Assembly: GCA_015056475.1 (NCBI GenBank)
Contig: SVGF01000001.1
Location: forward strand, 1 to 50,264
DNA: 50,264 bases
Direction: 5' to 3'
Source of the DNA: Clostridiales bacterium
Lineage (GTDB): Bacteria > Bacillota > Clostridia > HGM11327
In this document: positions 1 to 50,264 of the stretch, one piece after another
Layout of the letters: every line of letters starts with the position of its first letter
How positions within the stretch are numbered: the first letter of the stretch is position 1
Position numbers and translations under genes: made by a program
The notes under the pieces: generated by a model
Told to the model about the DNA's origin: nothing
Database searches by the model: none
What the model saw: only the letters and a program-made list of their open reading frames with translations

Positions 1-6
1 ACCGTA

Positions 7-106
7 GGTAAAACTTCACTATCCAAAGGATAACTTCACTTACGCAGTAAACTTCACTTGCCCATAAGGGCAAACTTAGTTAACGGGCACACGCTATAAC
101 TTCGTT
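7..106 (+). repeat. Array of five degenerate direct repeats (core AACTTCACT; variants AACTTAGT, AACTTCGTT) spaced 18-25 bp apart
   Basis: Motif copies start at 12, 32, 50, 73 and 98. Read directly from the sequence. No credible ORF overlaps the array. Confidence 0.5.
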
Positions 107-123
107 ATCGCGCGTGCCCGTTA
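80..123. repeat. Imperfect palindrome (stem-loop) TAACGGGCACACGC-N15-GCGCGTGCCCGTTA
   Basis: The arms are complementary apart from one bulge. The GGGCAC..CGCTA..ATCGC..GTGCCC layout resembles the hairpin at 25187-25224. Confidence 0.55.
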
Positions 124-225
124 TCCGGTGGTCTTTTGTTGTACGTGGTTAGATATAGCATATTATTTTGTAGGATCTTCGCGGAAGAATTTGGAATCCG
201 CCCCTACAATTCGTTCCACATGCTT

Positions 226-268
226 GGCTCGCCCTCAGGGAGAGCTGGCGCTTCGCGCCTGAGAGGGC
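226..268. repeat. GC-rich nested palindromic intergenic element
   Basis: GCCCTC (231-236) pairs with GAGGGC (263-268). An inner GGCGC-TTC-GCGCC hairpin lies at 247-259. It is far more GC-rich than its surroundings. Confidence 0.45.
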
Positions 269-383
269 AATTGTTCATTAATTTATTTCGAGAGCTGACG
301 ACATTCTTGACTGTGCATTTAATCATGGTCATACAAACGGTGGAAGCAAGCCCTGGCTCTACGATATGCACATCAAATAAACA

Positions 384-424
384 AAACTCCCACAGACCTG
401 AGCTTGGTTTGTGGGAGTTTTTTG
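384..424. terminator. Bidirectional rho-independent terminator
   Basis: A 15-bp stem pairs 384-398 with 406-420 (one G:U pair) around a 7-nt loop. There is a T-run on the plus strand and an A-run upstream, which gives a T-run on the minus strand. It lies about 35 nt downstream of the stop of the 459..656 gene. Confidence 0.7.
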
Positions 425-458
425 TTATGATGGACTTAAACTTAAGGCATCACGTTTT

Positions 459-656
459 TTAATGCAGCATTCTGCTTGCCATGGAAACGGTATATTTCCT
501 TGCAATGTCCGGAATTGCAGAAAGCATAGTTCTGCCACCGCAGATAAAACGCTTTTCGGGGGATTTGGATGAACAGCATAGCGGGATAGCGATCATTGCG
601 GCGCCCAAGCCCACAACCAAGCCTAGTCCCGTCATTTCTTTTTTGGTTAGCTTCAT
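459..656 (-). CDS. Small (65 aa) hypothetical membrane-anchored protein
   Basis: AAGGAG lies 8 nt upstream of the ATG. The N-terminus has a hydrophobic helix GLGLVVGLGAAMIAIPLCC. A terminator follows at 384-424. A TTGACT-type promoter-like sequence lies upstream on the minus strand at about 735-765. I recognised no family. Confidence 0.5.
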   Translation of the reverse strand: MKLTKKEMTGLGLVVGLGAAMIAIPLCCSSKSPEKRFICGGRTMLSAIPDIARKYTVSMASRMLH

Positions 657-823
657 AGTTTTTGCTCCTTTTTAGTGACTTCCTTTTGATCGGTAATAGT
701 ATTATTTACGGTATTTGATAAAATATTCAAAAAATACGTTGAGTCAAGCGTTTTTTTCAATAAAAAGCATAGCGATCCTATAACACAAACACCTCTTTGC
801 AGACCGTTTGACAATAAATGTGC

Positions 824-852
824 TTGCATATATCGGCAATTTATGGTATAAT
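824..852 (+). promoter_or_regulatory. Sigma-A type promoter for the ecf-truA operon
   Basis: TTGCAT (824-829), a 17-bp spacer, then TGgTATAAT with the -10 hexamer at 847-852. Confidence 0.6.
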
Positions 853-904
853 AAAATGTAAAGGTTTTTTCCTTTTTATACTATAATTTTATGACGGTAT
901 TGCT

Positions 905-1753
905 ATGGATAATATTATTTCAGTAAAAAACGTAACGTATAAATATGACGACGGCGCAACCTCTCAGGAAGCGGCGCTTGAGGACGTTTCTCTTGACGTT
1001 AAGAGGGGGAGCTTTGTAACCGTTATAGGTCACAACGGCTCGGGAAAATCCACTCTTGCAAAGCATCTTAACGGATTGTTTTTACCGAGTGAGGGCTTTG
1101 TGGTCGTTGACGGAATATATACCACCGACGAGGAACAGATATGGGAAATAAGAAAGGTCGCGGGAATGGTGTTTCAGAATCCCGACAACCAGATGGTTGC
1201 CACCGTTGTTGAGGAGGATGTTGCATTTGCGCTCGAAAATATAGGTATCCCCTCTGAGGAAATACGAAAAAGAGTGGACAACGCGCTTGAAACCGTCGGC
1301 ATGACAAAATTTGCAAAGACCTCACCCAGCCACCTTTCCGGCGGACAAAAGCAGAGAGTTTCCATAGCGGGTGTGCTTGCAATGAAGCCAAAGGTAATTA
1401 TTTTCGACGAGGTCACCGCAATGCTTGATCCCCTCGGCAGAAAGGGAATAATAGATACCGCGCTAAAGCTTAATAAGGAGCTTGGCATTACTATAATAAA
1501 CATCACTCACTATATGGAAGAGGCCATAAATTCCGATGAGATATTCGTTATGAATGACGGTAAATGCGTTGCAAGCGGCACACCGAGGGAGCTTTTTAAG
1601 AGAGTGGATTTCTTAAAGGAGCTTGGGCTCACCGTGCCCGTGGCAACCGATATAGCACACAGACTTAACAGCAAGGGCATCGAGATTCCCTGCAATTTGC
1701 TCACTATGGATGAGCTTACGGAGGCATTATGTCAATTAAAGCAGAAAATTTGA
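905..1753 (+). CDS. ecfA1: ECF transporter ATP-binding subunit EcfA1
   Basis: Walker A GHNGSGKST, ABC signature LSGGQKQR, Walker B IIFDE. It sits in tandem with a second ATPase and EcfT. Confidence 0.9.
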   Translation: MDNIISVKNVTYKYDDGATSQEAALEDVSLDVKRGSFVTVIGHNGSGKSTLAKHLNGLFLPSEGFVVVDGIYTTDEEQIWEIRKVAGMVFQNPDNQMVATVVEEDVAFALENIGIPSEEIRKRVDNALETVGMTKFAKTSPSHLSGGQKQRVSIAGVLAMKPKVIIFDEVTAMLDPLGRKGIIDTALKLNKELGITIINITHYMEEAINSDEIFVMNDGKCVASGTPRELFKRVDFLKELGLTVPVATDIAHRLNSKGIEIPCNLLTMDELTEALCQLKQKI

Positions 1754-2580
1754 CCTACACATATATGAAAGGCACGCCGTTTGAGGCTACCGCTATTGAG
1801 GACGTCAGCTTTGAGATACAGGACGGCGAATTTGTTGCCATAATCGGTCACACAGGCTCGGGTAAATCCACACTCATTCAGATGCTCAACGGCTTGTTAA
1901 AGCCAACGTCGGGCAGAGTGCTTGTTGACAACGTTGCATTTGGTGAATCAAAAAAGGACTTAAAGGAAGTGCGCGGTAAGGTCGGAATAGTATTTCAGTA
2001 CCCCGAGTATCAGCTTTTTGAAGAAACCGTTGCAAAGGACGTTGCATTTGGTCCGCGCAATCAGGGTGTTGACGAGGAAGAGATAGAAAAGAGAGTTAAA
2101 AACGCCATAGAAGATATGGGGCTTGACTACGAGGAGATAAAGGATATGTCCCCGTTTGAGCTTTCGGGTGGACAAAAGCGCAGAGTTGCAATTGCGGGCG
2201 TGCTTGCAATGAAGCCGCAGATAATAGTATTTGACGAGCCCACCGCAGGGCTTGATCCCAAGGGTAGGGAGCTTTTGTTTGCAAGGATCGAAAGACTCAA
2301 AACAAAGGGCAAAACGATCATTCTTGTTTCCCACAGTATGGACGACGTAGCGCGCCTTGCGGACAGAGTATTCGTGATGTATAACGGCAAGCTTGCCGCA
2401 ACGGGCACCCCCAAGGAGATATTCTGTGAGGAGTGCAAGAATTACGGCCTTTATCTTCCTCAGATAACAGAGCTCGTTACAAAATTGAACGGTACGGGCA
2501 AATTCAATATAGATACGGGCGTATTTAACGTTGAAGACGTAGTTGACGAGATAATCAAGGAGATGAACAGCAATGCTTAA
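1729..2580 (+). CDS. ecfA2: ECF transporter ATP-binding subunit EcfA2
   Basis: Walker A GHTGSGKST, signature LSGGQKRR, Walker B IVFDEPT. It overlaps the end of ecfA1 by 25 nt. Confidence 0.9.
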   Translation: MSIKAENLTYTYMKGTPFEATAIEDVSFEIQDGEFVAIIGHTGSGKSTLIQMLNGLLKPTSGRVLVDNVAFGESKKDLKEVRGKVGIVFQYPEYQLFEETVAKDVAFGPRNQGVDEEEIEKRVKNAIEDMGLDYEEIKDMSPFELSGGQKRRVAIAGVLAMKPQIIVFDEPTAGLDPKGRELLFARIERLKTKGKTIILVSHSMDDVARLADRVFVMYNGKLAATGTPKEIFCEECKNYGLYLPQITELVTKLNGTGKFNIDTGVFNVEDVVDEIIKEMNSNA

Positions 2581-3376
2581 CGATATTACTTTTGGACAGT
2601 TCTATCCATCAAACAGCTTGGTTCACAAAATGGACCCGAGATTTAAGCTCGTTATAACGTTTGCGTTCATCATAGTGCTGTTTTTAATAAATTCCATTCC
2701 GGGGTACCTTACCGCAACCGTATTTGTGCTCATTTCAATATTCGCATCCCGAGTACCGATAAAGCTTTTAGCAAAAAACTTAAAGCCGTTGTGGTTCGTG
2801 CTGATATTCATGTTCGTATTGAATGTGTTTTTGACGCGTACGGGAAACGTGCTTTTGAGCTTCTGGGTGGTAAAAATTACGGATGAGGGCTTGTTGAGAG
2901 CTGTTGTAATGCTCATAAGGCTTGTAATGCTCATATTCTTTACAGGTTTATTGACGTTGACTACCTCACCCATTCAGTTGACCGTGGGCATTGAGTCGCT
3001 TTTCAGCCCGCTTAAAAGGATAGGCTTTCCTGCGCACGAAATGGCTATGATGATGACCATTGCGCTCAGATTTATTCCCACTCTCATTGAAGAAACGGAT
3101 AAAATAATGAAAGCGCAGATGGCACGCGGCGCCAGCTTTGATACAGGAAATCTTATGCAGAAGGCAAAGAGCATGATCCCGTTGCTCATACCGCTTTTCG
3201 TTAGCGCATTCAGGCGTGCCGACGAGCTTGCGTTGGCGATGACTTCAAGATGCTACCGCGGCGGTGAAGGAAGAACAAGAATGAATCCTCTCAAAACGGG
3301 AGCTGTTGACTGGATAGCATCCGCTGTTACTGCAATATTCTGCGGATTAATGATTGCAATAGACTTGATACTTTAA
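2573..3376 (+). CDS. ecfT: ECF transporter transmembrane (T) component EcfT
   Basis: A 267-aa polytopic membrane protein that overlaps ecfA2 by 8 nt. It carries Arg-containing coupling-helix-like motifs (KAQMARGASF, FRRADELALAM). Confidence 0.9.
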   Translation: MLNDITFGQFYPSNSLVHKMDPRFKLVITFAFIIVLFLINSIPGYLTATVFVLISIFASRVPIKLLAKNLKPLWFVLIFMFVLNVFLTRTGNVLLSFWVVKITDEGLLRAVVMLIRLVMLIFFTGLLTLTTSPIQLTVGIESLFSPLKRIGFPAHEMAMMMTIALRFIPTLIEETDKIMKAQMARGASFDTGNLMQKAKSMIPLLIPLFVSAFRRADELALAMTSRCYRGGEGRTRMNPLKTGAVDWIASAVTAIFCGLMIAIDLIL

Positions 3377-3377
3377 T

Positions 3378-4109
3378 ATGAGAAATATTGTTTTGATCGT
3401 TGAGTATGACGGCACAGATTACTGCGGATGGCAGATCCAGCCAAACGGAGTTACCGTACAGCAATGCATTACCGATATACTGTGCGCAATAGAAGGTAAG
3501 CCTGTGCAACTAAACGGCGCAGGCAGGACTGATGCCGGAGTGCATTCAAGAGGGCAGGTAGCAAATTTCTTTACCGAAAGCAGAATCCCTGCCGACAAAT
3601 ATCGCGCTGCGCTCAATTCCCAACTCCCCGAAAGCATAAGAATAATAAAAAGCTTTGAGGCGGATGCGGATTTTCACCCCAGATTTTCCGCAAAGAAAAA
3701 GACCTACAAATACTATATCCGAAATTCCGACTTTTCAAGTGCGCTTACATGCCGATACGAGCACACGGTTTCGGGCAAGCTTGATACCGACAAAATGTCA
3801 CTTGCATGCAAGTATCTGATCGGTGAGCATGATTTTGCTTCATTTATGGCATCGGGAAGCACAGTAAGTGACACCGTAAGGACTATATACGAAGCGGATA
3901 TTGCAGTTGACGGCTCGCTGATAACGTTTACCGTTACGGGCAACGGCTTTTTGTATAAAATGGTGAGGCTTATAGTCGGTGCACTTATTGAGATAGCAAG
4001 GGGGAAATTTCCTCCGGAGCATATGCTCGACCTCATAGAAAAAAGGCAAAAGGCAACCCTTGCCGCACCCGCAAAGGGCTTGTTTATGCACAGCATAGAA
4101 TACAGGTGA
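3378..4109 (+). CDS. truA: tRNA pseudouridine(38-40) synthase TruA
   Basis: EYDGTDYCGWQIQPN and the GAGRTDAGVHSRGQV catalytic-Asp motif. The position after ecfT is the typical one. Confidence 0.9.
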   Translation: MRNIVLIVEYDGTDYCGWQIQPNGVTVQQCITDILCAIEGKPVQLNGAGRTDAGVHSRGQVANFFTESRIPADKYRAALNSQLPESIRIIKSFEADADFHPRFSAKKKTYKYYIRNSDFSSALTCRYEHTVSGKLDTDKMSLACKYLIGEHDFASFMASGSTVSDTVRTIYEADIAVDGSLITFTVTGNGFLYKMVRLIVGALIEIARGKFPPEHMLDLIEKRQKATLAAPAKGLFMHSIEYR

Positions 4110-4112
4110 ACT

Positions 4113-4784
4113 ATGATAAAAGCTATACTTATAGATATTGACAATACCCTGCTCGATTTTGATGCCTCTGCGCGCCTTGCAATAGAGGAAGGCTTTGCAA
4201 AGAGAGGTATTGATTTTTCCGATAACGTTATAGACGTATTTCACAGAATAAACAATTCTCTCTGGAAGAGGCTTGAAAATGGTGAGCTTACAAAGCAGGG
4301 ACTTTTTGACATAAGATGGAACACGATTTTTGAGGCGCTCGGTGTTAAAGCTGACGGAATAGAATTTGAAGCGTACTTCAGAGCGTATTTGTTTGACAGC
4401 GCAGTTCAAATGGACGGCGCACTGGATCTGCTGAAATATCTCGCATCAAAATATGACGTTTATGCCGCAAGCAACGGCACACACGCTCAGCAGATAAACA
4501 GACTTACCCGCGCAGGAATGATCGATATGCTAAAAAACGTGTTCACCTCGCAAGCACTTGGAGTGCAAAAGCCCGAAAAGGAGTTTTTTCACAAATGCCT
4601 TGAGCAGATGAATTGTGCTCCGCAAGAGGTGATGATGATAGGTGACTCACTTTCTGCAGACATTGGCGGTGCGAAGAACGCAGGGCTTATGACCTGCTGG
4701 TTTGACGTGAAAAAGACATCAAACGGAAACAGCATTGCAGACCATACGGTAACAGAGTTAAACGATATAAAACAGATATTATAA
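4113..4784 (+). CDS. HAD-IA family hydrolase (YjjG-like nucleotidase type)
   Basis: Motif I is DIDNTLLDF and the C-terminal motif is GDSLSADIGGAKNAG. The gene starts 4 nt after truA. Confidence 0.75.
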   Translation: MIKAILIDIDNTLLDFDASARLAIEEGFAKRGIDFSDNVIDVFHRINNSLWKRLENGELTKQGLFDIRWNTIFEALGVKADGIEFEAYFRAYLFDSAVQMDGALDLLKYLASKYDVYAASNGTHAQQINRLTRAGMIDMLKNVFTSQALGVQKPEKEFFHKCLEQMNCAPQEVMMIGDSLSADIGGAKNAGLMTCWFDVKKTSNGNSIADHTVTELNDIKQIL

Positions 4785-4789
4785 AATAA

Positions 4790-4828
4790 AAAGAGATAAC
4801 TAATGGATATCCATTCAGTTATCTCTTT
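4790..4828. terminator. Bidirectional terminator between convergent genes
   Basis: The AAAGAGATAACT / AGTTATCTCTTT stem encloses the perfect palindrome AATGGATATCCATT. Both sides are flanked by A/T runs. Confidence 0.7.
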
Positions 4829-4833
4829 ATTAT

Positions 4834-5568
4834 TTACGTATCAATACATTTTTGTATAAACTCACAAGCATCCTCAACTACGTATGAAGCAGCGTCCTTT
4901 ACCTCGTCGGGGGAGGATGCCATTGCCGCGGAATATTTGGCATTCTTTAGCATTTTTACGTCGTTCAGGTAATTTCCTATTGCGGCGGTGTCAAACTTAT
5001 TCATAAACAATCTCATTTGCAGATCTGAAAGTGCTGTGCCCTTTTGCGCAACGCTTGAAACGTACTCTATACAGCCGTCGCTCAACGCGCAAAGCCTTGC
5101 ACCCGTTATCTGAAGAACTTTTATGCTTGCTCTGCCGTATATTCCAACCTTATAAATTAGGTCCTTTATCTCATATAACCCCTTTATCGGCACGATGTTC
5201 AGGCTTTTGACAAATTCATTCGGTTTTCCAATGCAATAGCAATTATCCTTTGAATAAAACGCTATACAGCCAATATCCGTGCCGTAAGCCTGCACCAGCG
5301 ACCTTACAACGTCCGTCTGCATGGGCTGATGAAAGAGTCTTGCGCCGTTTTTAACGGTCAGAGCGCCGTCGTGCGCAATAAAATATACGTCGTTCTTAAT
5401 CGGCGCAAACAGCTCTGCAAGGTCCTCGTATGACCTACCCGAAGCAATGGCAAACTTTATGCCCTTTTGTATAGCGGATGTGATTGAGGTAATGACCTTT
5501 TGAGATGGAGCAGTTTGCCCGTTTGTAAGCAGAGTGCCGTCAACGTCGCTTACGATTAATTTGACCAT
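4834..5568 (-). CDS. Cof-type HAD-IIB sugar phosphatase
   Basis: MVKLIVSDVDGTLL motif I. I moved the start to the ATG at 5568, which is preceded by AAAGGAAA. The longer ORF-track start at 5628 lacks an RBS. Confidence 0.8.
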   Translation of the reverse strand: MVKLIVSDVDGTLLTNGQTAPSQKVITSITSAIQKGIKFAIASGRSYEDLAELFAPIKNDVYFIAHDGALTVKNGARLFHQPMQTDVVRSLVQAYGTDIGCIAFYSKDNCYCIGKPNEFVKSLNIVPIKGLYEIKDLIYKVGIYGRASIKVLQITGARLCALSDGCIEYVSSVAQKGTALSDLQMRLFMNKFDTAAIGNYLNDVKMLKNAKYSAAMASSPDEVKDAASYVVEDACEFIQKCIDT

Positions 5569-5684
5569 ATGCGTTTCCTTTCGTTTGTTGTACCCTATAA
5601 TTATAGCACAAAATTGCAATATGTTCAATAGTAAACGCGCCTTTATTTTTTATGAATTATAGTTCTATTATAATGATTATCTTA

Positions 5685-5713
5685 TTGACAAACAAAAACG
5701 TATGTGCTATAAT
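5685..5713 (+). promoter_or_regulatory. Consensus promoter for the GH29 gene
   Basis: TTGACA (5685-5690), a 17-bp spacer, then TGcTATAAT with the -10 hexamer at 5708-5713. Confidence 0.65.
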
Positions 5714-5744
5714 GTTTATAATCTTAATGTTAAGGAGTAATTAT

Positions 5745-6953
5745 ATGATCGTAAAGCAATACATCAAGGATTTTGAAAAGCTCGGCTTTGGTATGTTCGT
5801 TCATTTTGGCCTTTACAGCACTATGTGCAGGGGCGAATGGATAAAGCATATGGACAATATACCGCAGGAAGAATATCAAAAGGCATTGGCAAATTTTAAG
5901 GTAAGCAAAAATTGGGCACACGAGCTGGTGCGTCACGCAAAGATCGCGGGCTGTAAGTACATCACCATCACCACACGCCATCACGACGGCTTCTCGCTGT
6001 ATGATACTTGTGGCTTGAATGAATACGATGCGCCTCATTCTGCTGCCGGCAGAGATCTTATAAGAGAATTTGTTGACGAATGTAATAAGCAGGGAATAGT
6101 CCCATTCTTCTATCACACACTTATTGACTGGTGGCATCCCGAATTCAGCACTGAGGATGAAGGTAAATTCAAGAGATACCTTAAGTATCTTCGTGACAGC
6201 GTAGAGATCCTCTGCACAAAATACGGCAAGATAGGTGGCTTGTGGTTTGACGGCTGGTGGGGCAACAAGACCGGTGATTGGGAGTTTGACGAGCTTTATG
6301 CACTTATAAGAAAGCATCAGCCCGAAGCAATGATAATCAACAACACAGGTATGGGTGATGAGATCGGCACGGTTGGTCATCCCGAAATTGACAGCGTTAC
6401 ATACGAGAGAGGCAAGCCCAGAGCCATGGATTATTCAAACTGCCCCAAGTACGTTGCAAGTGAAATGTGCGAGGTTTTCGGTGAAACGTGGGGCTTTGCA
6501 AACAGAGATCTTTCATACAAGCCCGTAAGCCAGATATTGAAAACTCTTATCTATTGCAGACGCGTTAAAGCAAATCTGCTTTTGAATATTGGTCCCATGG
6601 GTAACGGATTGCTTTGCGATATCGACAAGGGTTATCTTAAAAAGATCGGTGAATGGACAAAGAAGAACGATCCCGCCATCCGTGACGTTGACTACGTTGA
6701 TACGTTTGTAAGCGGTGAAGACGACTTTGTTATGTACGACAATACAAACAAATGCTACTACCTCTTTATTTACAACTCAAACGGCGAAGATATCTCCTTT
6801 GACATCGATAAGAAGGTTAAGTCCATCACTTACCTTGACAACGGCGAAAAGGTAGAATTTGCTCAGGAGTCAAACAGAGTAACGTTCAATAAGGCTAAAT
6901 TTATTTATGCCATCAACTACATTGTAAGAGTTGTTAAGATAGACGTTGAATAA
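5745..6953 (+). CDS. Alpha-L-fucosidase, GH29 family
   Basis: FGMFVHFGLYS and TTRHHDGFSLYD motifs. I chose the start at 5745 because AAGGAG lies at 5732-5737. No signal peptide is evident. Confidence 0.85.
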   Translation: MIVKQYIKDFEKLGFGMFVHFGLYSTMCRGEWIKHMDNIPQEEYQKALANFKVSKNWAHELVRHAKIAGCKYITITTRHHDGFSLYDTCGLNEYDAPHSAAGRDLIREFVDECNKQGIVPFFYHTLIDWWHPEFSTEDEGKFKRYLKYLRDSVEILCTKYGKIGGLWFDGWWGNKTGDWEFDELYALIRKHQPEAMIINNTGMGDEIGTVGHPEIDSVTYERGKPRAMDYSNCPKYVASEMCEVFGETWGFANRDLSYKPVSQILKTLIYCRRVKANLLLNIGPMGNGLLCDIDKGYLKKIGEWTKKNDPAIRDVDYVDTFVSGEDDFVMYDNTNKCYYLFIYNSNGEDISFDIDKKVKSITYLDNGEKVEFAQESNRVTFNKAKFIYAINYIVRVVKIDVE

Positions 6954-6965
6954 TTATATAGCAAC

Positions 6966-6998
6966 AGCCTCCGAAAAAATTTCGGAGGCTGATTTTTT
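6966..6998. terminator. Bidirectional rho-independent terminator
   Basis: AGCCTCCGAAA-AAA-TTTCGGAGGCT followed by TTTTTT. Confidence 0.8.
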
Positions 6999-7001
6999 GA
7001 T

Positions 7002-8078
7002 TTAATTTGGCTTTGTAACAACGGTTACGGTTTCTGCAATTTTAGCATGAATAATATCACCAACAATTGTTAAACAAAGTTCTTCTCTTGCAACGTTCTG
7101 TTCAAGATCGTGTATTGAAACACAGTTATACTGCTCCAAATAATTTCTTGCATATGACTTATAATCATTCCATTCAAGCACAATACCTTCAGTTCTTGCA
7201 ATCGCAAGGAGCACAAGCTCGTCTTTGACAACATCTTCGCACTGATTCTTTATCTCTTCCATAAACTCGTCGTACGTTTTGTTGGTCATTATCTCAACAA
7301 AAATATCAAAAGTACTGCTTGGAAAGGTCTTTTGCCAGAGCTCTTTGATATAAGCCAACGATTGTTCCTCATAGAAATCCATTCTGTCCTGAGGCAAGGA
7401 CTTTATGGTTGCATTGTCAAGAACCATCTCCCATACGTAGTACGTAAAGTTATTTTCCGCGTTTGCTATATTTGTGTTTGTGAGCCTTTCTGTGATATAA
7501 GTTTTGAAATTCTCTACGCTGTTGTAGCCAAGCTTTTCATACACAAGCTCATCAGTCAATTCGGGAAATTCCTTTGTGTAAAAGTCTTCAACCTTTATCA
7601 TATATCTGACCTTTTGTCCCCTAAGGTCTTGGTTCCGGAAATCATCAGGATATATGATCTCTATTGTGTACGCCTCACCTTTTCGCTTGCCTATCGCGCT
7701 ATCCTCAAATTCCTCAATAAACTCCAGAGAGCCTATCTGGAATTCATAATTTTCTCCGCTCAGACCGTCTCTTTTCACACCAAGATAATAACCGTCGTAT
7801 GTAAGCTTTACAAAATCGCCATCACTCACAGTCGTTTTACCTGTAGGCGTTATAACGGAATTTGCATCAAGGAAGCTATCAATAACTTCTTGGATTTCCT
7901 TTTCTGTCGGCGCGGGATCACGCACTTCCAACGTCAGATCCGTATACTGACCGAGAGTAACGTACTCAAAAACGTCATAATCATAATACGTTTGAAGCAT
8001 ATCGCCTTTTTCACAGCCAACACTTGCAACAATACAAGCTACCACAAGCAAAACTGCCGCTATTCTTTTTATCATCAT
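7002..8078 (-). CDS. Lipoprotein with trigger-factor-like FKBP PPIase and chaperone domains
   Basis: Signal peptide with the lipobox ASVGC. The central segment DGDFVKLTYDGY...GQKVRYMIKVEDF resembles the trigger factor PPIase domain. Confidence 0.6.
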   Translation of the reverse strand: MMIKRIAAVLLVVACIVASVGCEKGDMLQTYYDYDVFEYVTLGQYTDLTLEVRDPAPTEKEIQEVIDSFLDANSVITPTGKTTVSDGDFVKLTYDGYYLGVKRDGLSGENYEFQIGSLEFIEEFEDSAIGKRKGEAYTIEIIYPDDFRNQDLRGQKVRYMIKVEDFYTKEFPELTDELVYEKLGYNSVENFKTYITERLTNTNIANAENNFTYYVWEMVLDNATIKSLPQDRMDFYEEQSLAYIKELWQKTFPSSTFDIFVEIMTNKTYDEFMEEIKNQCEDVVKDELVLLAIARTEGIVLEWNDYKSYARNYLEQYNCVSIHDLEQNVAREELCLTIVGDIIHAKIAETVTVVTKPN

Positions 8079-8116
8079 TTTTATCCTTTCTTGAGGAAAT
8101 ACCTCTTGAACTAAAT

Positions 8117-9670
8117 TTACATCTTTTTTGTTATAGGTAATCTGAACCAGAATTTACAACCTCTGTTTGCGGGCATTTGATCCCTCGACAATACGCCAAA
8201 CTCTGCATTATGGAGCTCCAATATCGACTTAACAATATTCAAGCCAAGCCCCGAGCCATTATGCGCGCGTTTATACGTTTTATCCATCTTATAATATCTG
8301 TTCCAGATGGTTTTTATATCTTCTGCTGAGATACCGTCACCGCTGTCTACAATACCAATTTCAACAGTTTTTTGCCTGAGCCTTTCGGTCACGGTTTGCT
8401 CTATAGTTACAGTCATATCACTGCCCGTATGGGTTATGGCATTATTTATGAGATTATAGAGCACCTGAGTTATCTTAAGTTCGTCACCCCTTGCAGTCAC
8501 GCTGAACTCAGGGTCAAACACTATCTTGTATTCGTTATTGTGCAACAGCGCAATACGCTTTGCGGTTTCTTTAACCGTTGCTGTAAGATCAAACTCAGAC
8601 TCCTGAAGCTTTTGCACTCCTGCGTTGTATTTTGATACGTCCGCCATATCATTTACAAGAAGTATCATATGGCTGGCTTCGTCAATAATAACCTGAAGGT
8701 TGTCCTTATTATCCTCACCGGGGAAATCCTTCATCATCTCAGCGTAACCGCTTATGAGCGTAAGCGGTGTTCTTAAATCGTGAGAAACGTTTGCCATAAG
8801 CTCACGTCGCATATTTTCAACGCCCGAAAGCTCCGACGCCGCATAATTGAGCGCATCCGCAAGCTGTACGACCTCAGAATATGAGCCGCCCTCAAATCTT
8901 ACGCTGTAATCACCCTTACCAAGCTTTTTTGCATTCTGGCTGATATTATATATAGGGTCAACCACAAAGCTTGAAAGCACAGCCGATGCAACAACTGAAA
9001 ACAGCACCATTACCGAGCCGACGATCGCAAATATTGCACCAAACGATCTCTTAACAGAATTAAGAGGCGTAAGTACTGAATTAATAAGCAACAAGTGTTC
9101 CTTGCCGCTGGCATCAAGTATTATGCGGGCATGCATTATGCTCTCAAAATCATCTTCACCTTGCCAGCTTTCATCATCATCAAATAATGGGGGAGATTGT
9201 GCGCCCAGATCGTCTAAATTATCCGACGGAGTAGATCTGCCATAAAGCTGAACAAAGTCACCGCCGTTATCCTTTGCCTTTTTGTAAAAATAAGCAGCAC
9301 CGACTATGCCGTAGGAATGCACTCTGCATCCTCTGTTTACACATACCGACACGGTCTGATTAAATTTTTTGTCCCAAACTGATATGCACGAATCGTATTT
9401 TGTTGCGTTATCTTCAACTATACTTGTGAGCATACCCTCTGTTGCAATATGCGTATTTACGGATTCTGTTATGCTTTCAATAGCCTTACCAACGTTGGAC
9501 ACCTTTACTGCTTTGTAAATATCCTGCAGGAAAAATCGCTGTATTCCCCACAACAAAAGCAATACGACGCCCGTAAATATAAGCATAGCTACGAATATTC
9601 TCCAACGCATAGAAAAAAAGTGCCTATGCTTGCGGGCATATTCCGAATTAAGCTTCAAAGCGATAGCCAA
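8117..9670 (-). CDS. Sensor histidine kinase (two TM segments, extracytoplasmic loop)
   Basis: H-box SHDLRTPLT, N-box LINNAITHT, G-boxes DSGDGI and GSGLGLNIV. The start is uncertain: the TTG at 9670 overlaps the regulator gene, and there is an alternative ATG at 9610. Confidence 0.85.
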   Translation of the reverse strand: MAIALKLNSEYARKHRHFFSMRWRIFVAMLIFTGVVLLLLWGIQRFFLQDIYKAVKVSNVGKAIESITESVNTHIATEGMLTSIVEDNATKYDSCISVWDKKFNQTVSVCVNRGCRVHSYGIVGAAYFYKKAKDNGGDFVQLYGRSTPSDNLDDLGAQSPPLFDDDESWQGEDDFESIMHARIILDASGKEHLLLINSVLTPLNSVKRSFGAIFAIVGSVMVLFSVVASAVLSSFVVDPIYNISQNAKKLGKGDYSVRFEGGSYSEVVQLADALNYAASELSGVENMRRELMANVSHDLRTPLTLISGYAEMMKDFPGEDNKDNLQVIIDEASHMILLVNDMADVSKYNAGVQKLQESEFDLTATVKETAKRIALLHNNEYKIVFDPEFSVTARGDELKITQVLYNLINNAITHTGSDMTVTIEQTVTERLRQKTVEIGIVDSGDGISAEDIKTIWNRYYKMDKTYKRAHNGSGLGLNIVKSILELHNAEFGVLSRDQMPANRGCKFWFRLPITKKM

Positions 9671-10340
9671 CTCCCCTCAAAGTAACAAGATATGAGCTGC
9701 ACTCGCCAAGAGATTTTCTCAAAAGCTTTATGTGAGTGTCAAGCGTTCTTTCGTCACCGTAGAAATCGTATCCCCATACGTTGTCAAGGATCATATCCCT
9801 TGTAAGAGCAATATTCTTATTTCTTACCATATAGAACAAGAGGTCATATTCCTTTGGAGTAAGGTCTATTCTCTTTTCGTCTATGTAAACGAATCTGCCC
9901 GTAAAGTCGATCTTGAGCTTGCCGTAAGTAACTATATCGTGCAGTTGACCGTTGTCAACGCTTGAGCTTTTTGGAGTAGCTGCGTAACGGCGCAAAACTG
10001 CGGTTACTCTGAGCATGAGCTCCTTGGGAGAGAAGGGCTTTTCAACGTAATCGTCAATGCCTATCTCAAAGCCGTGGATCTTGTCATATTCCTCCGTTCT
10101 TGCCGAAAGCATTATTACCGGCACGTCGGATGTTTTTTTGATCTCCCTTACCGCGGAAAAGCCGTCCAGCTCGGGCATCATTATATCCATAATGACCATA
10201 TCAAACTCGTTCTTTTTGCAAAGCTCGATCGCCGATATGCCGTTATCCGCTTCGGTTATTTCGTGTCCCTCAAATATCGCGTATTTTTTTATAATGTTTC
10301 TTATGCCTGCTTCATCATCAGCAACAAGAATTTTTGCCAT
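9648..10340 (-). CDS. OmpR/PhoB-family response regulator
   Basis: Receiver domain motifs ILVADDE and DIMMPELDG. The winged-helix C-terminus reads LRGVGYRF. The start is the ATG at 10340, preceded by AAGGAG. Confidence 0.9.
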   Translation of the reverse strand: MAKILVADDEAGIRNIIKKYAIFEGHEITEADNGISAIELCKKNEFDMVIMDIMMPELDGFSAVREIKKTSDVPVIMLSARTEEYDKIHGFEIGIDDYVEKPFSPKELMLRVTAVLRRYAATPKSSSVDNGQLHDIVTYGKLKIDFTGRFVYIDEKRIDLTPKEYDLLFYMVRNKNIALTRDMILDNVWGYDFYGDERTLDTHIKLLRKSLGECSSYLVTLRGVGYRFEA

Positions 10341-10469
10341 ACATGTTCTCCTTATAGCTATAATACCGTCACAAAAACACACTATAACGGCTATTAATAT
10401 TATATTTCTTTTATGTGACAGTCATTTGATAAGAGTATGTTAATTGCCTATAAATCAGCAAAAATTAAT

Positions 10470-11762
10470 TTATCCAACTATCTTCTCGGCAATACGCTTT
10501 ACCTCAAAGACTGCCCTTTCTTCATCTGCGGAAAGCACCTTTCTGCCCTTCATAAGCACTCTGCCGTTACATATAACCGTATCAACGTCTGCACCTGATG
10601 CGCTGTAAACAAGTGCCGCATCGGGCTCTGTGGCAGGGGCAACGGATGGGGAATCCATATCGATGAGCACTATATCCGCCGTCATGCCCTCTTTTATTTC
10701 GCCAAGGTCATTTCTTGATATTGCCTTTGCGCCGTTTGACGTAGCAAGACTTATCACCTGCTTTGCGTTCATTGCGGTGGGGTCCATTGACAAGCCCTTA
10801 TAAATAAGCGAGGTCAAGCGCATTTCGTTGAGGACGGAAAGATTGTTATTGCTTGAAGCACCGTCCGTACCAAGTGTTACGTTTACACCTGCCGCCATAA
10901 GCTCAGGCAACGGAGCAATTCCGCTTGCAAGCTTTAAGTTACTGCTTATATTTGCCGCAACAGAAACGTCCTTTGCTTTTAATATCTCAATATCATTGTT
11001 AGTCATATGAACACAATGTGCCGCGATCTTTATTCCGTCAACGTCAAAATATCCAAGGCTGTCAAGATATTGAGTAGGTGTCATATTATGCTGAGCCATG
11101 CAGTCGTCAAACTCAGTCCTTGTTTCGGAAAGGTGAGTCTGCAAGCCCGAGCCTATATCGTTTGCCGCATCTACAACTCTCTTTATGTAATCGGTATCGC
11201 TTGTGTATATCGCGTGCGCGCCGAGTGTGGACATTATCCTTCCGTTGCAGGTGTTGTGGTATCTCTTAAAGAAATCAATGCTTTCCTTGAGCTTTGCTCC
11301 GGTTGGATCGGATATCCCCGAAACGCTACGTGAAAGCACAGCTCTGATACCCGTTTCTTCAACGGATCTTGCGGCTTCGTCCATAAAGAAATAATTGTCG
11401 CAATAGCAGGTAACGCCGGACTTTATCATTTCGATATTTGCCAGCTTTACGCACCAATAAGCCATTTCGGCAGTAAGCTCGTCCTCTGCGGGAAAGATCT
11501 TTGTAAAAAGCCAATCCTGCAGATTCATATCGTTTGCATAATTGCGCAAAAACGACATTGCGGTATGAGTATGAGTGTTCACAAGCCCCGCAACAGCCAA
11601 TTTACCCTTGCCGTCGATAACCTCATTATCGTCAACGGGAATATTTGCGTCGATTATCTTTTCTATTTTTTCGCCTTTTACAACGATCGAAGCGTTTTTT
11701 CTCAGCTCGTGGCTTTTTGCATCCTTTGAAACGGTCAATATATCTACGTTTTTAATTAACAT
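10470..11762 (-). CDS. mtaD: Amidohydrolase, 5-methylthioadenosine/S-adenosylhomocysteine deaminase type
   Basis: NTHTHTAMS metal-binding motif, 430 aa, immediately downstream of ahcY. Confidence 0.75.
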   Translation of the reverse strand: MLIKNVDILTVSKDAKSHELRKNASIVVKGEKIEKIIDANIPVDDNEVIDGKGKLAVAGLVNTHTHTAMSFLRNYANDMNLQDWLFTKIFPAEDELTAEMAYWCVKLANIEMIKSGVTCYCDNYFFMDEAARSVEETGIRAVLSRSVSGISDPTGAKLKESIDFFKRYHNTCNGRIMSTLGAHAIYTSDTDYIKRVVDAANDIGSGLQTHLSETRTEFDDCMAQHNMTPTQYLDSLGYFDVDGIKIAAHCVHMTNNDIEILKAKDVSVAANISSNLKLASGIAPLPELMAAGVNVTLGTDGASSNNNLSVLNEMRLTSLIYKGLSMDPTAMNAKQVISLATSNGAKAISRNDLGEIKEGMTADIVLIDMDSPSVAPATEPDAALVYSASGADVDTVICNGRVLMKGRKVLSADEERAVFEVKRIAEKIVG

Positions 11763-11765
11763 AAT

Positions 11766-13019
11766 TTACTCCGCATTCCAAGCGTTAACGTATTCCTTCT
11801 GAGCATCGGTGAGCACGTCAACAGCCACGCCCATGCTGTCAAGCTTTATTCTTGCAACCTGATCGTCTATCTCGTCAGGCACCTGAATGAGCTTGTTGGG
11901 CAAAGTTTTGCCAACCTTATTGAGATACAATACCGACTGAAGCTGAATAGCAAAGCTCATATCCATTATCTCAGCAGGGTGACCGTCACCTGCGGCGAGG
12001 TTAACAAGTCTGCCTTCTGCCAAAAGGTTCAATTCTCTGCCGTCCGCCATAACGTATGTCATAATGTTGTCCCTTGACTCAAACGTATCAACGCTTAACG
12101 CCAAAAGATCGGGCTTATTTATTTCAACGTCAAAATGTCCCGCATTTGCAAGGAGCACGCCGTTTTTCATCTTTTCGTAATGTCTGCCTACAATAACGTC
12201 ATTGCAGCCCGTAAGCGTTACAAAAACGTCACCCAAGCCGGCAGCCTCGTCCATTGTCATCACTCTGAAGCCGTCCATATAAGCTTCAATAGCCTTAACG
12301 GGATCGATCTCGGTTACAATTACGTTTGCACCAAGCCCTGCAGCCTTTGCCGCAACGCCTCTGCCGCACCAGCCGTAGCCTGCCACTACAACGGTCTTGC
12401 CTGCAACCACGAGGTTTGTTGTGCGCATTATGCCGTCCCAAACGGATTGACCCGTGCCGTAACGGTTGTCAAACAGGTGCTTGCACTTTGCGTAGTTAAC
12501 AGCTATCATGGGCATTTTAAGCACGCCCTCGCGCTCCATCGCCTTAAGACGCATAATGCCCGTTGTAGTTTCCTCGCAACCGCCTATAAGCTTATCCAAA
12601 AGATGAGTTTTTGTTGTATGGAGAATGTTTACAAAGTCACCGCCATCGTCAATTATAATGTCGGGCTCAATGTCAAGAGCCATATTGAGATGTCTGTGAT
12701 ACTGCTCGGGAGTTGCACCGTGAATACCGTAGACGTTAAGTCCCTCCTCGGCAAGTGCCGCCGCAATGGGGTCCTGTGTAGAAAGGGGGTTACAGCCCGT
12801 TACTGCGCACTCTGCACCCAAATTTTTGAGCACCAATGCAAGGTAAGCCGTTTTTGCTTCAAGATGTACCGAAACCGCTATCTTTTTACCCTTGAGGGGC
12901 TTTTCGTCGGAAAGTCTTTTTTCATACTCCGACAATATGGGCATATGCTTTTTTACCCATTCAATTCTTCGTCTGCCCTCGGGAGCGAGGGTTATATCCT
13001 TTATTTCATAATTAGCCAT
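11766..13019 (-). CDS. ahcY: Adenosylhomocysteinase
   Basis: 417 aa, with the NAD-binding motif VAGYGWCGRG and a typical N-terminus, EIKDITLAPEGRRRIEW. Confidence 0.9.
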   Translation of the reverse strand: MANYEIKDITLAPEGRRRIEWVKKHMPILSEYEKRLSDEKPLKGKKIAVSVHLEAKTAYLALVLKNLGAECAVTGCNPLSTQDPIAAALAEEGLNVYGIHGATPEQYHRHLNMALDIEPDIIIDDGGDFVNILHTTKTHLLDKLIGGCEETTTGIMRLKAMEREGVLKMPMIAVNYAKCKHLFDNRYGTGQSVWDGIMRTTNLVVAGKTVVVAGYGWCGRGVAAKAAGLGANVIVTEIDPVKAIEAYMDGFRVMTMDEAAGLGDVFVTLTGCNDVIVGRHYEKMKNGVLLANAGHFDVEINKPDLLALSVDTFESRDNIMTYVMADGRELNLLAEGRLVNLAAGDGHPAEIMDMSFAIQLQSVLYLNKVGKTLPNKLIQVPDEIDDQVARIKLDSMGVAVDVLTDAQKEYVNAWNAE

Positions 13020-13620
13020 TACTGTTTTCCTTTGCTATGTCTTTTAGTATTTTATCAATGGTAGCATAAAGCTCTTGTATCGTGCCGTCATTTGATATTA
13101 GTCTGTCTGCAAGCTTCTTTTTTTCTTCAATTGAGGATTGATTTTTTATTCTCTCCTGCACCTGCTCAAGTGTTGCGTTGTCGCGTGCCATAGCCCTTTG
13201 TATCTGCACCTCGGGTGAAGTATAAACCACCCAAAGCTCATCGCAAAGCGTATGCATACCCGCCTCAATGAGCAACGGAGCGTCTATCACAGCAACGCCA
13301 CAACCCTTTGCTTTATACTCTGCCAAAAGCTCGTGAGTCCTTGCTATAACCTCGGGATGGATTATTGAATTGAGCTTTTGCAACAAGCTTTTATCCGCAA
13401 ATACTATGGATGCAAGCTTTTTGCGATCGATAGCACCATCCTTTAACAATATTTGGGCAGAGAATTCCTCTACTGCGCGGTTGTAACCGTTTGTACCCTT
13501 ATCAAGCACGTGACGGGATTCCTCGTCGCAATCGATTACGGGAATATTTTTTTGTTTAAGATAGGCGGATACCGTGGACTTGCCCGATGCCATGCCGCCC
13601 GTAAGTCCTATTACTATCAT
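13012..13620 (-). CDS. coaE: Dephospho-CoA kinase
   Basis: P-loop GLTGGMASGKST, 202 aa. It overlaps polA by 4 nt and ahcY by 8 nt. Confidence 0.9.
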   Translation of the reverse strand: MIVIGLTGGMASGKSTVSAYLKQKNIPVIDCDEESRHVLDKGTNGYNRAVEEFSAQILLKDGAIDRKKLASIVFADKSLLQKLNSIIHPEVIARTHELLAEYKAKGCGVAVIDAPLLIEAGMHTLCDELWVVYTSPEVQIQRAMARDNATLEQVQERIKNQSSIEEKKKLADRLISNDGTIQELYATIDKILKDIAKENSNG

Positions 13621-16178
13621 GCTTTGGCCTCATTCCAGCTATTGCCAACGCCAACGTCCGCAATAAGCGGTACCGAAAGCTTTGCGGCGGATTCCATTCT
13701 GGCTCTCAATATTGAGCTTACCTCGTTGACCTCGTCCTTATGAGCAAGCACAACGAGCTCGTCATGTACCTGAAGTATGAGCTTTGACCTTAAGCCCCTC
13801 GCCTTAAGCTCGTTATAAACGCTTACCATAGCGATCTTAATGATATCTGCCGCAGTCCCCTGCACGGGCATATTTATTGCAATGCGCTCGCTTGCCTTGC
13901 GGAGCATAAAATTCCTTGAGTTAATATCGTGCAAGCCCCTTCTTCTACCAAAAATAGTCTTGCAATACTCATTTTCGCGTGCAAACTCAATGCTTGAATC
14001 CATAAACTGAGTTATTGTCGGGAATTTTACAAAATACTCGTCTATTATCTTCTTTGCTGCAAACTTTGAAACCCCAAGGTTTCGCGCAAGCCCAAAATCG
14101 GATATACCGTAAATTATTCCGAAGTTTACAGCTTTTGCCTGGCTTCTCATTTCATCCGTTACAAAATCGTATGCCGAATTGAATACGCGAGCCGCCGTTG
14201 CCTTGTGGATATCCTCGCCGTTTACAAATGCGTCGATGAATTTTTCATCTCCCGACATATGTGCAAACACTCTGAGCTCGATCTGTGAATAGTCCGCATC
14301 CACAAGCACCCATTCGTCGCCACCGGAAACAAAGGCTTCTCTTATCATTGCGCCAACCTTTGTTCTTACGGGGATGTTTTGCAGGTTCGGCTCTGTACTG
14401 CTGAGTCTGCCCGTATTGGTGATGGTCTGATTAAAGGTAGTGTGCACCTTACCGTTTTCATCGGCAGCCTCGGTAAGCCCGTCAATATAAGTAGATTTGA
14501 GCTTTACAAGCTGGCGATAATCAATTATATGATCGATTATCTCGTGGTCGCCCCTCAACTGCTCCAGCACTTCATTATCTGTGGAATATCCCGTTTTTGT
14601 TTTCTTTACGGGCTTGAGCTTTAACGTTTCAAAAAGCACCGTGCTCAACTGCTTTGTGGAATTGACGTTGAATTCTCCGCCTGCAAGATCATAAATACTT
14701 TGCGATAGAAACGCGATCCTCTCGTCGTAATCCTTACCAAGCTGTTTGAGCATATCAATATCCACCGTAAAGCCCTCGACCTCCATTGAGTAAAGCACGT
14801 CAATAAGCGGATGCTCAACGTCGGTATAGAGCGAATACATATTCTGCGCCTTGAGCTCACTTTCAAGTGTGTTTTTAAGCTCTGTAAGGCAGCAGGACTC
14901 CTTTTTGCAATCCTTGCCGATGAACTTTGTTGCAAAATAATCAACGTCCTTACGCCAATTTACAGCGTCAAGAAGGTATGCCGCAACGGAATAATCAAAA
15001 TCCGCATTGTTGATTTCGATTCCGCAGGCATCTGCAATATGCTTTAACTGCTTAATATCCTGCAAATACTTGGATATAGAACCGTCTTCAAATATAAGCT
15101 TTAATTCTTCAACTATCGATTTAATATCTCTCGTGGTGGTGTAGACGTTTTTTGCCGTCCACAAAATACATCCGTTTTCAACAAGGGCATTTGTACCCTC
15201 CCAGAATATTGATACCTCACCCGCGGACCTTATGTCCTGAATCACCGCATCAATTCCGCAATTATCAATATCAAGGCAGGTGGATAAATTATCCTCTTTA
15301 TCATTTTGAGCGTCGTCCGCTTTTAATGAGTCGAGCAATTTATTCATCTCAAGCATTCTGAGCATATCGCAAAGCTCCTTTGTTGCCTTGGGCTCATAGA
15401 TCTCATCCGTCACGTCAACGAGCTCAACGGGAGCGTTTCGCACTATACGAGCTAACGTCTGGCTGAGATATGCATTATCCTTATTCTCTGAAAGCTTTGT
15501 TTTTGTGTTGTTTGACTTTATTGAGTCTATATTCTGATAAATACCGTCAAGCGTGCCGTATTCCGAAAGCAAATTGGTGGCAGTTTTGGGACCTATACCC
15601 GCTACACCGGGGATATTGTCAGAAGAATCGCCCATCAAAGCCTTGCAATCAACAAATTGCTCGGGTAAAATACCGTATTCTTCCTTAAATACGTCAGTTG
15701 TATATTCCACCAGCGTTGAAACGCCCTTTTTAGTATATAAAACGGTAGTATTACCGCCAATAAGCTGGAGGGAATCCCTATCACCTGTAACGAGATAAGT
15801 CCTGTAACCTGCATCGTTTGAGAGCTTTGAAAGAGTGCCCAAAATATCGTCCGCCTCAAATCCCGGTACACTCAATACCGTAACGCCCATCTTTGTCAAA
15901 AGCTCCTTCAAAAGCTCTATCTGTGACAAAAGCTGTTCGGGAGTTGCACTTCTGCCCGCCTTGTAGCCGTCAAACATTTTGTGTCTGAACGTCGGCTCTT
16001 TAAGGTCAAACGCAACTGCTACAGCGTTCGGCTTGTACTGCTGTGTTATTTTTATGAGCATATTTACAAAGCCGTAAAGGGCGTTAGTATATATTCCGCC
16101 CGCGGTCACAAGCTCTGGCACTGCGTGAAATGCCCTGAACGCTATGCTGTGGCCGTCAAGCACCATTAATTTCTTCAT
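13617..16178 (-). CDS. polA: DNA polymerase I
   Basis: N-terminal 5-prime nuclease domain. Polymerase motifs DYSQIELR, KAVNFGIIYG and QVHDEL. Confidence 0.95.
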   Translation of the reverse strand: MKKLMVLDGHSIAFRAFHAVPELVTAGGIYTNALYGFVNMLIKITQQYKPNAVAVAFDLKEPTFRHKMFDGYKAGRSATPEQLLSQIELLKELLTKMGVTVLSVPGFEADDILGTLSKLSNDAGYRTYLVTGDRDSLQLIGGNTTVLYTKKGVSTLVEYTTDVFKEEYGILPEQFVDCKALMGDSSDNIPGVAGIGPKTATNLLSEYGTLDGIYQNIDSIKSNNTKTKLSENKDNAYLSQTLARIVRNAPVELVDVTDEIYEPKATKELCDMLRMLEMNKLLDSLKADDAQNDKEDNLSTCLDIDNCGIDAVIQDIRSAGEVSIFWEGTNALVENGCILWTAKNVYTTTRDIKSIVEELKLIFEDGSISKYLQDIKQLKHIADACGIEINNADFDYSVAAYLLDAVNWRKDVDYFATKFIGKDCKKESCCLTELKNTLESELKAQNMYSLYTDVEHPLIDVLYSMEVEGFTVDIDMLKQLGKDYDERIAFLSQSIYDLAGGEFNVNSTKQLSTVLFETLKLKPVKKTKTGYSTDNEVLEQLRGDHEIIDHIIDYRQLVKLKSTYIDGLTEAADENGKVHTTFNQTITNTGRLSSTEPNLQNIPVRTKVGAMIREAFVSGGDEWVLVDADYSQIELRVFAHMSGDEKFIDAFVNGEDIHKATAARVFNSAYDFVTDEMRSQAKAVNFGIIYGISDFGLARNLGVSKFAAKKIIDEYFVKFPTITQFMDSSIEFARENEYCKTIFGRRRGLHDINSRNFMLRKASERIAINMPVQGTAADIIKIAMVSVYNELKARGLRSKLILQVHDELVVLAHKDEVNEVSSILRARMESAAKLSVPLIADVGVGNSWNEAKA

Positions 16179-16189
16179 ATTTTTTCCTT

Positions 16190-16807
16190 TTATTTTTTGT
16201 AATTGAGGACAGCTGTAAACGGATCCTCATCACCCGTTATACTGATCGTGTTGTTGTTTACAAACACAACGTTTGTTCTGAGGGCTGTAAAATCCATTAT
16301 GCTTTCAAGCACTTCATAGCCGTAATCCGCAGTCTTGTAGTGCATGGGTATTATAACCTTGGGCTCTATCTTATCGCAGAGCGCGCTTGCCTGCTTTGAA
16401 TCAAGCGTATAAGTGCCGCCCGTGGGTATCATAATGCAATCGGCATGGCTTACAGCTTCAAGCGTATCAGCATCAAGCTCACAGCCGAGGTCGCCAAAGT
16501 GAACGAGCTTAAGTCCATCTACCTTTATAACCGTAATATTATTGCTTCCGCGCTTATTGCCGCAAGCGTCGTCATGATAGCTCGGGATGAGCGTTACTTC
16601 AAACGGCGACTTTCTTTTTCTTAATAATTTTACACCGTCAACATAATTATGATCGTGATGCTGATGCGAGCAAAATACCTCGTGTGCTCTTGTTTTTACG
16701 GGCTCATAGCCGTCAACGTCGTCAAACGGATCAAGCACCAATTTATACTCGTCATACTCTATTTCAAAACATGCGTGACCAAGCCACTTTACTTTTACTG
16801 TACTCAT
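16190..16807 (-). CDS. Metallo-beta-lactamase-fold hydrolase
   Basis: HQHHDH motif. I chose the start at 16807 because it is preceded by AAAGGAGGA. Confidence 0.75.
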   Translation of the reverse strand: MSTVKVKWLGHACFEIEYDEYKLVLDPFDDVDGYEPVKTRAHEVFCSHQHHDHNYVDGVKLLRKRKSPFEVTLIPSYHDDACGNKRGSNNITVIKVDGLKLVHFGDLGCELDADTLEAVSHADCIMIPTGGTYTLDSKQASALCDKIEPKVIIPMHYKTADYGYEVLESIMDFTALRTNVVFVNNNTISITGDEDPFTAVLNYKK

Positions 16808-16818
16808 ATTATCCTCCT

Positions 16819-17949
16819 TTATGCTGTATAAACACATTTTCCGTTAACAAAAGTCTTGCAAACGTTGAAATCATCGTCAATTATTATCAGATCCGCATCA
16901 TAGCCGTCCTTGATAAGGCCTTTTTTATTCTCAAAGCCCAAAGCCTTTGCGGGATTGTACGAGAGGAATTTAGAAACGTCCTCAATGGAATATCCTATCG
17001 ATACCATGTTTTTCATGGCGGTATCAAGAGTCAAAGTGCTTCCCGCAAGCGCACCGCCTGCGATCCTTGCAACACCCGAGTTTACAAAAACTTCAAGTCC
17101 GCCAAGATCGTACACACCGTCACCAAGGCCCGTGCCCGAGATAGCGTCACTTATCATTATTGTATGCTCTTTACCTGCACACTTTATTGCAACGTTTATT
17201 GCCGCAGGATGAACGTGAACAAAGTCGCATATGAGCTGAATGTCTGCGCCCCTGCCTTCAAGCACTGCACCAACAACACCGGGATCTCTGTGCTTGAGAG
17301 GAGTCATTGCGTTGTAGAAATGCGTCATCATTGTGCAGCCCTGTTCTATTGCCTTTACTGCGCAATCATAATCCGCACCTGTGTGACCTATAGCGCACAC
17401 AACGCCCCTTGCTCTGAGATCCGAAATAAGCTTATCCGAGCCATCAAGCTCGGGAGAGAGTGCGAGCATTTTAAGAATATCCTTATTGTCGCCGAGCATA
17501 GCATCCACGTTTTGGATGGTCGCCTGCTGAGTAAATGCAGGGTTCTGCGCACCTATAGCCTTGTCGGAAAATATCGGTCCTTCCATGTGCAGACCAACTA
17601 TCTCGGCACCCGTTGTACCCGTTTTCATTTTCTGTGCGATTGCCTTTACTGCGTTTGCAATAACGTTTTTGTCGGTCGTGCTTGTTGTTGCAACCACGGA
17701 TGTCGTACCGTGGCTTGCAAGGAAGTTTGCAATAACGTCAAGACCGTCAGAATTTCCGTCGTTAAAATCATGGCCGCACACACCGTGAATGTGTATATCC
17801 ATAAATCCCGGCAGAATCATTTTGCCGCCTGCGTCGATTATATCATCGCAATTTGCGCACTCGGATGCTATTTTTCCGTTTTTGATATAAATATCCTTAT
17901 TCTCAAAACCGTTTTCGGTCAATACTCTTGCATTAATTATTTTTGTCAT
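16819..17949 (-). CDS. nagA: N-acetylglucosamine(/galactosamine)-6-phosphate deacetylase
   Basis: Amidohydrolase motifs DIHIHG, HMEGP, GHTGA and HFYNAM. 376 aa. Confidence 0.85.
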   Translation of the reverse strand: MTKIINARVLTENGFENKDIYIKNGKIASECANCDDIIDAGGKMILPGFMDIHIHGVCGHDFNDGNSDGLDVIANFLASHGTTSVVATTSTTDKNVIANAVKAIAQKMKTGTTGAEIVGLHMEGPIFSDKAIGAQNPAFTQQATIQNVDAMLGDNKDILKMLALSPELDGSDKLISDLRARGVVCAIGHTGADYDCAVKAIEQGCTMMTHFYNAMTPLKHRDPGVVGAVLEGRGADIQLICDFVHVHPAAINVAIKCAGKEHTIMISDAISGTGLGDGVYDLGGLEVFVNSGVARIAGGALAGSTLTLDTAMKNMVSIGYSIEDVSKFLSYNPAKALGFENKKGLIKDGYDADLIIIDDDFNVCKTFVNGKCVYTA

Positions 17950-17961
17950 ATTTCCTCCAAA

Positions 17962-18894
17962 TTATATATATTTAATTACTTTAATATCAGGTAACAGAGT
18001 TCTTACCTTCTTATAGTCAAAAGCCTCGTTCGGCTGCTTTGATATCATTACTCCCGATGCTGCAACGCCCATTTGCAATATGCTTTTTGCATCAAGTCCC
18101 CTTGTATAAGCAACCGCAAGCCCTGCAAGCATTGCATCTCCCGCGCCCGTGGTGTTGATCACCGAAACATCGGGAGCTTTTGCAATATAAACGTTTTTAT
18201 GATCTGCAATCAGCGAGCCCCTTGCCCCTAACGATACTATAGTGTATTTTATGCCGTAGTTTTGGCAGATCAAGAGTGCTTCATTACTTACTGCATCAAT
18301 ATCGTCAAGCTTTTTGCCACAAAAGTGGCGCAATTCGTCAATATTAGGCTTGATCATCACAGGAGAAGCCTTTATAGCATTACTCAATGCAGTTGAGCTT
18401 GTATCTATCGCACACTCAATACCCTTATCCCTCAATTTTTTGATGATATTGGCATAAAAGTCAGCAGGCGCACCCACAGGCAAGCTTCCGCAAAGAAGCA
18501 CAAGCTCACTTTGATCAGCAACACACAATATTTTTTCAGCAACAGACTCAATCATTTGGGGTGAAACACTGCTGCCTTTATTATTTATTTCGGTAGTGAC
18601 CCCGTTTGGAGTGTGGATCTTTAAGTTTACTCTTAAACTACCCTTTTCAAACACAAAATCCTCTGCGATCATAGCCTCGCTAAGATCTTTTGCCAAAAAT
18701 TCTCTGTCATTTTCGCGAGCCAAACCCAAGCAAAGGACTTGTCTTCCCATTGCTTTTAACGTTCTGGCAACGTTTACACCCTTACCCGCAATTATTGCCT
18801 GCTCATCTAAGGCTTTACAGGTTTGTCCCAATTCAAGTCGGTCAACGTTTACGTGCTTATCTATGCAGGGATTCATGGTAACTGTTATTATCAT
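17962..18894 (-). CDS. PfkB-family hexose-phosphate kinase (1-phosphofructokinase/tagatose-6-phosphate kinase type)
   Basis: TMNPCIDK...GKGVNVA at the N-terminus and the anion-hole motif TTGAGDAMLAG at the C-terminus. Confidence 0.8.
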   Translation of the reverse strand: MIITVTMNPCIDKHVNVDRLELGQTCKALDEQAIIAGKGVNVARTLKAMGRQVLCLGLARENDREFLAKDLSEAMIAEDFVFEKGSLRVNLKIHTPNGVTTEINNKGSSVSPQMIESVAEKILCVADQSELVLLCGSLPVGAPADFYANIIKKLRDKGIECAIDTSSTALSNAIKASPVMIKPNIDELRHFCGKKLDDIDAVSNEALLICQNYGIKYTIVSLGARGSLIADHKNVYIAKAPDVSVINTTGAGDAMLAGLAVAYTRGLDAKSILQMGVAASGVMISKQPNEAFDYKKVRTLLPDIKVIKYI

Positions 18895-18907
18895 ATTACG
18901 TCCTCCG

Positions 18908-19336
18908 CTATCTTCGTCTTGGCTTCAAAAGCACGTTATCGTAGTAGCCGTAGTCGCGCAATCTTATTGAGTGCAAAAACGCCGCGTCTACCTTTACCGT
19001 TCTTACCGTGGTTTTTATAAGATCCTCAACCACTTTTTTGCGGATCTCATCAACAGCGCCAAATACTATACTGCATCTGCCATGCTCAATGGGAGATAGC
19101 TTTTTTGCAAATGCCGCAAACACGTCCTTCTGATAAAACCGCATTATAATTTTATCCTTCTTGACTTTGAAATTGCATATTACAAGGCCGTCAACAGTAA
19201 ACCCCGGAAGTGTAAAGATTCGGGACACTACGCCACCGTCGATCAAGCTCCCAACGTACTCCATTGCATCCAGAACAAGCTGCTTTTGCTTTTGCGATAG
19301 ATTTGAAAGATAGTCGTTTATCAAAATTGTGTTCAT
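18908..19336 (-). CDS. Hypothetical protein, DUF1801 (YdhG)-like
   Basis: 142 aa and first gene of the long minus-strand operon. The family call rests only on overall pattern resemblance. Confidence 0.4.
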   Translation of the reverse strand: MNTILINDYLSNLSQKQKQLVLDAMEYVGSLIDGGVVSRIFTLPGFTVDGLVICNFKVKKDKIIMRFYQKDVFAAFAKKLSPIEHGRCSIVFGAVDEIRKKVVEDLIKTTVRTVKVDAAFLHSIRLRDYGYYDNVLLKPRRR

Positions 19337-19436
19337 AATTCACCCATTATATTGAATCTGATTATACATGTTAATTATATAATATTGTGCGCGAAAAGTA
19401 AAGTCTTTTTTTGATATTTTATTAATGAAAAAATGC

Positions 19437-19466
19437 TTGACTTAACGTGCGTGGTTATGGTATAAT
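19437..19466 (+). promoter_or_regulatory. Promoter of the corrinoid methyltransferase operon
   Basis: TTGACT (19437-19442), an 18-bp spacer, then TGgTATAAT with the -10 hexamer at 19461-19466. It is followed by tandem AATTACAA repeats. Confidence 0.6.
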
Positions 19467-19559
19467 AATTACAATAATTACAACAGGCAATGAAGACACC
19501 AGCATGCTCTATTTTAACGTAACAAACTACAGAAATATCATTAAAGGAAGATACGGATC

Positions 19560-20798
19560 ATGGAAACAGTTTCTATAAAAGACAGAGAAAGATTAAGATC
19601 TCTTGCGCAGCTTAAATTGAGCTTTGCACACAGCAAGAGGAACGAAGAAATATTAAAGCAATGGGAAGCGCTGGCAAACGGTGTTAAAGCTGAGCCTACG
19701 GTACGTTTGTTATTCTCAAACTTCCCGGATGAGGTCATAGAGCCAAGACTCGTTTGCGAGGGTAAGGATGCCAGAGAATTGGAATCTGAAATACTTTGGA
19801 GTATGGTCGGCAGAGAATTGTTCAACGACGATACTCCCATATCACCAAATTACGAGATAAATCTTGATGCCGAAGCAGTTCCATTTGGCGCAACAAGCAA
19901 TGTGGTTTATGCCAAGACCGCAAAGGGCTTCCACATTGAGCCCATAACGGACGATATCGAAGCGGATATTGATATGTTCCGCGGCGGAAGCTTCAGAGCA
20001 TCAATGGAAAACACGGTTAAATACCGCGACTGGGTAAATGATATTTTTGGTGATATTTTGCCGGCAAAGATCACTGGCAGGTGTCTTTTGGGCCCGATAA
20101 CAAATCCGTTGGTATTTTTGATCGGTATGGAAAATTACTATTTGTCCATGTACGATGCACCGGATTCTTTGCACGAGATAATGGAGATGGCAACACAGCT
20201 CTATCTTGATTATTACGATTATCTTGAGAAAGAAAATCTCCTCCTCCCGACGAATGATTACAGCTTTTTGGCGCAGGAGTCATTCTGCTTTACAAACGAG
20301 CTACCGAAGGACGGCCCCATAACGTCAACAAAGCAGGTTTGGGGGTTCCTTGAATCACAGGAAACAACTGCCTGCTCGCCCGAGGCTTACGGTGAATTTG
20401 TATATCCCTACCTTGACAGATTGGTTAAACGCTTTGGTTTACTTTCTTACGGTTGCTGTGAAAGGGTTGACGTTTTGTGGGAGGATTATCTCTCAAAGTG
20501 GACAAATTTGAGAAAGCTTTCTGTTTCACCCTTTAACGACGGATACAAAGTTGGTGAATATTTAAGGGGTACAAACGTTGTTTATTACAGCAAGCCCCGT
20601 GCGGAATACGTTACTAACAGAGCAGGTCTTGAGGAGGACGTTATCCGCAACTACTTTAAGGAAGTTGCAGAATGCGCAAGCGGATGCCTTTTTGAGGTTG
20701 CACAGAGAGAGGTAGGTACTATCTACGGCGATATTGAGCGCGGAAGACGCTACGTTGAGCTTGCAAAGCAGACTATAAACACGCATTGGAAGCCTTAA
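19560..20798 (+). CDS. Candidate substrate:corrinoid methyltransferase (MT1), distant UroD/MtaA-like protein
   Basis: 412 aa with AAAGGAAG 9 nt upstream. It sits immediately upstream of the corrinoid protein gene. Cys-rich motifs YGCCERVD and ECASGC are present. The family assignment is tentative. Confidence 0.4.
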   Translation: METVSIKDRERLRSLAQLKLSFAHSKRNEEILKQWEALANGVKAEPTVRLLFSNFPDEVIEPRLVCEGKDARELESEILWSMVGRELFNDDTPISPNYEINLDAEAVPFGATSNVVYAKTAKGFHIEPITDDIEADIDMFRGGSFRASMENTVKYRDWVNDIFGDILPAKITGRCLLGPITNPLVFLIGMENYYLSMYDAPDSLHEIMEMATQLYLDYYDYLEKENLLLPTNDYSFLAQESFCFTNELPKDGPITSTKQVWGFLESQETTACSPEAYGEFVYPYLDRLVKRFGLLSYGCCERVDVLWEDYLSKWTNLRKLSVSPFNDGYKVGEYLRGTNVVYYSKPRAEYVTNRAGLEEDVIRNYFKEVAECASGCLFEVAQREVGTIYGDIERGRRYVELAKQTINTHWKP

Positions 20799-20831
20799 TT
20801 ATACTAATAATAATTTATAAAGGAGAAATAT

Positions 20832-21464
20832 ATGAGCATATTGAATGAGATTTCACTCGCATTGCAAAAGGGAAACAGAAAGTCAGTAACAGAATTGGTT
20901 AATAAAGCTTTGGCAGAAGGCATTTTGGCAGCTGACATTCTTGATAACGGACTTTTGGCAGGCATGAATGAAATAGGTGAAAAATTCAAAAATAACGAAG
21001 TCTACGTTCCCGAAGTGCTGATTTCTGCACGTGCCATGAAGGCAGGTGTTGAGATTATCAAGCCCCTTTTGATAGAGGGTGGCGTTCAGGCAAAGGGTAA
21101 GGTCTGCATCGGTACTGTGCAGGGCGACCTTCACGATATAGGCAAAAACCTCGTTAAGATGATGCTTGAGGGCAAGGGACTTGAGGTTATCGACCTCGGC
21201 ACGGACGTTGCTCCCGAAAAATTCGTTCAGACTGCAATAGATGAGAATTGTCAGGTTATCTGTTGCTCTGCATTGCTTACAACCACCATGGAGGTCATGG
21301 CAGAAGTAGTTAAATGTGCAGAGGAGAGGGGCATTCGCGATAAGGTCAAGATTATGATTGGCGGCGCGCCAATAACAGAGGAGTTCCGCGAAAAGATCGG
21401 TGCAGATTGCTACACCAAGGATGCGGCAAGCGCTGCAAACGCGGCTGTTGAGCTTTGTAAATAA
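20832..21464 (+). CDS. Cobalamin-binding corrinoid protein (MtaC/MtbC-like)
   Basis: B12-binding motif GDLHDIGKN (DxHxxG), followed by SALLTTTM and MIGGAPIT. 210 aa, with an N-terminal helical cap domain. Confidence 0.85.
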   Translation: MSILNEISLALQKGNRKSVTELVNKALAEGILAADILDNGLLAGMNEIGEKFKNNEVYVPEVLISARAMKAGVEIIKPLLIEGGVQAKGKVCIGTVQGDLHDIGKNLVKMMLEGKGLEVIDLGTDVAPEKFVQTAIDENCQVICCSALLTTTMEVMAEVVKCAEERGIRDKVKIMIGGAPITEEFREKIGADCYTKDAASAANAAVELCK

Positions 21465-21470
21465 ACATTC

Positions 21471-21496
21471 AAAAGGGGACTGTATCCCCTTTTTTA
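21471..21496 (+). terminator. Intra-operon hairpin+T-run (partial terminator/attenuator)
   Basis: AAAAGGGGA-CTGTA-TCCCCTTTT followed by further T residues. It lies between the corrinoid protein gene and the MT2 gene, and I see no promoter in the remaining 28 bp. Confidence 0.55.
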
Positions 21497-21523
21497 TTTA
21501 AGTGATGATTTAAGGGGTTAATT

Positions 21524-22513
21524 ATGAAAGAAATTACAAAAAAGATACTCGCAAATAAGGCAAAAACCGTTCCGATACTCTCATTCCCGTCCACACAGCT
21601 TTTGGGCATACCTGTAAGTAAGCTTATTTCGTCCTGCGAAATGCAGGTTGAGGGCATGAAGGCAATAGCCAACAGATGCAACGTTGGTGCATCGCTCAAT
21701 ATGATGGATCTTTCTGTTGAGGCGGAGTGCTTTGGCGCAAAGATAAGAGTTACCGAGAACGAAGTTCCTACGATAGAAAAGGGAATTATTGATTCGATCG
21801 ACCAAGTTAACGATATATGTGTTCCGTCGATCGAAGGTGCAAGATGTCCGCTATATATAAATGCGGTAAAGCAAGCAAAGAAAGAGATCAAAGACGTTCC
21901 CGTTTTCTGCGGTGTGATAGGTCCATATTCACTTGCGGGGCGACTTTTTGACATGACTGAGCTTATGATGGAGTGCTTTGACAGCCCCGATGAGGTCGAA
22001 TTGTTGCTTGAAAAGGTAACCGAATTCTTGATCAATTACGTAAAGGCGTTTAAGGATGCAGGTGCAGACGGCGTTATAATGGCTGAGCCCGCGGCAGGCC
22101 TTCTTTCTCCTGCTCTTGCCGAGGAATTTTCAATGCCCTACGTAAAAAAGATAATTGACGCTGTTAGCGACGAAGATTTTGTATTCTGCTATCACAATTG
22201 CGGAAATGCGGTGGTTAATATGGCTGACAGCATCAGCACGCTTGGCGCTGATATCTATCATTTCGGTAATGCAATATCATTAAAGGACATAATTGGACAA
22301 ATGCCTTCCGACAGCGTTGTGATGGGCAACGTTGATCCCATACTTTTTAAGAGCGACTCGGTTGATGACGTTAAGAATGCCGTCCAAAAGGTATTTGACG
22401 AGTGCAATGCATTCGATAATTTTATGATATCGTCGGGATGCGATATTCCCGCAGACGCAAAGTGGGAAAACCTTGACGCTTATTTTGAAAAGGTGAGCGA
22501 GCTTTATGCATAA
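21524..22513 (+). CDS. UroD-family methylcobamide methyltransferase (MtaA/MtbA-like, MT2)
   Basis: 329 aa. CYHNCGN (Zn-ligand HxC motif) with a later SSGCDIP. The overall organisation is UroD/MtaA-like. Confidence 0.75.
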   Translation: MKEITKKILANKAKTVPILSFPSTQLLGIPVSKLISSCEMQVEGMKAIANRCNVGASLNMMDLSVEAECFGAKIRVTENEVPTIEKGIIDSIDQVNDICVPSIEGARCPLYINAVKQAKKEIKDVPVFCGVIGPYSLAGRLFDMTELMMECFDSPDEVELLLEKVTEFLINYVKAFKDAGADGVIMAEPAAGLLSPALAEEFSMPYVKKIIDAVSDEDFVFCYHNCGNAVVNMADSISTLGADIYHFGNAISLKDIIGQMPSDSVVMGNVDPILFKSDSVDDVKNAVQKVFDECNAFDNFMISSGCDIPADAKWENLDAYFEKVSELYA

Positions 22514-23915
22514 AGTAAGGCTTGGCGAAAAAATATTTGAGGCAAACGACGGCGAAAAGCTCTCTGAGTTGCTCATCAGAAATAAAATTGACGTTCAACA
22601 CCCCTGCGGTGGCAGAGGTACGTGCAAAAAGTGCAAGGTAAAGGTCAACGGACAAGACGAGCTTGCGTGCAGATACGAGATAAAGTGTGATATTGACGTG
22701 GAATTATACGATAATTCCGATATCGTATCTGAAAGCGGAGTTGAAATTAACGATACAGCCTCACAAAACGTTTGTCTTGCGCTTGATATAGGCACGACCA
22801 CGTTAGCGCTTTGTTTGGTTTCTCTTGACGAAAAAAAGGCAATAAAGGTAATTACCGCAACAAATCCGCAAGTAGCCTATGGAGCTGACGTTATCACAAG
22901 GATCGATTACTGCAGGAAAAATTCCGTTTTTGAGTTAAAAACCACTTTGATCGAGCAGATAAACAGCATGATTCGTGACATTGGATGCAATGAAGCTTTG
23001 ACGATGTACGTTTCCGGCAACACAACAATGCTTCATATTTTCTTTGGTGTGGACTGCTCGTCCATTGGCGTTGCGCCGTATGAGCCTGTTTTTATTGGCG
23101 AAAGGCATGAGGATGCCAAGGCTCTCGGTATTGTTGGCGTTGAAAGGGTGGTGTCCCTCCCGGGAGTTTCATCGTTTGTTGGAGCTGATATCGTTGCAGG
23201 GCTCAATTACATTGGTTTGCCCAAGGATGACAGCTACTATTTATTGATAGACCTCGGCACGAATGCAGAGATAGTGCTTTTTTCCGAAAACGGAGGAGTT
23301 GCAACTGCGGCTGCTGCAGGACCTTGCTTTGAGGGTGCAAACATAAGCTGTGGCATGAGTGCAACAAAGGGCGCGATATATTCGTTTGAGTTTATGGGTG
23401 ACGGATCGGCAAGATTCAATACCGTTATGGACCAAAAAGCCGTTGGTATTTGCGGCACGGGCTTGATAGATATAGTGAGCGAGCTTTTACGCCACGGCAT
23501 CATTGACGAAACGGGCTATATGGAGCAGGAGGAGTTTGTTCTTGACGATGGCGTTTGGCTTTCTGCCGCTGACGTAAGGCAGTATCAGCTTGCAAAGTCG
23601 GCGGTTTGCTCTGCTATTCTTGTTCTGATGTCCTCTTTGAATGTTGGGTTTGATAAAGTATCAAAACTATTCATTTCGGGCGGATTCTCAGCCAAGATCA
23701 ACGTTAAAAATGCAGTTGCAAGCGGACTTTTGCCAAAGGAATTGCAAGAAAAAACTGTTGCTCTCAACAACAGCAGCTTGCTCGGCACGGTAAAATTTGC
23801 ATGTAACGAGGGTAAGCTGACTGAGGACTTTTCAAGTATAAAATATATCGATCTTTCTTGTGATCCATTATTTTCAGATCTTTTTGTGGAGAATATGATG
23901 TTTGATATAACGTAA
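22506..23915 (+). CDS. Corrinoid reductive activase (RACE-type; 2Fe-2S ferredoxin domain + ASKHA ATPase)
   Basis: N-terminal CGGRGTCKKC...C plant-type 2Fe-2S motif. The ASKHA phosphate-1 motif is LALDIGTTTLAL. 469 aa. Confidence 0.75.
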   Translation: MHKVRLGEKIFEANDGEKLSELLIRNKIDVQHPCGGRGTCKKCKVKVNGQDELACRYEIKCDIDVELYDNSDIVSESGVEINDTASQNVCLALDIGTTTLALCLVSLDEKKAIKVITATNPQVAYGADVITRIDYCRKNSVFELKTTLIEQINSMIRDIGCNEALTMYVSGNTTMLHIFFGVDCSSIGVAPYEPVFIGERHEDAKALGIVGVERVVSLPGVSSFVGADIVAGLNYIGLPKDDSYYLLIDLGTNAEIVLFSENGGVATAAAAGPCFEGANISCGMSATKGAIYSFEFMGDGSARFNTVMDQKAVGICGTGLIDIVSELLRHGIIDETGYMEQEEFVLDDGVWLSAADVRQYQLAKSAVCSAILVLMSSLNVGFDKVSKLFISGGFSAKINVKNAVASGLLPKELQEKTVALNNSSLLGTVKFACNEGKLTEDFSSIKYIDLSCDPLFSDLFVENMMFDIT

Positions 23916-23927
23916 AAGGAGATTATT

Positions 23928-25166
23928 ATGGCAAACTACGTGCTTTACGGCGACGGTATTCATGATGATACTTCAGCCATTCAGGAAATGATAGATAGCG
24001 GAGTGTGCGAGGTGGATCTACCCGCGCCGAATGTGTGCTATCTTATTTCAAAACCACTTATTATTCCGTCAAATTTTAAGTTAAAGTTGCCTAGATTTGC
24101 AACTATAAAGCTTATGGACAGTGCAAACTGCTTTATGCTCATGAGTAAAACGGTAAATAAGCACGCGAAACGCTTGAACGAGGAATTCGGTGATTTTGAA
24201 AAGGCATTTTGGTGGTATTGCAATGAGTTTTCTACCGACAAAGAGGACGCCTGCCATGATTTTGAAATAGAGGGCGGAATTTGGGACTTTAATAATTTGA
24301 ACCAAGATCCAAATCCCATACAAACTCATAAGTTTGACGATAGACATTTTGTTGGAAATATTATGCTTTTCTACAACGTAAGGAATTTTAAGCTATCAAA
24401 TCTGACGTTAAAGGACCCCACGAATTTTGCGGTAACGCTTGATACTGCGTCATATTTTACGGTTGAAAACATTACGTTTGATTTTAATTTTGGTAATCCT
24501 TACGCGCTCAATATGGATGGTATTCACCTTAACGGAAACTGCCATTACGGTGTGATCAAAAACCTTAAAGGCGCATGCTACGATGATCTTATTGCACTTA
24601 ATGCGCACGAGGGAACTGGCGGTGATATCACAAATATTCTTGTTGACGGAATATTTGCCGAAAATTGCCACAGCGCAGTACGACTCTTAACTGTACGCGA
24701 TAAAGTGCAAAACATCAAAATATCCAACGTTTACGGAACGTTCTATCAGTACTGCGTTGGTTTTACAAAGGCTTATCCCGGCGATTTTACCGGCTCGTTC
24801 GACGCCATTATTTTAGAGAATTTCCACGTATCAAAATCAAAGAGATTGCCCATACAAGAAATGCACATGGGTGACAAGGATTTTCAATTTCCTTTGATTT
24901 GGCTTCCCGGTCCGCAAAGTGTAAAAGATCTTACTATAAACCATTTACACAGACGTGAAAAAGAAGTCGCTTGCGAAACAGTATGCATTTGGAGTGATTC
25001 AAGTGTTGAAAGACTTATTTTGAATGACGTTAGCGTTGAAAGCGAGATTGACGGCGATTGCCCGATACTGGTAAATGACGGAAGAATCAAGGTTTTTGTT
25101 TCGGACTGCATTAACAAAGAAGAAATACTTGGCAGCGGAAATATTGACAATTTACTTATAAACTAA
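23928..25166 (+). CDS. Right-handed beta-helix protein of the pectate-lyase superfamily (probable glycoside hydrolase)
   Basis: The N-terminal YGDGIHDDTSAIQEMIDSG matches the Pectate_lyase_3/GH28-related signature. AAAGGAG RBS. The gene starts 12 nt after the preceding gene. No signal peptide. Confidence 0.6.
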   Translation: MANYVLYGDGIHDDTSAIQEMIDSGVCEVDLPAPNVCYLISKPLIIPSNFKLKLPRFATIKLMDSANCFMLMSKTVNKHAKRLNEEFGDFEKAFWWYCNEFSTDKEDACHDFEIEGGIWDFNNLNQDPNPIQTHKFDDRHFVGNIMLFYNVRNFKLSNLTLKDPTNFAVTLDTASYFTVENITFDFNFGNPYALNMDGIHLNGNCHYGVIKNLKGACYDDLIALNAHEGTGGDITNILVDGIFAENCHSAVRLLTVRDKVQNIKISNVYGTFYQYCVGFTKAYPGDFTGSFDAIILENFHVSKSKRLPIQEMHMGDKDFQFPLIWLPGPQSVKDLTINHLHRREKEVACETVCIWSDSSVERLILNDVSVESEIDGDCPILVNDGRIKVFVSDCINKEEILGSGNIDNLLIN

Positions 25167-25186
25167 AGTTAAACTGAATAAAGCTT

Positions 25187-25224
25187 ATGGGCACGCTACG
25201 ATAGTATTTATCGCACGTGCCCAT
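25187..25224. terminator. Bidirectional terminator hairpin between convergent genes
   Basis: ATGGGCACG...CGTGCCCAT outer stem with an inner CGAT/ATCG stem, followed by CTTTATGTTTTG. Confidence 0.6.
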
Positions 25225-25239
25225 CTTTATGTTTTGTAA

Positions 25240-26805
25240 TTAGTCATCAAGTCTGTCGTTTGTGTCGTTCATATCACCGAGATCGTAAACGTTGAAATAG
25301 CCCATATTTCTGAGCTCATAATGAGCCTGTCTGCTGCGCGGTCCGCCTGCACAGTACACAATAAGATGTGAATTCTTATCCTGTGGCAAGAGTTTGGGAG
25401 ATCTTATGAGCTTTGTAAGCTCAATATTTATCGCACCATCCATATGACCTGCTTCGTATTCCTCGGGCGTTCTTACGTCAATAAGCAATGCACCGTTATT
25501 TTTGATATACTGGCGTGCAGTAGCGTGCGATATCCACTGATTATCACTGTAAGGATAGTCAACACCCTCTGCCACAATAGCAAAATCATCCTTTGTAAAG
25601 CCCTCATACGTTTTGAGTGTATATATTTGAGTATCATGTCCGGGAATTGTAATAGTGAGCTTATCTACCTCGCCAACGTCCTCGCGCTTAATGATATCTC
25701 TCAACACAGCTTTACCTGAAACACAAATATCTGCAAGGTCAACTGTAACAGTTACGGGCTCGCTGCTCTTATTGAAAAGCGCGATCGCACCGTCACCACC
25801 CTCAAAGGACTTAGTCTTTTTGAACCAAAGATCAACCGTTTCACCCAAAGTATCAATGCAAGTTGCGCACTTTGCCAACGGATCATCGTTAAGCTCAAGG
25901 AGCTCGGGATTTTTGATGAGCTCGAGAGTTTCGGGATCCATTTGAGTGATATCGCAACCAAGCACAAGCGGAACTGAGAACATACACCACATTGCAAAAT
26001 GCGATTTATCCTGCGTTTTGGTGAGTTGCTTGCCTATTATTAGCATGTCGGGATCGCAATAATGTCCCGGAATCGAAAATTTACCAACGCGCTTCATAAC
26101 TTCAAAAGCATTAATTACTGATTCAAACCTTTTGCCGCTCATGTCAAGGTCCGCACCGCATCTCCAAGAGTCAGCAACTCTCTGCATCCATGGACCGTTG
26201 TATCCCCAACAGCATATGTTGTAGTTTTTATCCTTGCCCATTTTGTCTTCGATCTCAAGGATCACGTCGTTATATGCTGAATAGCGTTCTTCCGTGTTAA
26301 GATTATGATCTCTGCCGCCGCACCAGTCAACCTTAATAAAGTCGTAGCCCCAGCACTCAACGGGGTCTGCGCCTGTTTCTCTTGAATACTTGTCAGCGTA
26401 AGTGCCGTCCGCAAGGTAAGTCCAAAGATCCTCCTCGTGATGCCAAAGACCTGCATCCCTGCCGTAGTAACGTCTGCCGCTGCTTGAACCGCAAAGATTG
26501 TCGCCGCCATCGGTATAGATACCCGCTTTAATGCCGAGCTTGTGGGCTTCATCGGCAATATACTTCATGCCGTGCGGGAATTTTTCAGCGTTGTACTGAA
26601 TTCTGCCCGTAACCTCATCTCTGCCGTTTTGCCAGCAATCGTCAATATTAACGTAGTCATAGCCGCAATCCGCAAGGCCCGAATCAACTAAAGCGTGCAT
26701 CTGCTTGAGAATATTCTCCTCATTGATGCCAAATCCGTAGCAATTCCATGATGACCAGCCTCTTAAGGGTCTGTTGATGTTTGAAAAATCGATTTCCTTT
26801 TTCAT
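25240..26805 (-). CDS. GH27 alpha-galactosidase fused to a C-terminal rhodanese domain
   Basis: GH27 motifs YVNIDDCW and DFIKVDWCGG. The C-terminal ~100 aa reads LIDVRTPEEYEAGHMDGAINI...VYCAGGPRS, which includes a rhodanese CX4R active-site loop. Confidence 0.8.
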   Translation of the reverse strand: MKKEIDFSNINRPLRGWSSWNCYGFGINEENILKQMHALVDSGLADCGYDYVNIDDCWQNGRDEVTGRIQYNAEKFPHGMKYIADEAHKLGIKAGIYTDGGDNLCGSSSGRRYYGRDAGLWHHEEDLWTYLADGTYADKYSRETGADPVECWGYDFIKVDWCGGRDHNLNTEERYSAYNDVILEIEDKMGKDKNYNICCWGYNGPWMQRVADSWRCGADLDMSGKRFESVINAFEVMKRVGKFSIPGHYCDPDMLIIGKQLTKTQDKSHFAMWCMFSVPLVLGCDITQMDPETLELIKNPELLELNDDPLAKCATCIDTLGETVDLWFKKTKSFEGGDGAIALFNKSSEPVTVTVDLADICVSGKAVLRDIIKREDVGEVDKLTITIPGHDTQIYTLKTYEGFTKDDFAIVAEGVDYPYSDNQWISHATARQYIKNNGALLIDVRTPEEYEAGHMDGAINIELTKLIRSPKLLPQDKNSHLIVYCAGGPRSRQAHYELRNMGYFNVYDLGDMNDTNDRLDD

Positions 26806-26902
26806 GTTTTCTCCTGTCGCGTAAGGATATCCCTACTTTTGTTCAATAACCGCTTAATATTTTTTATTGAGCGTTTGTTAAATATTCAAATTCAACAATG
26901 TA

Positions 26903-26931
26903 ATTATATCACACATACTATAAAATTTCAA
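26903..26931 (-). promoter_or_regulatory. Promoter of the GH27-rhodanese gene
   Basis: On the minus strand: TTGAAA, a 17-bp spacer, then TGaTATAAT. Confidence 0.55.
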
Positions 26932-26932
26932 T

Positions 26933-26971
26933 AAAAAAGACCGTTTATTTTTAGCAAACAAACGATCTTTT
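26933..26971 (-). terminator. Terminator of the pyr operon
   Basis: On the minus strand: AAAGATCGTTT-loop-AAACGGTCTTT followed by TTTTTATT. It lies 33 nt past the pyrI stop. Confidence 0.65.
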
Positions 26972-27003
26972 ATGTCAATTAAATTTTAACGGTATATCGG
27001 ATA

Positions 27004-27420
27004 TTACTCTGCCTTTGCCTCGCAGTACATGCATCTGTAAACACGGTTTTCAGCGTCGGTGAGCTTGAAAACGTGATCCAATTCCTGCTCTGTTTGCGTG
27101 ATGCAACGGGGATTTTTGCAGTAAACAACGTTTGTGAGTGTTTCGGGGAGGGTCAAGGTCTTCTTTTCGATGATATTGCCATCCCTGATAATATTTACTG
27201 TTGCGCTGGGATCAATGTAACCGAGCACCTGCATATCAAAATCAATAGCCGCATCGATCTTGATGATATCCTTCTTGCCCATTTTTTCGCTTATAACGTT
27301 CTGTATAAGGGCTACCGTGCAATCAAGATCCTTTAATCCGAGATGATTATATATCACCAAACCCTTGCCAGCCGCTATATGGTCAATTACAACGCCGTTA
27401 ATGATGGAATCAACGTTCAT
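27004..27420 (-). CDS. pyrI: Aspartate carbamoyltransferase regulatory subunit
   Basis: 138 aa with the C-terminal zinc motif CKNPRCIT...CMYC. It follows pyrB. Confidence 0.85.
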   Translation of the reverse strand: MNVDSIINGVVIDHIAAGKGLVIYNHLGLKDLDCTVALIQNVISEKMGKKDIIKIDAAIDFDMQVLGYIDPSATVNIIRDGNIIEKKTLTLPETLTNVVYCKNPRCITQTEQELDHVFKLTDAENRVYRCMYCEAKAE

Positions 27421-27432
27421 ATTACCCTCCTA

Positions 27433-28350
27433 TTACACTTTTATTCCCAAAAGCTTGAGAATCAACGCCATGCGCATGTACTTTCCGTTGAGCACCTGCT
27501 TAAAATAGCATGCTCTGGGGTCCTTATCGATCGCAACAGAAATTTCGTTAACCCTCGGCAGCGGATGCAGAATTGACAAAGATTCCTTTGCCGTTTTGAG
27601 CTTTTCGGGAGTGAGAATATAGCTGTCCTTCAAGCGGAGATAATCCTCCTCGTTGAAAAAACGCTCTCTTTGAACTCTTGTCATATAAAGAATATCAAGT
27701 TCGGGCATTACCTCCAAAAGGTCGGTCGTCTGCACGTATTCGAGATCCTTCTTTTCAAGAACGTCCTGAATAACGTAATCGGGGACCTTGAGCTCCTCGG
27801 GTGAAATGAGCACAAACTTAATTCCCTCGTAGCGTGACAATGCATTTATGAGCGAATGAACTGTTCTGCCGAATTTAAGGTCGCCGCAGAAGCCCACTGT
27901 CATGTTTGACAAGCTACCCTTTTCTCTGTGGATGGTGAGAAGATCGGCAAGCGTCTGTGTGGGGTGGTTGTGGCCGCCGTCGCCCGCATTTATAACGGGG
28001 ATACTTGCGTTCATTGCCGCAACCAATGGCGCACCCTCCTTGGGATGACGCATAGCTATGATATCCGCATAGCATGAAATTGTCTTTGCAGTATCAGCAA
28101 CGCTTTCACCCTTTGCAGCAGATGAAGAATCCGCACCTGCAACGGACAAAACGTGTCCGCCGAGCTCATACATTGCAGCCTCAAAGCTGAGTCTTGTTCT
28201 TGTAGACGGTTCAAAGAATAACGTTGCAAGCTTTTTGCCGTGGCAAGCCTCGCTGTACTTTTTCGGATCGGCAATTATATCCTCTGCAACAGCAATGAGT
28301 TCTTCAAGCTCCTCTACCGAAAGATCCAGAATATCTAAAACGCTTCTCAT
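27433..28350 (-). CDS. pyrB: Aspartate carbamoyltransferase catalytic subunit
   Basis: EPSTRTR, HPTQ and HPLPR motifs. Confidence 0.95.
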
Positions 28351-28374
28351 TTTAACCTCTGTGTGTATTGTTAA

Positions 28375-29031
28375 TTATGCCTTTGCGCCGTTTATCGCAA
28401 GGTAGTTCTTGATTCTTTCTACGTTTTCTCTGTTTGATTCATCTTCCTCAAGGTATTCGATGATATCATAAACGTCAACTACGGAATATACGGGGAAGCC
28501 GAATTCCTCAGCAACCTCTGCCATTGCGGACTTTTCTGTTTTGCCCTTTTCTTTACGGTCAACCATTACAAAAGTTGCGGCAACCTTTGTGCCTTCGAGC
28601 TTGGAAAGGATCTCCATGCTTTCTCTTATAGCTGTACCTGCTGTAATAACGTCCTCAACAATAACGATCTCCTCGCCCTGTTGCGGCTTGTAGCCAACGA
28701 AAACGCCGCCCTCGCCGTGATCCTTTTCTTCCTTTCTGTTGAAGAAGAAGGGCACGTCAAGGCCTTCCTTAGAAAGTGCAACGGAAGCAGAAACTGCTAT
28801 CGGAATGCCCTTGTAAGCAGGTCCGTAAAGCACGCATCTCTTGTTGCCGATCTTTTCAAAATAGCTCTTTGCATAGAATTCGCCGAGCTTTGCGATCTGG
28901 TCGCCTGTTTTAATATCGCCTGCGTTTATGAAATAGGGGATCTTTCTGCCACTCTTTGCAGTAAAGTCACCAAACTTGAGCACGCCTGCGCTCTCCAAAA
29001 ACTTTATAAACTCTCTCTTGTAGCTTTCCAT
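28375..29031 (-). CDS. pyrE: Orotate phosphoribosyltransferase
   Basis: PRPP-binding motif IVIVEDVITAGTA. 218 aa. Confidence 0.9.
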   Translation of the reverse strand: MESYKREFIKFLESAGVLKFGDFTAKSGRKIPYFINAGDIKTGDQIAKLGEFYAKSYFEKIGNKRCVLYGPAYKGIPIAVSASVALSKEGLDVPFFFNRKEEKDHGEGGVFVGYKPQQGEEIVIVEDVITAGTAIRESMEILSKLEGTKVAATFVMVDRKEKGKTEKSAMAEVAEEFGFPVYSVVDVYDIIEYLEEDESNRENVERIKNYLAINGAKA

Positions 29032-29046
29032 ATTATTCTCCTTTTA

Positions 29047-29745
29047 TCAACCAACAAATTCATTAACGCATCTTCTGTATGCTGCAACGGGATCTTGTGC
29101 CGCTGTGATGGGTCTGCCAACAACGATGTAGTCGGAGCCGATTTCTTTTGCCTGAGCGGGTGTCATAACTCTTGCTTGGTCACCTATGTCGCCGTCTGCA
29201 AATCTTACACCGGGAGTAACCGTAACAAAGCCGTTACCGCAAGTAGCGTGAACCTTGCCTGCCTCAAGGGGTGAGCAAACAACGCCGTCAAGGCCTGCCT
29301 TTGCGGCATTTGCAGCGTAGTGCATAACAACCTCGTCAATGGGCTTTTCGATGAGGAGATCCTCTGTCATTCTCTCCTGGTTTGTGGAGGTAAGCTGTGT
29401 TACTGCAATCAAGAGGGGGCGTGTGCCATCGGGCTTTGTGAGACCTTCAATAGCAGCTTCCATCATTGCAACTGTGCCGCCTGCATGAACGTTTGTCATG
29501 TCAACGCCGAGGTTTGAAAGCACTGCCATAGCCTTTTTTACAGTGTTGGGGATATCGTGAAGCTTAAGGTCGAGGAATATCTTGTGGCCTCTGTCCTTAA
29601 TTTCCTTAACTATTGCGGGGCCTTCTGCATAAAAAAGCTCCATACCGATCTTAACAAAGGGCTTTTCATCCTTAAAAAGATCCAAAAAATCCATTACTGC
29701 CTTTTTGCTTGAAAAATCACAAGCTATAATTACGTCCTTACCCAT
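29047..29745 (-). CDS. pyrF: Orotidine 5-prime-phosphate decarboxylase
   Basis: [12 protein letters not shown] motif. 232 aa. Confidence 0.9.
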
Positions 29746-30656
29746 CAGTGAGCACCTCCTATTATTTCTTCAAGTGAATTGATCTTGTATTCTGCCATTA
29801 CCTCGGGCAATTTCTCAATTATATCCTTGCATACGAAAGGATCAACGAGATTTGCCGCGCCTATTTCAACTGCGGTTGCACCCGCAAGCATCATTTCTAT
29901 AACGTCCTCGGCTGTTGCAATTCCGCCCATGCCGATTATCGGTATCTTTACCGCTTCATAAACCTTATAAACCATGGACAATGCAACGGGCTTTATTGCA
30001 GGACCGGAGAAGCCGCCGGATTTATTTGCTATCACGGGCTTTTTTGTTTTGAGGTCTATCCTCATTCCCATGAGCGTGTTTATCATGCTGATGCCGTCCG
30101 CACCTGCATCCTCGCAAGCCTTTGCGATGTCAACGATATTTGTTACGTTGGGCGAAAGCTTCATATAAACGGGCTTTGTGGTTACCTTCTTAACTGCCTT
30201 TGTCACCTCGGCAGCAGCTTCGGCGGAAGTACCAAAGCTCATACCGCCACCGTGAACGTTGGGGCAGGAGATATTCACCTCAAACCAGCCTATCTGCTCC
30301 TGACTGTCGAGCATTTGGCAGGTATAAGCGTAGTCCTCTATTGCAAAGCCGCTTACGTTTGCCATTACAGGCTTTGAAAAGCAAGCCTTAAGCTTGGGGA
30401 GCTCCTCGCTGATTACCTTTTCAACACCGGGATTCTGCAAGCCTACCGCATTTATCATACCGGATGAGCATTCTGCAATTCTGGGAGTGGGATTACCAAA
30501 GCGGGGATCCTTTGTCGTGCCCTTGAACGAGAACGTTCCGAGGCAATTTATGTCGTAGAGCTCAGCAAATTCGTAGCCGTAGCCAAACGTACCCGAAGCG
30601 GGGATAATGGGGTTATCAAGTGTGATACCCGAAAGGGTTACCTTTGTATTTACCAT
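29745..30656 (-). CDS. pyrD: Dihydroorotate dehydrogenase B, catalytic subunit
   Basis: Class 1B with the catalytic Cys in NISCPNV. It is paired with pyrK. Confidence 0.9.
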
Positions 30657-31381
30657 ATTATCTCCTCCTTTGTGAGCACGGGGCCGTCCTTACATATTCT
30701 CTTGTTGCCATATTTTGTTTTGCAGCTGCAGCCCATGCACGCACCAAAGCCACAGCCCATTCTTTCTTCAAAGCTGAACTGACCGCTTGTTTTTGTTGCG
30801 TTGTAAACTGCCTTGAGCATTGGCTCGGGACCGCAAGTATAAAAATACGTATAGTCAAGGCTTTCAAGCGCGTTTGTTACAAAGCCCTTGATACCGTACG
30901 AGCCGTCAACGGTCGTAACAAGCACGTCAGCACCCAAAGCCTTGAAATCATCCTCAAGGAATATCTCGTCCTTTGTGTTAAAGCCGAGCACTACCGTTAC
31001 CTTTTTGCCCTCGGCAATGAGCCTTTTTGCCATATTGTAGAGTGGTGGCACGCCAACGCCTCCACCGATGAGCACTACCTTGTCGCCCGAAACGGAAGAA
31101 TCGTAGCCGTTGCCCAAGCCAACAAGGACGTCAAGCTTTTGTCCTACTGACATCTGTGACATCTGCTTTGTGCCTACACCAACGACCTTATACACTATTG
31201 TGATGCTGTCGTCGCTGTAATCGCAGACCGAAATGGGGCGACGGAGAAAAAGTCCGTCGAGCTTTATATTTACAAATTGACCCGAAGCTGTTACCGCTTT
31301 GCCGTTGCCCTTGAGCACCATTTTATAAACGGATGACGTCAATGCGGTATTTTCAGCTATGGTATATATTTCCTGTATCAT
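30650..31381 (-). CDS. pyrK: Dihydroorotate dehydrogenase B, electron-transfer subunit
   Basis: FAD/NAD-binding fold with a C-terminal 2Fe-2S motif, CGFGACMGCSC. Confidence 0.9.
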   Translation of the reverse strand: MIQEIYTIAENTALTSSVYKMVLKGNGKAVTASGQFVNIKLDGLFLRRPISVCDYSDDSITIVYKVVGVGTKQMSQMSVGQKLDVLVGLGNGYDSSVSGDKVVLIGGGVGVPPLYNMAKRLIAEGKKVTVVLGFNTKDEIFLEDDFKALGADVLVTTVDGSYGIKGFVTNALESLDYTYFYTCGPEPMLKAVYNATKTSGQFSFEERMGCGFGACMGCSCKTKYGNKRICKDGPVLTKEEIIW

Positions 31382-31394
31382 ATCTGTCCTTTAC

Positions 31395-34300
31395 TTATAC
31401 GTCAATAGTTGAGATGCACAGCGTTGTTTCCTCAAGAACGTCAAGGAGCACCTTAACCGTATCAAGTGCTGTGAACATTGTTACGTTGTTCTCAACAGCA
31501 GCCTGACGGATCTCGTGACCGTCGGAAACGCCGCCCGAGGAGTTCATATCTCTCGTGTTGATAACGTACGTTACGTAACCGCCGCGGATACCCTCAAGTA
31601 TCTCCTCACTGCCTTCGCTGATCTTCTTAACAGCGTGTGTGCGGATGCCGTTTGCCTTGAGGTAGTCTGCAGTGCCCTCAGTCGCCTGAATGTTGAAGCC
31701 CATGTTATAGAATCTTCTGATGAGGGGGAGAGCTTCAGCCTTGTCCTTGTCGGCAATTGTTGCAAATACTGTACCGTAATTCATAACGCTCATTCCGGAA
31801 GCCTGCAATGCCTTGTAGAGTGCTCTTGTGAGGCTGTTATCGTAGCCGATGGCTTCACCCGTTGACTTCATTTCGGGCGAGAGGTATGCGTCAAGTCCGC
31901 GGAGCTTTGAGAATGAGAACGCGGGCGCCTTAACGTAGTAACGGTTCTTTTCTGCGGGATATACCGCGTTGATACCCTGCTCCTTAAGAGATACGCCGAG
32001 GATTGCAAGTGTTCCTATATCTGCAAGGCTGTATCCCGTTGACTTTGAGAGGAACGGAACTGTTCTTGAAGAACGGGGGTTAACCTCAATAACGAATACG
32101 TTTTCGTTTTCGTCAACTATGAACTGGATATTGTAAAGACCAATTATGCCTATACCTAAGCCGAGCTTTACAGTATAGTCAAGAATCGTATCCTTAACCT
32201 TTTGTGAGATGCTGAATGAGGGGTAAACGCTTATAGAGTCACCGGAGTGGATACCCGTTCTTTCAACGAGCTCCATGATACCGGGAACGAATACGTCCTT
32301 ACCGTCGCAAACTGCGTCGACCTCAACTTCCTTACCCTGAATGTACTTATCAACGAGTACGGGCTTGTCCTCATCAATTTCAACGGCTGTCTTGAGGTAG
32401 TGGCGGAGCTGATTTTCATCCGCAACTATCTGCATTGCTCTGCCGCCGAGAACGAATGAAGGTCTAACAAGCACGGGGTAGCCGATTGAGTTTGCAGCGT
32501 TTACACCGTCTTCTATCTTTGTAACTGCTCTGCCGGTAGGCTGAGGAATATCCAAAGAATGGAGCACCTTTTCAAATGCATCACGGTTTTCAGCCTTTTC
32601 TATAGCGTCACAATCAGTACCGATTATTTTAACGCCTCTTGCCGCAAGGGGTGCTGCAAGGTTAATAGCTGTCTGTCCACCGAGGGAAGCGATAACGCCG
32701 AAGGGCTGCTCAAGGTGGATAATATTCATAACGTCCTCTACGCAAAGCGGATCAAAATAGAGCTTGTCGGACGTTGTGTAGTCTGTAGAAACTGTTTCGG
32801 GGTTATTATTGATGATAATAGCCTCAAAGCCTGCTTCCTTGATAGTCTTTACAGCGTGAACTGTGGAGTAGTCAAACTCTACACCCTGACCGATTCTGAT
32901 AGGACCTGAGCCGAGCACGATAACCTTTTTCTTGTCGGAACGAATTGACTCGTTTTCGTCCTCGTAGGTTGAGTAGAGGTAGGGAATATCACTTTCAATC
33001 TCAGCCGCACAGCTATCGATCATCTTATATACGGGGAAGATGTTGTTTTCAACTCTTAAGTTGTAAACTTCAATCTCCTTTGTCTTCCAGAGTCTTGCAA
33101 TGTAAGCATCGGAGAAGCCCATCTTCTTTGCAGCCTTAAGAATGTTTACGTCAAAGGGAGCTTGTGAAACCTCGTGCTCCATAAGAATGATGTTCTTAAT
33201 CTTTTCAAGGAAGAACATATCTATCTTTGTAGCGTTGCAGATAAGACCGAGGTCTGCGCCGTGCCAAATAAGCTCTGCAATAGCGTAGATTCTGTCGTCA
33301 GTGCCGTCCTTGATGTATTCCATGAGCTGATCGTATGAATAAGTGTCAAACTTCTCCATATGAATGTGGTTAACGCCTATCTCAAGCGATCTGCAAGCCT
33401 TAAGCAAGCTTTCCTCAAACGTTCTGCCGATGGACATTACCTCACCCGTAGCCTTCATCTGTGTGGAGAGCTTATTGTTTGCGGAAGTGAACTTGTCAAA
33501 GGGGAATCTCGGCATCTTTGTTACGATGTAGTCGATAGCGGGCTCGCAAGCTGCAAGTGTGTTTGCTATCTTTATTTCGTCAAGGTTCATGCCCACAGCG
33601 ATCTTGGCAGTAACTCTTGCAATGGGGTAGCCGGTAGCCTTTGAAGCAAGTGCTGAAGAACGTGATACTCGGGGGTTTACCTCAATGAGGTAATACTTGA
33701 ATGAGTGCGGGTCAAGCGCAAACTGTACGTTACAGCCACCTGCAACCTTCAATGCCTTGATGATCTTGATTGCGCTGTCGCGGAGCATCTGATATTCTTT
33801 ATTTGTGAGAGTCTGCGCGGGAGCAACTACTATGGAGTCACCCGTGTGAATACCAACGGGGTCGAGGTTTTCCATACTGCATATAGCAATAGCAGTATCG
33901 TTTGCGTCACGCATAACCTCAAATTCGATCTCCTTATAGCCCTTGATGCTCTTTTCTACAAGAACCTGACCAACAGGTGAAAGCTTGAGCGCATTTTTGA
34001 GGATCTCTCTGCATTCCTGCTCATTGTCAGCAAAGCCGCCGCCCGTGCCGCCCAATGTAAATGCGGGACGAAGAACAACCGGGTAACCTATCTCGTCAGC
34101 AGCCGCAAGACCTTCCTCTATGGAGTAAGCTATCTTTGAGGGGATAACGGGCTCGCCGAGGTCCTCACAGAGCTTTTTGAAAAGCTCTCTGTCCTCAGCC
34201 TTTTCGATACTCTCAACGGAAGTACCCAAAAGCTCAACGTTGCACTCGCGGAGGATGCCCTTTCTGCCGAGCTGCATTGCAAGGTTAAGACCCGTCTGTC

Positions 34301-34574
34301 CGCCGATACCGGGGACGATGGCGTCGGGACGCTCAAAACGAATTACCTTTGCCACGTACTCAAGTGTGAGGGGCTCCATATATACCTTGTCCGCAATGGA
34401 CGTATCTGTCATAATTGTTGCAGGGTTTGAATTGCAAAGAACTACCTCGTAGCCTTCTTCCTTAAGTGCCAAGCAAGCCTGCGTACCTGCATAGTCAAAT
34501 TCAGCGGCCTGACCGATAACAATGGGGCCCGAGCCGATAACCATTACCTTTTTTATATCTTTTCTTTTTGGCAT
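31395..34574 (-). CDS. carB: Carbamoyl-phosphate synthase large subunit
   Basis: 1059 aa with two internally repeated ATP-grasp halves ([15 protein letters not shown] and [15 protein letters not shown]). Confidence 0.95.
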
Positions 34575-34606
34575 ACGTTTTCTCCTTAGAAATTACAAAA
34601 AGACTT

Positions 34607-35686
34607 TCACTTTTTCATGCTTTCAACAAACTTATCAAACAAATAAACGCTATCCTGTGCGCCGGGAGCACTTTCGGGCTGATACTGAACAGCAAATACG
34701 TTATCAGCCTCGCAAGCAACGCCTTCAACCGTGCCGTCGGACACGTTTGTGTGCGTTACGGTAAGGCAAGTGCCTTCAACGGACTTAGCGCATACTGCGT
34801 ATGAGTGATTCTGTGACGTGCTTTCAACCTTGCCGTTTGCAAGTGCCTTTACGGGGTAGCCGCCTCTGTGGCCAAACTTAAGCTTATACGTTTCTGCACC
34901 GTAAGCAAGAGCAATTATCTGATGTCCCAAGCCGATACCAAATATCGGGAACTTGCCCTTGAGCGCCTTTACAAGCTCTATTACGTTTGCAACGTCCTTG
35001 GGATTGCCGGGACCGTTTGAAATGAGGATTCCGTCGGGATTCATCCTTTCGAGCACGCTTGCTTCAATATTGTAGGGCACAACTGTTACGTTACAGCCTC
35101 TCTGATTGAGGTTTCGAACTGTGCTGAGCTTTATACCGCAGTCAACTGCAACAACGTTATACTTTGCGCTTGTGGTTCTTGAGTACCATCTCTTTTTGCA
35201 GCTCACCTTTTCAACTGCGTTTGTGGGGATATCGTACTCTGAAATCTTTTTGAGAGCTTCTTCCTTTGAGGTTGAAACGTCTGTAAGTATCGCCTTCATC
35301 GTGCCGTTATCTCTTATGCAACGCGTGAGCTTTCTTGTATCAATACCCTCAATGCCGGGAATATGATGATCAAGCATTTCCTCCGCAAGAGTCTTTGTAT
35401 ATCTGAAGTTTGAAGGCTGGTCGTTATATTCTCTTACTATCAATGCGCCGATAGAGGGATTCTTTGTTTCAAAATCCTCATCGGTAATGCCGTAATTACC
35501 AATAAGCGGGTAAGTCATTACCACCATTTGATTTGTGTAGGAAGGATCGGAAATAATTTCCTGATATCCCACCACGCAGGTATTGAACACGAGCTCAGCG
35601 ATGATCTCTTTGTCTGCACCAAAACCGTAGCCAACGTATTCACTGCCGTCTTCGAGCACTAATTTTTTGTCCGGTTCTCTTATCAT
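34607..35686 (-). CDS. carA: Carbamoyl-phosphate synthase small subunit with a substituted glutaminase triad
   Basis: Typical CarA N-terminal domain and GATase scaffold (SNGPGNP, GHQ, SQNH). However, it has GIGLGHQ where GICLGHQ is expected, and VQYQPE where VQYHPE is expected. Confidence 0.9.
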   Translation of the reverse strand: MIREPDKKLVLEDGSEYVGYGFGADKEIIAELVFNTCVVGYQEIISDPSYTNQMVVMTYPLIGNYGITDEDFETKNPSIGALIVREYNDQPSNFRYTKTLAEEMLDHHIPGIEGIDTRKLTRCIRDNGTMKAILTDVSTSKEEALKKISEYDIPTNAVEKVSCKKRWYSRTTSAKYNVVAVDCGIKLSTVRNLNQRGCNVTVVPYNIEASVLERMNPDGILISNGPGNPKDVANVIELVKALKGKFPIFGIGLGHQIIALAYGAETYKLKFGHRGGYPVKALANGKVESTSQNHSYAVCAKSVEGTCLTVTHTNVSDGTVEGVACEADNVFAVQYQPESAPGAQDSVYLFDKFVESMKK

Positions 35687-35773
35687 ATTGCTTTACCTCC
35701 ATAAATTAAACTAATAAGCTTTCCGTAAACCTCTTCTCCTTCAAAGGGTGTTGCCCTGCCAAGAGAAGCAAAT

Positions 35774-36916
35774 TCATGAATCTATAATAAATTTACTGTT
35801 CAGATCCCATACCGAGTATTCGTCGCTCTTTAATTCTATTCCAAAGCGTTTTCTCGGATTTATTGCCATGAGCTCCACAAGGCGCTCAAGGCTTATCACG
35901 CCCGTCTTTACGAGCTTTGTGTATAATATGGGGAATGCGGTCTCAAGTCCCACAATTCCCATTGCGCTTGATTGCAAGCCCCTGGACTTTTCTTCCTTGC
36001 TGTGCGGTGCGTGGTCGGTAGCTATCATGTCTATAGTGCCGTCCTTTATGCCCTCTATGAGTGCAAGCCTGTCCTCCTCACTTCTGATTGGGGGATTCAT
36101 CTTGAATCTGCCTTCCTCTTGAAGCATCATATCGTTCATAACGAGGTAGTGAGGGCCGGTCTCGCAAGTGATGTCAACGCCGCGCTTTTTTGCCTGCCTT
36201 ATGAGCTCAACGCTTTCCTTTGTGGAAATGTGGCAAACGTGGTATGCTACGCCGATCTTTTCAGCAAGCTCAATATCTCTTTTTATCTGCCCCCATTCGG
36301 ACTCCGAGCAGATGCCCTTGTGTCCGTGGAGCTTTGCGTATTCGCCGTCGTGTATATATCCGCCTTTGAGCAAGTCGTTTACTTCGCAATGCGCCGCTAT
36401 TATCTTGCCGAGGGATTTTGCCTTTTTCATTGCGGCTTCCATCATTTCGTCGCTCTGCACGCCTCTGCCGTCATCTGTGAATGCTATTACCCTGTCGGCA
36501 ATATCGTCCATATCGGATAATTCCTTGCCCTGCTCACCCTTTGTGATGGTGCCGTAGGGATATACGGAAATTACAGCATCATTTTTTATTATTTCCTCCT
36601 GCAAGGCAAGATTTTCTAAGCTATCGGGAGTGGGCTTTAAGTTTGGCATCGTGCATACCGCAGTGTAGCCGCCCCTTGCCGCAGCTCTTGAGCCTGTAGC
36701 TATTGTTTCTTTGTATGAAAAACCCGGCTCTCTGAAATGCACATGCACGTCACAAAAACCGGGAATAATAATACAATCAGAAATAATTTCTCCGCTGAAG
36801 GAATCACTCGAAACAGATACTTCTGCGATTTGGAAATGGTTGTCCCTCAACTGAGCTGTGCAAGCCTCAAATTTCCCGTCACGATATATCTTCGAATTAT
36901 TCATAAGAACGTTCAT
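35774..36916 (-). CDS. pyrC: Dihydroorotase
   Basis: DVHVHFREPG, AHCE, HVCHIS and ATDHAPH motifs. My preferred start is the ATG at 36916, with GGAAAGG 11 nt upstream. The ORF-track start at 36940 is a GTG inside a hairpin. Confidence 0.85.
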   Translation of the reverse strand: MNVLMNNSKIYRDGKFEACTAQLRDNHFQIAEVSVSSDSFSGEIISDCIIIPGFCDVHVHFREPGFSYKETIATGSRAAARGGYTAVCTMPNLKPTPDSLENLALQEEIIKNDAVISVYPYGTITKGEQGKELSDMDDIADRVIAFTDDGRGVQSDEMMEAAMKKAKSLGKIIAAHCEVNDLLKGGYIHDGEYAKLHGHKGICSESEWGQIKRDIELAEKIGVAYHVCHISTKESVELIRQAKKRGVDITCETGPHYLVMNDMMLQEEGRFKMNPPIRSEEDRLALIEGIKDGTIDMIATDHAPHSKEEKSRGLQSSAMGIVGLETAFPILYTKLVKTGVISLERLVELMAINPRKRFGIELKSDEYSVWDLNSKFIIDS

Positions 36917-36935
36917 TGTAAAAATCGCCTTTCCG

Positions 36936-36971
36936 GACACTTTTTCAGACTTATGACCCTAAAAAAGTGTC
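36936..36971 (-). promoter_or_regulatory. Leader hairpin abutting the pyrC ribosome-binding site
   Basis: A perfect 10-bp stem, GACACTTTTT / AAAAAGTGTC, with a 16-nt loop. It ends 1 nt before GGAAAGG on the mRNA. Confidence 0.5.
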
Positions 36972-37085
36972 GTTATAGAAGCTTAAACCAGCCTTAAAAT
37001 CAACGCTGTTTTTCACTCAAATAAGCGAAAAATGCATATTCCAAAAAATCTTCGCAGTTATGCATTCTACGCTTATATCAGGGAT

Positions 37086-37114
37086 ATTATACCACATTTT
37101 GGTGATATTGTCAA
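37086..37114 (-). promoter_or_regulatory. Consensus promoter of the pyr operon
   Basis: On the minus strand: TTGACA, a 17-bp spacer, then TGgTATAAT. It lies about 165 nt upstream of the pyrC start. Confidence 0.7.
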
Positions 37115-37224
37115 TATTTTTATATACAACAAGGTAAAATTAAATTTGGAACGAATTTATGGTTTTTTAAAAATATGCTTGACGCAAAAGAATGATATAA
37201 TAATGTGAGGAGGTGCATACCAGC

Positions 37225-37253
37225 TTGTTTTCTCTGCCGATTTGTGTTATAAT
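37225..37253 (+). promoter_or_regulatory. Plus-strand promoter sharing an 18-nt identity with the corrinoid operon promoter
   Basis: TTGTTT, a 17-bp spacer, then TGtTATAAT. TATAATAATTACAATAAT at 37248-37265 is identical to 19461-19478. Confidence 0.5.
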
Positions 37254-37357
37254 AATTACAATAATGAAAGAAGCTAAAGCTTCTTTGATGTAATTATTGA
37301 AACATTTGAGGTAGAAACGCGGATAGCGCATTTCATTATGTTATAACGAGGACATAG

Positions 37358-37475
37358 AAAAGCCTTCCTCCGATGAGGATAAAGGAGCCTGCGTAACTTT
37401 AGGGTTGAATAAATCTTATTGTATCGCACTCTCCCTCAGTCAGCTTCACTGACAGCTCCCTCCGGAGGGAGCCTT
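37358..37475. repeat. GC-rich multi-hairpin intergenic element
   Basis: It begins AAAAGCCTTCC, like the element at 38254. It contains the perfect palindrome CTCCCTCCGGAGGGAG (37456-37471) and a TCAGT...ACTGA hairpin. Confidence 0.5.
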
Positions 37476-37587
37476 AAGATGAGCGCAACCTTAGTGGTAT
37501 GAGCTTTGCCCGATGCCTTTGTAATACAAATGCGAAACCGGCGATAAAAAAGAACTATAAATAAGAATTTGAACGCGAGATGTTTTT

Positions 37588-38160
37588 ATGAGAGATATAA
37601 TTAAGAATAATTTTAAATCTTATTTAATTATAAGTATATTAGGTGTATTAGCAGGATTAGCAGTTTGGTTTTTTAGTCAGTTTCCATATACTGATTTATG
37701 GTCTTTTAGTTTATTTAGTTCGATGTCATTAGGTTTTTGGGTGTTCACATCTGCAGTTATTGTATTTTTTTCAAAAGAAAGAAAGAGTGCTGTAATATCC
37801 GAAATGTTATATGTATATTTTATGTTTTTCTTTACTGGTGTAGGAAAAATTACTAGATTAGTTCAAAGTGGAGCTGGTGTTTTAAGCTTTAATAATGTTT
37901 TTTTCGATATTATATTTTATGGAGTGCCTTATGCAATAATTTGCGGATTATTGGCACATGTATTGTTTAATGCTAAAAAAAGAAATATTTTAGGAAATAT
38001 ATTATTGTTGTTACCATTTATTTACATTTTAATTGAATTAATTGATTTTTCTATAAAATTACTTACTAATAAAACAAATTTATTTATGGTTATCATTGAT
38101 TCTTTATGTTTAATTACATATATAATATTATTTAGAAAAGATTTTAAGATTGATAAATAG
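37588..38160 (+). CDS. Hypothetical polytopic membrane protein (190 aa), strikingly AT-rich gene
   Basis: A long ORF in very AT-rich DNA with 5-6 hydrophobic segments. The RBS is weak. I recognised no family. Confidence 0.55.
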   Translation: MRDIIKNNFKSYLIISILGVLAGLAVWFFSQFPYTDLWSFSLFSSMSLGFWVFTSAVIVFFSKERKSAVISEMLYVYFMFFFTGVGKITRLVQSGAGVLSFNNVFFDIIFYGVPYAIICGLLAHVLFNAKKRNILGNILLLLPFIYILIELIDFSIKLLTNKTNLFMVIIDSLCLITYIILFRKDFKIDK

Positions 38161-38196
38161 TAATACAAATTACAATTTATCGAACAGAATAAAACG

Positions 38197-38246
38197 AACC
38201 CCTACAGATTTTAATGGTCTGTCGGGGTTATCTCTTTGTTTTTTTG
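38197..38246 (+). terminator. Terminator after the AT-rich membrane-protein gene
   Basis: AACCCCTACAGA / TCTGTCGGGGTT stem with one mismatch, followed by a T-rich tail ending in TTTTTTT. Confidence 0.55.
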
Positions 38247-38253
38247 CGTATCA

Positions 38254-38374
38254 AAAAGCCTTCTCCTGTGGGAGAAGGGGGACCGCGAAGCGGTGGATGA
38301 GGAGTTGCTTTGAGTTTAGAACACCTCATCCGTTAGCCTTCGGCTGCCACCTTCCCCCACTGGGGAAGGCTTTT
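38254..38374. repeat. 121-bp MITE-like GC-rich element with 13-bp terminal inverted repeats
   Basis: The left end is AAAAGCCTTCTCC. The right end GGGGAAGGCTTTT has the reverse complement AAAAGCCTTCCCC, a 12/13 match. Internal hairpins are ACCGC-GAA-GCGGT and GGATGAGG...CCTCATCC. Confidence 0.55.
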
Positions 38375-38423
38375 CAATTTCTCCGCTAATTTTGCACAAC
38401 ATTGGGCCGTTTTGTTTTACTTG

Positions 38424-38452
38424 TTGACTTTAGCAGACAATAATGTTATAAT
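38424..38452 (+). promoter_or_regulatory. Promoter of the GH172 gene
   Basis: TTGACT, a 17-bp spacer, then TGtTATAAT. Confidence 0.6.
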
Positions 38453-38484
38453 TGTAACGTATTAAAATCGAAAGGAATTTTATT

Positions 38485-39603
38485 ATGTTCAGTCTTGACG
38501 ACCTCAAATCTTCATTGCCTTTTAAGGCTAAAAGAAAAAGCTCTTACGATATTTCCGGCGGCAACGGTGACTCATTTGGCATTGCAGCAAACTCCGCAAG
38601 CGATATTTTTAACGTAAACGCAATAGGCGAGATACGCCACATCTGGATGGCTATAATGACGGACGATCCGTTTTATTTAAGAAAGATTCTCATCCGTATG
38701 TATTGGGACGGCGAGGAAACTCCCTCGGTTGAAGCTCCCGTCGGTGATTTTTTTGGTGTGGGTCATGCAAGGTCATACAACCACACAAGCATCTGCTTTT
38801 CAACCACAGTAAACGATACTTCAAGGCAGGGCGAGGGCGTTGCGCTCAACTGCTGGATACCAATGCCATTTGGCAAGAGCGCAAGAATTGAACTTGTAAA
38901 CGAGCAGGACACGGGTATATCCGTTTATTATTACGTTGATTGGAGAGAATTTAACGAAGCACCTAAGGAATTGTTTACCTTCCACGCTTCATGGAAAAGA
39001 CAAAACCCCATTGCAAATATTGACGGCGGTAACGACCCGCTTTATCTCGACATGCTCAACGGTAAAAACCTTACCGACAAATACAATTTCCTCATGCTCT
39101 ACGCAGAGGGTAAGGGAAATTACCTCGGCATAAACCTTTACGTTGACAATATCCACGGCGAATGGTGGGGCGAGGGTGACGATATGATATTTATCGACAG
39201 ACCCGACTGCACAAAGGAATGCGGTGGAAGCTGGCCACCGGATCTTCACGGCACGGGCAGTGAGGATTATCTTTGCCATGCGTGGGGAATGCAGAGATAT
39301 CAGCATCTTTACTGCGGAGAATCATGGTGCGAGGACAATAATTTCTTGCGCGCGCACAACTGCAACGGCAAGGTAAGCGTTTACAGATTCCACGTGGCGG
39401 ATGCTATTCCGTTTGAAAAGAATATCCGTGTGAGCATGGAGCACGGCCATGCAAATGATCGAAACGACGATTGGGCTTGTTGCACGTATTGGTATCAGAC
39501 CGAGCCGCACTCACCTTTGAGCTTTGAAAAAATGCTCCCCGTTGAACAGAGAATGCCTCGTCCGCCGAAGACTTACAGAAGATTGGCAACTTATATGAAT
39601 TAA
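38485..39603 (+). CDS. DUF2961 / GH172-family glycoside hydrolase
   Basis: 372 aa. Segments such as RKSSYDISGGNGD, IRHIWMAI and MYWDGEETPSVEAPVGDFFG are characteristic of DUF2961 as I remember it. Confidence 0.65.
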   Translation: MFSLDDLKSSLPFKAKRKSSYDISGGNGDSFGIAANSASDIFNVNAIGEIRHIWMAIMTDDPFYLRKILIRMYWDGEETPSVEAPVGDFFGVGHARSYNHTSICFSTTVNDTSRQGEGVALNCWIPMPFGKSARIELVNEQDTGISVYYYVDWREFNEAPKELFTFHASWKRQNPIANIDGGNDPLYLDMLNGKNLTDKYNFLMLYAEGKGNYLGINLYVDNIHGEWWGEGDDMIFIDRPDCTKECGGSWPPDLHGTGSEDYLCHAWGMQRYQHLYCGESWCEDNNFLRAHNCNGKVSVYRFHVADAIPFEKNIRVSMEHGHANDRNDDWACCTYWYQTEPHSPLSFEKMLPVEQRMPRPPKTYRRLATYMN

Positions 39604-39610
39604 AAAGCTT

Positions 39611-39650
39611 GGGCAGAAGATCAATATGACCTTCTGCCCGTTTTGTTTTG
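39611..39650. terminator. Bidirectional terminator between GH172 and hom
   Basis: GGGCAGAAG-N11-CTTCTGCCC followed by GTTTTGTTTTG, with an A-run upstream. Confidence 0.75.
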
Positions 39651-39660
39651 TACTGTAATT

Positions 39661-40842
39661 TTACACCCTTGCAACGAAAATCTCGGGCATTGCATCTGCA
39701 ACACTCTCAATTCTGTCGTGAAGTGTGATAGTGGGGATAACGGACGTTACAAAAGCCTTTGCACCGTTTACCTCAACAGCTGTGTATTCAATACCGTCAA
39801 ATGCAGCTTCAACCTTATCTGCAACAGCCTCGGAATATCTTACGTAGTAGCTGCCCTCAAGCCTTGCCATGTCGCAGGTAGCGTTGCCGTTAAAATCAAG
39901 CTCGGGCAAAGTCGCATTACCGCAATCAATGTCAAGAAGGTCCTGCACCATAGCGTTTGCCGTGGGGAATTTACCTGCGCCCTGACCGATGTACTTGAGC
40001 GTGCCGATGGTTTTTCCGTAGAGAGAGCATATGTTGTAGTTGAGCTTGATTCCTGCTTCGGGCTCGTCAACGTTGAACAATCGTGGCTCAATTCTGCAGC
40101 AATACTTACCGTCCTCAATAACTGCTTCTGCATAAAGACGGATGTGCTTATTGAGTGTTTTGAAATATGCAAGGTCGCACTCTTTTATGGAGCGAATGCC
40201 AAATGTCATTATCTCTTCCGCAAGCACCTGTTTGCCGCAAGCAATGGAAGTGCTTATGATGAGCTTGTTTCTTACGTCGATACCGTCAATATCAGCTGTG
40301 GGATCAGCCTCAGCGTAACCCATCTTCTGTGCTGTTTTGAGGCATTCGTCAAAGCTTAAGCCCTTTTCTTCCATTTCAGAAAGGATGAGGTTTGTTGTGC
40401 CGTTAAAAATACCGCCGATGTGAGTGATCTCATCTATACGCATTGCCTGGCGGAGCGACTTTATCCACGGAACACCGCCGCCAACGCTTGCTTCGTACAT
40501 AAATTTAACGCCGTTTTCCTTAGCAAGAGTTGTGAATTCGTTGAGGTATTTTGCAACAACAGCCTTGTTTGCAGTAACAACGTTCTTGCCCGCCTTCAAT
40601 GCTCTTGTAATAAATTCGTAAGCGGGGTGAATGCCGCCCATAGCTTCAACTACCGTATCGATCTCGTCGTTTGCAAATATATCGTCAACGTTATTGGTCA
40701 TATCGGGACGGATTATTTCCTCGGGAGTTTTAACGAGGGCCTTTAATACCTCAAAATCCACCACCATGGGGCTCATATTCTGTGTTATAATGTCGTATAC
40801 TCCGGAACCAACAATTCCGCAGCCAAGTAAACCTATTTTCAT
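39661..40842 (-). CDS. hom: Homoserine dehydrogenase
   Basis: N-terminal Rossmann motif IGLLGCGIVGSG, 393 aa, with a C-terminal regulatory (ACT-like) region. Confidence 0.85.
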   Translation of the reverse strand: MKIGLLGCGIVGSGVYDIITQNMSPMVVDFEVLKALVKTPEEIIRPDMTNNVDDIFANDEIDTVVEAMGGIHPAYEFITRALKAGKNVVTANKAVVAKYLNEFTTLAKENGVKFMYEASVGGGVPWIKSLRQAMRIDEITHIGGIFNGTTNLILSEMEEKGLSFDECLKTAQKMGYAEADPTADIDGIDVRNKLIISTSIACGKQVLAEEIMTFGIRSIKECDLAYFKTLNKHIRLYAEAVIEDGKYCCRIEPRLFNVDEPEAGIKLNYNICSLYGKTIGTLKYIGQGAGKFPTANAMVQDLLDIDCGNATLPELDFNGNATCDMARLEGSYYVRYSEAVADKVEAAFDGIEYTAVEVNGAKAFVTSVIPTITLHDRIESVADAMPEIFVARV

Positions 40843-40955
40843 ACCTTGTATCCTTTGACTTTTTATTAATTAATATGCATTATACATAATTGTATCATAT
40901 ATGCAGTAAAAAATCAAGTATAAAAAATAATAATTGCGAAATTTATACCAAATAT

Positions 40956-41510
40956 TTATTTGATTGCTTTCGCTGTATTTGTAATATACTCAACAACCTG
41001 CTTTGCGCAAAGCTCGGTGCCCTCATCTGTCAAGTGTATCATATCCGAGCATATATATCTTTCGATATCATTCCTCAAAAGTAGGTTCAGATCATTAATT
41101 ATAATGCCCTTTTCCTCAAGCTTCGGCACAATAATGCTGTTGAATCTGTCCGTCATGGAATTTTTGTTGTAGGGATTTGTGTCAAGCACGGGTGTAGTTG
41201 TTGCAAAAATAACTGTCTTGTGCCTCTTTAACAAAATATCCGCTATGTGAAGCATATTTTCAACGTACTCATCCTCAGTAGAGAATGGGCCGTCACCAAA
41301 AAGGTCGCAAATATCCCAATGTCCGTTATTCCAATGAACTATTTCAGAGCCCTTCATATCATTAGCCCAATCAAAAAGCCCTCTGAGCGTGTATTTTGCA
41401 AATCTGCAATTATCCCCGGGGTACCAGATATCAAATTCACCCTCCAGAATTTCCTTGACCTTCGGTCCGTACTGCATTCTAATAGAATCACCGAGTAAGC
41501 TTACCTTCAT
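40956..41510 (-). CDS. SGNH/GDSL-family hydrolase (probable carbohydrate esterase)
   Basis: Block I is LLGDSI and block V is DMIHL (DxxH). 184 aa. Confidence 0.7.
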   Translation of the reverse strand: MKVSLLGDSIRMQYGPKVKEILEGEFDIWYPGDNCRFAKYTLRGLFDWANDMKGSEIVHWNNGHWDICDLFGDGPFSTEDEYVENMLHIADILLKRHKTVIFATTTPVLDTNPYNKNSMTDRFNSIIVPKLEEKGIIINDLNLLLRNDIERYICSDMIHLTDEGTELCAKQVVEYITNTAKAIK

Positions 41511-41528
41511 ATTATTACCTCCAACATT

Positions 41529-42815
41529 TTAATATATCGCAATATCGCGGAGCTTAACGTCGCCCGCATTCTGTGTCACCACAAGCTCAATGCTTTTAGC
41601 TTCAATATTTTCAAACGCCACTATCCTCTTATGTCCAACACATTTACTCTCATATACACATTCGCCGTCCGCCATTATCTTAAATCCGCGAATATGTTGT
41701 CCATCTGTAATATCCTCTCGGATAACAACGTAGTTGATCTTTTGCTTCTCAGCCAGATCAATGCAATAACCACCCTCGTTTACGGCAACGGGCTTACCAA
41801 AAGTTTCTTTTATGAGCTTGCCAAACGCCTTAAACTGTTCTTCATCCTGAAAATCTCCGTCCTTGCTTATAGCCATACCCAAAAGCAGATTGGAATTTCG
41901 TCCGACTGAGCGAATATAGCAGTCAAGCAACTGCTCCGGAGTGTAGAGGAGATGCTCCTCGTTTTCCTGCCAGCCCCAGCCACCGCCAAATGCTGCGTGA
42001 GTGCGGTTGGGCATATCCGTTTCTGCAGGCCAATAATAAATACCGTCGGGGTCACCCTCGCCTGCTTTTTCATCGGGGGTCGTTCCGTCATAGCGTGCCT
42101 GACCGGCATTTGTGGTAGCCCAGCAGTTCTCAGGTGCAAGTCCGTCCTCGTTGCCGACCCACCTTACGTTGTGGGTGTAATCGCGCGGACCTTGAAAGCA
42201 TATCGCGTTTGACTGATACTTATTCAATATCGGCGTTAAATTCGGTCCGCCCTGCTCAACGGGAATGATCCCGCCGTCAAACCATATCTCAAATAAGTCG
42301 CCGTATTCAGTCCAAAGCTCCGTAACCTGCGCCTCAACGTTTTTTACGTACTCCTGATAATAGTCAGATTTATAATCCCAGCGCAAATTATCGTTGATGT
42401 TGTAATAACCGTTACAGCCCGTGGAATAGTAAAAGCCGGGCTTCAAGCCGTATTTTTTGCAGGCGTCAATAAATTCTCTGCAAATGTCACCGCCGCCGCC
42501 CCTCCAATCGGTATAAGAGATAGAAAAATCATTTACCTTTGTATTCCACAGCGAAAATCCCGTGCAATGATTTGTAACCAGAACCGCGTACTTTGCGCCA
42601 AGCTCCCAAGCGCTTCTCACCCATTGCTCGGGATCAAGCTTTGTGGGATGTATGGTTGATGGTGCTATGGCTGTGCGCACCATATCGGTCTTGTACCAAT
42701 CGCCAGCTTCTTTCAAAAGATCGGGACGGTATATGTCCAAGCAATAGTGGATAATTACTCCAAGCTCCATTTCGTGCCATTCAAGCTGTTGTTTTGTGGG
42801 TTTTGCAACGTACAT
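41529..42815 (-). CDS. Alpha-L-fucosidase, GH29 family (second copy)
   Basis: LGVIIHY, NHCTGFSLWNT and FEIWFDGG motifs. My preferred start is the ATG at 42815, with GAGAGG 8 nt upstream. The GTG at 42830 overlaps the GNAT stop. Confidence 0.75.
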   Translation of the reverse strand: MYVAKPTKQQLEWHEMELGVIIHYCLDIYRPDLLKEAGDWYKTDMVRTAIAPSTIHPTKLDPEQWVRSAWELGAKYAVLVTNHCTGFSLWNTKVNDFSISYTDWRGGGGDICREFIDACKKYGLKPGFYYSTGCNGYYNINDNLRWDYKSDYYQEYVKNVEAQVTELWTEYGDLFEIWFDGGIIPVEQGGPNLTPILNKYQSNAICFQGPRDYTHNVRWVGNEDGLAPENCWATTNAGQARYDGTTPDEKAGEGDPDGIYYWPAETDMPNRTHAAFGGGWGWQENEEHLLYTPEQLLDCYIRSVGRNSNLLLGMAISKDGDFQDEEQFKAFGKLIKETFGKPVAVNEGGYCIDLAEKQKINYVVIREDITDGQHIRGFKIMADGECVYESKCVGHKRIVAFENIEAKSIELVVTQNAGDVKLRDIAIY

Positions 42816-42826
42816 TTTTTTACCTC

Positions 42827-43324
42827 TCACATGTTTTTTATTGAATAATACGCAACGTCAGTTGTTTTGCCATAAAAATCCGATTCATTCAAGACGCTGT
42901 CCAACTGAAATCCTAATTTTTGCGCAAGCATTCTTGATGCAGTATTGCTTGCTTCTATTTCAGCTGTAATCATTTCCATGCAAAGCTCGTCAAAGCAATA
43001 TTTTATAACGGCAATGCCTGCCTCGTATGCATATCCGTTGTGCCAATATTTCGGATCAACGTACCATGCCATTTCACCCTTGTTTTCTTTGTTGGAAAAC
43101 ACACCAATATCTCCTATAAAAGTGCCGTCATAAAGTGTGATTCCCCAAGAGGTGTCACCCTTTATTCTTTCAACGTGCGCCAAAAGCTGATCCTCGCTGT
43201 GTGGCATGTAAGGCCCACTTGTGTTTTCAATTTCAGGGCAGAGCAGATATTTAAGTTGCAAAGCGTCGCTTTCTTCTATGTTTCTTAATATTAATCGTTC
43301 CGTTTTTATAGTCGGAGCAGACAT
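42827..43324 (-). CDS. GNAT-family N-acetyltransferase (RimJ/RimL-like)
   Basis: TERLILRNIEESD at the N-terminus, 165 aa, with a typical GNAT core. Confidence 0.75.
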   Translation of the reverse strand: MSAPTIKTERLILRNIEESDALQLKYLLCPEIENTSGPYMPHSEDQLLAHVERIKGDTSWGITLYDGTFIGDIGVFSNKENKGEMAWYVDPKYWHNGYAYEAGIAVIKYCFDELCMEMITAEIEASNTASRMLAQKLGFQLDSVLNESDFYGKTTDVAYYSIKNM

Positions 43325-43463
43325 TCTGATTTCCTTTTAATAATTCTATTTTATATTAGTGTATCACAACTGCCGCAAAAAGTCAACGGCTCACCAAAAT
43401 TTTTCAGCAAGCCGTAAAATTGATCTTCTGATTTATTTTTTTGTAACAACACGAAAGAAATCG

Positions 43464-44735
43464 TCACGTCACTATAACCGATATTCCGTCGGGAATTGCC
43501 GTTATAGACGGGTTATCCTTTGCTAAGATTCTTTTAGCCTTTGCAATGGCATCCTCAATGGATGAGGCGGGCATCATGTGCATCTGTTCAACAACGTCAT
43601 CCTGCATATTTGAAACGTAAATAACGCTTGCCTTGCTTAAGACTCTCAGCATTATCTGCGTCTGCCATTGGTCGGGGACGGTTTCGTTTCGCTTACGGCT
43701 CAAGAACGTCTGCATAGTTTTGTTTATGTCCTTTTCGTCAGCAAGCTGATGATAAAAATGATCTCCGCCAATGCCGTCGTCGGAGGATGCCAGCATAATT
43801 ATCACGCCACCCTTCTTAACTGTTGCCTCTGCCGTGGTCATACCCTTTACCGCTTGATACATATTTTGATCCAAGGGATAACCGCCGTTTGTGGAGATTA
43901 CGATGTCTGCAGGTATCGCCCCAACCGCGCAAAGAGAGGATATAAAATCAGTTCCTTTTGCATGTGCCTGCTCAAAATCGCCTGCTACCGCATATATCGG
44001 CTCTTTTTTGGAATTCAACACTACGTTAACAATAAACGCCAGCCTTGCTTTTCTTGCAGCCCAAACCATGTCGCGGTGTATCGGATTGCCATCCAAAACG
44101 CCTGTTCTTGCATTTTTGTGGGCAATAAATTCCGAGCAATGATTGGCAAGCACCGTAGCTCTGCTTGCAACGCCGGGCAAAACGCTTTTTCTGCCGCCTG
44201 AAAAGCCTGCAAAAAAGTGGGGCTCAATAAAGCCCTCAGCCACAAGCAGATCAGCTTCATAAGCGATCCTGTTGATCTTGCATTGCCCACCCGACGGCAG
44301 AATGCCTATATCAACAAGATTATCCTCATCATCACAATCGTGAACGATTATCTTTTCGCTTTCAACGATATCCTCGCCAAATTTGGCAATAAGCTCCTGC
44401 TTCGTCGTTCCTCTGTGACAGCCCGTTGCAATGAGAATGGTAATATCTGCATCGGGATTCCCGCATCGTATTTCATTCAGCATTTTGGGGATAATGATCT
44501 TGCTCGGCACGGGGCGAGTATGGTCACTTGCAATTATTACAACGTTTTTCTTGCCCTTTGCAAGCTCGCAAAGTGTTTTACTGCCTATCGGAGAGTCCAT
44601 TGCAGTTTTTACGAGTGCATCACCACCAAGCTCGGGTGTATATTCCTCAATAGATGACGTTAGCACACCCAAAAGCTCATCACCAAACTCATGCTCCAGA
44701 TGTCCCTTCCCGTAAAGAAAAGAAATTTTTTCCAT
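43464..44735 (-). CDS. larA: LarA-family nickel-pincer-cofactor-dependent 2-hydroxyacid racemase/epimerase
   Basis: SDHTRPVPS, ATGCHR, EPHFFAGFSGGRKSVLPG (tether Lys) and ANH motifs. These align with my recollection of Lactiplantibacillus plantarum LarA. Confidence 0.8.
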   Translation of the reverse strand: MEKISFLYGKGHLEHEFGDELLGVLTSSIEEYTPELGGDALVKTAMDSPIGSKTLCELAKGKKNVVIIASDHTRPVPSKIIIPKMLNEIRCGNPDADITILIATGCHRGTTKQELIAKFGEDIVESEKIIVHDCDDEDNLVDIGILPSGGQCKINRIAYEADLLVAEGFIEPHFFAGFSGGRKSVLPGVASRATVLANHCSEFIAHKNARTGVLDGNPIHRDMVWAARKARLAFIVNVVLNSKKEPIYAVAGDFEQAHAKGTDFISSLCAVGAIPADIVISTNGGYPLDQNMYQAVKGMTTAEATVKKGGVIIMLASSDDGIGGDHFYHQLADEKDINKTMQTFLSRKRNETVPDQWQTQIMLRVLSKASVIYVSNMQDDVVEQMHMMPASSIEDAIAKAKRILAKDNPSITAIPDGISVIVT

Positions 44736-44769
44736 CTTTATTCTCCCACTTCCTTATATTGTACTTACG

Positions 44770-44798
44770 TATTGTACCATAAAGAGCTGTGTTTTTCA
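44770..44798 (-). promoter_or_regulatory. Promoter of larA
   Basis: On the minus strand: TTGAAA, a 17-bp spacer, then TGgTACAAT. Confidence 0.55.
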
Positions 44799-44890
44799 AT
44801 ATAAAATAAAAAGCTTTTCGTCCGAAGGAAGAAAAGCTACCACGATTATTTATAGCAAAGGGATCTTATCCTATAAAGTTGGATTAAATT

Positions 44891-44922
44891 GAAAAAAACT
44901 AACGCTGATGCGTTAGTTTTTT
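44891..44922. terminator. Bidirectional hairpin terminator at the left edge of the AT-rich island
   Basis: AAAAAAACTAACGC-TGAT-GCGTTAGTTTTTTT. Confidence 0.7.
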
Positions 44923-44924
44923 TG

Positions 44925-44946
44925 AGTTACCAAAACAATTTCGAAC
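44925..44946 (+). repeat. Left copy of the island-flanking direct repeat
   Basis: GTTACCAAAACAATTTCGAACC matches GTCACCCCAACAATTTCGAACC at 50063-50084 at 19 of 22 positions. The exact shared core is the 14-nt AACAATTTCGAACC. Confidence 0.5.
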
Positions 44947-45102
44947 CTGAATTTATATATAAATATTCAAGAGTTATTAATGATACGTAAAACAGAAAGT
45001 AACGAAAGAACTCCCCAATGGCCGAGAACAAACTATCTAATTAACTGTTTTTTCCGCCTTAGAATGTTTCTTTTTTCTTTCAAATATCATTATTATTCTT
45101 AA

Positions 45103-46641
45103 TTACTCACCCAGTTTTATGACCACATATTCGTCAATGACTTTAACCGAACCATTATTGGGCCAAACCGGCATCTGTACAACTTCGGGCAACTGCCCAA
45201 CCAGATTAAGTTCCTCGCCATCAATCTTTATCGGACGATGTCCCAAATAATGATAGACCCAATATATTTTGGAGTATTGATTAAGCATAGTTGCAACATC
45301 GGTCTGACCACCGTATAAGTGTTTTTCTCCCCATGGACGTTGGTTAAAATAAGTACTGTCTGTTGTGCCGACAAAAGCCCAACGCTTGTCGGTAGTATAT
45401 CCATCCGCCATATGAATCTGTGTTATGATAGAATTCATGGTGTTTTCAACCTGTCTATTTGTAAAGTACATCGAGGAATAGTTTATGTTTGCAAAATAGG
45501 AATTAAAGAATATAATTACAGCCAAAATTCCTATGCTTATAGCACTAAATACTTTCGTTCCTTTCCCAAATGCTTTTTCTTTCTGTGGCACATCCCATAA
45601 TACTATGGGGACAAACAATAAAAGTGAAAACGGTAAAACCATAAGTGTGTATACCTGTGCTGCACCCATCAGCACGATCAAATTGATCGCTAATGGAAGT
45701 AACACACACAAAGTTATTGTAATAATTATATCCAATGGTTTCTTCTTGTTCTTTTTTAACAAGATTATTATCATAGTTAACGATATCAATGCAAGAGTAA
45801 GATATGATAACCTTAAAATGGGACTCGTTGCCAAACTACAGTAATCTTTTACCGGCAACAGTACAAACTCTTTCACAGCTTTAAAGACAAGTGTCGGTAG
45901 TTCGCTCAAAGGTAGTTTTCCCATATTGCTTATGCCTTGATAATCAAGCAATGTGGTATTTGTGTTTTTGAGCATTACCTTTAAAACTACAAAATACTCT
46001 ATCAAACCGACACACATTGTGCCTAAATAAACAAACCCTTTTTTTATAATGTTCTTTGCTTTAGTCTCTTTTTCTACCGCTTTTTTTATCAACAATATTA
46101 AATATATGGATACTACCCATGGAAAATATGCTTGATATATTCCAAGAGTTAAAGCAATGAGTACGGTTGATATAGAAAAACCATAACGCCACCTATCTGT
46201 TACCCATACCGCAATTACTCCTAACAAGATTGCCAATCCGTAATGGGGGGCTGTGTACTTAAAAAACAAAACAACGGTAATCGATGGAAAAGAGACAAGC
46301 CCCGCCCCAATAATACTCGCAAACAATTTGTTCTTGATACCAAAAGCAGAAACTAAAAATGCGACTGTTAAACTAATCAACAACAGAAAAACCAAGCCAT
46401 TAACCCATGGCAAGTTAAAATTTCCGGTAGTATCATCACCAATTCTTTTTAAAATATACAAAAACCATCTGCCGGACGGTAGTGATGTTCCGACACCAGC
46501 AGGCTGTACTGCGATGTCATCATAATTATGTATTGAGTTAGTAAGGACAAACAGGTGAACTATCAAACCGAAAATTATTGTGGTTGTCATCGCCGTGAAT
46601 GCAGGAGTTTTTTTATAATCATTTATCCATTTATTTATCAT
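45103..46641 (-). CDS. Polytopic membrane glycosyltransferase, GtrII/glucosyltransferase-domain-like
   Basis: 512 aa with more than 10 hydrophobic segments. It is the last gene of the GtrB-GtrA operon and overlaps gtrA in an ATGA arrangement. It has an N-terminal HNYDDIA...SGRWF segment. The family call comes from context plus pattern. Confidence 0.55.
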   Translation of the reverse strand: MINKWINDYKKTPAFTAMTTTIIFGLIVHLFVLTNSIHNYDDIAVQPAGVGTSLPSGRWFLYILKRIGDDTTGNFNLPWVNGLVFLLLISLTVAFLVSAFGIKNKLFASIIGAGLVSFPSITVVLFFKYTAPHYGLAILLGVIAVWVTDRWRYGFSISTVLIALTLGIYQAYFPWVVSIYLILLIKKAVEKETKAKNIIKKGFVYLGTMCVGLIEYFVVLKVMLKNTNTTLLDYQGISNMGKLPLSELPTLVFKAVKEFVLLPVKDYCSLATSPILRLSYLTLALISLTMIIILLKKNKKKPLDIIITITLCVLLPLAINLIVLMGAAQVYTLMVLPFSLLLFVPIVLWDVPQKEKAFGKGTKVFSAISIGILAVIIFFNSYFANINYSSMYFTNRQVENTMNSIITQIHMADGYTTDKRWAFVGTTDSTYFNQRPWGEKHLYGGQTDVATMLNQYSKIYWVYHYLGHRPIKIDGEELNLVGQLPEVVQMPVWPNNGSVKVIDEYVVIKLGE

Positions 46642-47105
46642 TTTGACTTCCCTTTTCTGAAAACAACAATCTTAGAAAAAATATAATTAAGCACCAAAAC
46701 CGCAAACTGTGCACATACTTTTACGCCAACGCTGTTGAATTTCAATACCACAGCAAAGACAAGCAATAGTATTTCTTCTATGACAAGCGTCGCAACTCGT
46801 GCGCCTGCAAACAACGCTGCTTCTTTTAATGCGCCTCCGCCCTTGACTGAAGAATTAAATACCCATTTTTTGTTTGTAAAATACGCAAACGATACGGCTA
46901 AAACCCATGATATTACGTTCGTTGTCATTATATCCAAACCTATAACTTTTTCACAAAAAACAAATGAGAAGATACTAACTAAAGTTGTTAATGCACCAAA
47001 AAACAAATATAAAAATATTCCCTTGTATTTTTTGTAAAACGGGTATATAATTCTGATAAGAGGCAGATTAAATATTTTATCAAATATGTCCATGATAATT
47101 ATCAT
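46638..47105 (-). CDS. GtrA-family small membrane protein (lipid-linked sugar flippase type)
   Basis: Four TM segments and the FTNKKWVF motif typical of GtrA-like proteins. The start is uncertain (47105 or 47093). The longer ORF-track start overlaps gtrB extensively. Confidence 0.7.
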   Translation of the reverse strand: MIIIMDIFDKIFNLPLIRIIYPFYKKYKGIFLYLFFGALTTLVSIFSFVFCEKVIGLDIMTTNVISWVLAVSFAYFTNKKWVFNSSVKGGGALKEAALFAGARVATLVIEEILLLVFAVVLKFNSVGVKVCAQFAVLVLNYIFSKIVVFRKGKSK

Positions 47106-48045
47106 CGGTTTCTTTTTCCGAAGTTTTATACTCTTTAACAATAAAAATAGGACGGTTTTTTCCTTGGAAATACACTTTTGCGAGGTATGATCCCAACGCC
47201 CCAAAACAAATCAACTGTATTCCGCCGATCAGAAGCATTAAAACTACAACTACAGCATATCCAGGTATCGCTATTCCAATGATAAATTTTTGAAGCACCA
47301 CTACAATTAAATACAACAATGATAATAGCAAACAAACAACACCAATAATTGTCGAAATCTGTAGAGGAAAGGCTGTAAACGCTGTAATTCCGCCTAAGGC
47401 ATATTTTACAAGTTTTTGAAATGACCACGATGTCTCTCCTGCATTTCTTTCTGAGACTTCGTACGGCATATAGTGAGTTTTAAATCCAACCCACGAAAAA
47501 ATGCCTTTCATAAAACGATAACTCTCCTTACAACTTAAAATAGCATTACGAACGGGTTTTCTAAATGTTCTAAAATCACTCGCGCCTGATTTAAAATCAA
47601 CATCGCACATCTGGTTGATCAATTTATAAAACATATTTTTGCATTTTACAACGAGTTTGTGTTCTTTTCTATTTTCCTGGTATGCCGCAACGCAATCATA
47701 GTCGGCATTGTTGTCAAGAATACTTACCATTTGCAAAACTGTTTCAGGGCGTTGCTGCAAATCTGTGTCAATTATACAAGTATAATCACCATCAGCATAT
47801 TGTAATCCAGCATACATCGCAGCTTCCTTCCCGAAATTTCTGGAAAAATTTACTATCTTTACAACATACTTTGCTTTTGCTAAAATTATGTTTAATTTTT
47901 CAAGCGTGTTATCGAAACTGCCATCGTTTATAAAAATAAACTCTGCGTCGTTTATTACGGGTCCAAACACCTTCTCGCATGTATCGTAAAACTTTTCGAC
48001 ATTATCTCCTTCGTTATAGCAAGGACAAACAAGTGACAATTTCAA
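47080..48045 (-). CDS. GT2 polyprenol-phosphate glycosyltransferase (GtrB/CsbB-like)
   Basis: SLVCPCYNEGDN at the N-terminus, the DxD motif IIDTDLQ, and two C-terminal TM helices. The start is a TTG at 48045 with GGAGGG 8 nt upstream. Confidence 0.8.
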   Translation of the reverse strand: MKLSLVCPCYNEGDNVEKFYDTCEKVFGPVINDAEFIFINDGSFDNTLEKLNIILAKAKYVVKIVNFSRNFGKEAAMYAGLQYADGDYTCIIDTDLQQRPETVLQMVSILDNNADYDCVAAYQENRKEHKLVVKCKNMFYKLINQMCDVDFKSGASDFRTFRKPVRNAILSCKESYRFMKGIFSWVGFKTHYMPYEVSERNAGETSWSFQKLVKYALGGITAFTAFPLQISTIIGVVCLLLSLLYLIVVVLQKFIIGIAIPGYAVVVVLMLLIGGIQLICFGALGSYLAKVYFQGKNRPIFIVKEYKTSEKETDDNYHGHI

Positions 48046-48048
48046 AAC

Positions 48049-48258
48049 TCAATCCCTCCAATATATTTCAAAATATGTTTTAGATCCACCATTAAAATTT
48101 AGAGCAAGACCTCTTTCAAAATCTGCAAGCGTAATTCCGCAATCAGTAAGCACTTCATTATCAAAAAAATCAGTAAAGGCAGGAAACATTTTTGGATCAT
48201 CTTCTAATAAAGAAATGAATTCATCTACAAATTCCTTATATTCTTCATCTTTACTCAT
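48049..48258 (-). CDS. Small acidic hypothetical protein (69 aa)
   Basis: An uninterrupted ORF in AT-rich DNA. Its last codons contain the gtrB RBS, which suggests translational coupling. I recognised no family. Confidence 0.45.
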   Translation of the reverse strand: MSKDEEYKEFVDEFISLLEDDPKMFPAFTDFFDNEVLTDCGITLADFERGLALNFNGGSKTYFEIYWRD

Positions 48259-48265
48259 AAGGCTC

Positions 48266-48460
48266 TTAATATAACTTACGATCCATCATAGAGTTTGTCT
48301 CGTTATCATCAACAATTAGTTCGGGTGTTGCATACCCATTATATTGCGATGAATACTCAATGGTTATGTAGTCTTGAATATCTACAACCGATAAAGAACA
48401 GCCTGCAAAAATAAGCATAAACACAATAAATACACTCATAAGTAAAGTGATTTTGTTCAA
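48266..48460 (-). CDS. Small putative lipoprotein (64 aa)
   Basis: Signal peptide with the lipobox FAGC. The start is a TTG that overlaps the stop of a 29-codon upstream mini-ORF. There is no clear RBS. Confidence 0.35.
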   Translation of the reverse strand: MNKITLLMSVFIVFMLIFAGCSLSVVDIQDYITIEYSSQYNGYATPELIVDDNETNSMMDRKLY

Positions 48461-48592
48461 ACATATAGATTTGCATTTCTTATGTAATGCTTTGCGTCTT
48501 CATTTAAGAATTCAAAAATTCTTTTACCACAGTTTTTAAAATTCATACTTTCTATCCTAAATTCTGTTGTTATGAATTACTCCTAATAGAAT

Positions 48593-48618
48593 TACTACAT
48601 ATTTCTGATTATGTAGTA
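48593..48618. repeat. Recombinase core-type site L (9-bp arm / 8-bp spacer / 9-bp arm)
   Basis: TACTACATA-TTTCTGAT-TATGTAGTA. The two arms are perfect inverted repeats. Confidence 0.6.
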
Positions 48619-48845
48619 TAAATAAGAGAAAATTTATTCAAAAAAGTACAACATGATTCAAAAAACATAAAATACCACGACAAACAGACCAACAAAAAAG
48701 TATTTCATTTCGTTGGTCAATTCACCATGCTTGAATGGGTAAAATCTTAACTTTTATTAGATTTTACTGCTTTTTCTATTTACAAAATAAGTAAAAAATG
48801 GTATAATTATGTCAAATAATATATGAAATTACTACATAATCAGAA
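48603..48845. mobile_element. Candidate invertible DNA segment (inverton) carrying a promoter
   Basis: Perfect 16-bp inverted repeats: TTCTGATTATGTAGTA at 48603-48618 and TACTACATAATCAGAA at 48830-48845. They are separated by 211 bp, and a tyrosine recombinase gene lies immediately adjacent. Confidence 0.6.
48779..48807 (+). promoter_or_regulatory. Near-consensus promoter inside the invertible segment
   Basis: TTTACA (48779-48784), a 17-bp spacer, then TGgTATAAT (-10 at 48802-48807). It currently faces away from the minus-strand glycosylation operon. Confidence 0.6.
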
Positions 48846-48855
48846 TTATGTAATT
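48830..48855. repeat. Recombinase core-type site R
   Basis: TACTACATA-ATCAGAAT-TATGTAATT. The spacer is the reverse complement of the L spacer at 7 of 8 positions. The site overlaps the recombinase stop codon. Confidence 0.6.
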
Positions 48856-49694
48856 AGAATGTCGTTTTGAAGCAGACCCAACCTTTGGATCTGCTTTTGG
48901 TGTATTTCACCACTTTCTATTGTGTATATTCGAGTTGTGTTTATGCTGCTGTGACCGAGAATATCAGCTAATCTGACAATATCCTTTTGTATACTATAAT
49001 ATGTACGAGCAAATAAGTGTCTCAGATTGTGAGGAAATACTTTTTTATCAGATACACCTGCAGCCTTGCACAATTTCTTCATATCGGACCAAATATTCGA
49101 ACGGTTTAACGGATTCCCAGACTTTGTAATAAAAATAGGTCCCGAAGTAATATTTCTATCCTTTGAGTATTTAGATAAGACTTTACACAACTGCTTTGGA
49201 AAGAATACGGTTCTGTATTTACCCTTATTTTTAATTTCTGTATATCCATTTTTCAGTGATTCGAGAGTTATATATTTTAATTCAGATACACGAATTCCTG
49301 TACTGCATATCGTTTGCATTAACAGGTAGAGCCGTGTATTATTTTTTGCTGCGAACAGTAACCGTTCATATTCGTTTTTAGTCAATTCAGTTTCTTTGGA
49401 GGAAAACATCTTTCTTTGGATTTTTATGTTCTTTACTCTTAATTCGTACCATTCCATAATCGAAAAGAATTTGTTTAAGGAGGAGAGGATTGAATTTACA
49501 CTTGCTGGTGCGTAGTTTTCTATTAGGTATGATTTATAAGTAAGGACATCTTTCTTTTCAAATTCATTATTAGGTAACCATTTAATAAAAACTGTTATAT
49601 CATGGATGTATTTGCTGATTGTGGCAGATGATTTTTCTTCTTCTAACAAATATTGGTGGAAGCTTTCGATTTGTGTTGGGTCAATATATCGCAT
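48846..49694 (-). CDS. Tyrosine recombinase (XerC/XerD/integrase family, 282 aa)
   Basis: Catalytic signature residues are present: TGIRVSEL (Arg), HNLRHLFA (HxxR), LGHSSINTT (His) and RIYT (Tyr). There is an N-terminal SAM-like core-binding domain and no obvious arm-binding domain. Confidence 0.85.
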   Translation of the reverse strand: MRYIDPTQIESFHQYLLEEEKSSATISKYIHDITVFIKWLPNNEFEKKDVLTYKSYLIENYAPASVNSILSSLNKFFSIMEWYELRVKNIKIQRKMFSSKETELTKNEYERLLFAAKNNTRLYLLMQTICSTGIRVSELKYITLESLKNGYTEIKNKGKYRTVFFPKQLCKVLSKYSKDRNITSGPIFITKSGNPLNRSNIWSDMKKLCKAAGVSDKKVFPHNLRHLFARTYYSIQKDIVRLADILGHSSINTTRIYTIESGEIHQKQIQRLGLLQNDILIT

Positions 49695-49920
49695 AAGTGG
49701 AATATCCTTTTTTGATTTTATTGTAACACAAATTTATCCGGAAATAACAAAAACCTCCACACGGGTAAAGGTTTTCAAAAACAATAATGGTGTTAATCAC
49801 GAAAAATAGATTTGTGGGATAGTATATAGGCAAAGCGAAGAGTCGTTGTCATCCCTCTCTAACTGGAATATATAATTTAAAAAGCTTTTCACCCTACGTG
49901 GAGAAAAGCACAACGATTTT

Positions 49921-50018
49921 TCATTCTTCATCAGCGAAGCGACTTCATTCTTCATTATTCATTCAAAATCCGCTTGCGGTAAATGAATAATGAATGATGA
50001 AAAATGAATAGTGAATAA
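49921..50018. repeat. Inverted arrays of a tandem heptamer (TTCATTC-type on the left, ATGAATR-type on the right)
   Basis: The left side reads TTCATTC TTCATCA ... TTCATTC TTCATTA TTCATTC. The right side reads ATGAATA ATGAATG ATGAAAA ATGAATA GTGAATA. The arrays flank a small CCGC-TTG-CGG hairpin. Confidence 0.6.
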
Positions 50019-50026
50019 TACAAACA

Positions 50027-50058
50027 AAAATCCGCCTTCTTTCGAAAGCGGATTTTGT
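50027..50058. terminator. Hairpin terminator at the right edge of the island
   Basis: AAAATCCGC-N12-GCGGATTTT followed by GT. The loop contains the palindrome CTTTCGAAAG. Confidence 0.6.
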
Positions 50059-50062
50059 ATGT

Positions 50063-50084
50063 GTCACCCCAACAATTTCGAACC
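50063..50084 (+). repeat. Right copy of the island-flanking direct repeat
   Basis: GTCACCCCAACAATTTCGAACC. See 44925-44946. Confidence 0.5.
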
Positions 50085-50264
50085 CTTATATTTTATATGG
50101 TTGAAAACTGCTCCGTTCTTTTATCTGTACGGCGATAGGTATATTCATCGTCACCGCATCCCTGCAAAACGATCTCATCATCAGTATAGCGTTTAACACA
50201 CCACATAAGACCTTTTGTTGTCATAAGGCACTTTCCAAGCTCACATTGCTCTGTCGGAATTTTT

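Follow-up and report, generated by a model that had tools for sequence, protein, structure and literature searches.

A contig of a gut or rumen Clostridiales bacterium carries a complete B12-type methyl-transfer operon, which includes a candidate substrate:corrinoid methyltransferase (MT1) from a large uncharacterised protein family. Within the window, i.e. the whole stretch of 50,264 nucleotides that was analysed, ORF calls place five genes in a row on the forward strand, which encode a 412-aa protein, a corrinoid protein (CP), an MtaA-like methyltransferase, a RACE-type activase and a right-handed beta-helix protein; from 5' to 3', the first gaps measure 33 nt and 59 nt, the third and fourth genes overlap by 8 nt, and the fifth gene starts after a further 12 nt. 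An earlier note made from the sequence had described this five-gene corrinoid operon, and the observation is confirmed: its gene calls and motifs are correct, and so is the cytoplasmic location that it gave. Its interpretation, demethylation of methylated sugars or glycosides, is partly supported. The reading that we favour, with a probability of about 0.6, is a modular corrinoid methyl-transfer system in which the 412-aa protein serves as MT1 and the MtaA-like protein as methylcorrinoid:acceptor methyltransferase (MT2), with a methyl-ether donor that comes from plant glycans or glycosides.

The corrinoid protein (210 aa; 20832..21464, forward strand), the predicted methyl carrier, combines B12-binding_2 and B12-binding domains (Pfam E-values of 1e-22 and 7e-28) and contains DLHDIG at residues 99-104 (nt 21126-21143); the closest NCBIfam models, MtgC and MtbC, both stay under their cut-offs. 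The 329-aa MtaA-like protein (21524..22513, forward strand), the candidate MT2, is a zinc methyltransferase of the UroD family (URO-D, 176.7 bits). Its zinc motif, H224-N-C226 together with C306, is invariant in 11 orthologues. Its closest solved relative, M. mazei MtaA (PDB 4ay7), has the same fold and is 27% identical to it, and the zinc ligands of the two, His-x-Cys and a C-terminal Cys, align; in contrast to MtaA, the protein belongs to a bacterial host that is unlikely to make coenzyme M. The ATP-dependent reductive activase of the CP (469 aa; 22506..23915, forward strand) is of the RACE type, with Fer2, Raco_middle and RACo_C_ter domains, 281 bits against an AcsV-type model and N-terminal cysteines at C34, C40, C43 and C55. 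As the earlier note had stated, no pterin-type methyltransferase occurs among the scanned ORFs of the window, which also shows no sign of acetogenesis. The supposed novelty of a UroD-only system that lacks a tetrahydrofolate methylase has to be given up, as widespread mlp gene clusters of this kind were already described (PMC10418091).

The first gene (19560..20798, forward strand) encodes the 412-aa candidate MT1. A Pfam scan returned nothing above cut-off for this protein, with URO-D (PF01208) reaching 15.9 bits against a cut-off of 23.9. Its AF2 model (pLDDT 89.7) matched UroD and MtaA (4ay8) in Foldseek with TM 0.5-0.59 and probability 1.0, and hhalign against an MtaA-like profile gave 87.5%. 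The models thus indicate a distant UroD/MtaA-fold barrel, as had been proposed. The family comprises 1,310 clusters at 50% identity and carries no annotation; no solved structure or named family was found among its relatives. A putative metal site is formed by C299-C300-E301 (codons at 20454..20462, forward strand), which aligns with H224-N-C226 of the MtaA-like protein with a shift of one residue (C300 = C226); the G-C-C-E motif of the family occupies the position of H-x-C in MtaA. Across 92 diverse members, C299, C300, E301, E75, D91 and K345 are invariant, and the conserved set is mostly acidic or polar (E75, D90, D91, Q267, E268, E301, K345, D384).

The assignment of this protein as MT1 is based on its genomic coupling and its divergence. 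Over both sets of loci, the family is chained to CP, MtaA-like or RACE genes, in varying gene orders, at 23 of 144 loci; in the set L001-L080, such a gene adjoins the 412-aa gene at 20 of the 73 anchor-bearing loci, in at least four orders. Apart from the 412-aa family, the coupled operons offer no methyltransferase candidate but the MtaA-like protein. In these operons the 412-aa family falls to 35-37% identity, as compared with 57-70% for the CP, 49-68% for the MtaA-like protein and 49-70% for its partners overall, and several paralogues are present per genome or locus. Solo family genes account for 66 of the 144 loci, and one locus (L180) holds a core module of AraC-CP, DUF2284, MtaA-like and RACE genes with no adjacent MT1. 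Such a pattern is usual where variable MT1 genes share one carrier and one MT2. The 412-aa family is therefore read as the variable, substrate-specific MT1 of a modular system. Many members, however, may have a corrinoid-independent function, as most lie at loci with no CP beside them.

The domains, folds, motifs and genomic coupling are observed; the direction of transfer, the roles of MT1 and MT2, the donor and the acceptor are inferred as follows. RACE would use ATP and its 2Fe-2S cluster to bring the CP back to Co(I). The 412-aa MT1, with Cys-Cys-Glu at the position of the MtaA zinc site, would transfer the methyl group of a small-molecule donor to Co(I), and the MtaA-like enzyme, with its His-Cys-Cys zinc site, would pass it from methyl-Co(III) to an acceptor, for which a thiol (e.g. 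sulfide) seems likelier than tetrahydrofolate. In the UroD superfamily, His-Cys-Cys sites are the mark of S-methyltransferases (PMC10418091), and sulfide-dependent O-demethylation to methanethiol is known in anaerobes (PMC7374477, with reference to Bak 1992 and Lomans 2001). The donor would most probably be a methyl ether of a plant glycan or glycoside, i.e. a sugar, a cyclitol or a glycoside aglycone, because cytoplasmic exo-glycosidases, together with sugar oxidoreductases and AraC regulators, recur as neighbours of the family.

Whether the five genes form one transcript, as the earlier note had assumed, is less clear. The promoter stands: the sigma-70-type site at 19437..19466 (forward strand; TTGACT, 18 nt, TG-TATAAT, matching at 11/12 positions, with an extended -10 TG) is the top forward-strand match of a permissive scan (25 matches against 13.2 expected), and it lies in the sole large intergenic gap of the region (19337-19559; 223 nt, divergent). 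However, a terminator-like hairpin with a U-tract (21471..21493, forward strand; dG -11.6 kcal/mol, z = -2.2), present in identical copy in a contig of the same species (L090), interrupts the unit between the CP and MtaA-like genes. It is possibly a partial terminator or attenuator and may split MT1 and CP off from the genes 3' of it; one five-gene transcript therefore cannot be taken for granted. The unit is closed by a hairpin at 25187..25224, on neither strand in particular, where the beta-helix and GH27-rhodanese genes converge; read straight from the sequence as ATGGGCACG...CGTGCCCAT with a T-rich run behind it, it is probably a two-way terminator.

As for the carbohydrate link, the glycosidases listed by the earlier note are indeed present, namely a GH27 fused to a rhodanese domain (25240-26805, convergent with the beta-helix gene), two GH29 (5652-6953 and 41529-42830) and a DUF2961/GH172 (38485-39603), but instead of making up a glycan locus they are single genes scattered among polA, coaE, ahcY, the pyr operon and homoserine dehydrogenase. 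Independent, partial support comes from the wider 412-aa family. In neighbour tallies that rest on crude ORF calls and on lists of no more than 25 families, and that are semi-quantitative, the immediate neighbours include GH2, GH4, GH116, GFO/IDH/MocA, xylose-isomerase-like and AraC genes, while control genes at least four positions away do not show these glycosidase, sugar and AraC types. The operon partners comprise AP_endonuc_2, GFO_IDH_MocA and GH2; examples are a GH95-AraC-MT1-CP-MtaA operon adjoining a GPH sugar transporter, GH30-MT1-GH2, GH2-MT1 and MT1-GH29, and some loci are flanked by GH43, GH51 and GH109-like genes or by a GH78 rhamnosidase. By contrast, the orthologue group of the window's own 412-aa protein has heterogeneous flanks with no consistent glycosidase. 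Since family members sit in glycosidase operons elsewhere, a carbohydrate or glycoside methyl ether stays plausible as the substrate class; the specific sugars named in the earlier note are guesses.

The fifth gene (23928..25166, forward strand) follows the activase gene by 12 nt and has its own AAAGGAG ribosome-binding site (23915..23921, forward strand, before the ATG at 23928), as had been noted. It encodes a cytoplasmic protein of 412 aa that scores 34.1 bits with Pect-lyase_RHGA_epim and 29.8 bits with Glyco_hydro_28 (cut-off 22.9); the top TM matches of its AF2 model (pLDDT 92.8) are GH28 polygalacturonases, and its NMDGIH and YDD line up with NTDGIH and GDD in ADPG2. It thus appears GH28-like, with the NxD and DD catalytic motifs kept. 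It resembles polygalacturonases and rhamnogalacturonases in fold, in a GH28 Pfam score above cut-off and in the aligned NxDGIH and DD, and differs from them in its 13-15% identity, in covering about one third of the Pfam profile and in its cytoplasmic location; of the later motifs, neither GHG nor RIK was recognised in it. In the specific model of the earlier note, the operon would have a single substrate: the GH28-like enzyme would free an O-methylated sugar, with pectin or rhamnogalacturonan II as possible sources, and MT1 would then demethylate it. That reading is doubtful, although the two proteins possibly share a substrate. The spacing and ribosome-binding site are kept in a sister species (L081; the junction is similar there and identical in L090), purifying selection (dN/dS 0.08-0.15) acts on all three genes that L081 retains, and its operon, GH29-SGNH-MT1-GNAT-RACE-GH28-like, has a GH29 fucosidase and an SGNH esterase directly upstream of MT1, in keeping with the family-level glycosidase association. 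However, the beta-helix gene is linked to the 412-aa gene in the window species and L081 alone, and in 0 of 80 loci with 412-aa orthologues from the genome collection (L001-L080); homologues at 61-65% identity stood alone beside unrelated genes in 3/3 sampled contexts, and operons otherwise alike end with RACE (L083, L179). Within the window species an allele of about 72% identity has taken the place of the gene, while the flanks on both sides remain 97-99% identical, which indicates a separate history, and a hairpin upstream and weak promoter-like sites directly 5' of the gene further loosen the tie. The beta-helix gene is a lineage-specific addition, probably read through from the operon.

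No better placed is an O-demethylase for aryl methyl ethers. Its substrates would be methoxy-aromatics from lignin and flavonoids, for instance ferulate, syringate or methoxyflavonoid aglycones, and, as the host is not an acetogen, the methyl group would be dumped on sulfide or a different thiol. Partnership with GFO/IDH/MocA and xylose-isomerase-like genes would suit it, and these partners are also known from glycoside-deglycosylation pathways. Phenolates leave far better than alkoxides, the habitat is rumen and gut, and the GH78, GH43 and GH51 flanks suit flavonoid glycosides or feruloylated arabinoxylan. Moreover, every characterised O-demethylase of the UroD superfamily uses aryl methyl ethers (PMC10418091, PMC8630106), and sulfide-dependent O-demethylation is known in relatives among the Clostridia (PMC7374477). 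Against this, the 412-aa family is far from PF01208, the home of the known O-demethylases; its invariant, mostly acidic or polar residues offer no obvious fit to an aromatic pocket; and the classical UroD-type genes (H-x-D or H-x-C) found beside it in several loci suggest a different specificity.

Less probable again is an mlp-like system, in which the two UroD-fold enzymes would divide the work, one taking the methyl group off a methylthio or methylseleno compound and the second methylating a thiol. The Cys-rich motif of the 412-aa family would speak for it, countered by the methanol enzyme MtaB, which likewise uses Glu-Cys-Cys. The rule that it counters holds that a Cys-rich metal site favours S or Se substrates over O, and would point the family to the former; the 329-aa protein fits the Mlp definition, with more than 25% identity to coenzyme M methyltransferase (PMC10418091 for both). 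The absent tetrahydrofolate methylase and the rhodanese fusion of the neighbouring GH27 would also agree, but the cluster, with its single Mlp, falls outside the published definition, and the recurrent neighbours are AraC, glycosidase and sugar-oxidoreductase genes and not sulfur, selenium or methionine-salvage genes. Least probable is that the roles are reversed, with the MtaA-like protein on the donor side and the 412-aa protein on the acceptor side, or that the latter is a decarboxylase- or hydrolase-type zinc enzyme that only sometimes adjoins corrinoid genes: the superfamily also holds decarboxylases and cobalamin-independent methionine synthase, no CP is adjacent at 121 of the 144 loci, and L081 retains the 412-aa and RACE genes with the CP and MtaA genes absent, but the adjacency of rare CP, MtaA-like and RACE genes at 23 loci in shuffled orders is far above chance, a one-carrier system requires two methyl-transfer half-reactions for which the operons offer no other candidate, and the divergence and paralogue multiplicity suit MT1, not MT2.

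The modular methyl-transfer system that we favour resembles the three-component corrinoid systems with RACE, among them Odm/Vdm of Acetobacterium dehalogenans, MtvABC of Moorella, MtoABCD of Methermicoccus and MtaABC of methanogens, in having an MT1, a small DxHxxG corrinoid protein, an MT2 and an ATP-dependent 2Fe-2S reductive activase, and shares the TIM-barrel UroD-type fold of MT1 with the aryl O-demethylases. Unlike in those systems, MT1 lies outside PF01208 detection and has G-C-C-E for H-x-C/D, MT2 is MtaA-like with His-Cys-Cys and not a pterin-binding or MtrH-type tetrahydrofolate methyltransferase, and the hosts are gut and rumen Clostridia. With the type 1 mlp clusters of Kountz and Balskus (PMC10418091) it shares MtaA-like UroD enzyme(s), a corrinoid protein and RACE in one direction, the lack of a tetrahydrofolate methylase, anaerobic Firmicutes as hosts and a proposed thiol-type acceptor; it differs in its one MtaA-like protein, the second candidate being about 12% identical to MtaA, and in neighbours that are sugar and AraC genes as against sulfur, selenium and methionine salvage. 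No report of corrinoid-dependent demethylation of sugars turned up in the literature collection that was searched, in agreement with the earlier note. The P450 sugar O-demethylases of marine bacteria (6-O-methyl-D-galactose; PMC6292453), likewise encoded beside glycoside hydrolases, have only the proposed task in common, the removal of sugar methyl ethers for catabolism, and show no sequence or fold relationship to the operon. Their route depends on O2 and yields formaldehyde, whereas the one proposed here would rely on nucleophilic methyl transfer to Co(I) under anoxia; the operon could be an O2-free route for taking methyl groups off plant sugars.

Five consecutive genes are called on the forward strand, and they encode a 412-aa UroD-fold protein (gene 1, 19560-20798), followed by four products recognised by their domains, namely a 210-aa corrinoid protein (CP; gene 2, 20832-21464), a 329-aa MtaA-like URO-D protein (gene 3, 21524-22513), a 469-aa RACE activase (gene 4, 22506-23915) and a 412-aa beta-helix protein (gene 5, 23928-25166). 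A promoter-like site at 19437-19466 (+; TTGACT, 18 nt, TG-TATAAT; 11 of 12 matches) is the top-scoring forward-strand site of the region and lies within a 223-nt divergent intergenic region. The ATG of gene 5 is preceded by the ribosome-binding site AAAGGAG (23915-23921, +), and a hairpin at 25187-25224 separates this gene from a convergent GH27 gene. Thus, ORF calls, the promoter scan and profile scans recovered the five genes, promoter, motifs and gene-5 ribosome-binding site that an earlier note had described from sequence alone, as a candidate operon for demethylating methylated sugars or methoxylated glycosides with the help of a glycosidase-like gene. An internal feature overlooked in that description is a hairpin with a U-tract at 21471-21493 (+; dG -11.6 kcal/mol), located in the 59-nt spacer between the CP and MtaA-like genes. 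Its sequence, AAAAGGGGA-CUGUA-UCCCCUUUU and then UUAUUU, looks like a canonical intrinsic terminator; it is identical in L090, another contig from this species, and absent from the window-like operon L083, where the corresponding gap measures only 22 nt. The hairpin may work as a partial terminator that keeps the first methyltransferase and the carrier more abundant than the second methyltransferase and the activase. No signal peptide is apparent at any of the five N-termini, and when the entire window was searched against Rfam, neither a riboswitch nor a leader RNA turned up ahead of gene 1. The sole Rfam match, a Gut-1 RNA at 8-82 (-) (RF01706, 52.8 bits; gathering score 50), would suit a gut-associated Firmicute; the contig belongs to an NCBI MAG that is labelled 'Clostridiales bacterium' (proteins MBE5817438-42). 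On the opposite strand, a divergent unit at 16190-19336 (-) encodes a 142-aa protein (no Pfam match), a PfkB sugar kinase, a NagA-like amidohydrolase and a metallo-beta-lactamase-fold protein; this unit adjoining the operon resembles a pathway of the amino-sugar or tagatose type.

Three of the five products can be assigned to known types. The product of gene 2 carries PF02607 (B12-binding_2) and PF02310 (B12-binding), and so both the helical cap and the B12-binding domain of a small corrinoid protein, with the DxHxxG motif as DLHDIG at residue 99; it is unfused. That of gene 4 is a RACE activase with PF00111 (Fer2), PF17651 (Raco_middle) and PF14574 (RACo_C_ter), matching the 2Fe-2S ferredoxin, RACo middle and ASKHA domains of such enzymes, and with cysteines at positions 34, 40, 43 and 55. 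Gene 3 matches URO-D with 176.7 bits in the profile scan, and its closest solved relative is MtaA of M. mazei (PDB 4ay7, 27% identity). In particular, H224-x-C226 and C306 align with the zinc ligands of 4ay7, as predicted for a methylcorrinoid:acceptor methyltransferase (MT2) of known type, and the MtaA-like partners of related operons are closely grouped orthologues in which the YHNCG motif never varies. S-methyltransferases of the UroD superfamily carry His-Cys-Cys zinc sites, in O-demethylases a Cys is replaced by a carboxylate (PMC10418091), and by analogy the acceptor of the MtaA-like enzyme is probably of the thiol type. Sulfide-dependent O-demethylation leading to methanethiol is indeed established physiology (PMC7374477). 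In agreement with the earlier note, the domain scan of the operon found no pterin-type methylcorrinoid:tetrahydrofolate methyltransferase. No folate-type (pterin-binding or MtrH-like) enzyme is present in any related operon inspected, and no tetrahydrofolate methylase occurs among the 35 window ORFs scanned, which lie outside 28375-35686 (ORFs that are presumably pyr and car).

The 412-aa protein is less easily assigned. It scores 15.9 bits against URO-D, for a cut-off of 23.9, and reaches no Pfam or NCBIfam model; phmmer and profile searches against PDB sequences and NCBIfam returned no meaningful solved or named relative, and every source record names it 'hypothetical protein'. Falling short of PF01208 argues against close kinship with UroD O-demethylases of the OdmB/VdmB/MtvB type, and the protein belongs to no characterised family of substrate:corrinoid methyltransferases (MT1), only its fold matching UroD and MtaA. 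A confident AlphaFold2 model built from 21 homologues (pLDDT 89.7, pTM 0.88) gives 25 PDB matches (E up to 4e-4, TM 0.46-0.59, probability 1.0, identity 10-14%), and the only significant ones are uroporphyrinogen decarboxylases and the MtaA structure 4ay8, with which the structural alignment has 12% identity. The modelled (beta/alpha)8 barrel is superposable on UroD and MtaA, as would be expected of a member of this structural superfamily. Likewise, hhalign aligns a 92-member profile of the 412-aa family with the MtaA-like profile at 87.5% probability and places Y297-G-C299-C300-E301 on Y223-H224-N-C226-G, so that the zinc-ligand Cys is kept and the His replaced; S-G-C376 similarly resembles S-G-C306 of the MtaA-like protein. 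The description of the protein as distantly UroD/MtaA-like is therefore borne out by both the fold matches and the profile-profile alignment. An exhaustive profile search at E 0.001 or better yields 1,310 clusters at 50% identity, nearly all with members of about 410 aa. Across 92 diverse clusters E75, D91, C299, C300, E301 and K345 are invariant, C66, D90, W261, Q267, E268 and D/E384 almost invariant, and C376 retained in 75%. Mapping of conservation onto the model puts these residues after predicted beta-strands, which is where the active sites of TIM barrels sit. The protein thus represents a separate, large and uncharacterised family within the UroD superfamily. Cys3 sites bind thiols and Glu-Cys-Cys activates methanol in MtaB; as a clue to the substrate, the cysteine-rich motif of the family is ambiguous.

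The genomic context links this family to corrinoid chemistry. Eighty loci with orthologues at 59-74% identity were taken from one-genome-per-species contigs, 73 of them with an anchor gene, and a CP, MtaA-like or RACE gene adjoins the 412-aa gene in 20 of these 73. The gene orders include MT1-CP-MtaA-RACE, CP-MtaA-MT1, CP-MT1-MtaA-RACE, MtaA-DUF2284-RACE-MT1 and RACE-MT1. Among 80 metagenome loci of more distant paralogues, found with a closer 12-member alignment, such a neighbour is present in about 6 of 71, and over all 144 loci the gene is chained on the same strand to CP, MtaA-like or RACE genes in 23, chained to other genes in 55 and solo in 66. Given the rarity of CP and RACE genes, coupling this frequent greatly exceeds what chance would produce. 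The 412-aa family and the MtaA-like protein are the sole two methyltransferase candidates in the coupled operons, whose modules are shuffled between clades. The 412-aa family drops to 35-37% identity where the CP stays 57-70% and the MtaA-like protein 49-68% identical to those of the window, and paralogues stand in tandem or occur several to one genome. In addition, L180, a related locus, holds a core module (AraC-fused CP, DUF2284, MtaA-like, RACE) with no gene of the family beside it, an arrangement that fits scattered MT1 genes sharing one carrier. Taken together, the window encodes a corrinoid-dependent methyl-transfer system with a probability of roughly 0.85, and the divergence pattern, the multiplicity of paralogues and the L180 core module make the 412-aa protein, through its genomic coupling, the probable substrate-specific MT1 of that system.

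Related operons carry further recurrent elements. Many of them open with an AraC-type cupin and HTH_18 fused to a complete CP (B12-binding_2 and B12-binding; about 500-525 aa), as in the genome-collection loci L012:5385-6950, L017:6350-7921 and L034:3853-5436 and the further loci L177:5870-7438, L178:5961-7472 and L180:5957-7462; such a carrier could double as a regulator sensing B12 or its own methylation state. DUF2284, a predicted metal-binding protein absent from the window, recurs by MtaA-like and RACE genes, in the CP/MtaA-like or the MtaA-like/RACE gap (L004:1865-2452, L017:10938-11510, L080:6035-6577, L115:4512-5099, L177:7461-7985, L180:7466-8011), and may have an accessory role in redox chemistry or maturation. 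Finally, arrays of extra UroD-like genes with H-S-C-G or H-S-D-G motifs adjoin the 412-aa gene at L041:809-10409 and in L004, L018, L077, L080 and L177, which suggests batteries of different putative methyltransferases.

The architecture of the window corresponds to the classical scheme of MT1, CP, MT2 and activase. An acetogen-type aryl O-demethylase would be expected to include a methylcorrinoid:tetrahydrofolate methyltransferase, and the operon has none. The closest published description is that of the mlp gene clusters, in which UroD-type MtaA-like proteins are found with CP and RACE in the absence of a folate methylase and for which methyl-sulfur or methyl-selenium substrates have been proposed (PMC10418091, Kountz and Balskus). 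These clusters are defined by at least two MtaA-like proteins, each with more than 25% identity to coenzyme M methyltransferase, and by the absence of tetrahydrofolate methylase homologues from the surrounding 20 kb (PMC10418091). The window shares with them a CP and a Ram/RACE gene in the same direction with gaps below 2 kb; however, it falls outside the definition because only the 329-aa protein qualifies as MtaA-like (27%, versus 12% to 4ay8 for the 412-aa protein), and its neighbour genes differ. The combination of UroD-type methyltransferases with no folate methylase, which had been put forward as novel, is therefore present in the operon but already known in kind from mlp clusters (PMC10418091). 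The new elements are the MT1 family as such, the modular way in which it is used and the glycosidase-containing neighbourhoods of its members. Demethylation of sugar methyl ethers had been described as established for P450 and not for corrinoid systems; indeed, the oxygen-dependent P450 route is documented (PMC6292453) and no paper on corrinoid-dependent demethylation of sugars was found in the literature searched.

The glycosidase-like gene within the operon deserves separate consideration. Gene 5 matches GH28 in Pfam with 29.8 bits (cut-off 22.9) over profile positions 90-186 of 324 only, and its model (pLDDT 92.8), a right-handed parallel beta-helix, superposes on GH28 structures with TM 0.56-0.67, best on the polygalacturonases 7b8b, 2uve and 4c2l. 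N195-M-D197-G-I-H and Y218-D219-D220 align with NTDGIH and GDD of the plant GH28 enzyme ADPG2, pointing to conserved putative catalytic aspartates; these motif residues are invariant in 28 homologues, and the GH28 alignments end before the GHG and RIK motifs. The beta-helix protein is thus a real candidate for a GH28-like enzyme. It could be coupled to the methyltransferase system in acting on one substrate, and the linkage is indeed retained in a sister species (L081/L082), where the three shared genes differ from those of the window with dS > 1 and dN/dS 0.08-0.15. In that species (L081:7038-13942 and L082) a 328-aa tandem GNAT acetyltransferase takes the place of the CP and MtaA genes, and MT1 is immediately preceded by genes for a GH29 fucosidase and an SGNH esterase; the homologous GNAT, GH29 and esterase block of the window is found at 40956-43324, at a distance of about 16 kb and on the opposite strand. 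However, none of the 80 genome-collection loci (L001-L080) links the beta-helix gene to the 412-aa gene, its relatives at 61-65% identity stand alone by unrelated genes or next to GH42 or GH63-like genes, and the window-order operons L083 and L179 stop after RACE; a linkage conserved beyond the genus is thus rejected. Moreover, contigs of the window's own species (L090-L092) match it at 97-99% identity on the flanks (20581-23880 and 25228-26340), whereas identity falls to about 72% over the beta-helix gene with its terminator (23928-25227), an allelic replacement confined to this gene and bounded almost exactly by it. These contigs are therefore the same species with a replaced allele and were rejected as a third lineage keeping the linkage. 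The narrow linkage and the allelic replacement give the fifth gene an evolutionary history of its own; coupling to a common substrate is improbable. Of the glycosidase proposed to work inside the operon, the enzyme candidate stands, with a linkage limited to the window species and its sister. Convergent to the beta-helix gene, at 25240-26805 (-), is an alpha-galactosidase-type GH27 enzyme fused to a C-terminal rhodanese (sulfurtransferase-type) domain, syntenic in the sister species (L081:13996-15552) and also present at L091:3263-4822.

The remaining glycosidases of the window, the GH27-rhodanese, two GH29 and a DUF2961/GH172, are single genes amid housekeeping genes. A polysaccharide-utilisation-type locus was rejected, the flanks holding polA, coaE, ahcY, a two-component system and the pyr operon. 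The glycoside-hydrolase-rich neighbourhood noted previously therefore consists of genes that are present but scattered, and is not a glycan locus. Neighbour tallies over the related loci, which rest on crude ORF calls and on lists of at most 25 families and are therefore semi-quantitative, give a heterogeneous picture with few glycosidases for the window's own orthologue group: AraC 6 and URO-D 4 among 115 genes at +/-1, and DUF2284 3 and GDSL esterase 3 among 111 genes at +/-2. In the wider family, the 122 genes at +/-1 include, among the families listed, AraC 8, URO-D 5, GH2 4, GFO/IDH/MocA 4, GH4 2, GH116 2 and xylose-isomerase-like 2; at least four positions away in the same loci (129 genes), no such glycosidase or oxidoreductase family among those listed reaches 2. 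Same-strand chain partners are URO-D (6), DUF2284 (5), AP_endonuc_2 (4), GFO_IDH_MocA (4) and GH2 (2). Individual loci of the family combine GH95, AraC, MT1, CP and MtaA-like genes next to a GPH-type sugar transporter (L120), GH30, MT1 and GH2 (L162), GH2 and MT1 (L134) or MT1 and GH29 (L136), and others have GH78, GH109-like, GH43 and GH51 genes in their flanks. Semi-quantitatively, these data show that the 412-aa family is recurrently linked to cytoplasmic exo-glycosidases and sugar-type oxidoreductases. The proposed association of homologous operons with carbohydrate-active enzymes is thus found in wider-family operons with GH2, GH29, GH30 and GH95, while the window's own group is heterogeneous. 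The family-level link keeps the carbohydrate idea alive and is equally compatible with aromatic aglycones derived from glycosides, so that a carbohydrate or glycoside-derived methyl ether can be named as methyl donor only tentatively. The recurrent GFO/IDH/MocA and xylose-isomerase-like partners suggest methyl-inositol (pinitol) as a possible substrate, for which a literature search found nothing. In ten related loci (L012:9265-10791 and nine similar, including L014, L020-L024, L026 and L030), the gene that immediately follows the 412-aa gene encodes a lipoprotein of 504-508 aa, whose signal and lipobox are typical; the 508-aa form is solute-binding-protein-like, yet it has no Pfam or PDB sequence match and thus does not point to any substrate.

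Plant cell walls and feeds commonly contain methyl-ether sugars: xylans carry 4-O-methyl-glucuronate, rhamnogalacturonan II carries 2-O-methyl-fucose and 2-O-methyl-xylose, and legumes contain pinitol. To our knowledge, the sugar demethylases established so far all require oxygen, which bears on the handling of methyl-sugars by strict gut anaerobes. A far-reaching and rather doubtful reading is that the 412-aa family, with its G-C-C-E motif, comprises the first corrinoid-dependent, oxygen-independent O-demethylases for the alkyl methyl ethers of carbohydrates. Gut and rumen Clostridia would then spread many substrate-specific MT1 genes among cytoplasmic glycosidase operons, with O-methyl fucose, galactose or xylose, 4-O-methyl-glucuronate and methyl-inositols such as pinitol as candidate substrates. 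One central module of CP (frequently as an AraC DNA-binding domain fusion), DUF2284, MtaA-like protein and RACE would serve them all, and would discard the methyl group onto a thiol, giving methanethiol, instead of feeding acetogenesis.

Should the substrate be otherwise, the 412-aa family would still be a new type of MT1 for the biology of corrinoid methyl transfer. Its MtaA-like partner points to thiol methylation, and hence to methanethiol, in gut and rumen bacteria without known acetogenesis, and production of methanethiol there would bear on sulfur-gas and methane precursors in ruminants. Collectively, a large unannotated family (1,310 clusters) is coupled to both corrinoid machinery and glycosidase operons, which makes it a concrete candidate for expression and testing and provides a concrete, testable hypothesis on the catabolism of glycans by anaerobes.

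Follow-up and report, generated by a model that had tools for sequence, protein, structure and literature searches.

A probable promoter inverton between an Xer-like tyrosine recombinase gene and a gtr-type glycosylation operon in a Clostridiales metagenome-assembled genome

A short promoter-bearing segment that lies between an Xer-like tyrosine recombinase gene and a gtr-type glycosylation operon in an uncultured member of the Clostridia is very probably a real flip-flop DNA switch. The segment was studied in a window of 50,264 nt, by which we mean the whole stretch of DNA that was analysed (Clostridiales bacterium metagenome-assembled genome (MAG) GCA_015056475.1, contig SVGF01000001.1, positions 1-50,264). 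We consider it highly likely that this locus is a promoter inverton, in which the promoter segment is flipped by the neighbouring recombinase and controls the gtr-type operon. The locus has the anatomy of such a switch and belongs to a conserved, very large and so far little-studied family of recombinase-linked loci in Clostridia of the gut and rumen, and in members of that family the homologous segment has been inverted. Invertons are a main route of surface variation in gut bacteria and are well mapped in the Bacteroidota but poorly in the Clostridia, for which this locus offers a concrete, testable example from an uncultured MAG. Its predicted output is neither a capsule nor an adhesin but a Gtr-type glycosylation operon. 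Susceptibility to phages and recognition by the immune system commonly depend on the glycans that decorate wall polymers, and an ON/OFF switch acting on this decoration would give rise to mixed populations. The type of target, the clean rules that its sites obey and the size of the family make this a useful case. All of the sequences on which the original prediction of an inverton was based were found in place by direct reading of the window.

The recombinase gene is located on the minus strand (48846 to 49694) and encodes a putative invertase of 282 aa, with a catalytic domain that matches Pfam Phage_integrase at 4e-29 and with SAM-like domains at the N-terminus. The nearest solved structures are XerA/XerC-like (4a8e, at 4e-21) and also XerD. 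The motifs GIRVSEL, PHNLRHLFA and LGHSSINTTRIYT align with the catalytic motifs of XerA. A comparison of 31 homologues showed that residues R135, H222, R225, H248 and Y257 are conserved, as are the RVSE, HxLRH, GHS and IYT motifs, which were also aligned to XerA. Judged from its sequence, the ORF appears to be intact and to carry the catalytic residues. NCBIfam models gave no orthologue-level match to XerC, XerD, XerA, XerS or XerH: the scores were 149.5 bits for XerA (cut-off 220), 121 bits for XerD (cut-off 329.6) and 110 bits for XerC (cut-off 335), and the model for FimB/FimE-type invertases matched at 2e-7 only. The stop codon (48846-48848) sits in the outer arm of the nearer recombination site, site R, as the prediction that site R overlaps the stop had it. 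Since the stop codon is outside the exchanged segment, inversion would leave the recombinase protein unaltered. A second 282-aa ORF in the window (905-1753) is not a related recombinase.

The segment is bounded by two sites in inverted orientation. Site L, on the side of the operon (48592-48619), is made up of the outer arm TTACTACATAT (48592-48602), the centre TTCTGA (48603-48608) and the inner arm TTATGTAGTAT (48609-48619), while site R, on the side of the recombinase gene (48829-48856), is made up of the inner arm TTACTACATAA (48829-48839), the centre TCAGAA (48840-48845) and the outer arm TTATGTAATTA (48846-48856). A repeat finder returned the inverted arms as 48596-48618 and 48830-48852, each of 23 nt and complementary at 22/23 positions (96%), with 211 nt between them, which is the distance that had been predicted. 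The 16-mer TTCTGATTATGTAGTA, which was said to recur as a perfect reverse complement, does so: a search of the 50-kb window that tolerated up to 3 mismatches found two copies and no more, one per strand. Sixteen nucleotides is also the longest perfect inverted repeat in the region 48461-48900, compared with a maximum of 13 in 300 mononucleotide shuffles. The opposite polarity claimed for the two spacers is borne out by their centres, TTCTGA being the exact reverse complement of TCAGAA, and because the centre is asymmetric the outcome of recombination is fixed as inversion. When compared with the pattern ACATAAT-N4-ATTATGT that is shared by the family described below, site R has 0 mismatches and site L has 1, in its outer arm (ACATATT); this mismatch, at position 48602, is the only one within the repeat and lies outside the crossover region. 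Site R departs from the consensus in its outer arm, which has ATT in place of ACC before ACATAA. In E. coli dif, GGTGCGCATAA-TGTATA-TTATGTTAAAT, the XerD arm (TTATGT...) is the one that both arms of the family sites resemble, and this likeness of both arms to the XerD arm fits one Xer-like enzyme acting on both. A literature search for the site sequence found nothing relevant.

The predicted invertible segment comprises the 231 bp between the two crossover centres (48609-48839). It contains a predicted sigma-70-type promoter on the plus strand (48779-48807), TTTACA-17-TATAAT with a TG extended -10, which matches the consensus at 11/12 positions and is the top-scoring promoter-like site in 44600-50264; a near-consensus promoter inside the segment had been predicted. 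As had also been claimed, it reads rightward into the 3' end of the recombinase gene and faces away from the operon. Its -10 ends 22 nt from the repeat arm of site R, or 26 nt from the nearest site if sites are defined as 18-mers, a spacing that is common to many family loci. Behind the promoter there is a terminator-like hairpin (48676-48729, minus strand) with a 21-bp stem in the centroid structure of an RNA fold, a conserved core GACCAAC...GTTGGTC (48687-48718) and a U-rich tail (48659-48675). The corresponding block, agaCCAATGaaa...ttcATTGGTCT, is conserved in an oriented alignment of 47 family interiors. In the window the hairpin reaches -21.5 kcal/mol and has the U-rich tail on the minus strand, versus -11.5 on the other strand. 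A one-way terminator is not supported as a general feature of the family, as the strand opposite to the promoter was the stronger in 32/65 loci (p=0.63). We therefore regard the hairpin in the window as a putative terminator, which may be bidirectional, or may instead be a protein-binding palindrome. A second terminator-like hairpin, at approximately 48869-48896, lies downstream of the plus-strand promoter and within the 3' end of the recombinase gene. A search of 44000-50264 against Rfam gave a sub-threshold Leu_leader as the sole match.

The operon is on the minus strand, like the recombinase gene, and its genes abut or overlap. Reading from site L, it begins with a candidate ORF of 29 codons (48457-48546), preceded by a Shine-Dalgarno-like sequence, which starts 50 nt after the site and ends in a stop that shares bases with the TTG start codon of the following ORF (TTGA). 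This is followed by a putative lipoprotein of 64 aa (48266-48460), whose signal peptide has the lipobox FAGC at its end, and by an acidic protein of 69 aa predicted from its ORF (48049-48258); neither of these has a match in Pfam or NCBIfam. The next gene (47080-48045) encodes a GtrB-like polyprenyl-phosphate glycosyltransferase of the GT2 family (Pfam Glycos_transf_2, PF00535, 2e-20), for which the top NCBIfam match, PgfS at 4.6e-79, is below the cut-off. It is followed by a gene for a GtrA-like membrane protein of the flippase family (46638-47105; GtrA_DPMS_TM, PF04138, 3.6e-18), the start codon of which is uncertain, and the last gene (45103-46641) encodes a GtrII-like membrane glucosyltransferase (Glucos_trans_II, PF14264, 5e-61), identical to the NCBI protein E7312_00210 of the MAG 'Clostridiales bacterium'. 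The three-component Gtr set, consisting of a GT2 enzyme, a GtrA family member and a GtrII family member, is thus complete in one operon. The claim that the operon has no other convincing promoter agrees with a promoter scan, which lists no minus-strand promoter-like site in the region upstream of the operon, 48313-48592.

Relatives of the recombinase, of about 279 aa and with 61-73% identity, number in the thousands in metagenomes and MAGs. Family members, as we defined them, encode a recombinase that is about 279-284 aa long and at least 60% identical to those of other members, as the window protein is. In a genome scan, 572/598 genome stretches were found to encode a recombinase relative, giving a family of at least 572 loci. 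Eighty loci were fetched, mostly from MAGs of Oscillospiraceae, Lachnospiraceae, Monoglobaceae and unclassified Clostridia, of which many came from animal guts; more than one locus is present in each of several MAGs, such as SIG626, fecal_MAG_412 and RGIG7510. Layout was scored in the 72 loci, the window included, that have at least 300 nt downstream of the recombinase gene. Conservation of the repeats in relatives, which had been proposed as a check on the inverton interpretation, is evident here: 71/72 loci have the paired ACATAAT-N4-ATTATGT sites, the first of them located -14 to +37 nt from the recombinase stop (in the window it begins 3 nt before the end of the coding sequence). The interiors are 171-293 nt long. 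They hold a promoter close to the consensus TTGACA-17-TATAAT, frequently of the extended -10 type with a TG, and in most loci the distance from the end of the -10 to one of the sites is 16-57 nt. Of the 72 loci, 53 have this promoter directed toward the recombinase and 12 toward the cargo, the other 7 being ambiguous. In most loci a co-directional cargo ORF with a ribosome-binding site follows, mostly 18-60 nt after the distal site, a range that includes the 29-codon ORF of the window. Many of the 49 cargo proteins are large surface proteins, with Listeria-Bacteroides repeats in 9, collagen repeats in 6, cohesin in 5, BspA-type LRR in 4, SLH in 3 and dockerin domains in 3. The window locus has each of the family features, namely the recombinase, the site pair, the interior (219 nt by the 18-mer site definition), the promoter, the hairpin and the co-directional cargo. 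Every structural element originally proposed for it is present, in an architecture common to its homologues.

Comparison of the sites across the family indicated where recombination would take place. The consensus of 288 pooled half-sites is tACCACATAA(T), with a 6-bp centre between the arms. This centre is identical between partner sites, once one of them is reverse-complemented, in 72/72 paired loci; in 11 loci the bases flanking N4 deviate from T...A, and in each case the change is compensated in the partner site. The N4 centres include 43 different tetranucleotides, of which 0 are palindromic. Covariation of the centres between partner sites is to be expected from the homology that strand exchange by tyrosine recombinases requires, and since it extends over the central 6 bp, the sites parse as 11-6-11. 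The original description of the sites as inverted and of the core type is therefore retained, whereas the 9-8-9 division that it gave is replaced by 11-6-11, which fits the family comparison better. From these rules, a pair of ACCACATAA-N6-TTATGTGGT sites just past an Xer-like gene of about 280 aa, with a consensus promoter inside, would allow such switches to be annotated from an assembly alone, with no need for reads.

Direct evidence of inversion in the family comes from loci with an identical recombinase. The 279-aa protein P0057, which is 68% identical to the window protein, is present in five independent samples; the promoter is directed toward the cargo in loci L110 and L112 and toward the recombinase in L111, L113 and L114. 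The flanks of L110 and L111 are identical over 323/323 nt upstream and 300/300 nt downstream, and their interiors match at 202/202 positions only if one is reverse-complemented, compared with 54/202 in direct alignment. In addition, an inner-arm SNP (ATGT versus ACGT) changes places between the two sites, as expected for a crossover in the centre. The same relationship was seen across species, where the interiors of L016/L017, L048/L053, L053/L062 and L075/L083 are 79-82% identical when inverted versus 51-58% when aligned directly. Eight contigs stop 38-45 nt past the recombinase stop, which is approximately the inner edge of the first site where that could be located, and breaks near the first site are how an assembler behaves when both orientations coexist. 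An apparent second, downstream inversion in the P0080 loci proved to be a gene-calling artefact, since the DNA of L004 and L005 is 100% identical.

These observations bear on two readings in which the segment would not be a promoter switch. In the first, the enzyme would be an integrase or Xer protein that works for a mobile element or in the resolution of chromosome dimers, acting at att- or dif-type sites unrelated to the operon. An Xer-like recombinase and dif-like sites would suit such a role, and TnpV or XRE-HTH genes are found upstream of the recombinase in some family loci, but its scores are far under the XerC, XerD and XerA cut-offs, several copies occur per MAG, and the flanks remain constant while the interior flips in relatives. 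The sites, moreover, are in inverted orientation with about 230 bp between them and invariably enclose a promoter next to co-directional cargo, and what was found in the window is two such sites next to a gene and not a single terminus-proximal dif site. Upstream XRE-HTH, TnpV or DUF6809 genes are confined to a subset of the family (HTH genes in 7/78 loci only), and the 570 nt of the window that lie upstream of the recombinase start show none. We regard this reading as extremely unlikely. The second would have the region fixed, with the palindromic sites acting as operators and the promoter producing an RNA antisense to the recombinase mRNA, and no rearrangement at all. Each site is indeed itself palindromic, and the promoter does read antisense into the recombinase gene at its 3' end before meeting the second terminator-like hairpin. 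The homologous segment is nevertheless inverted between samples in relatives, and covariation of the 6-bp centres would be predicted if the sites recombine but not if they are operators. Antisense control may well accompany inversion and does not replace it, so that a wholly fixed region seems very unlikely to us.

For the window organism itself, the exact recombinase sequence was found in two blocks only in the indexed assemblies. The organism is rare in the collections, with a single other contig, L001, which matches the window over its whole length and has the segment in the same orientation; the sequence is present in JGI sample 3300024270. Scans of metagenome and genome contigs for the predicted flipped L junction, ...TTACTACATAT-TTCTGA-TTATGTAGTAATTTCATATATT..., gave 0 matches, but so did those for a control pattern known from JGI contigs, and little can be read from this negative result. 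It is possible that the locus is a relic that descends from the family and has lost the ability to flip, for example through its arm mismatches, leaving the operon permanently silent or transcribed from a weak internal promoter. The mismatch in site L, the off-consensus outer arm of site R and the single orientation would agree with this, as would the state of L120, which encodes the closest relative of the recombinase (73% identity) and has one recognisable site only. We nevertheless consider a locked element improbable. With just two contigs available, a single orientation means little. The recombinase ORF is intact with conserved catalytic motifs, the 6-bp centres are perfectly complementary, and the promoter is still close to consensus. 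Similar arm variants also occur at other family loci, with the ACATATT core in L094 and its sister contigs and an equivalent AATATGT variant in L100. We infer that the window copy flips as its relatives do, and that the 282-aa recombinase is the invertase responsible.

In the promoter inverton that we favour, the recombinase would bind both dif-like 11-6-11 sites and exchange strands in the TTCTGA centres, and with the centres oppositely oriented this would invert the 231-bp segment. As assembled, the promoter would direct transcription across site R and into the recombinase gene from its 3' end, leaving the operon, which the terminator-like hairpin separates from that gene, OFF. Inversion would bring the -10 to about 22 nt from site L, and transcription would cross this site, turning the operon ON; the transcript would carry the 29-codon ORF and then the genes for the lipoprotein, the acidic protein and the GtrB-, GtrA- and GtrII-like proteins. 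The likely outcome is phase-variable glycosylation of a cell-envelope polymer or protein, the glycan being the presumed target of the switch. While the operon is OFF, RNA made from the promoter would run antisense across the final codons of the recombinase gene before meeting the hairpin near 48869-48896, and it is possible that this transcript feeds back on switching.

The arrangement can be compared with several known switches. In E. coli fimS, the type example of a promoter inverton with a neighbouring tyrosine recombinase, a short invertible promoter segment with inverted repeats controls an adjacent operon for a surface structure, and the recombinases FimB and FimE are encoded alongside. 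The fimS switch has 9-bp repeats, two recombinases and accessory sites for IHF and Lrp, and FimB and FimE are proteins of about 200 aa lacking the SAM-like N-terminal domain. The window locus is similar in combining a promoter segment, inverted repeats, a neighbouring tyrosine recombinase and an adjacent surface operon, but differs in having one 282-aa Xer-like enzyme and dif-like 11-6-11 sites, and in that the recombinase gene precedes the cargo on the same strand and is followed directly after its stop codon by the switch. Salmonella and its phages have three-gene gtr operons, gtrA/gtrB/gtr(type), with heritable ON/OFF states set by Dam/OxyR methylation. The resemblance lies in a three-gene glycosylation operon with ON/OFF variation of a surface glycan; that system is epigenetic, Gram-negative and directed at O-antigen, in contrast to the DNA inversion predicted in this Clostridia MAG. 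The cwpV and flagellar switches of C. difficile work through the 5' UTR and termination and not through a movable promoter. In the Mycoplasma vpma system, where the recombinase gene likewise adjoins the locus, a single promoter is relocated by inversion from one to another of several vpma genes, and such shuffling differs from the small flipping promoter cassette of the window. The Xer-like tyrosine recombinase Xer1 is reported to carry out the site-specific inversions that switch surface lipoproteins (PMC2268961).

Two published counterparts are clostridial. The C. difficile elements Cdi1-7 are short segments that invert next to and upstream of genes for surface or signalling functions, in a manner dependent on a tyrosine recombinase; RecV acts in trans on several unrelated repeats and only Cdi7 adjoins a recombinase (PMC5903667). 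Those switches thus depend mostly on RecV in trans, versus a recombinase encoded in cis at the window. As summarized in passages of the 2025 hCom2 survey, which covered a defined gut community, inverton group 139 has 33 invertons, 32 of them in Clostridia, from 17 strains, and is significantly linked to a neighbouring tyrosine-type recombinase, invertase group 35; its flipping was verified with reads, one example being the inverton of Clostridium sp. D5, which has 26-nt repeats and an interior of about 205 bp (PMC11892184). The geometry and taxonomy of group 139 match those of the window family, the motif being published as a figure only, while the same passages describe no site anatomy, crossover centre or gtr-type cargo (PMC11892184). 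Promoter invertons are an established class, and a survey has probably picked up the present family already. It is fair to claim that ordinary annotation would overlook this locus, although the class itself is known.

The gtr-type target sets the window locus apart: a tblastn search of the other fetched family loci found no gtr-type cargo, and such a target is unusual for the family. The closest GtrII proteins elsewhere (72%, 57% and 58% identity) are encoded in operons with the same gtrB-gtrA-gtrII order, and neither a recombinase nor recombination sites were found near them. Those of L116 and L118 have a fixed TTGACA-17-TATAAT promoter and a divergent HTH_26 regulator. Since these operons have a fixed promoter and no recombinase, the inverton appears to take the promoter's place in the window.

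A wider reading can be assembled from these points, which we put forward tentatively and regard as doubtful when all of its parts are taken together. Gut and rumen Clostridia would possess a very large and essentially uncharacterised class of self-contained cassettes, each with an Xer-derived invertase and dif-like 11-6-11 sites. The freely variable 6-bp centre would serve as a per-locus 'address', permitting several independent switches per genome. Antisense feedback on the invertase in the OFF state could explain the 53:12 bias toward recombinase-facing promoters. At the window locus, the cassette would have replaced a fixed, repressor-controlled gtr promoter and made cell-wall glycan decoration phase-variable, for which escape from phages or from host immunity is a plausible benefit. 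Two further observations were made on sequences related to the window operon. The gtr operon of L119 has an IS-type transposase upstream, and a stretch 46% identical to the 64-aa lipoprotein is present in the cargo region of family locus L091.

Related gtr operons also occur at two loci that lack both the recombinase and its recombination sites, L116 and L118. A conserved promoter region, TTGACAATGCTCGACAAA...TATAAT, is common to them (L116, 1240-1400; L118, 430-560), and at both loci it adjoins a divergent HTH_26 gene, which suggests that these operons are under repressor control where the window has its inverton.

Within the window, the position at which family cargo genes begin is occupied by a 29-codon ORF on the minus strand (48457-48546; MNFKNCGKRIFEFLNEDAKHYIRNANLYV), whose stop codon shares bases with the TTG start codon of the lipoprotein ORF in the sequence TTGA. 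This ORF could encode a leader peptide, or the TTGA overlap could serve in translational coupling. On the other side of the inverton, the 3' coding end of the recombinase gene contains a terminator-like hairpin (48869-48896, plus strand; GAAGCAGACC...GGAUCUGCUU, then UUGG) with a fold z-score of -2.9. As the segment is now oriented, the inverton promoter reads this strand, and the hairpin could be the endpoint of a short antisense RNA.

The region 5' of the recombinase gene includes a repeat-rich stretch (49900-50060) in which TTCATTCTTCAT is present twice. Two inverted repeat pairs were identified here, at 49944-49963/49982-50001 and 49960-49978/50043-50061, together with a strong terminator-like hairpin at 50027-50056. 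A second terminator-like hairpin (49748-49777) is located immediately ahead of the recombinase start. Rfam gave no match in this region. At the far end of the cargo operon, between the GtrII gene and larA, there is a sub-threshold Rfam match to Leu_leader at 44841-44923 on the plus strand (E=0.003; 30.4 bits, where the gathering score is 50), which is probably due to chance.

In a subset of the inverton family (L002, L003, and L094-L115), an XRE-type HTH gene lies upstream of the recombinase gene, with TnpV or DUF6809 in turn before the HTH. These upstream genes may constitute a regulatory or mobile sub-module; an HTH gene is directly ahead of the recombinase in only 7 of 78 genome loci. Several cassettes can be found in a single MAG, and a common 6-bp centre is seen in L075, L081, and L083 of MAG SIG626 and likewise in L073 and L086. 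The interiors of these same-MAG cassettes are very similar; in other multi-copy MAGs the 6-bp centres differ between cassettes. Common centres could permit recombination between cassettes, or the contigs could be strain duplicates inside one bin.

The closest relative of the recombinase (73% identity, 336 aa; L120, 1160-1486) has one recognisable site, overlapping the recombinase stop codon, and no second site was found within 300 nt. Downstream there is a tRNA-like 3' end (GGTTCGATCCC...CCA). Possible explanations for this locus are that it is a remnant in a locked state or that the contig is chimeric. The last 80 nt of family locus L089, at the contig terminus, hold two directly oriented copies of one 18-nt site at a distance of 37 nt, which may represent an assembly fold-back at the inverted repeat.
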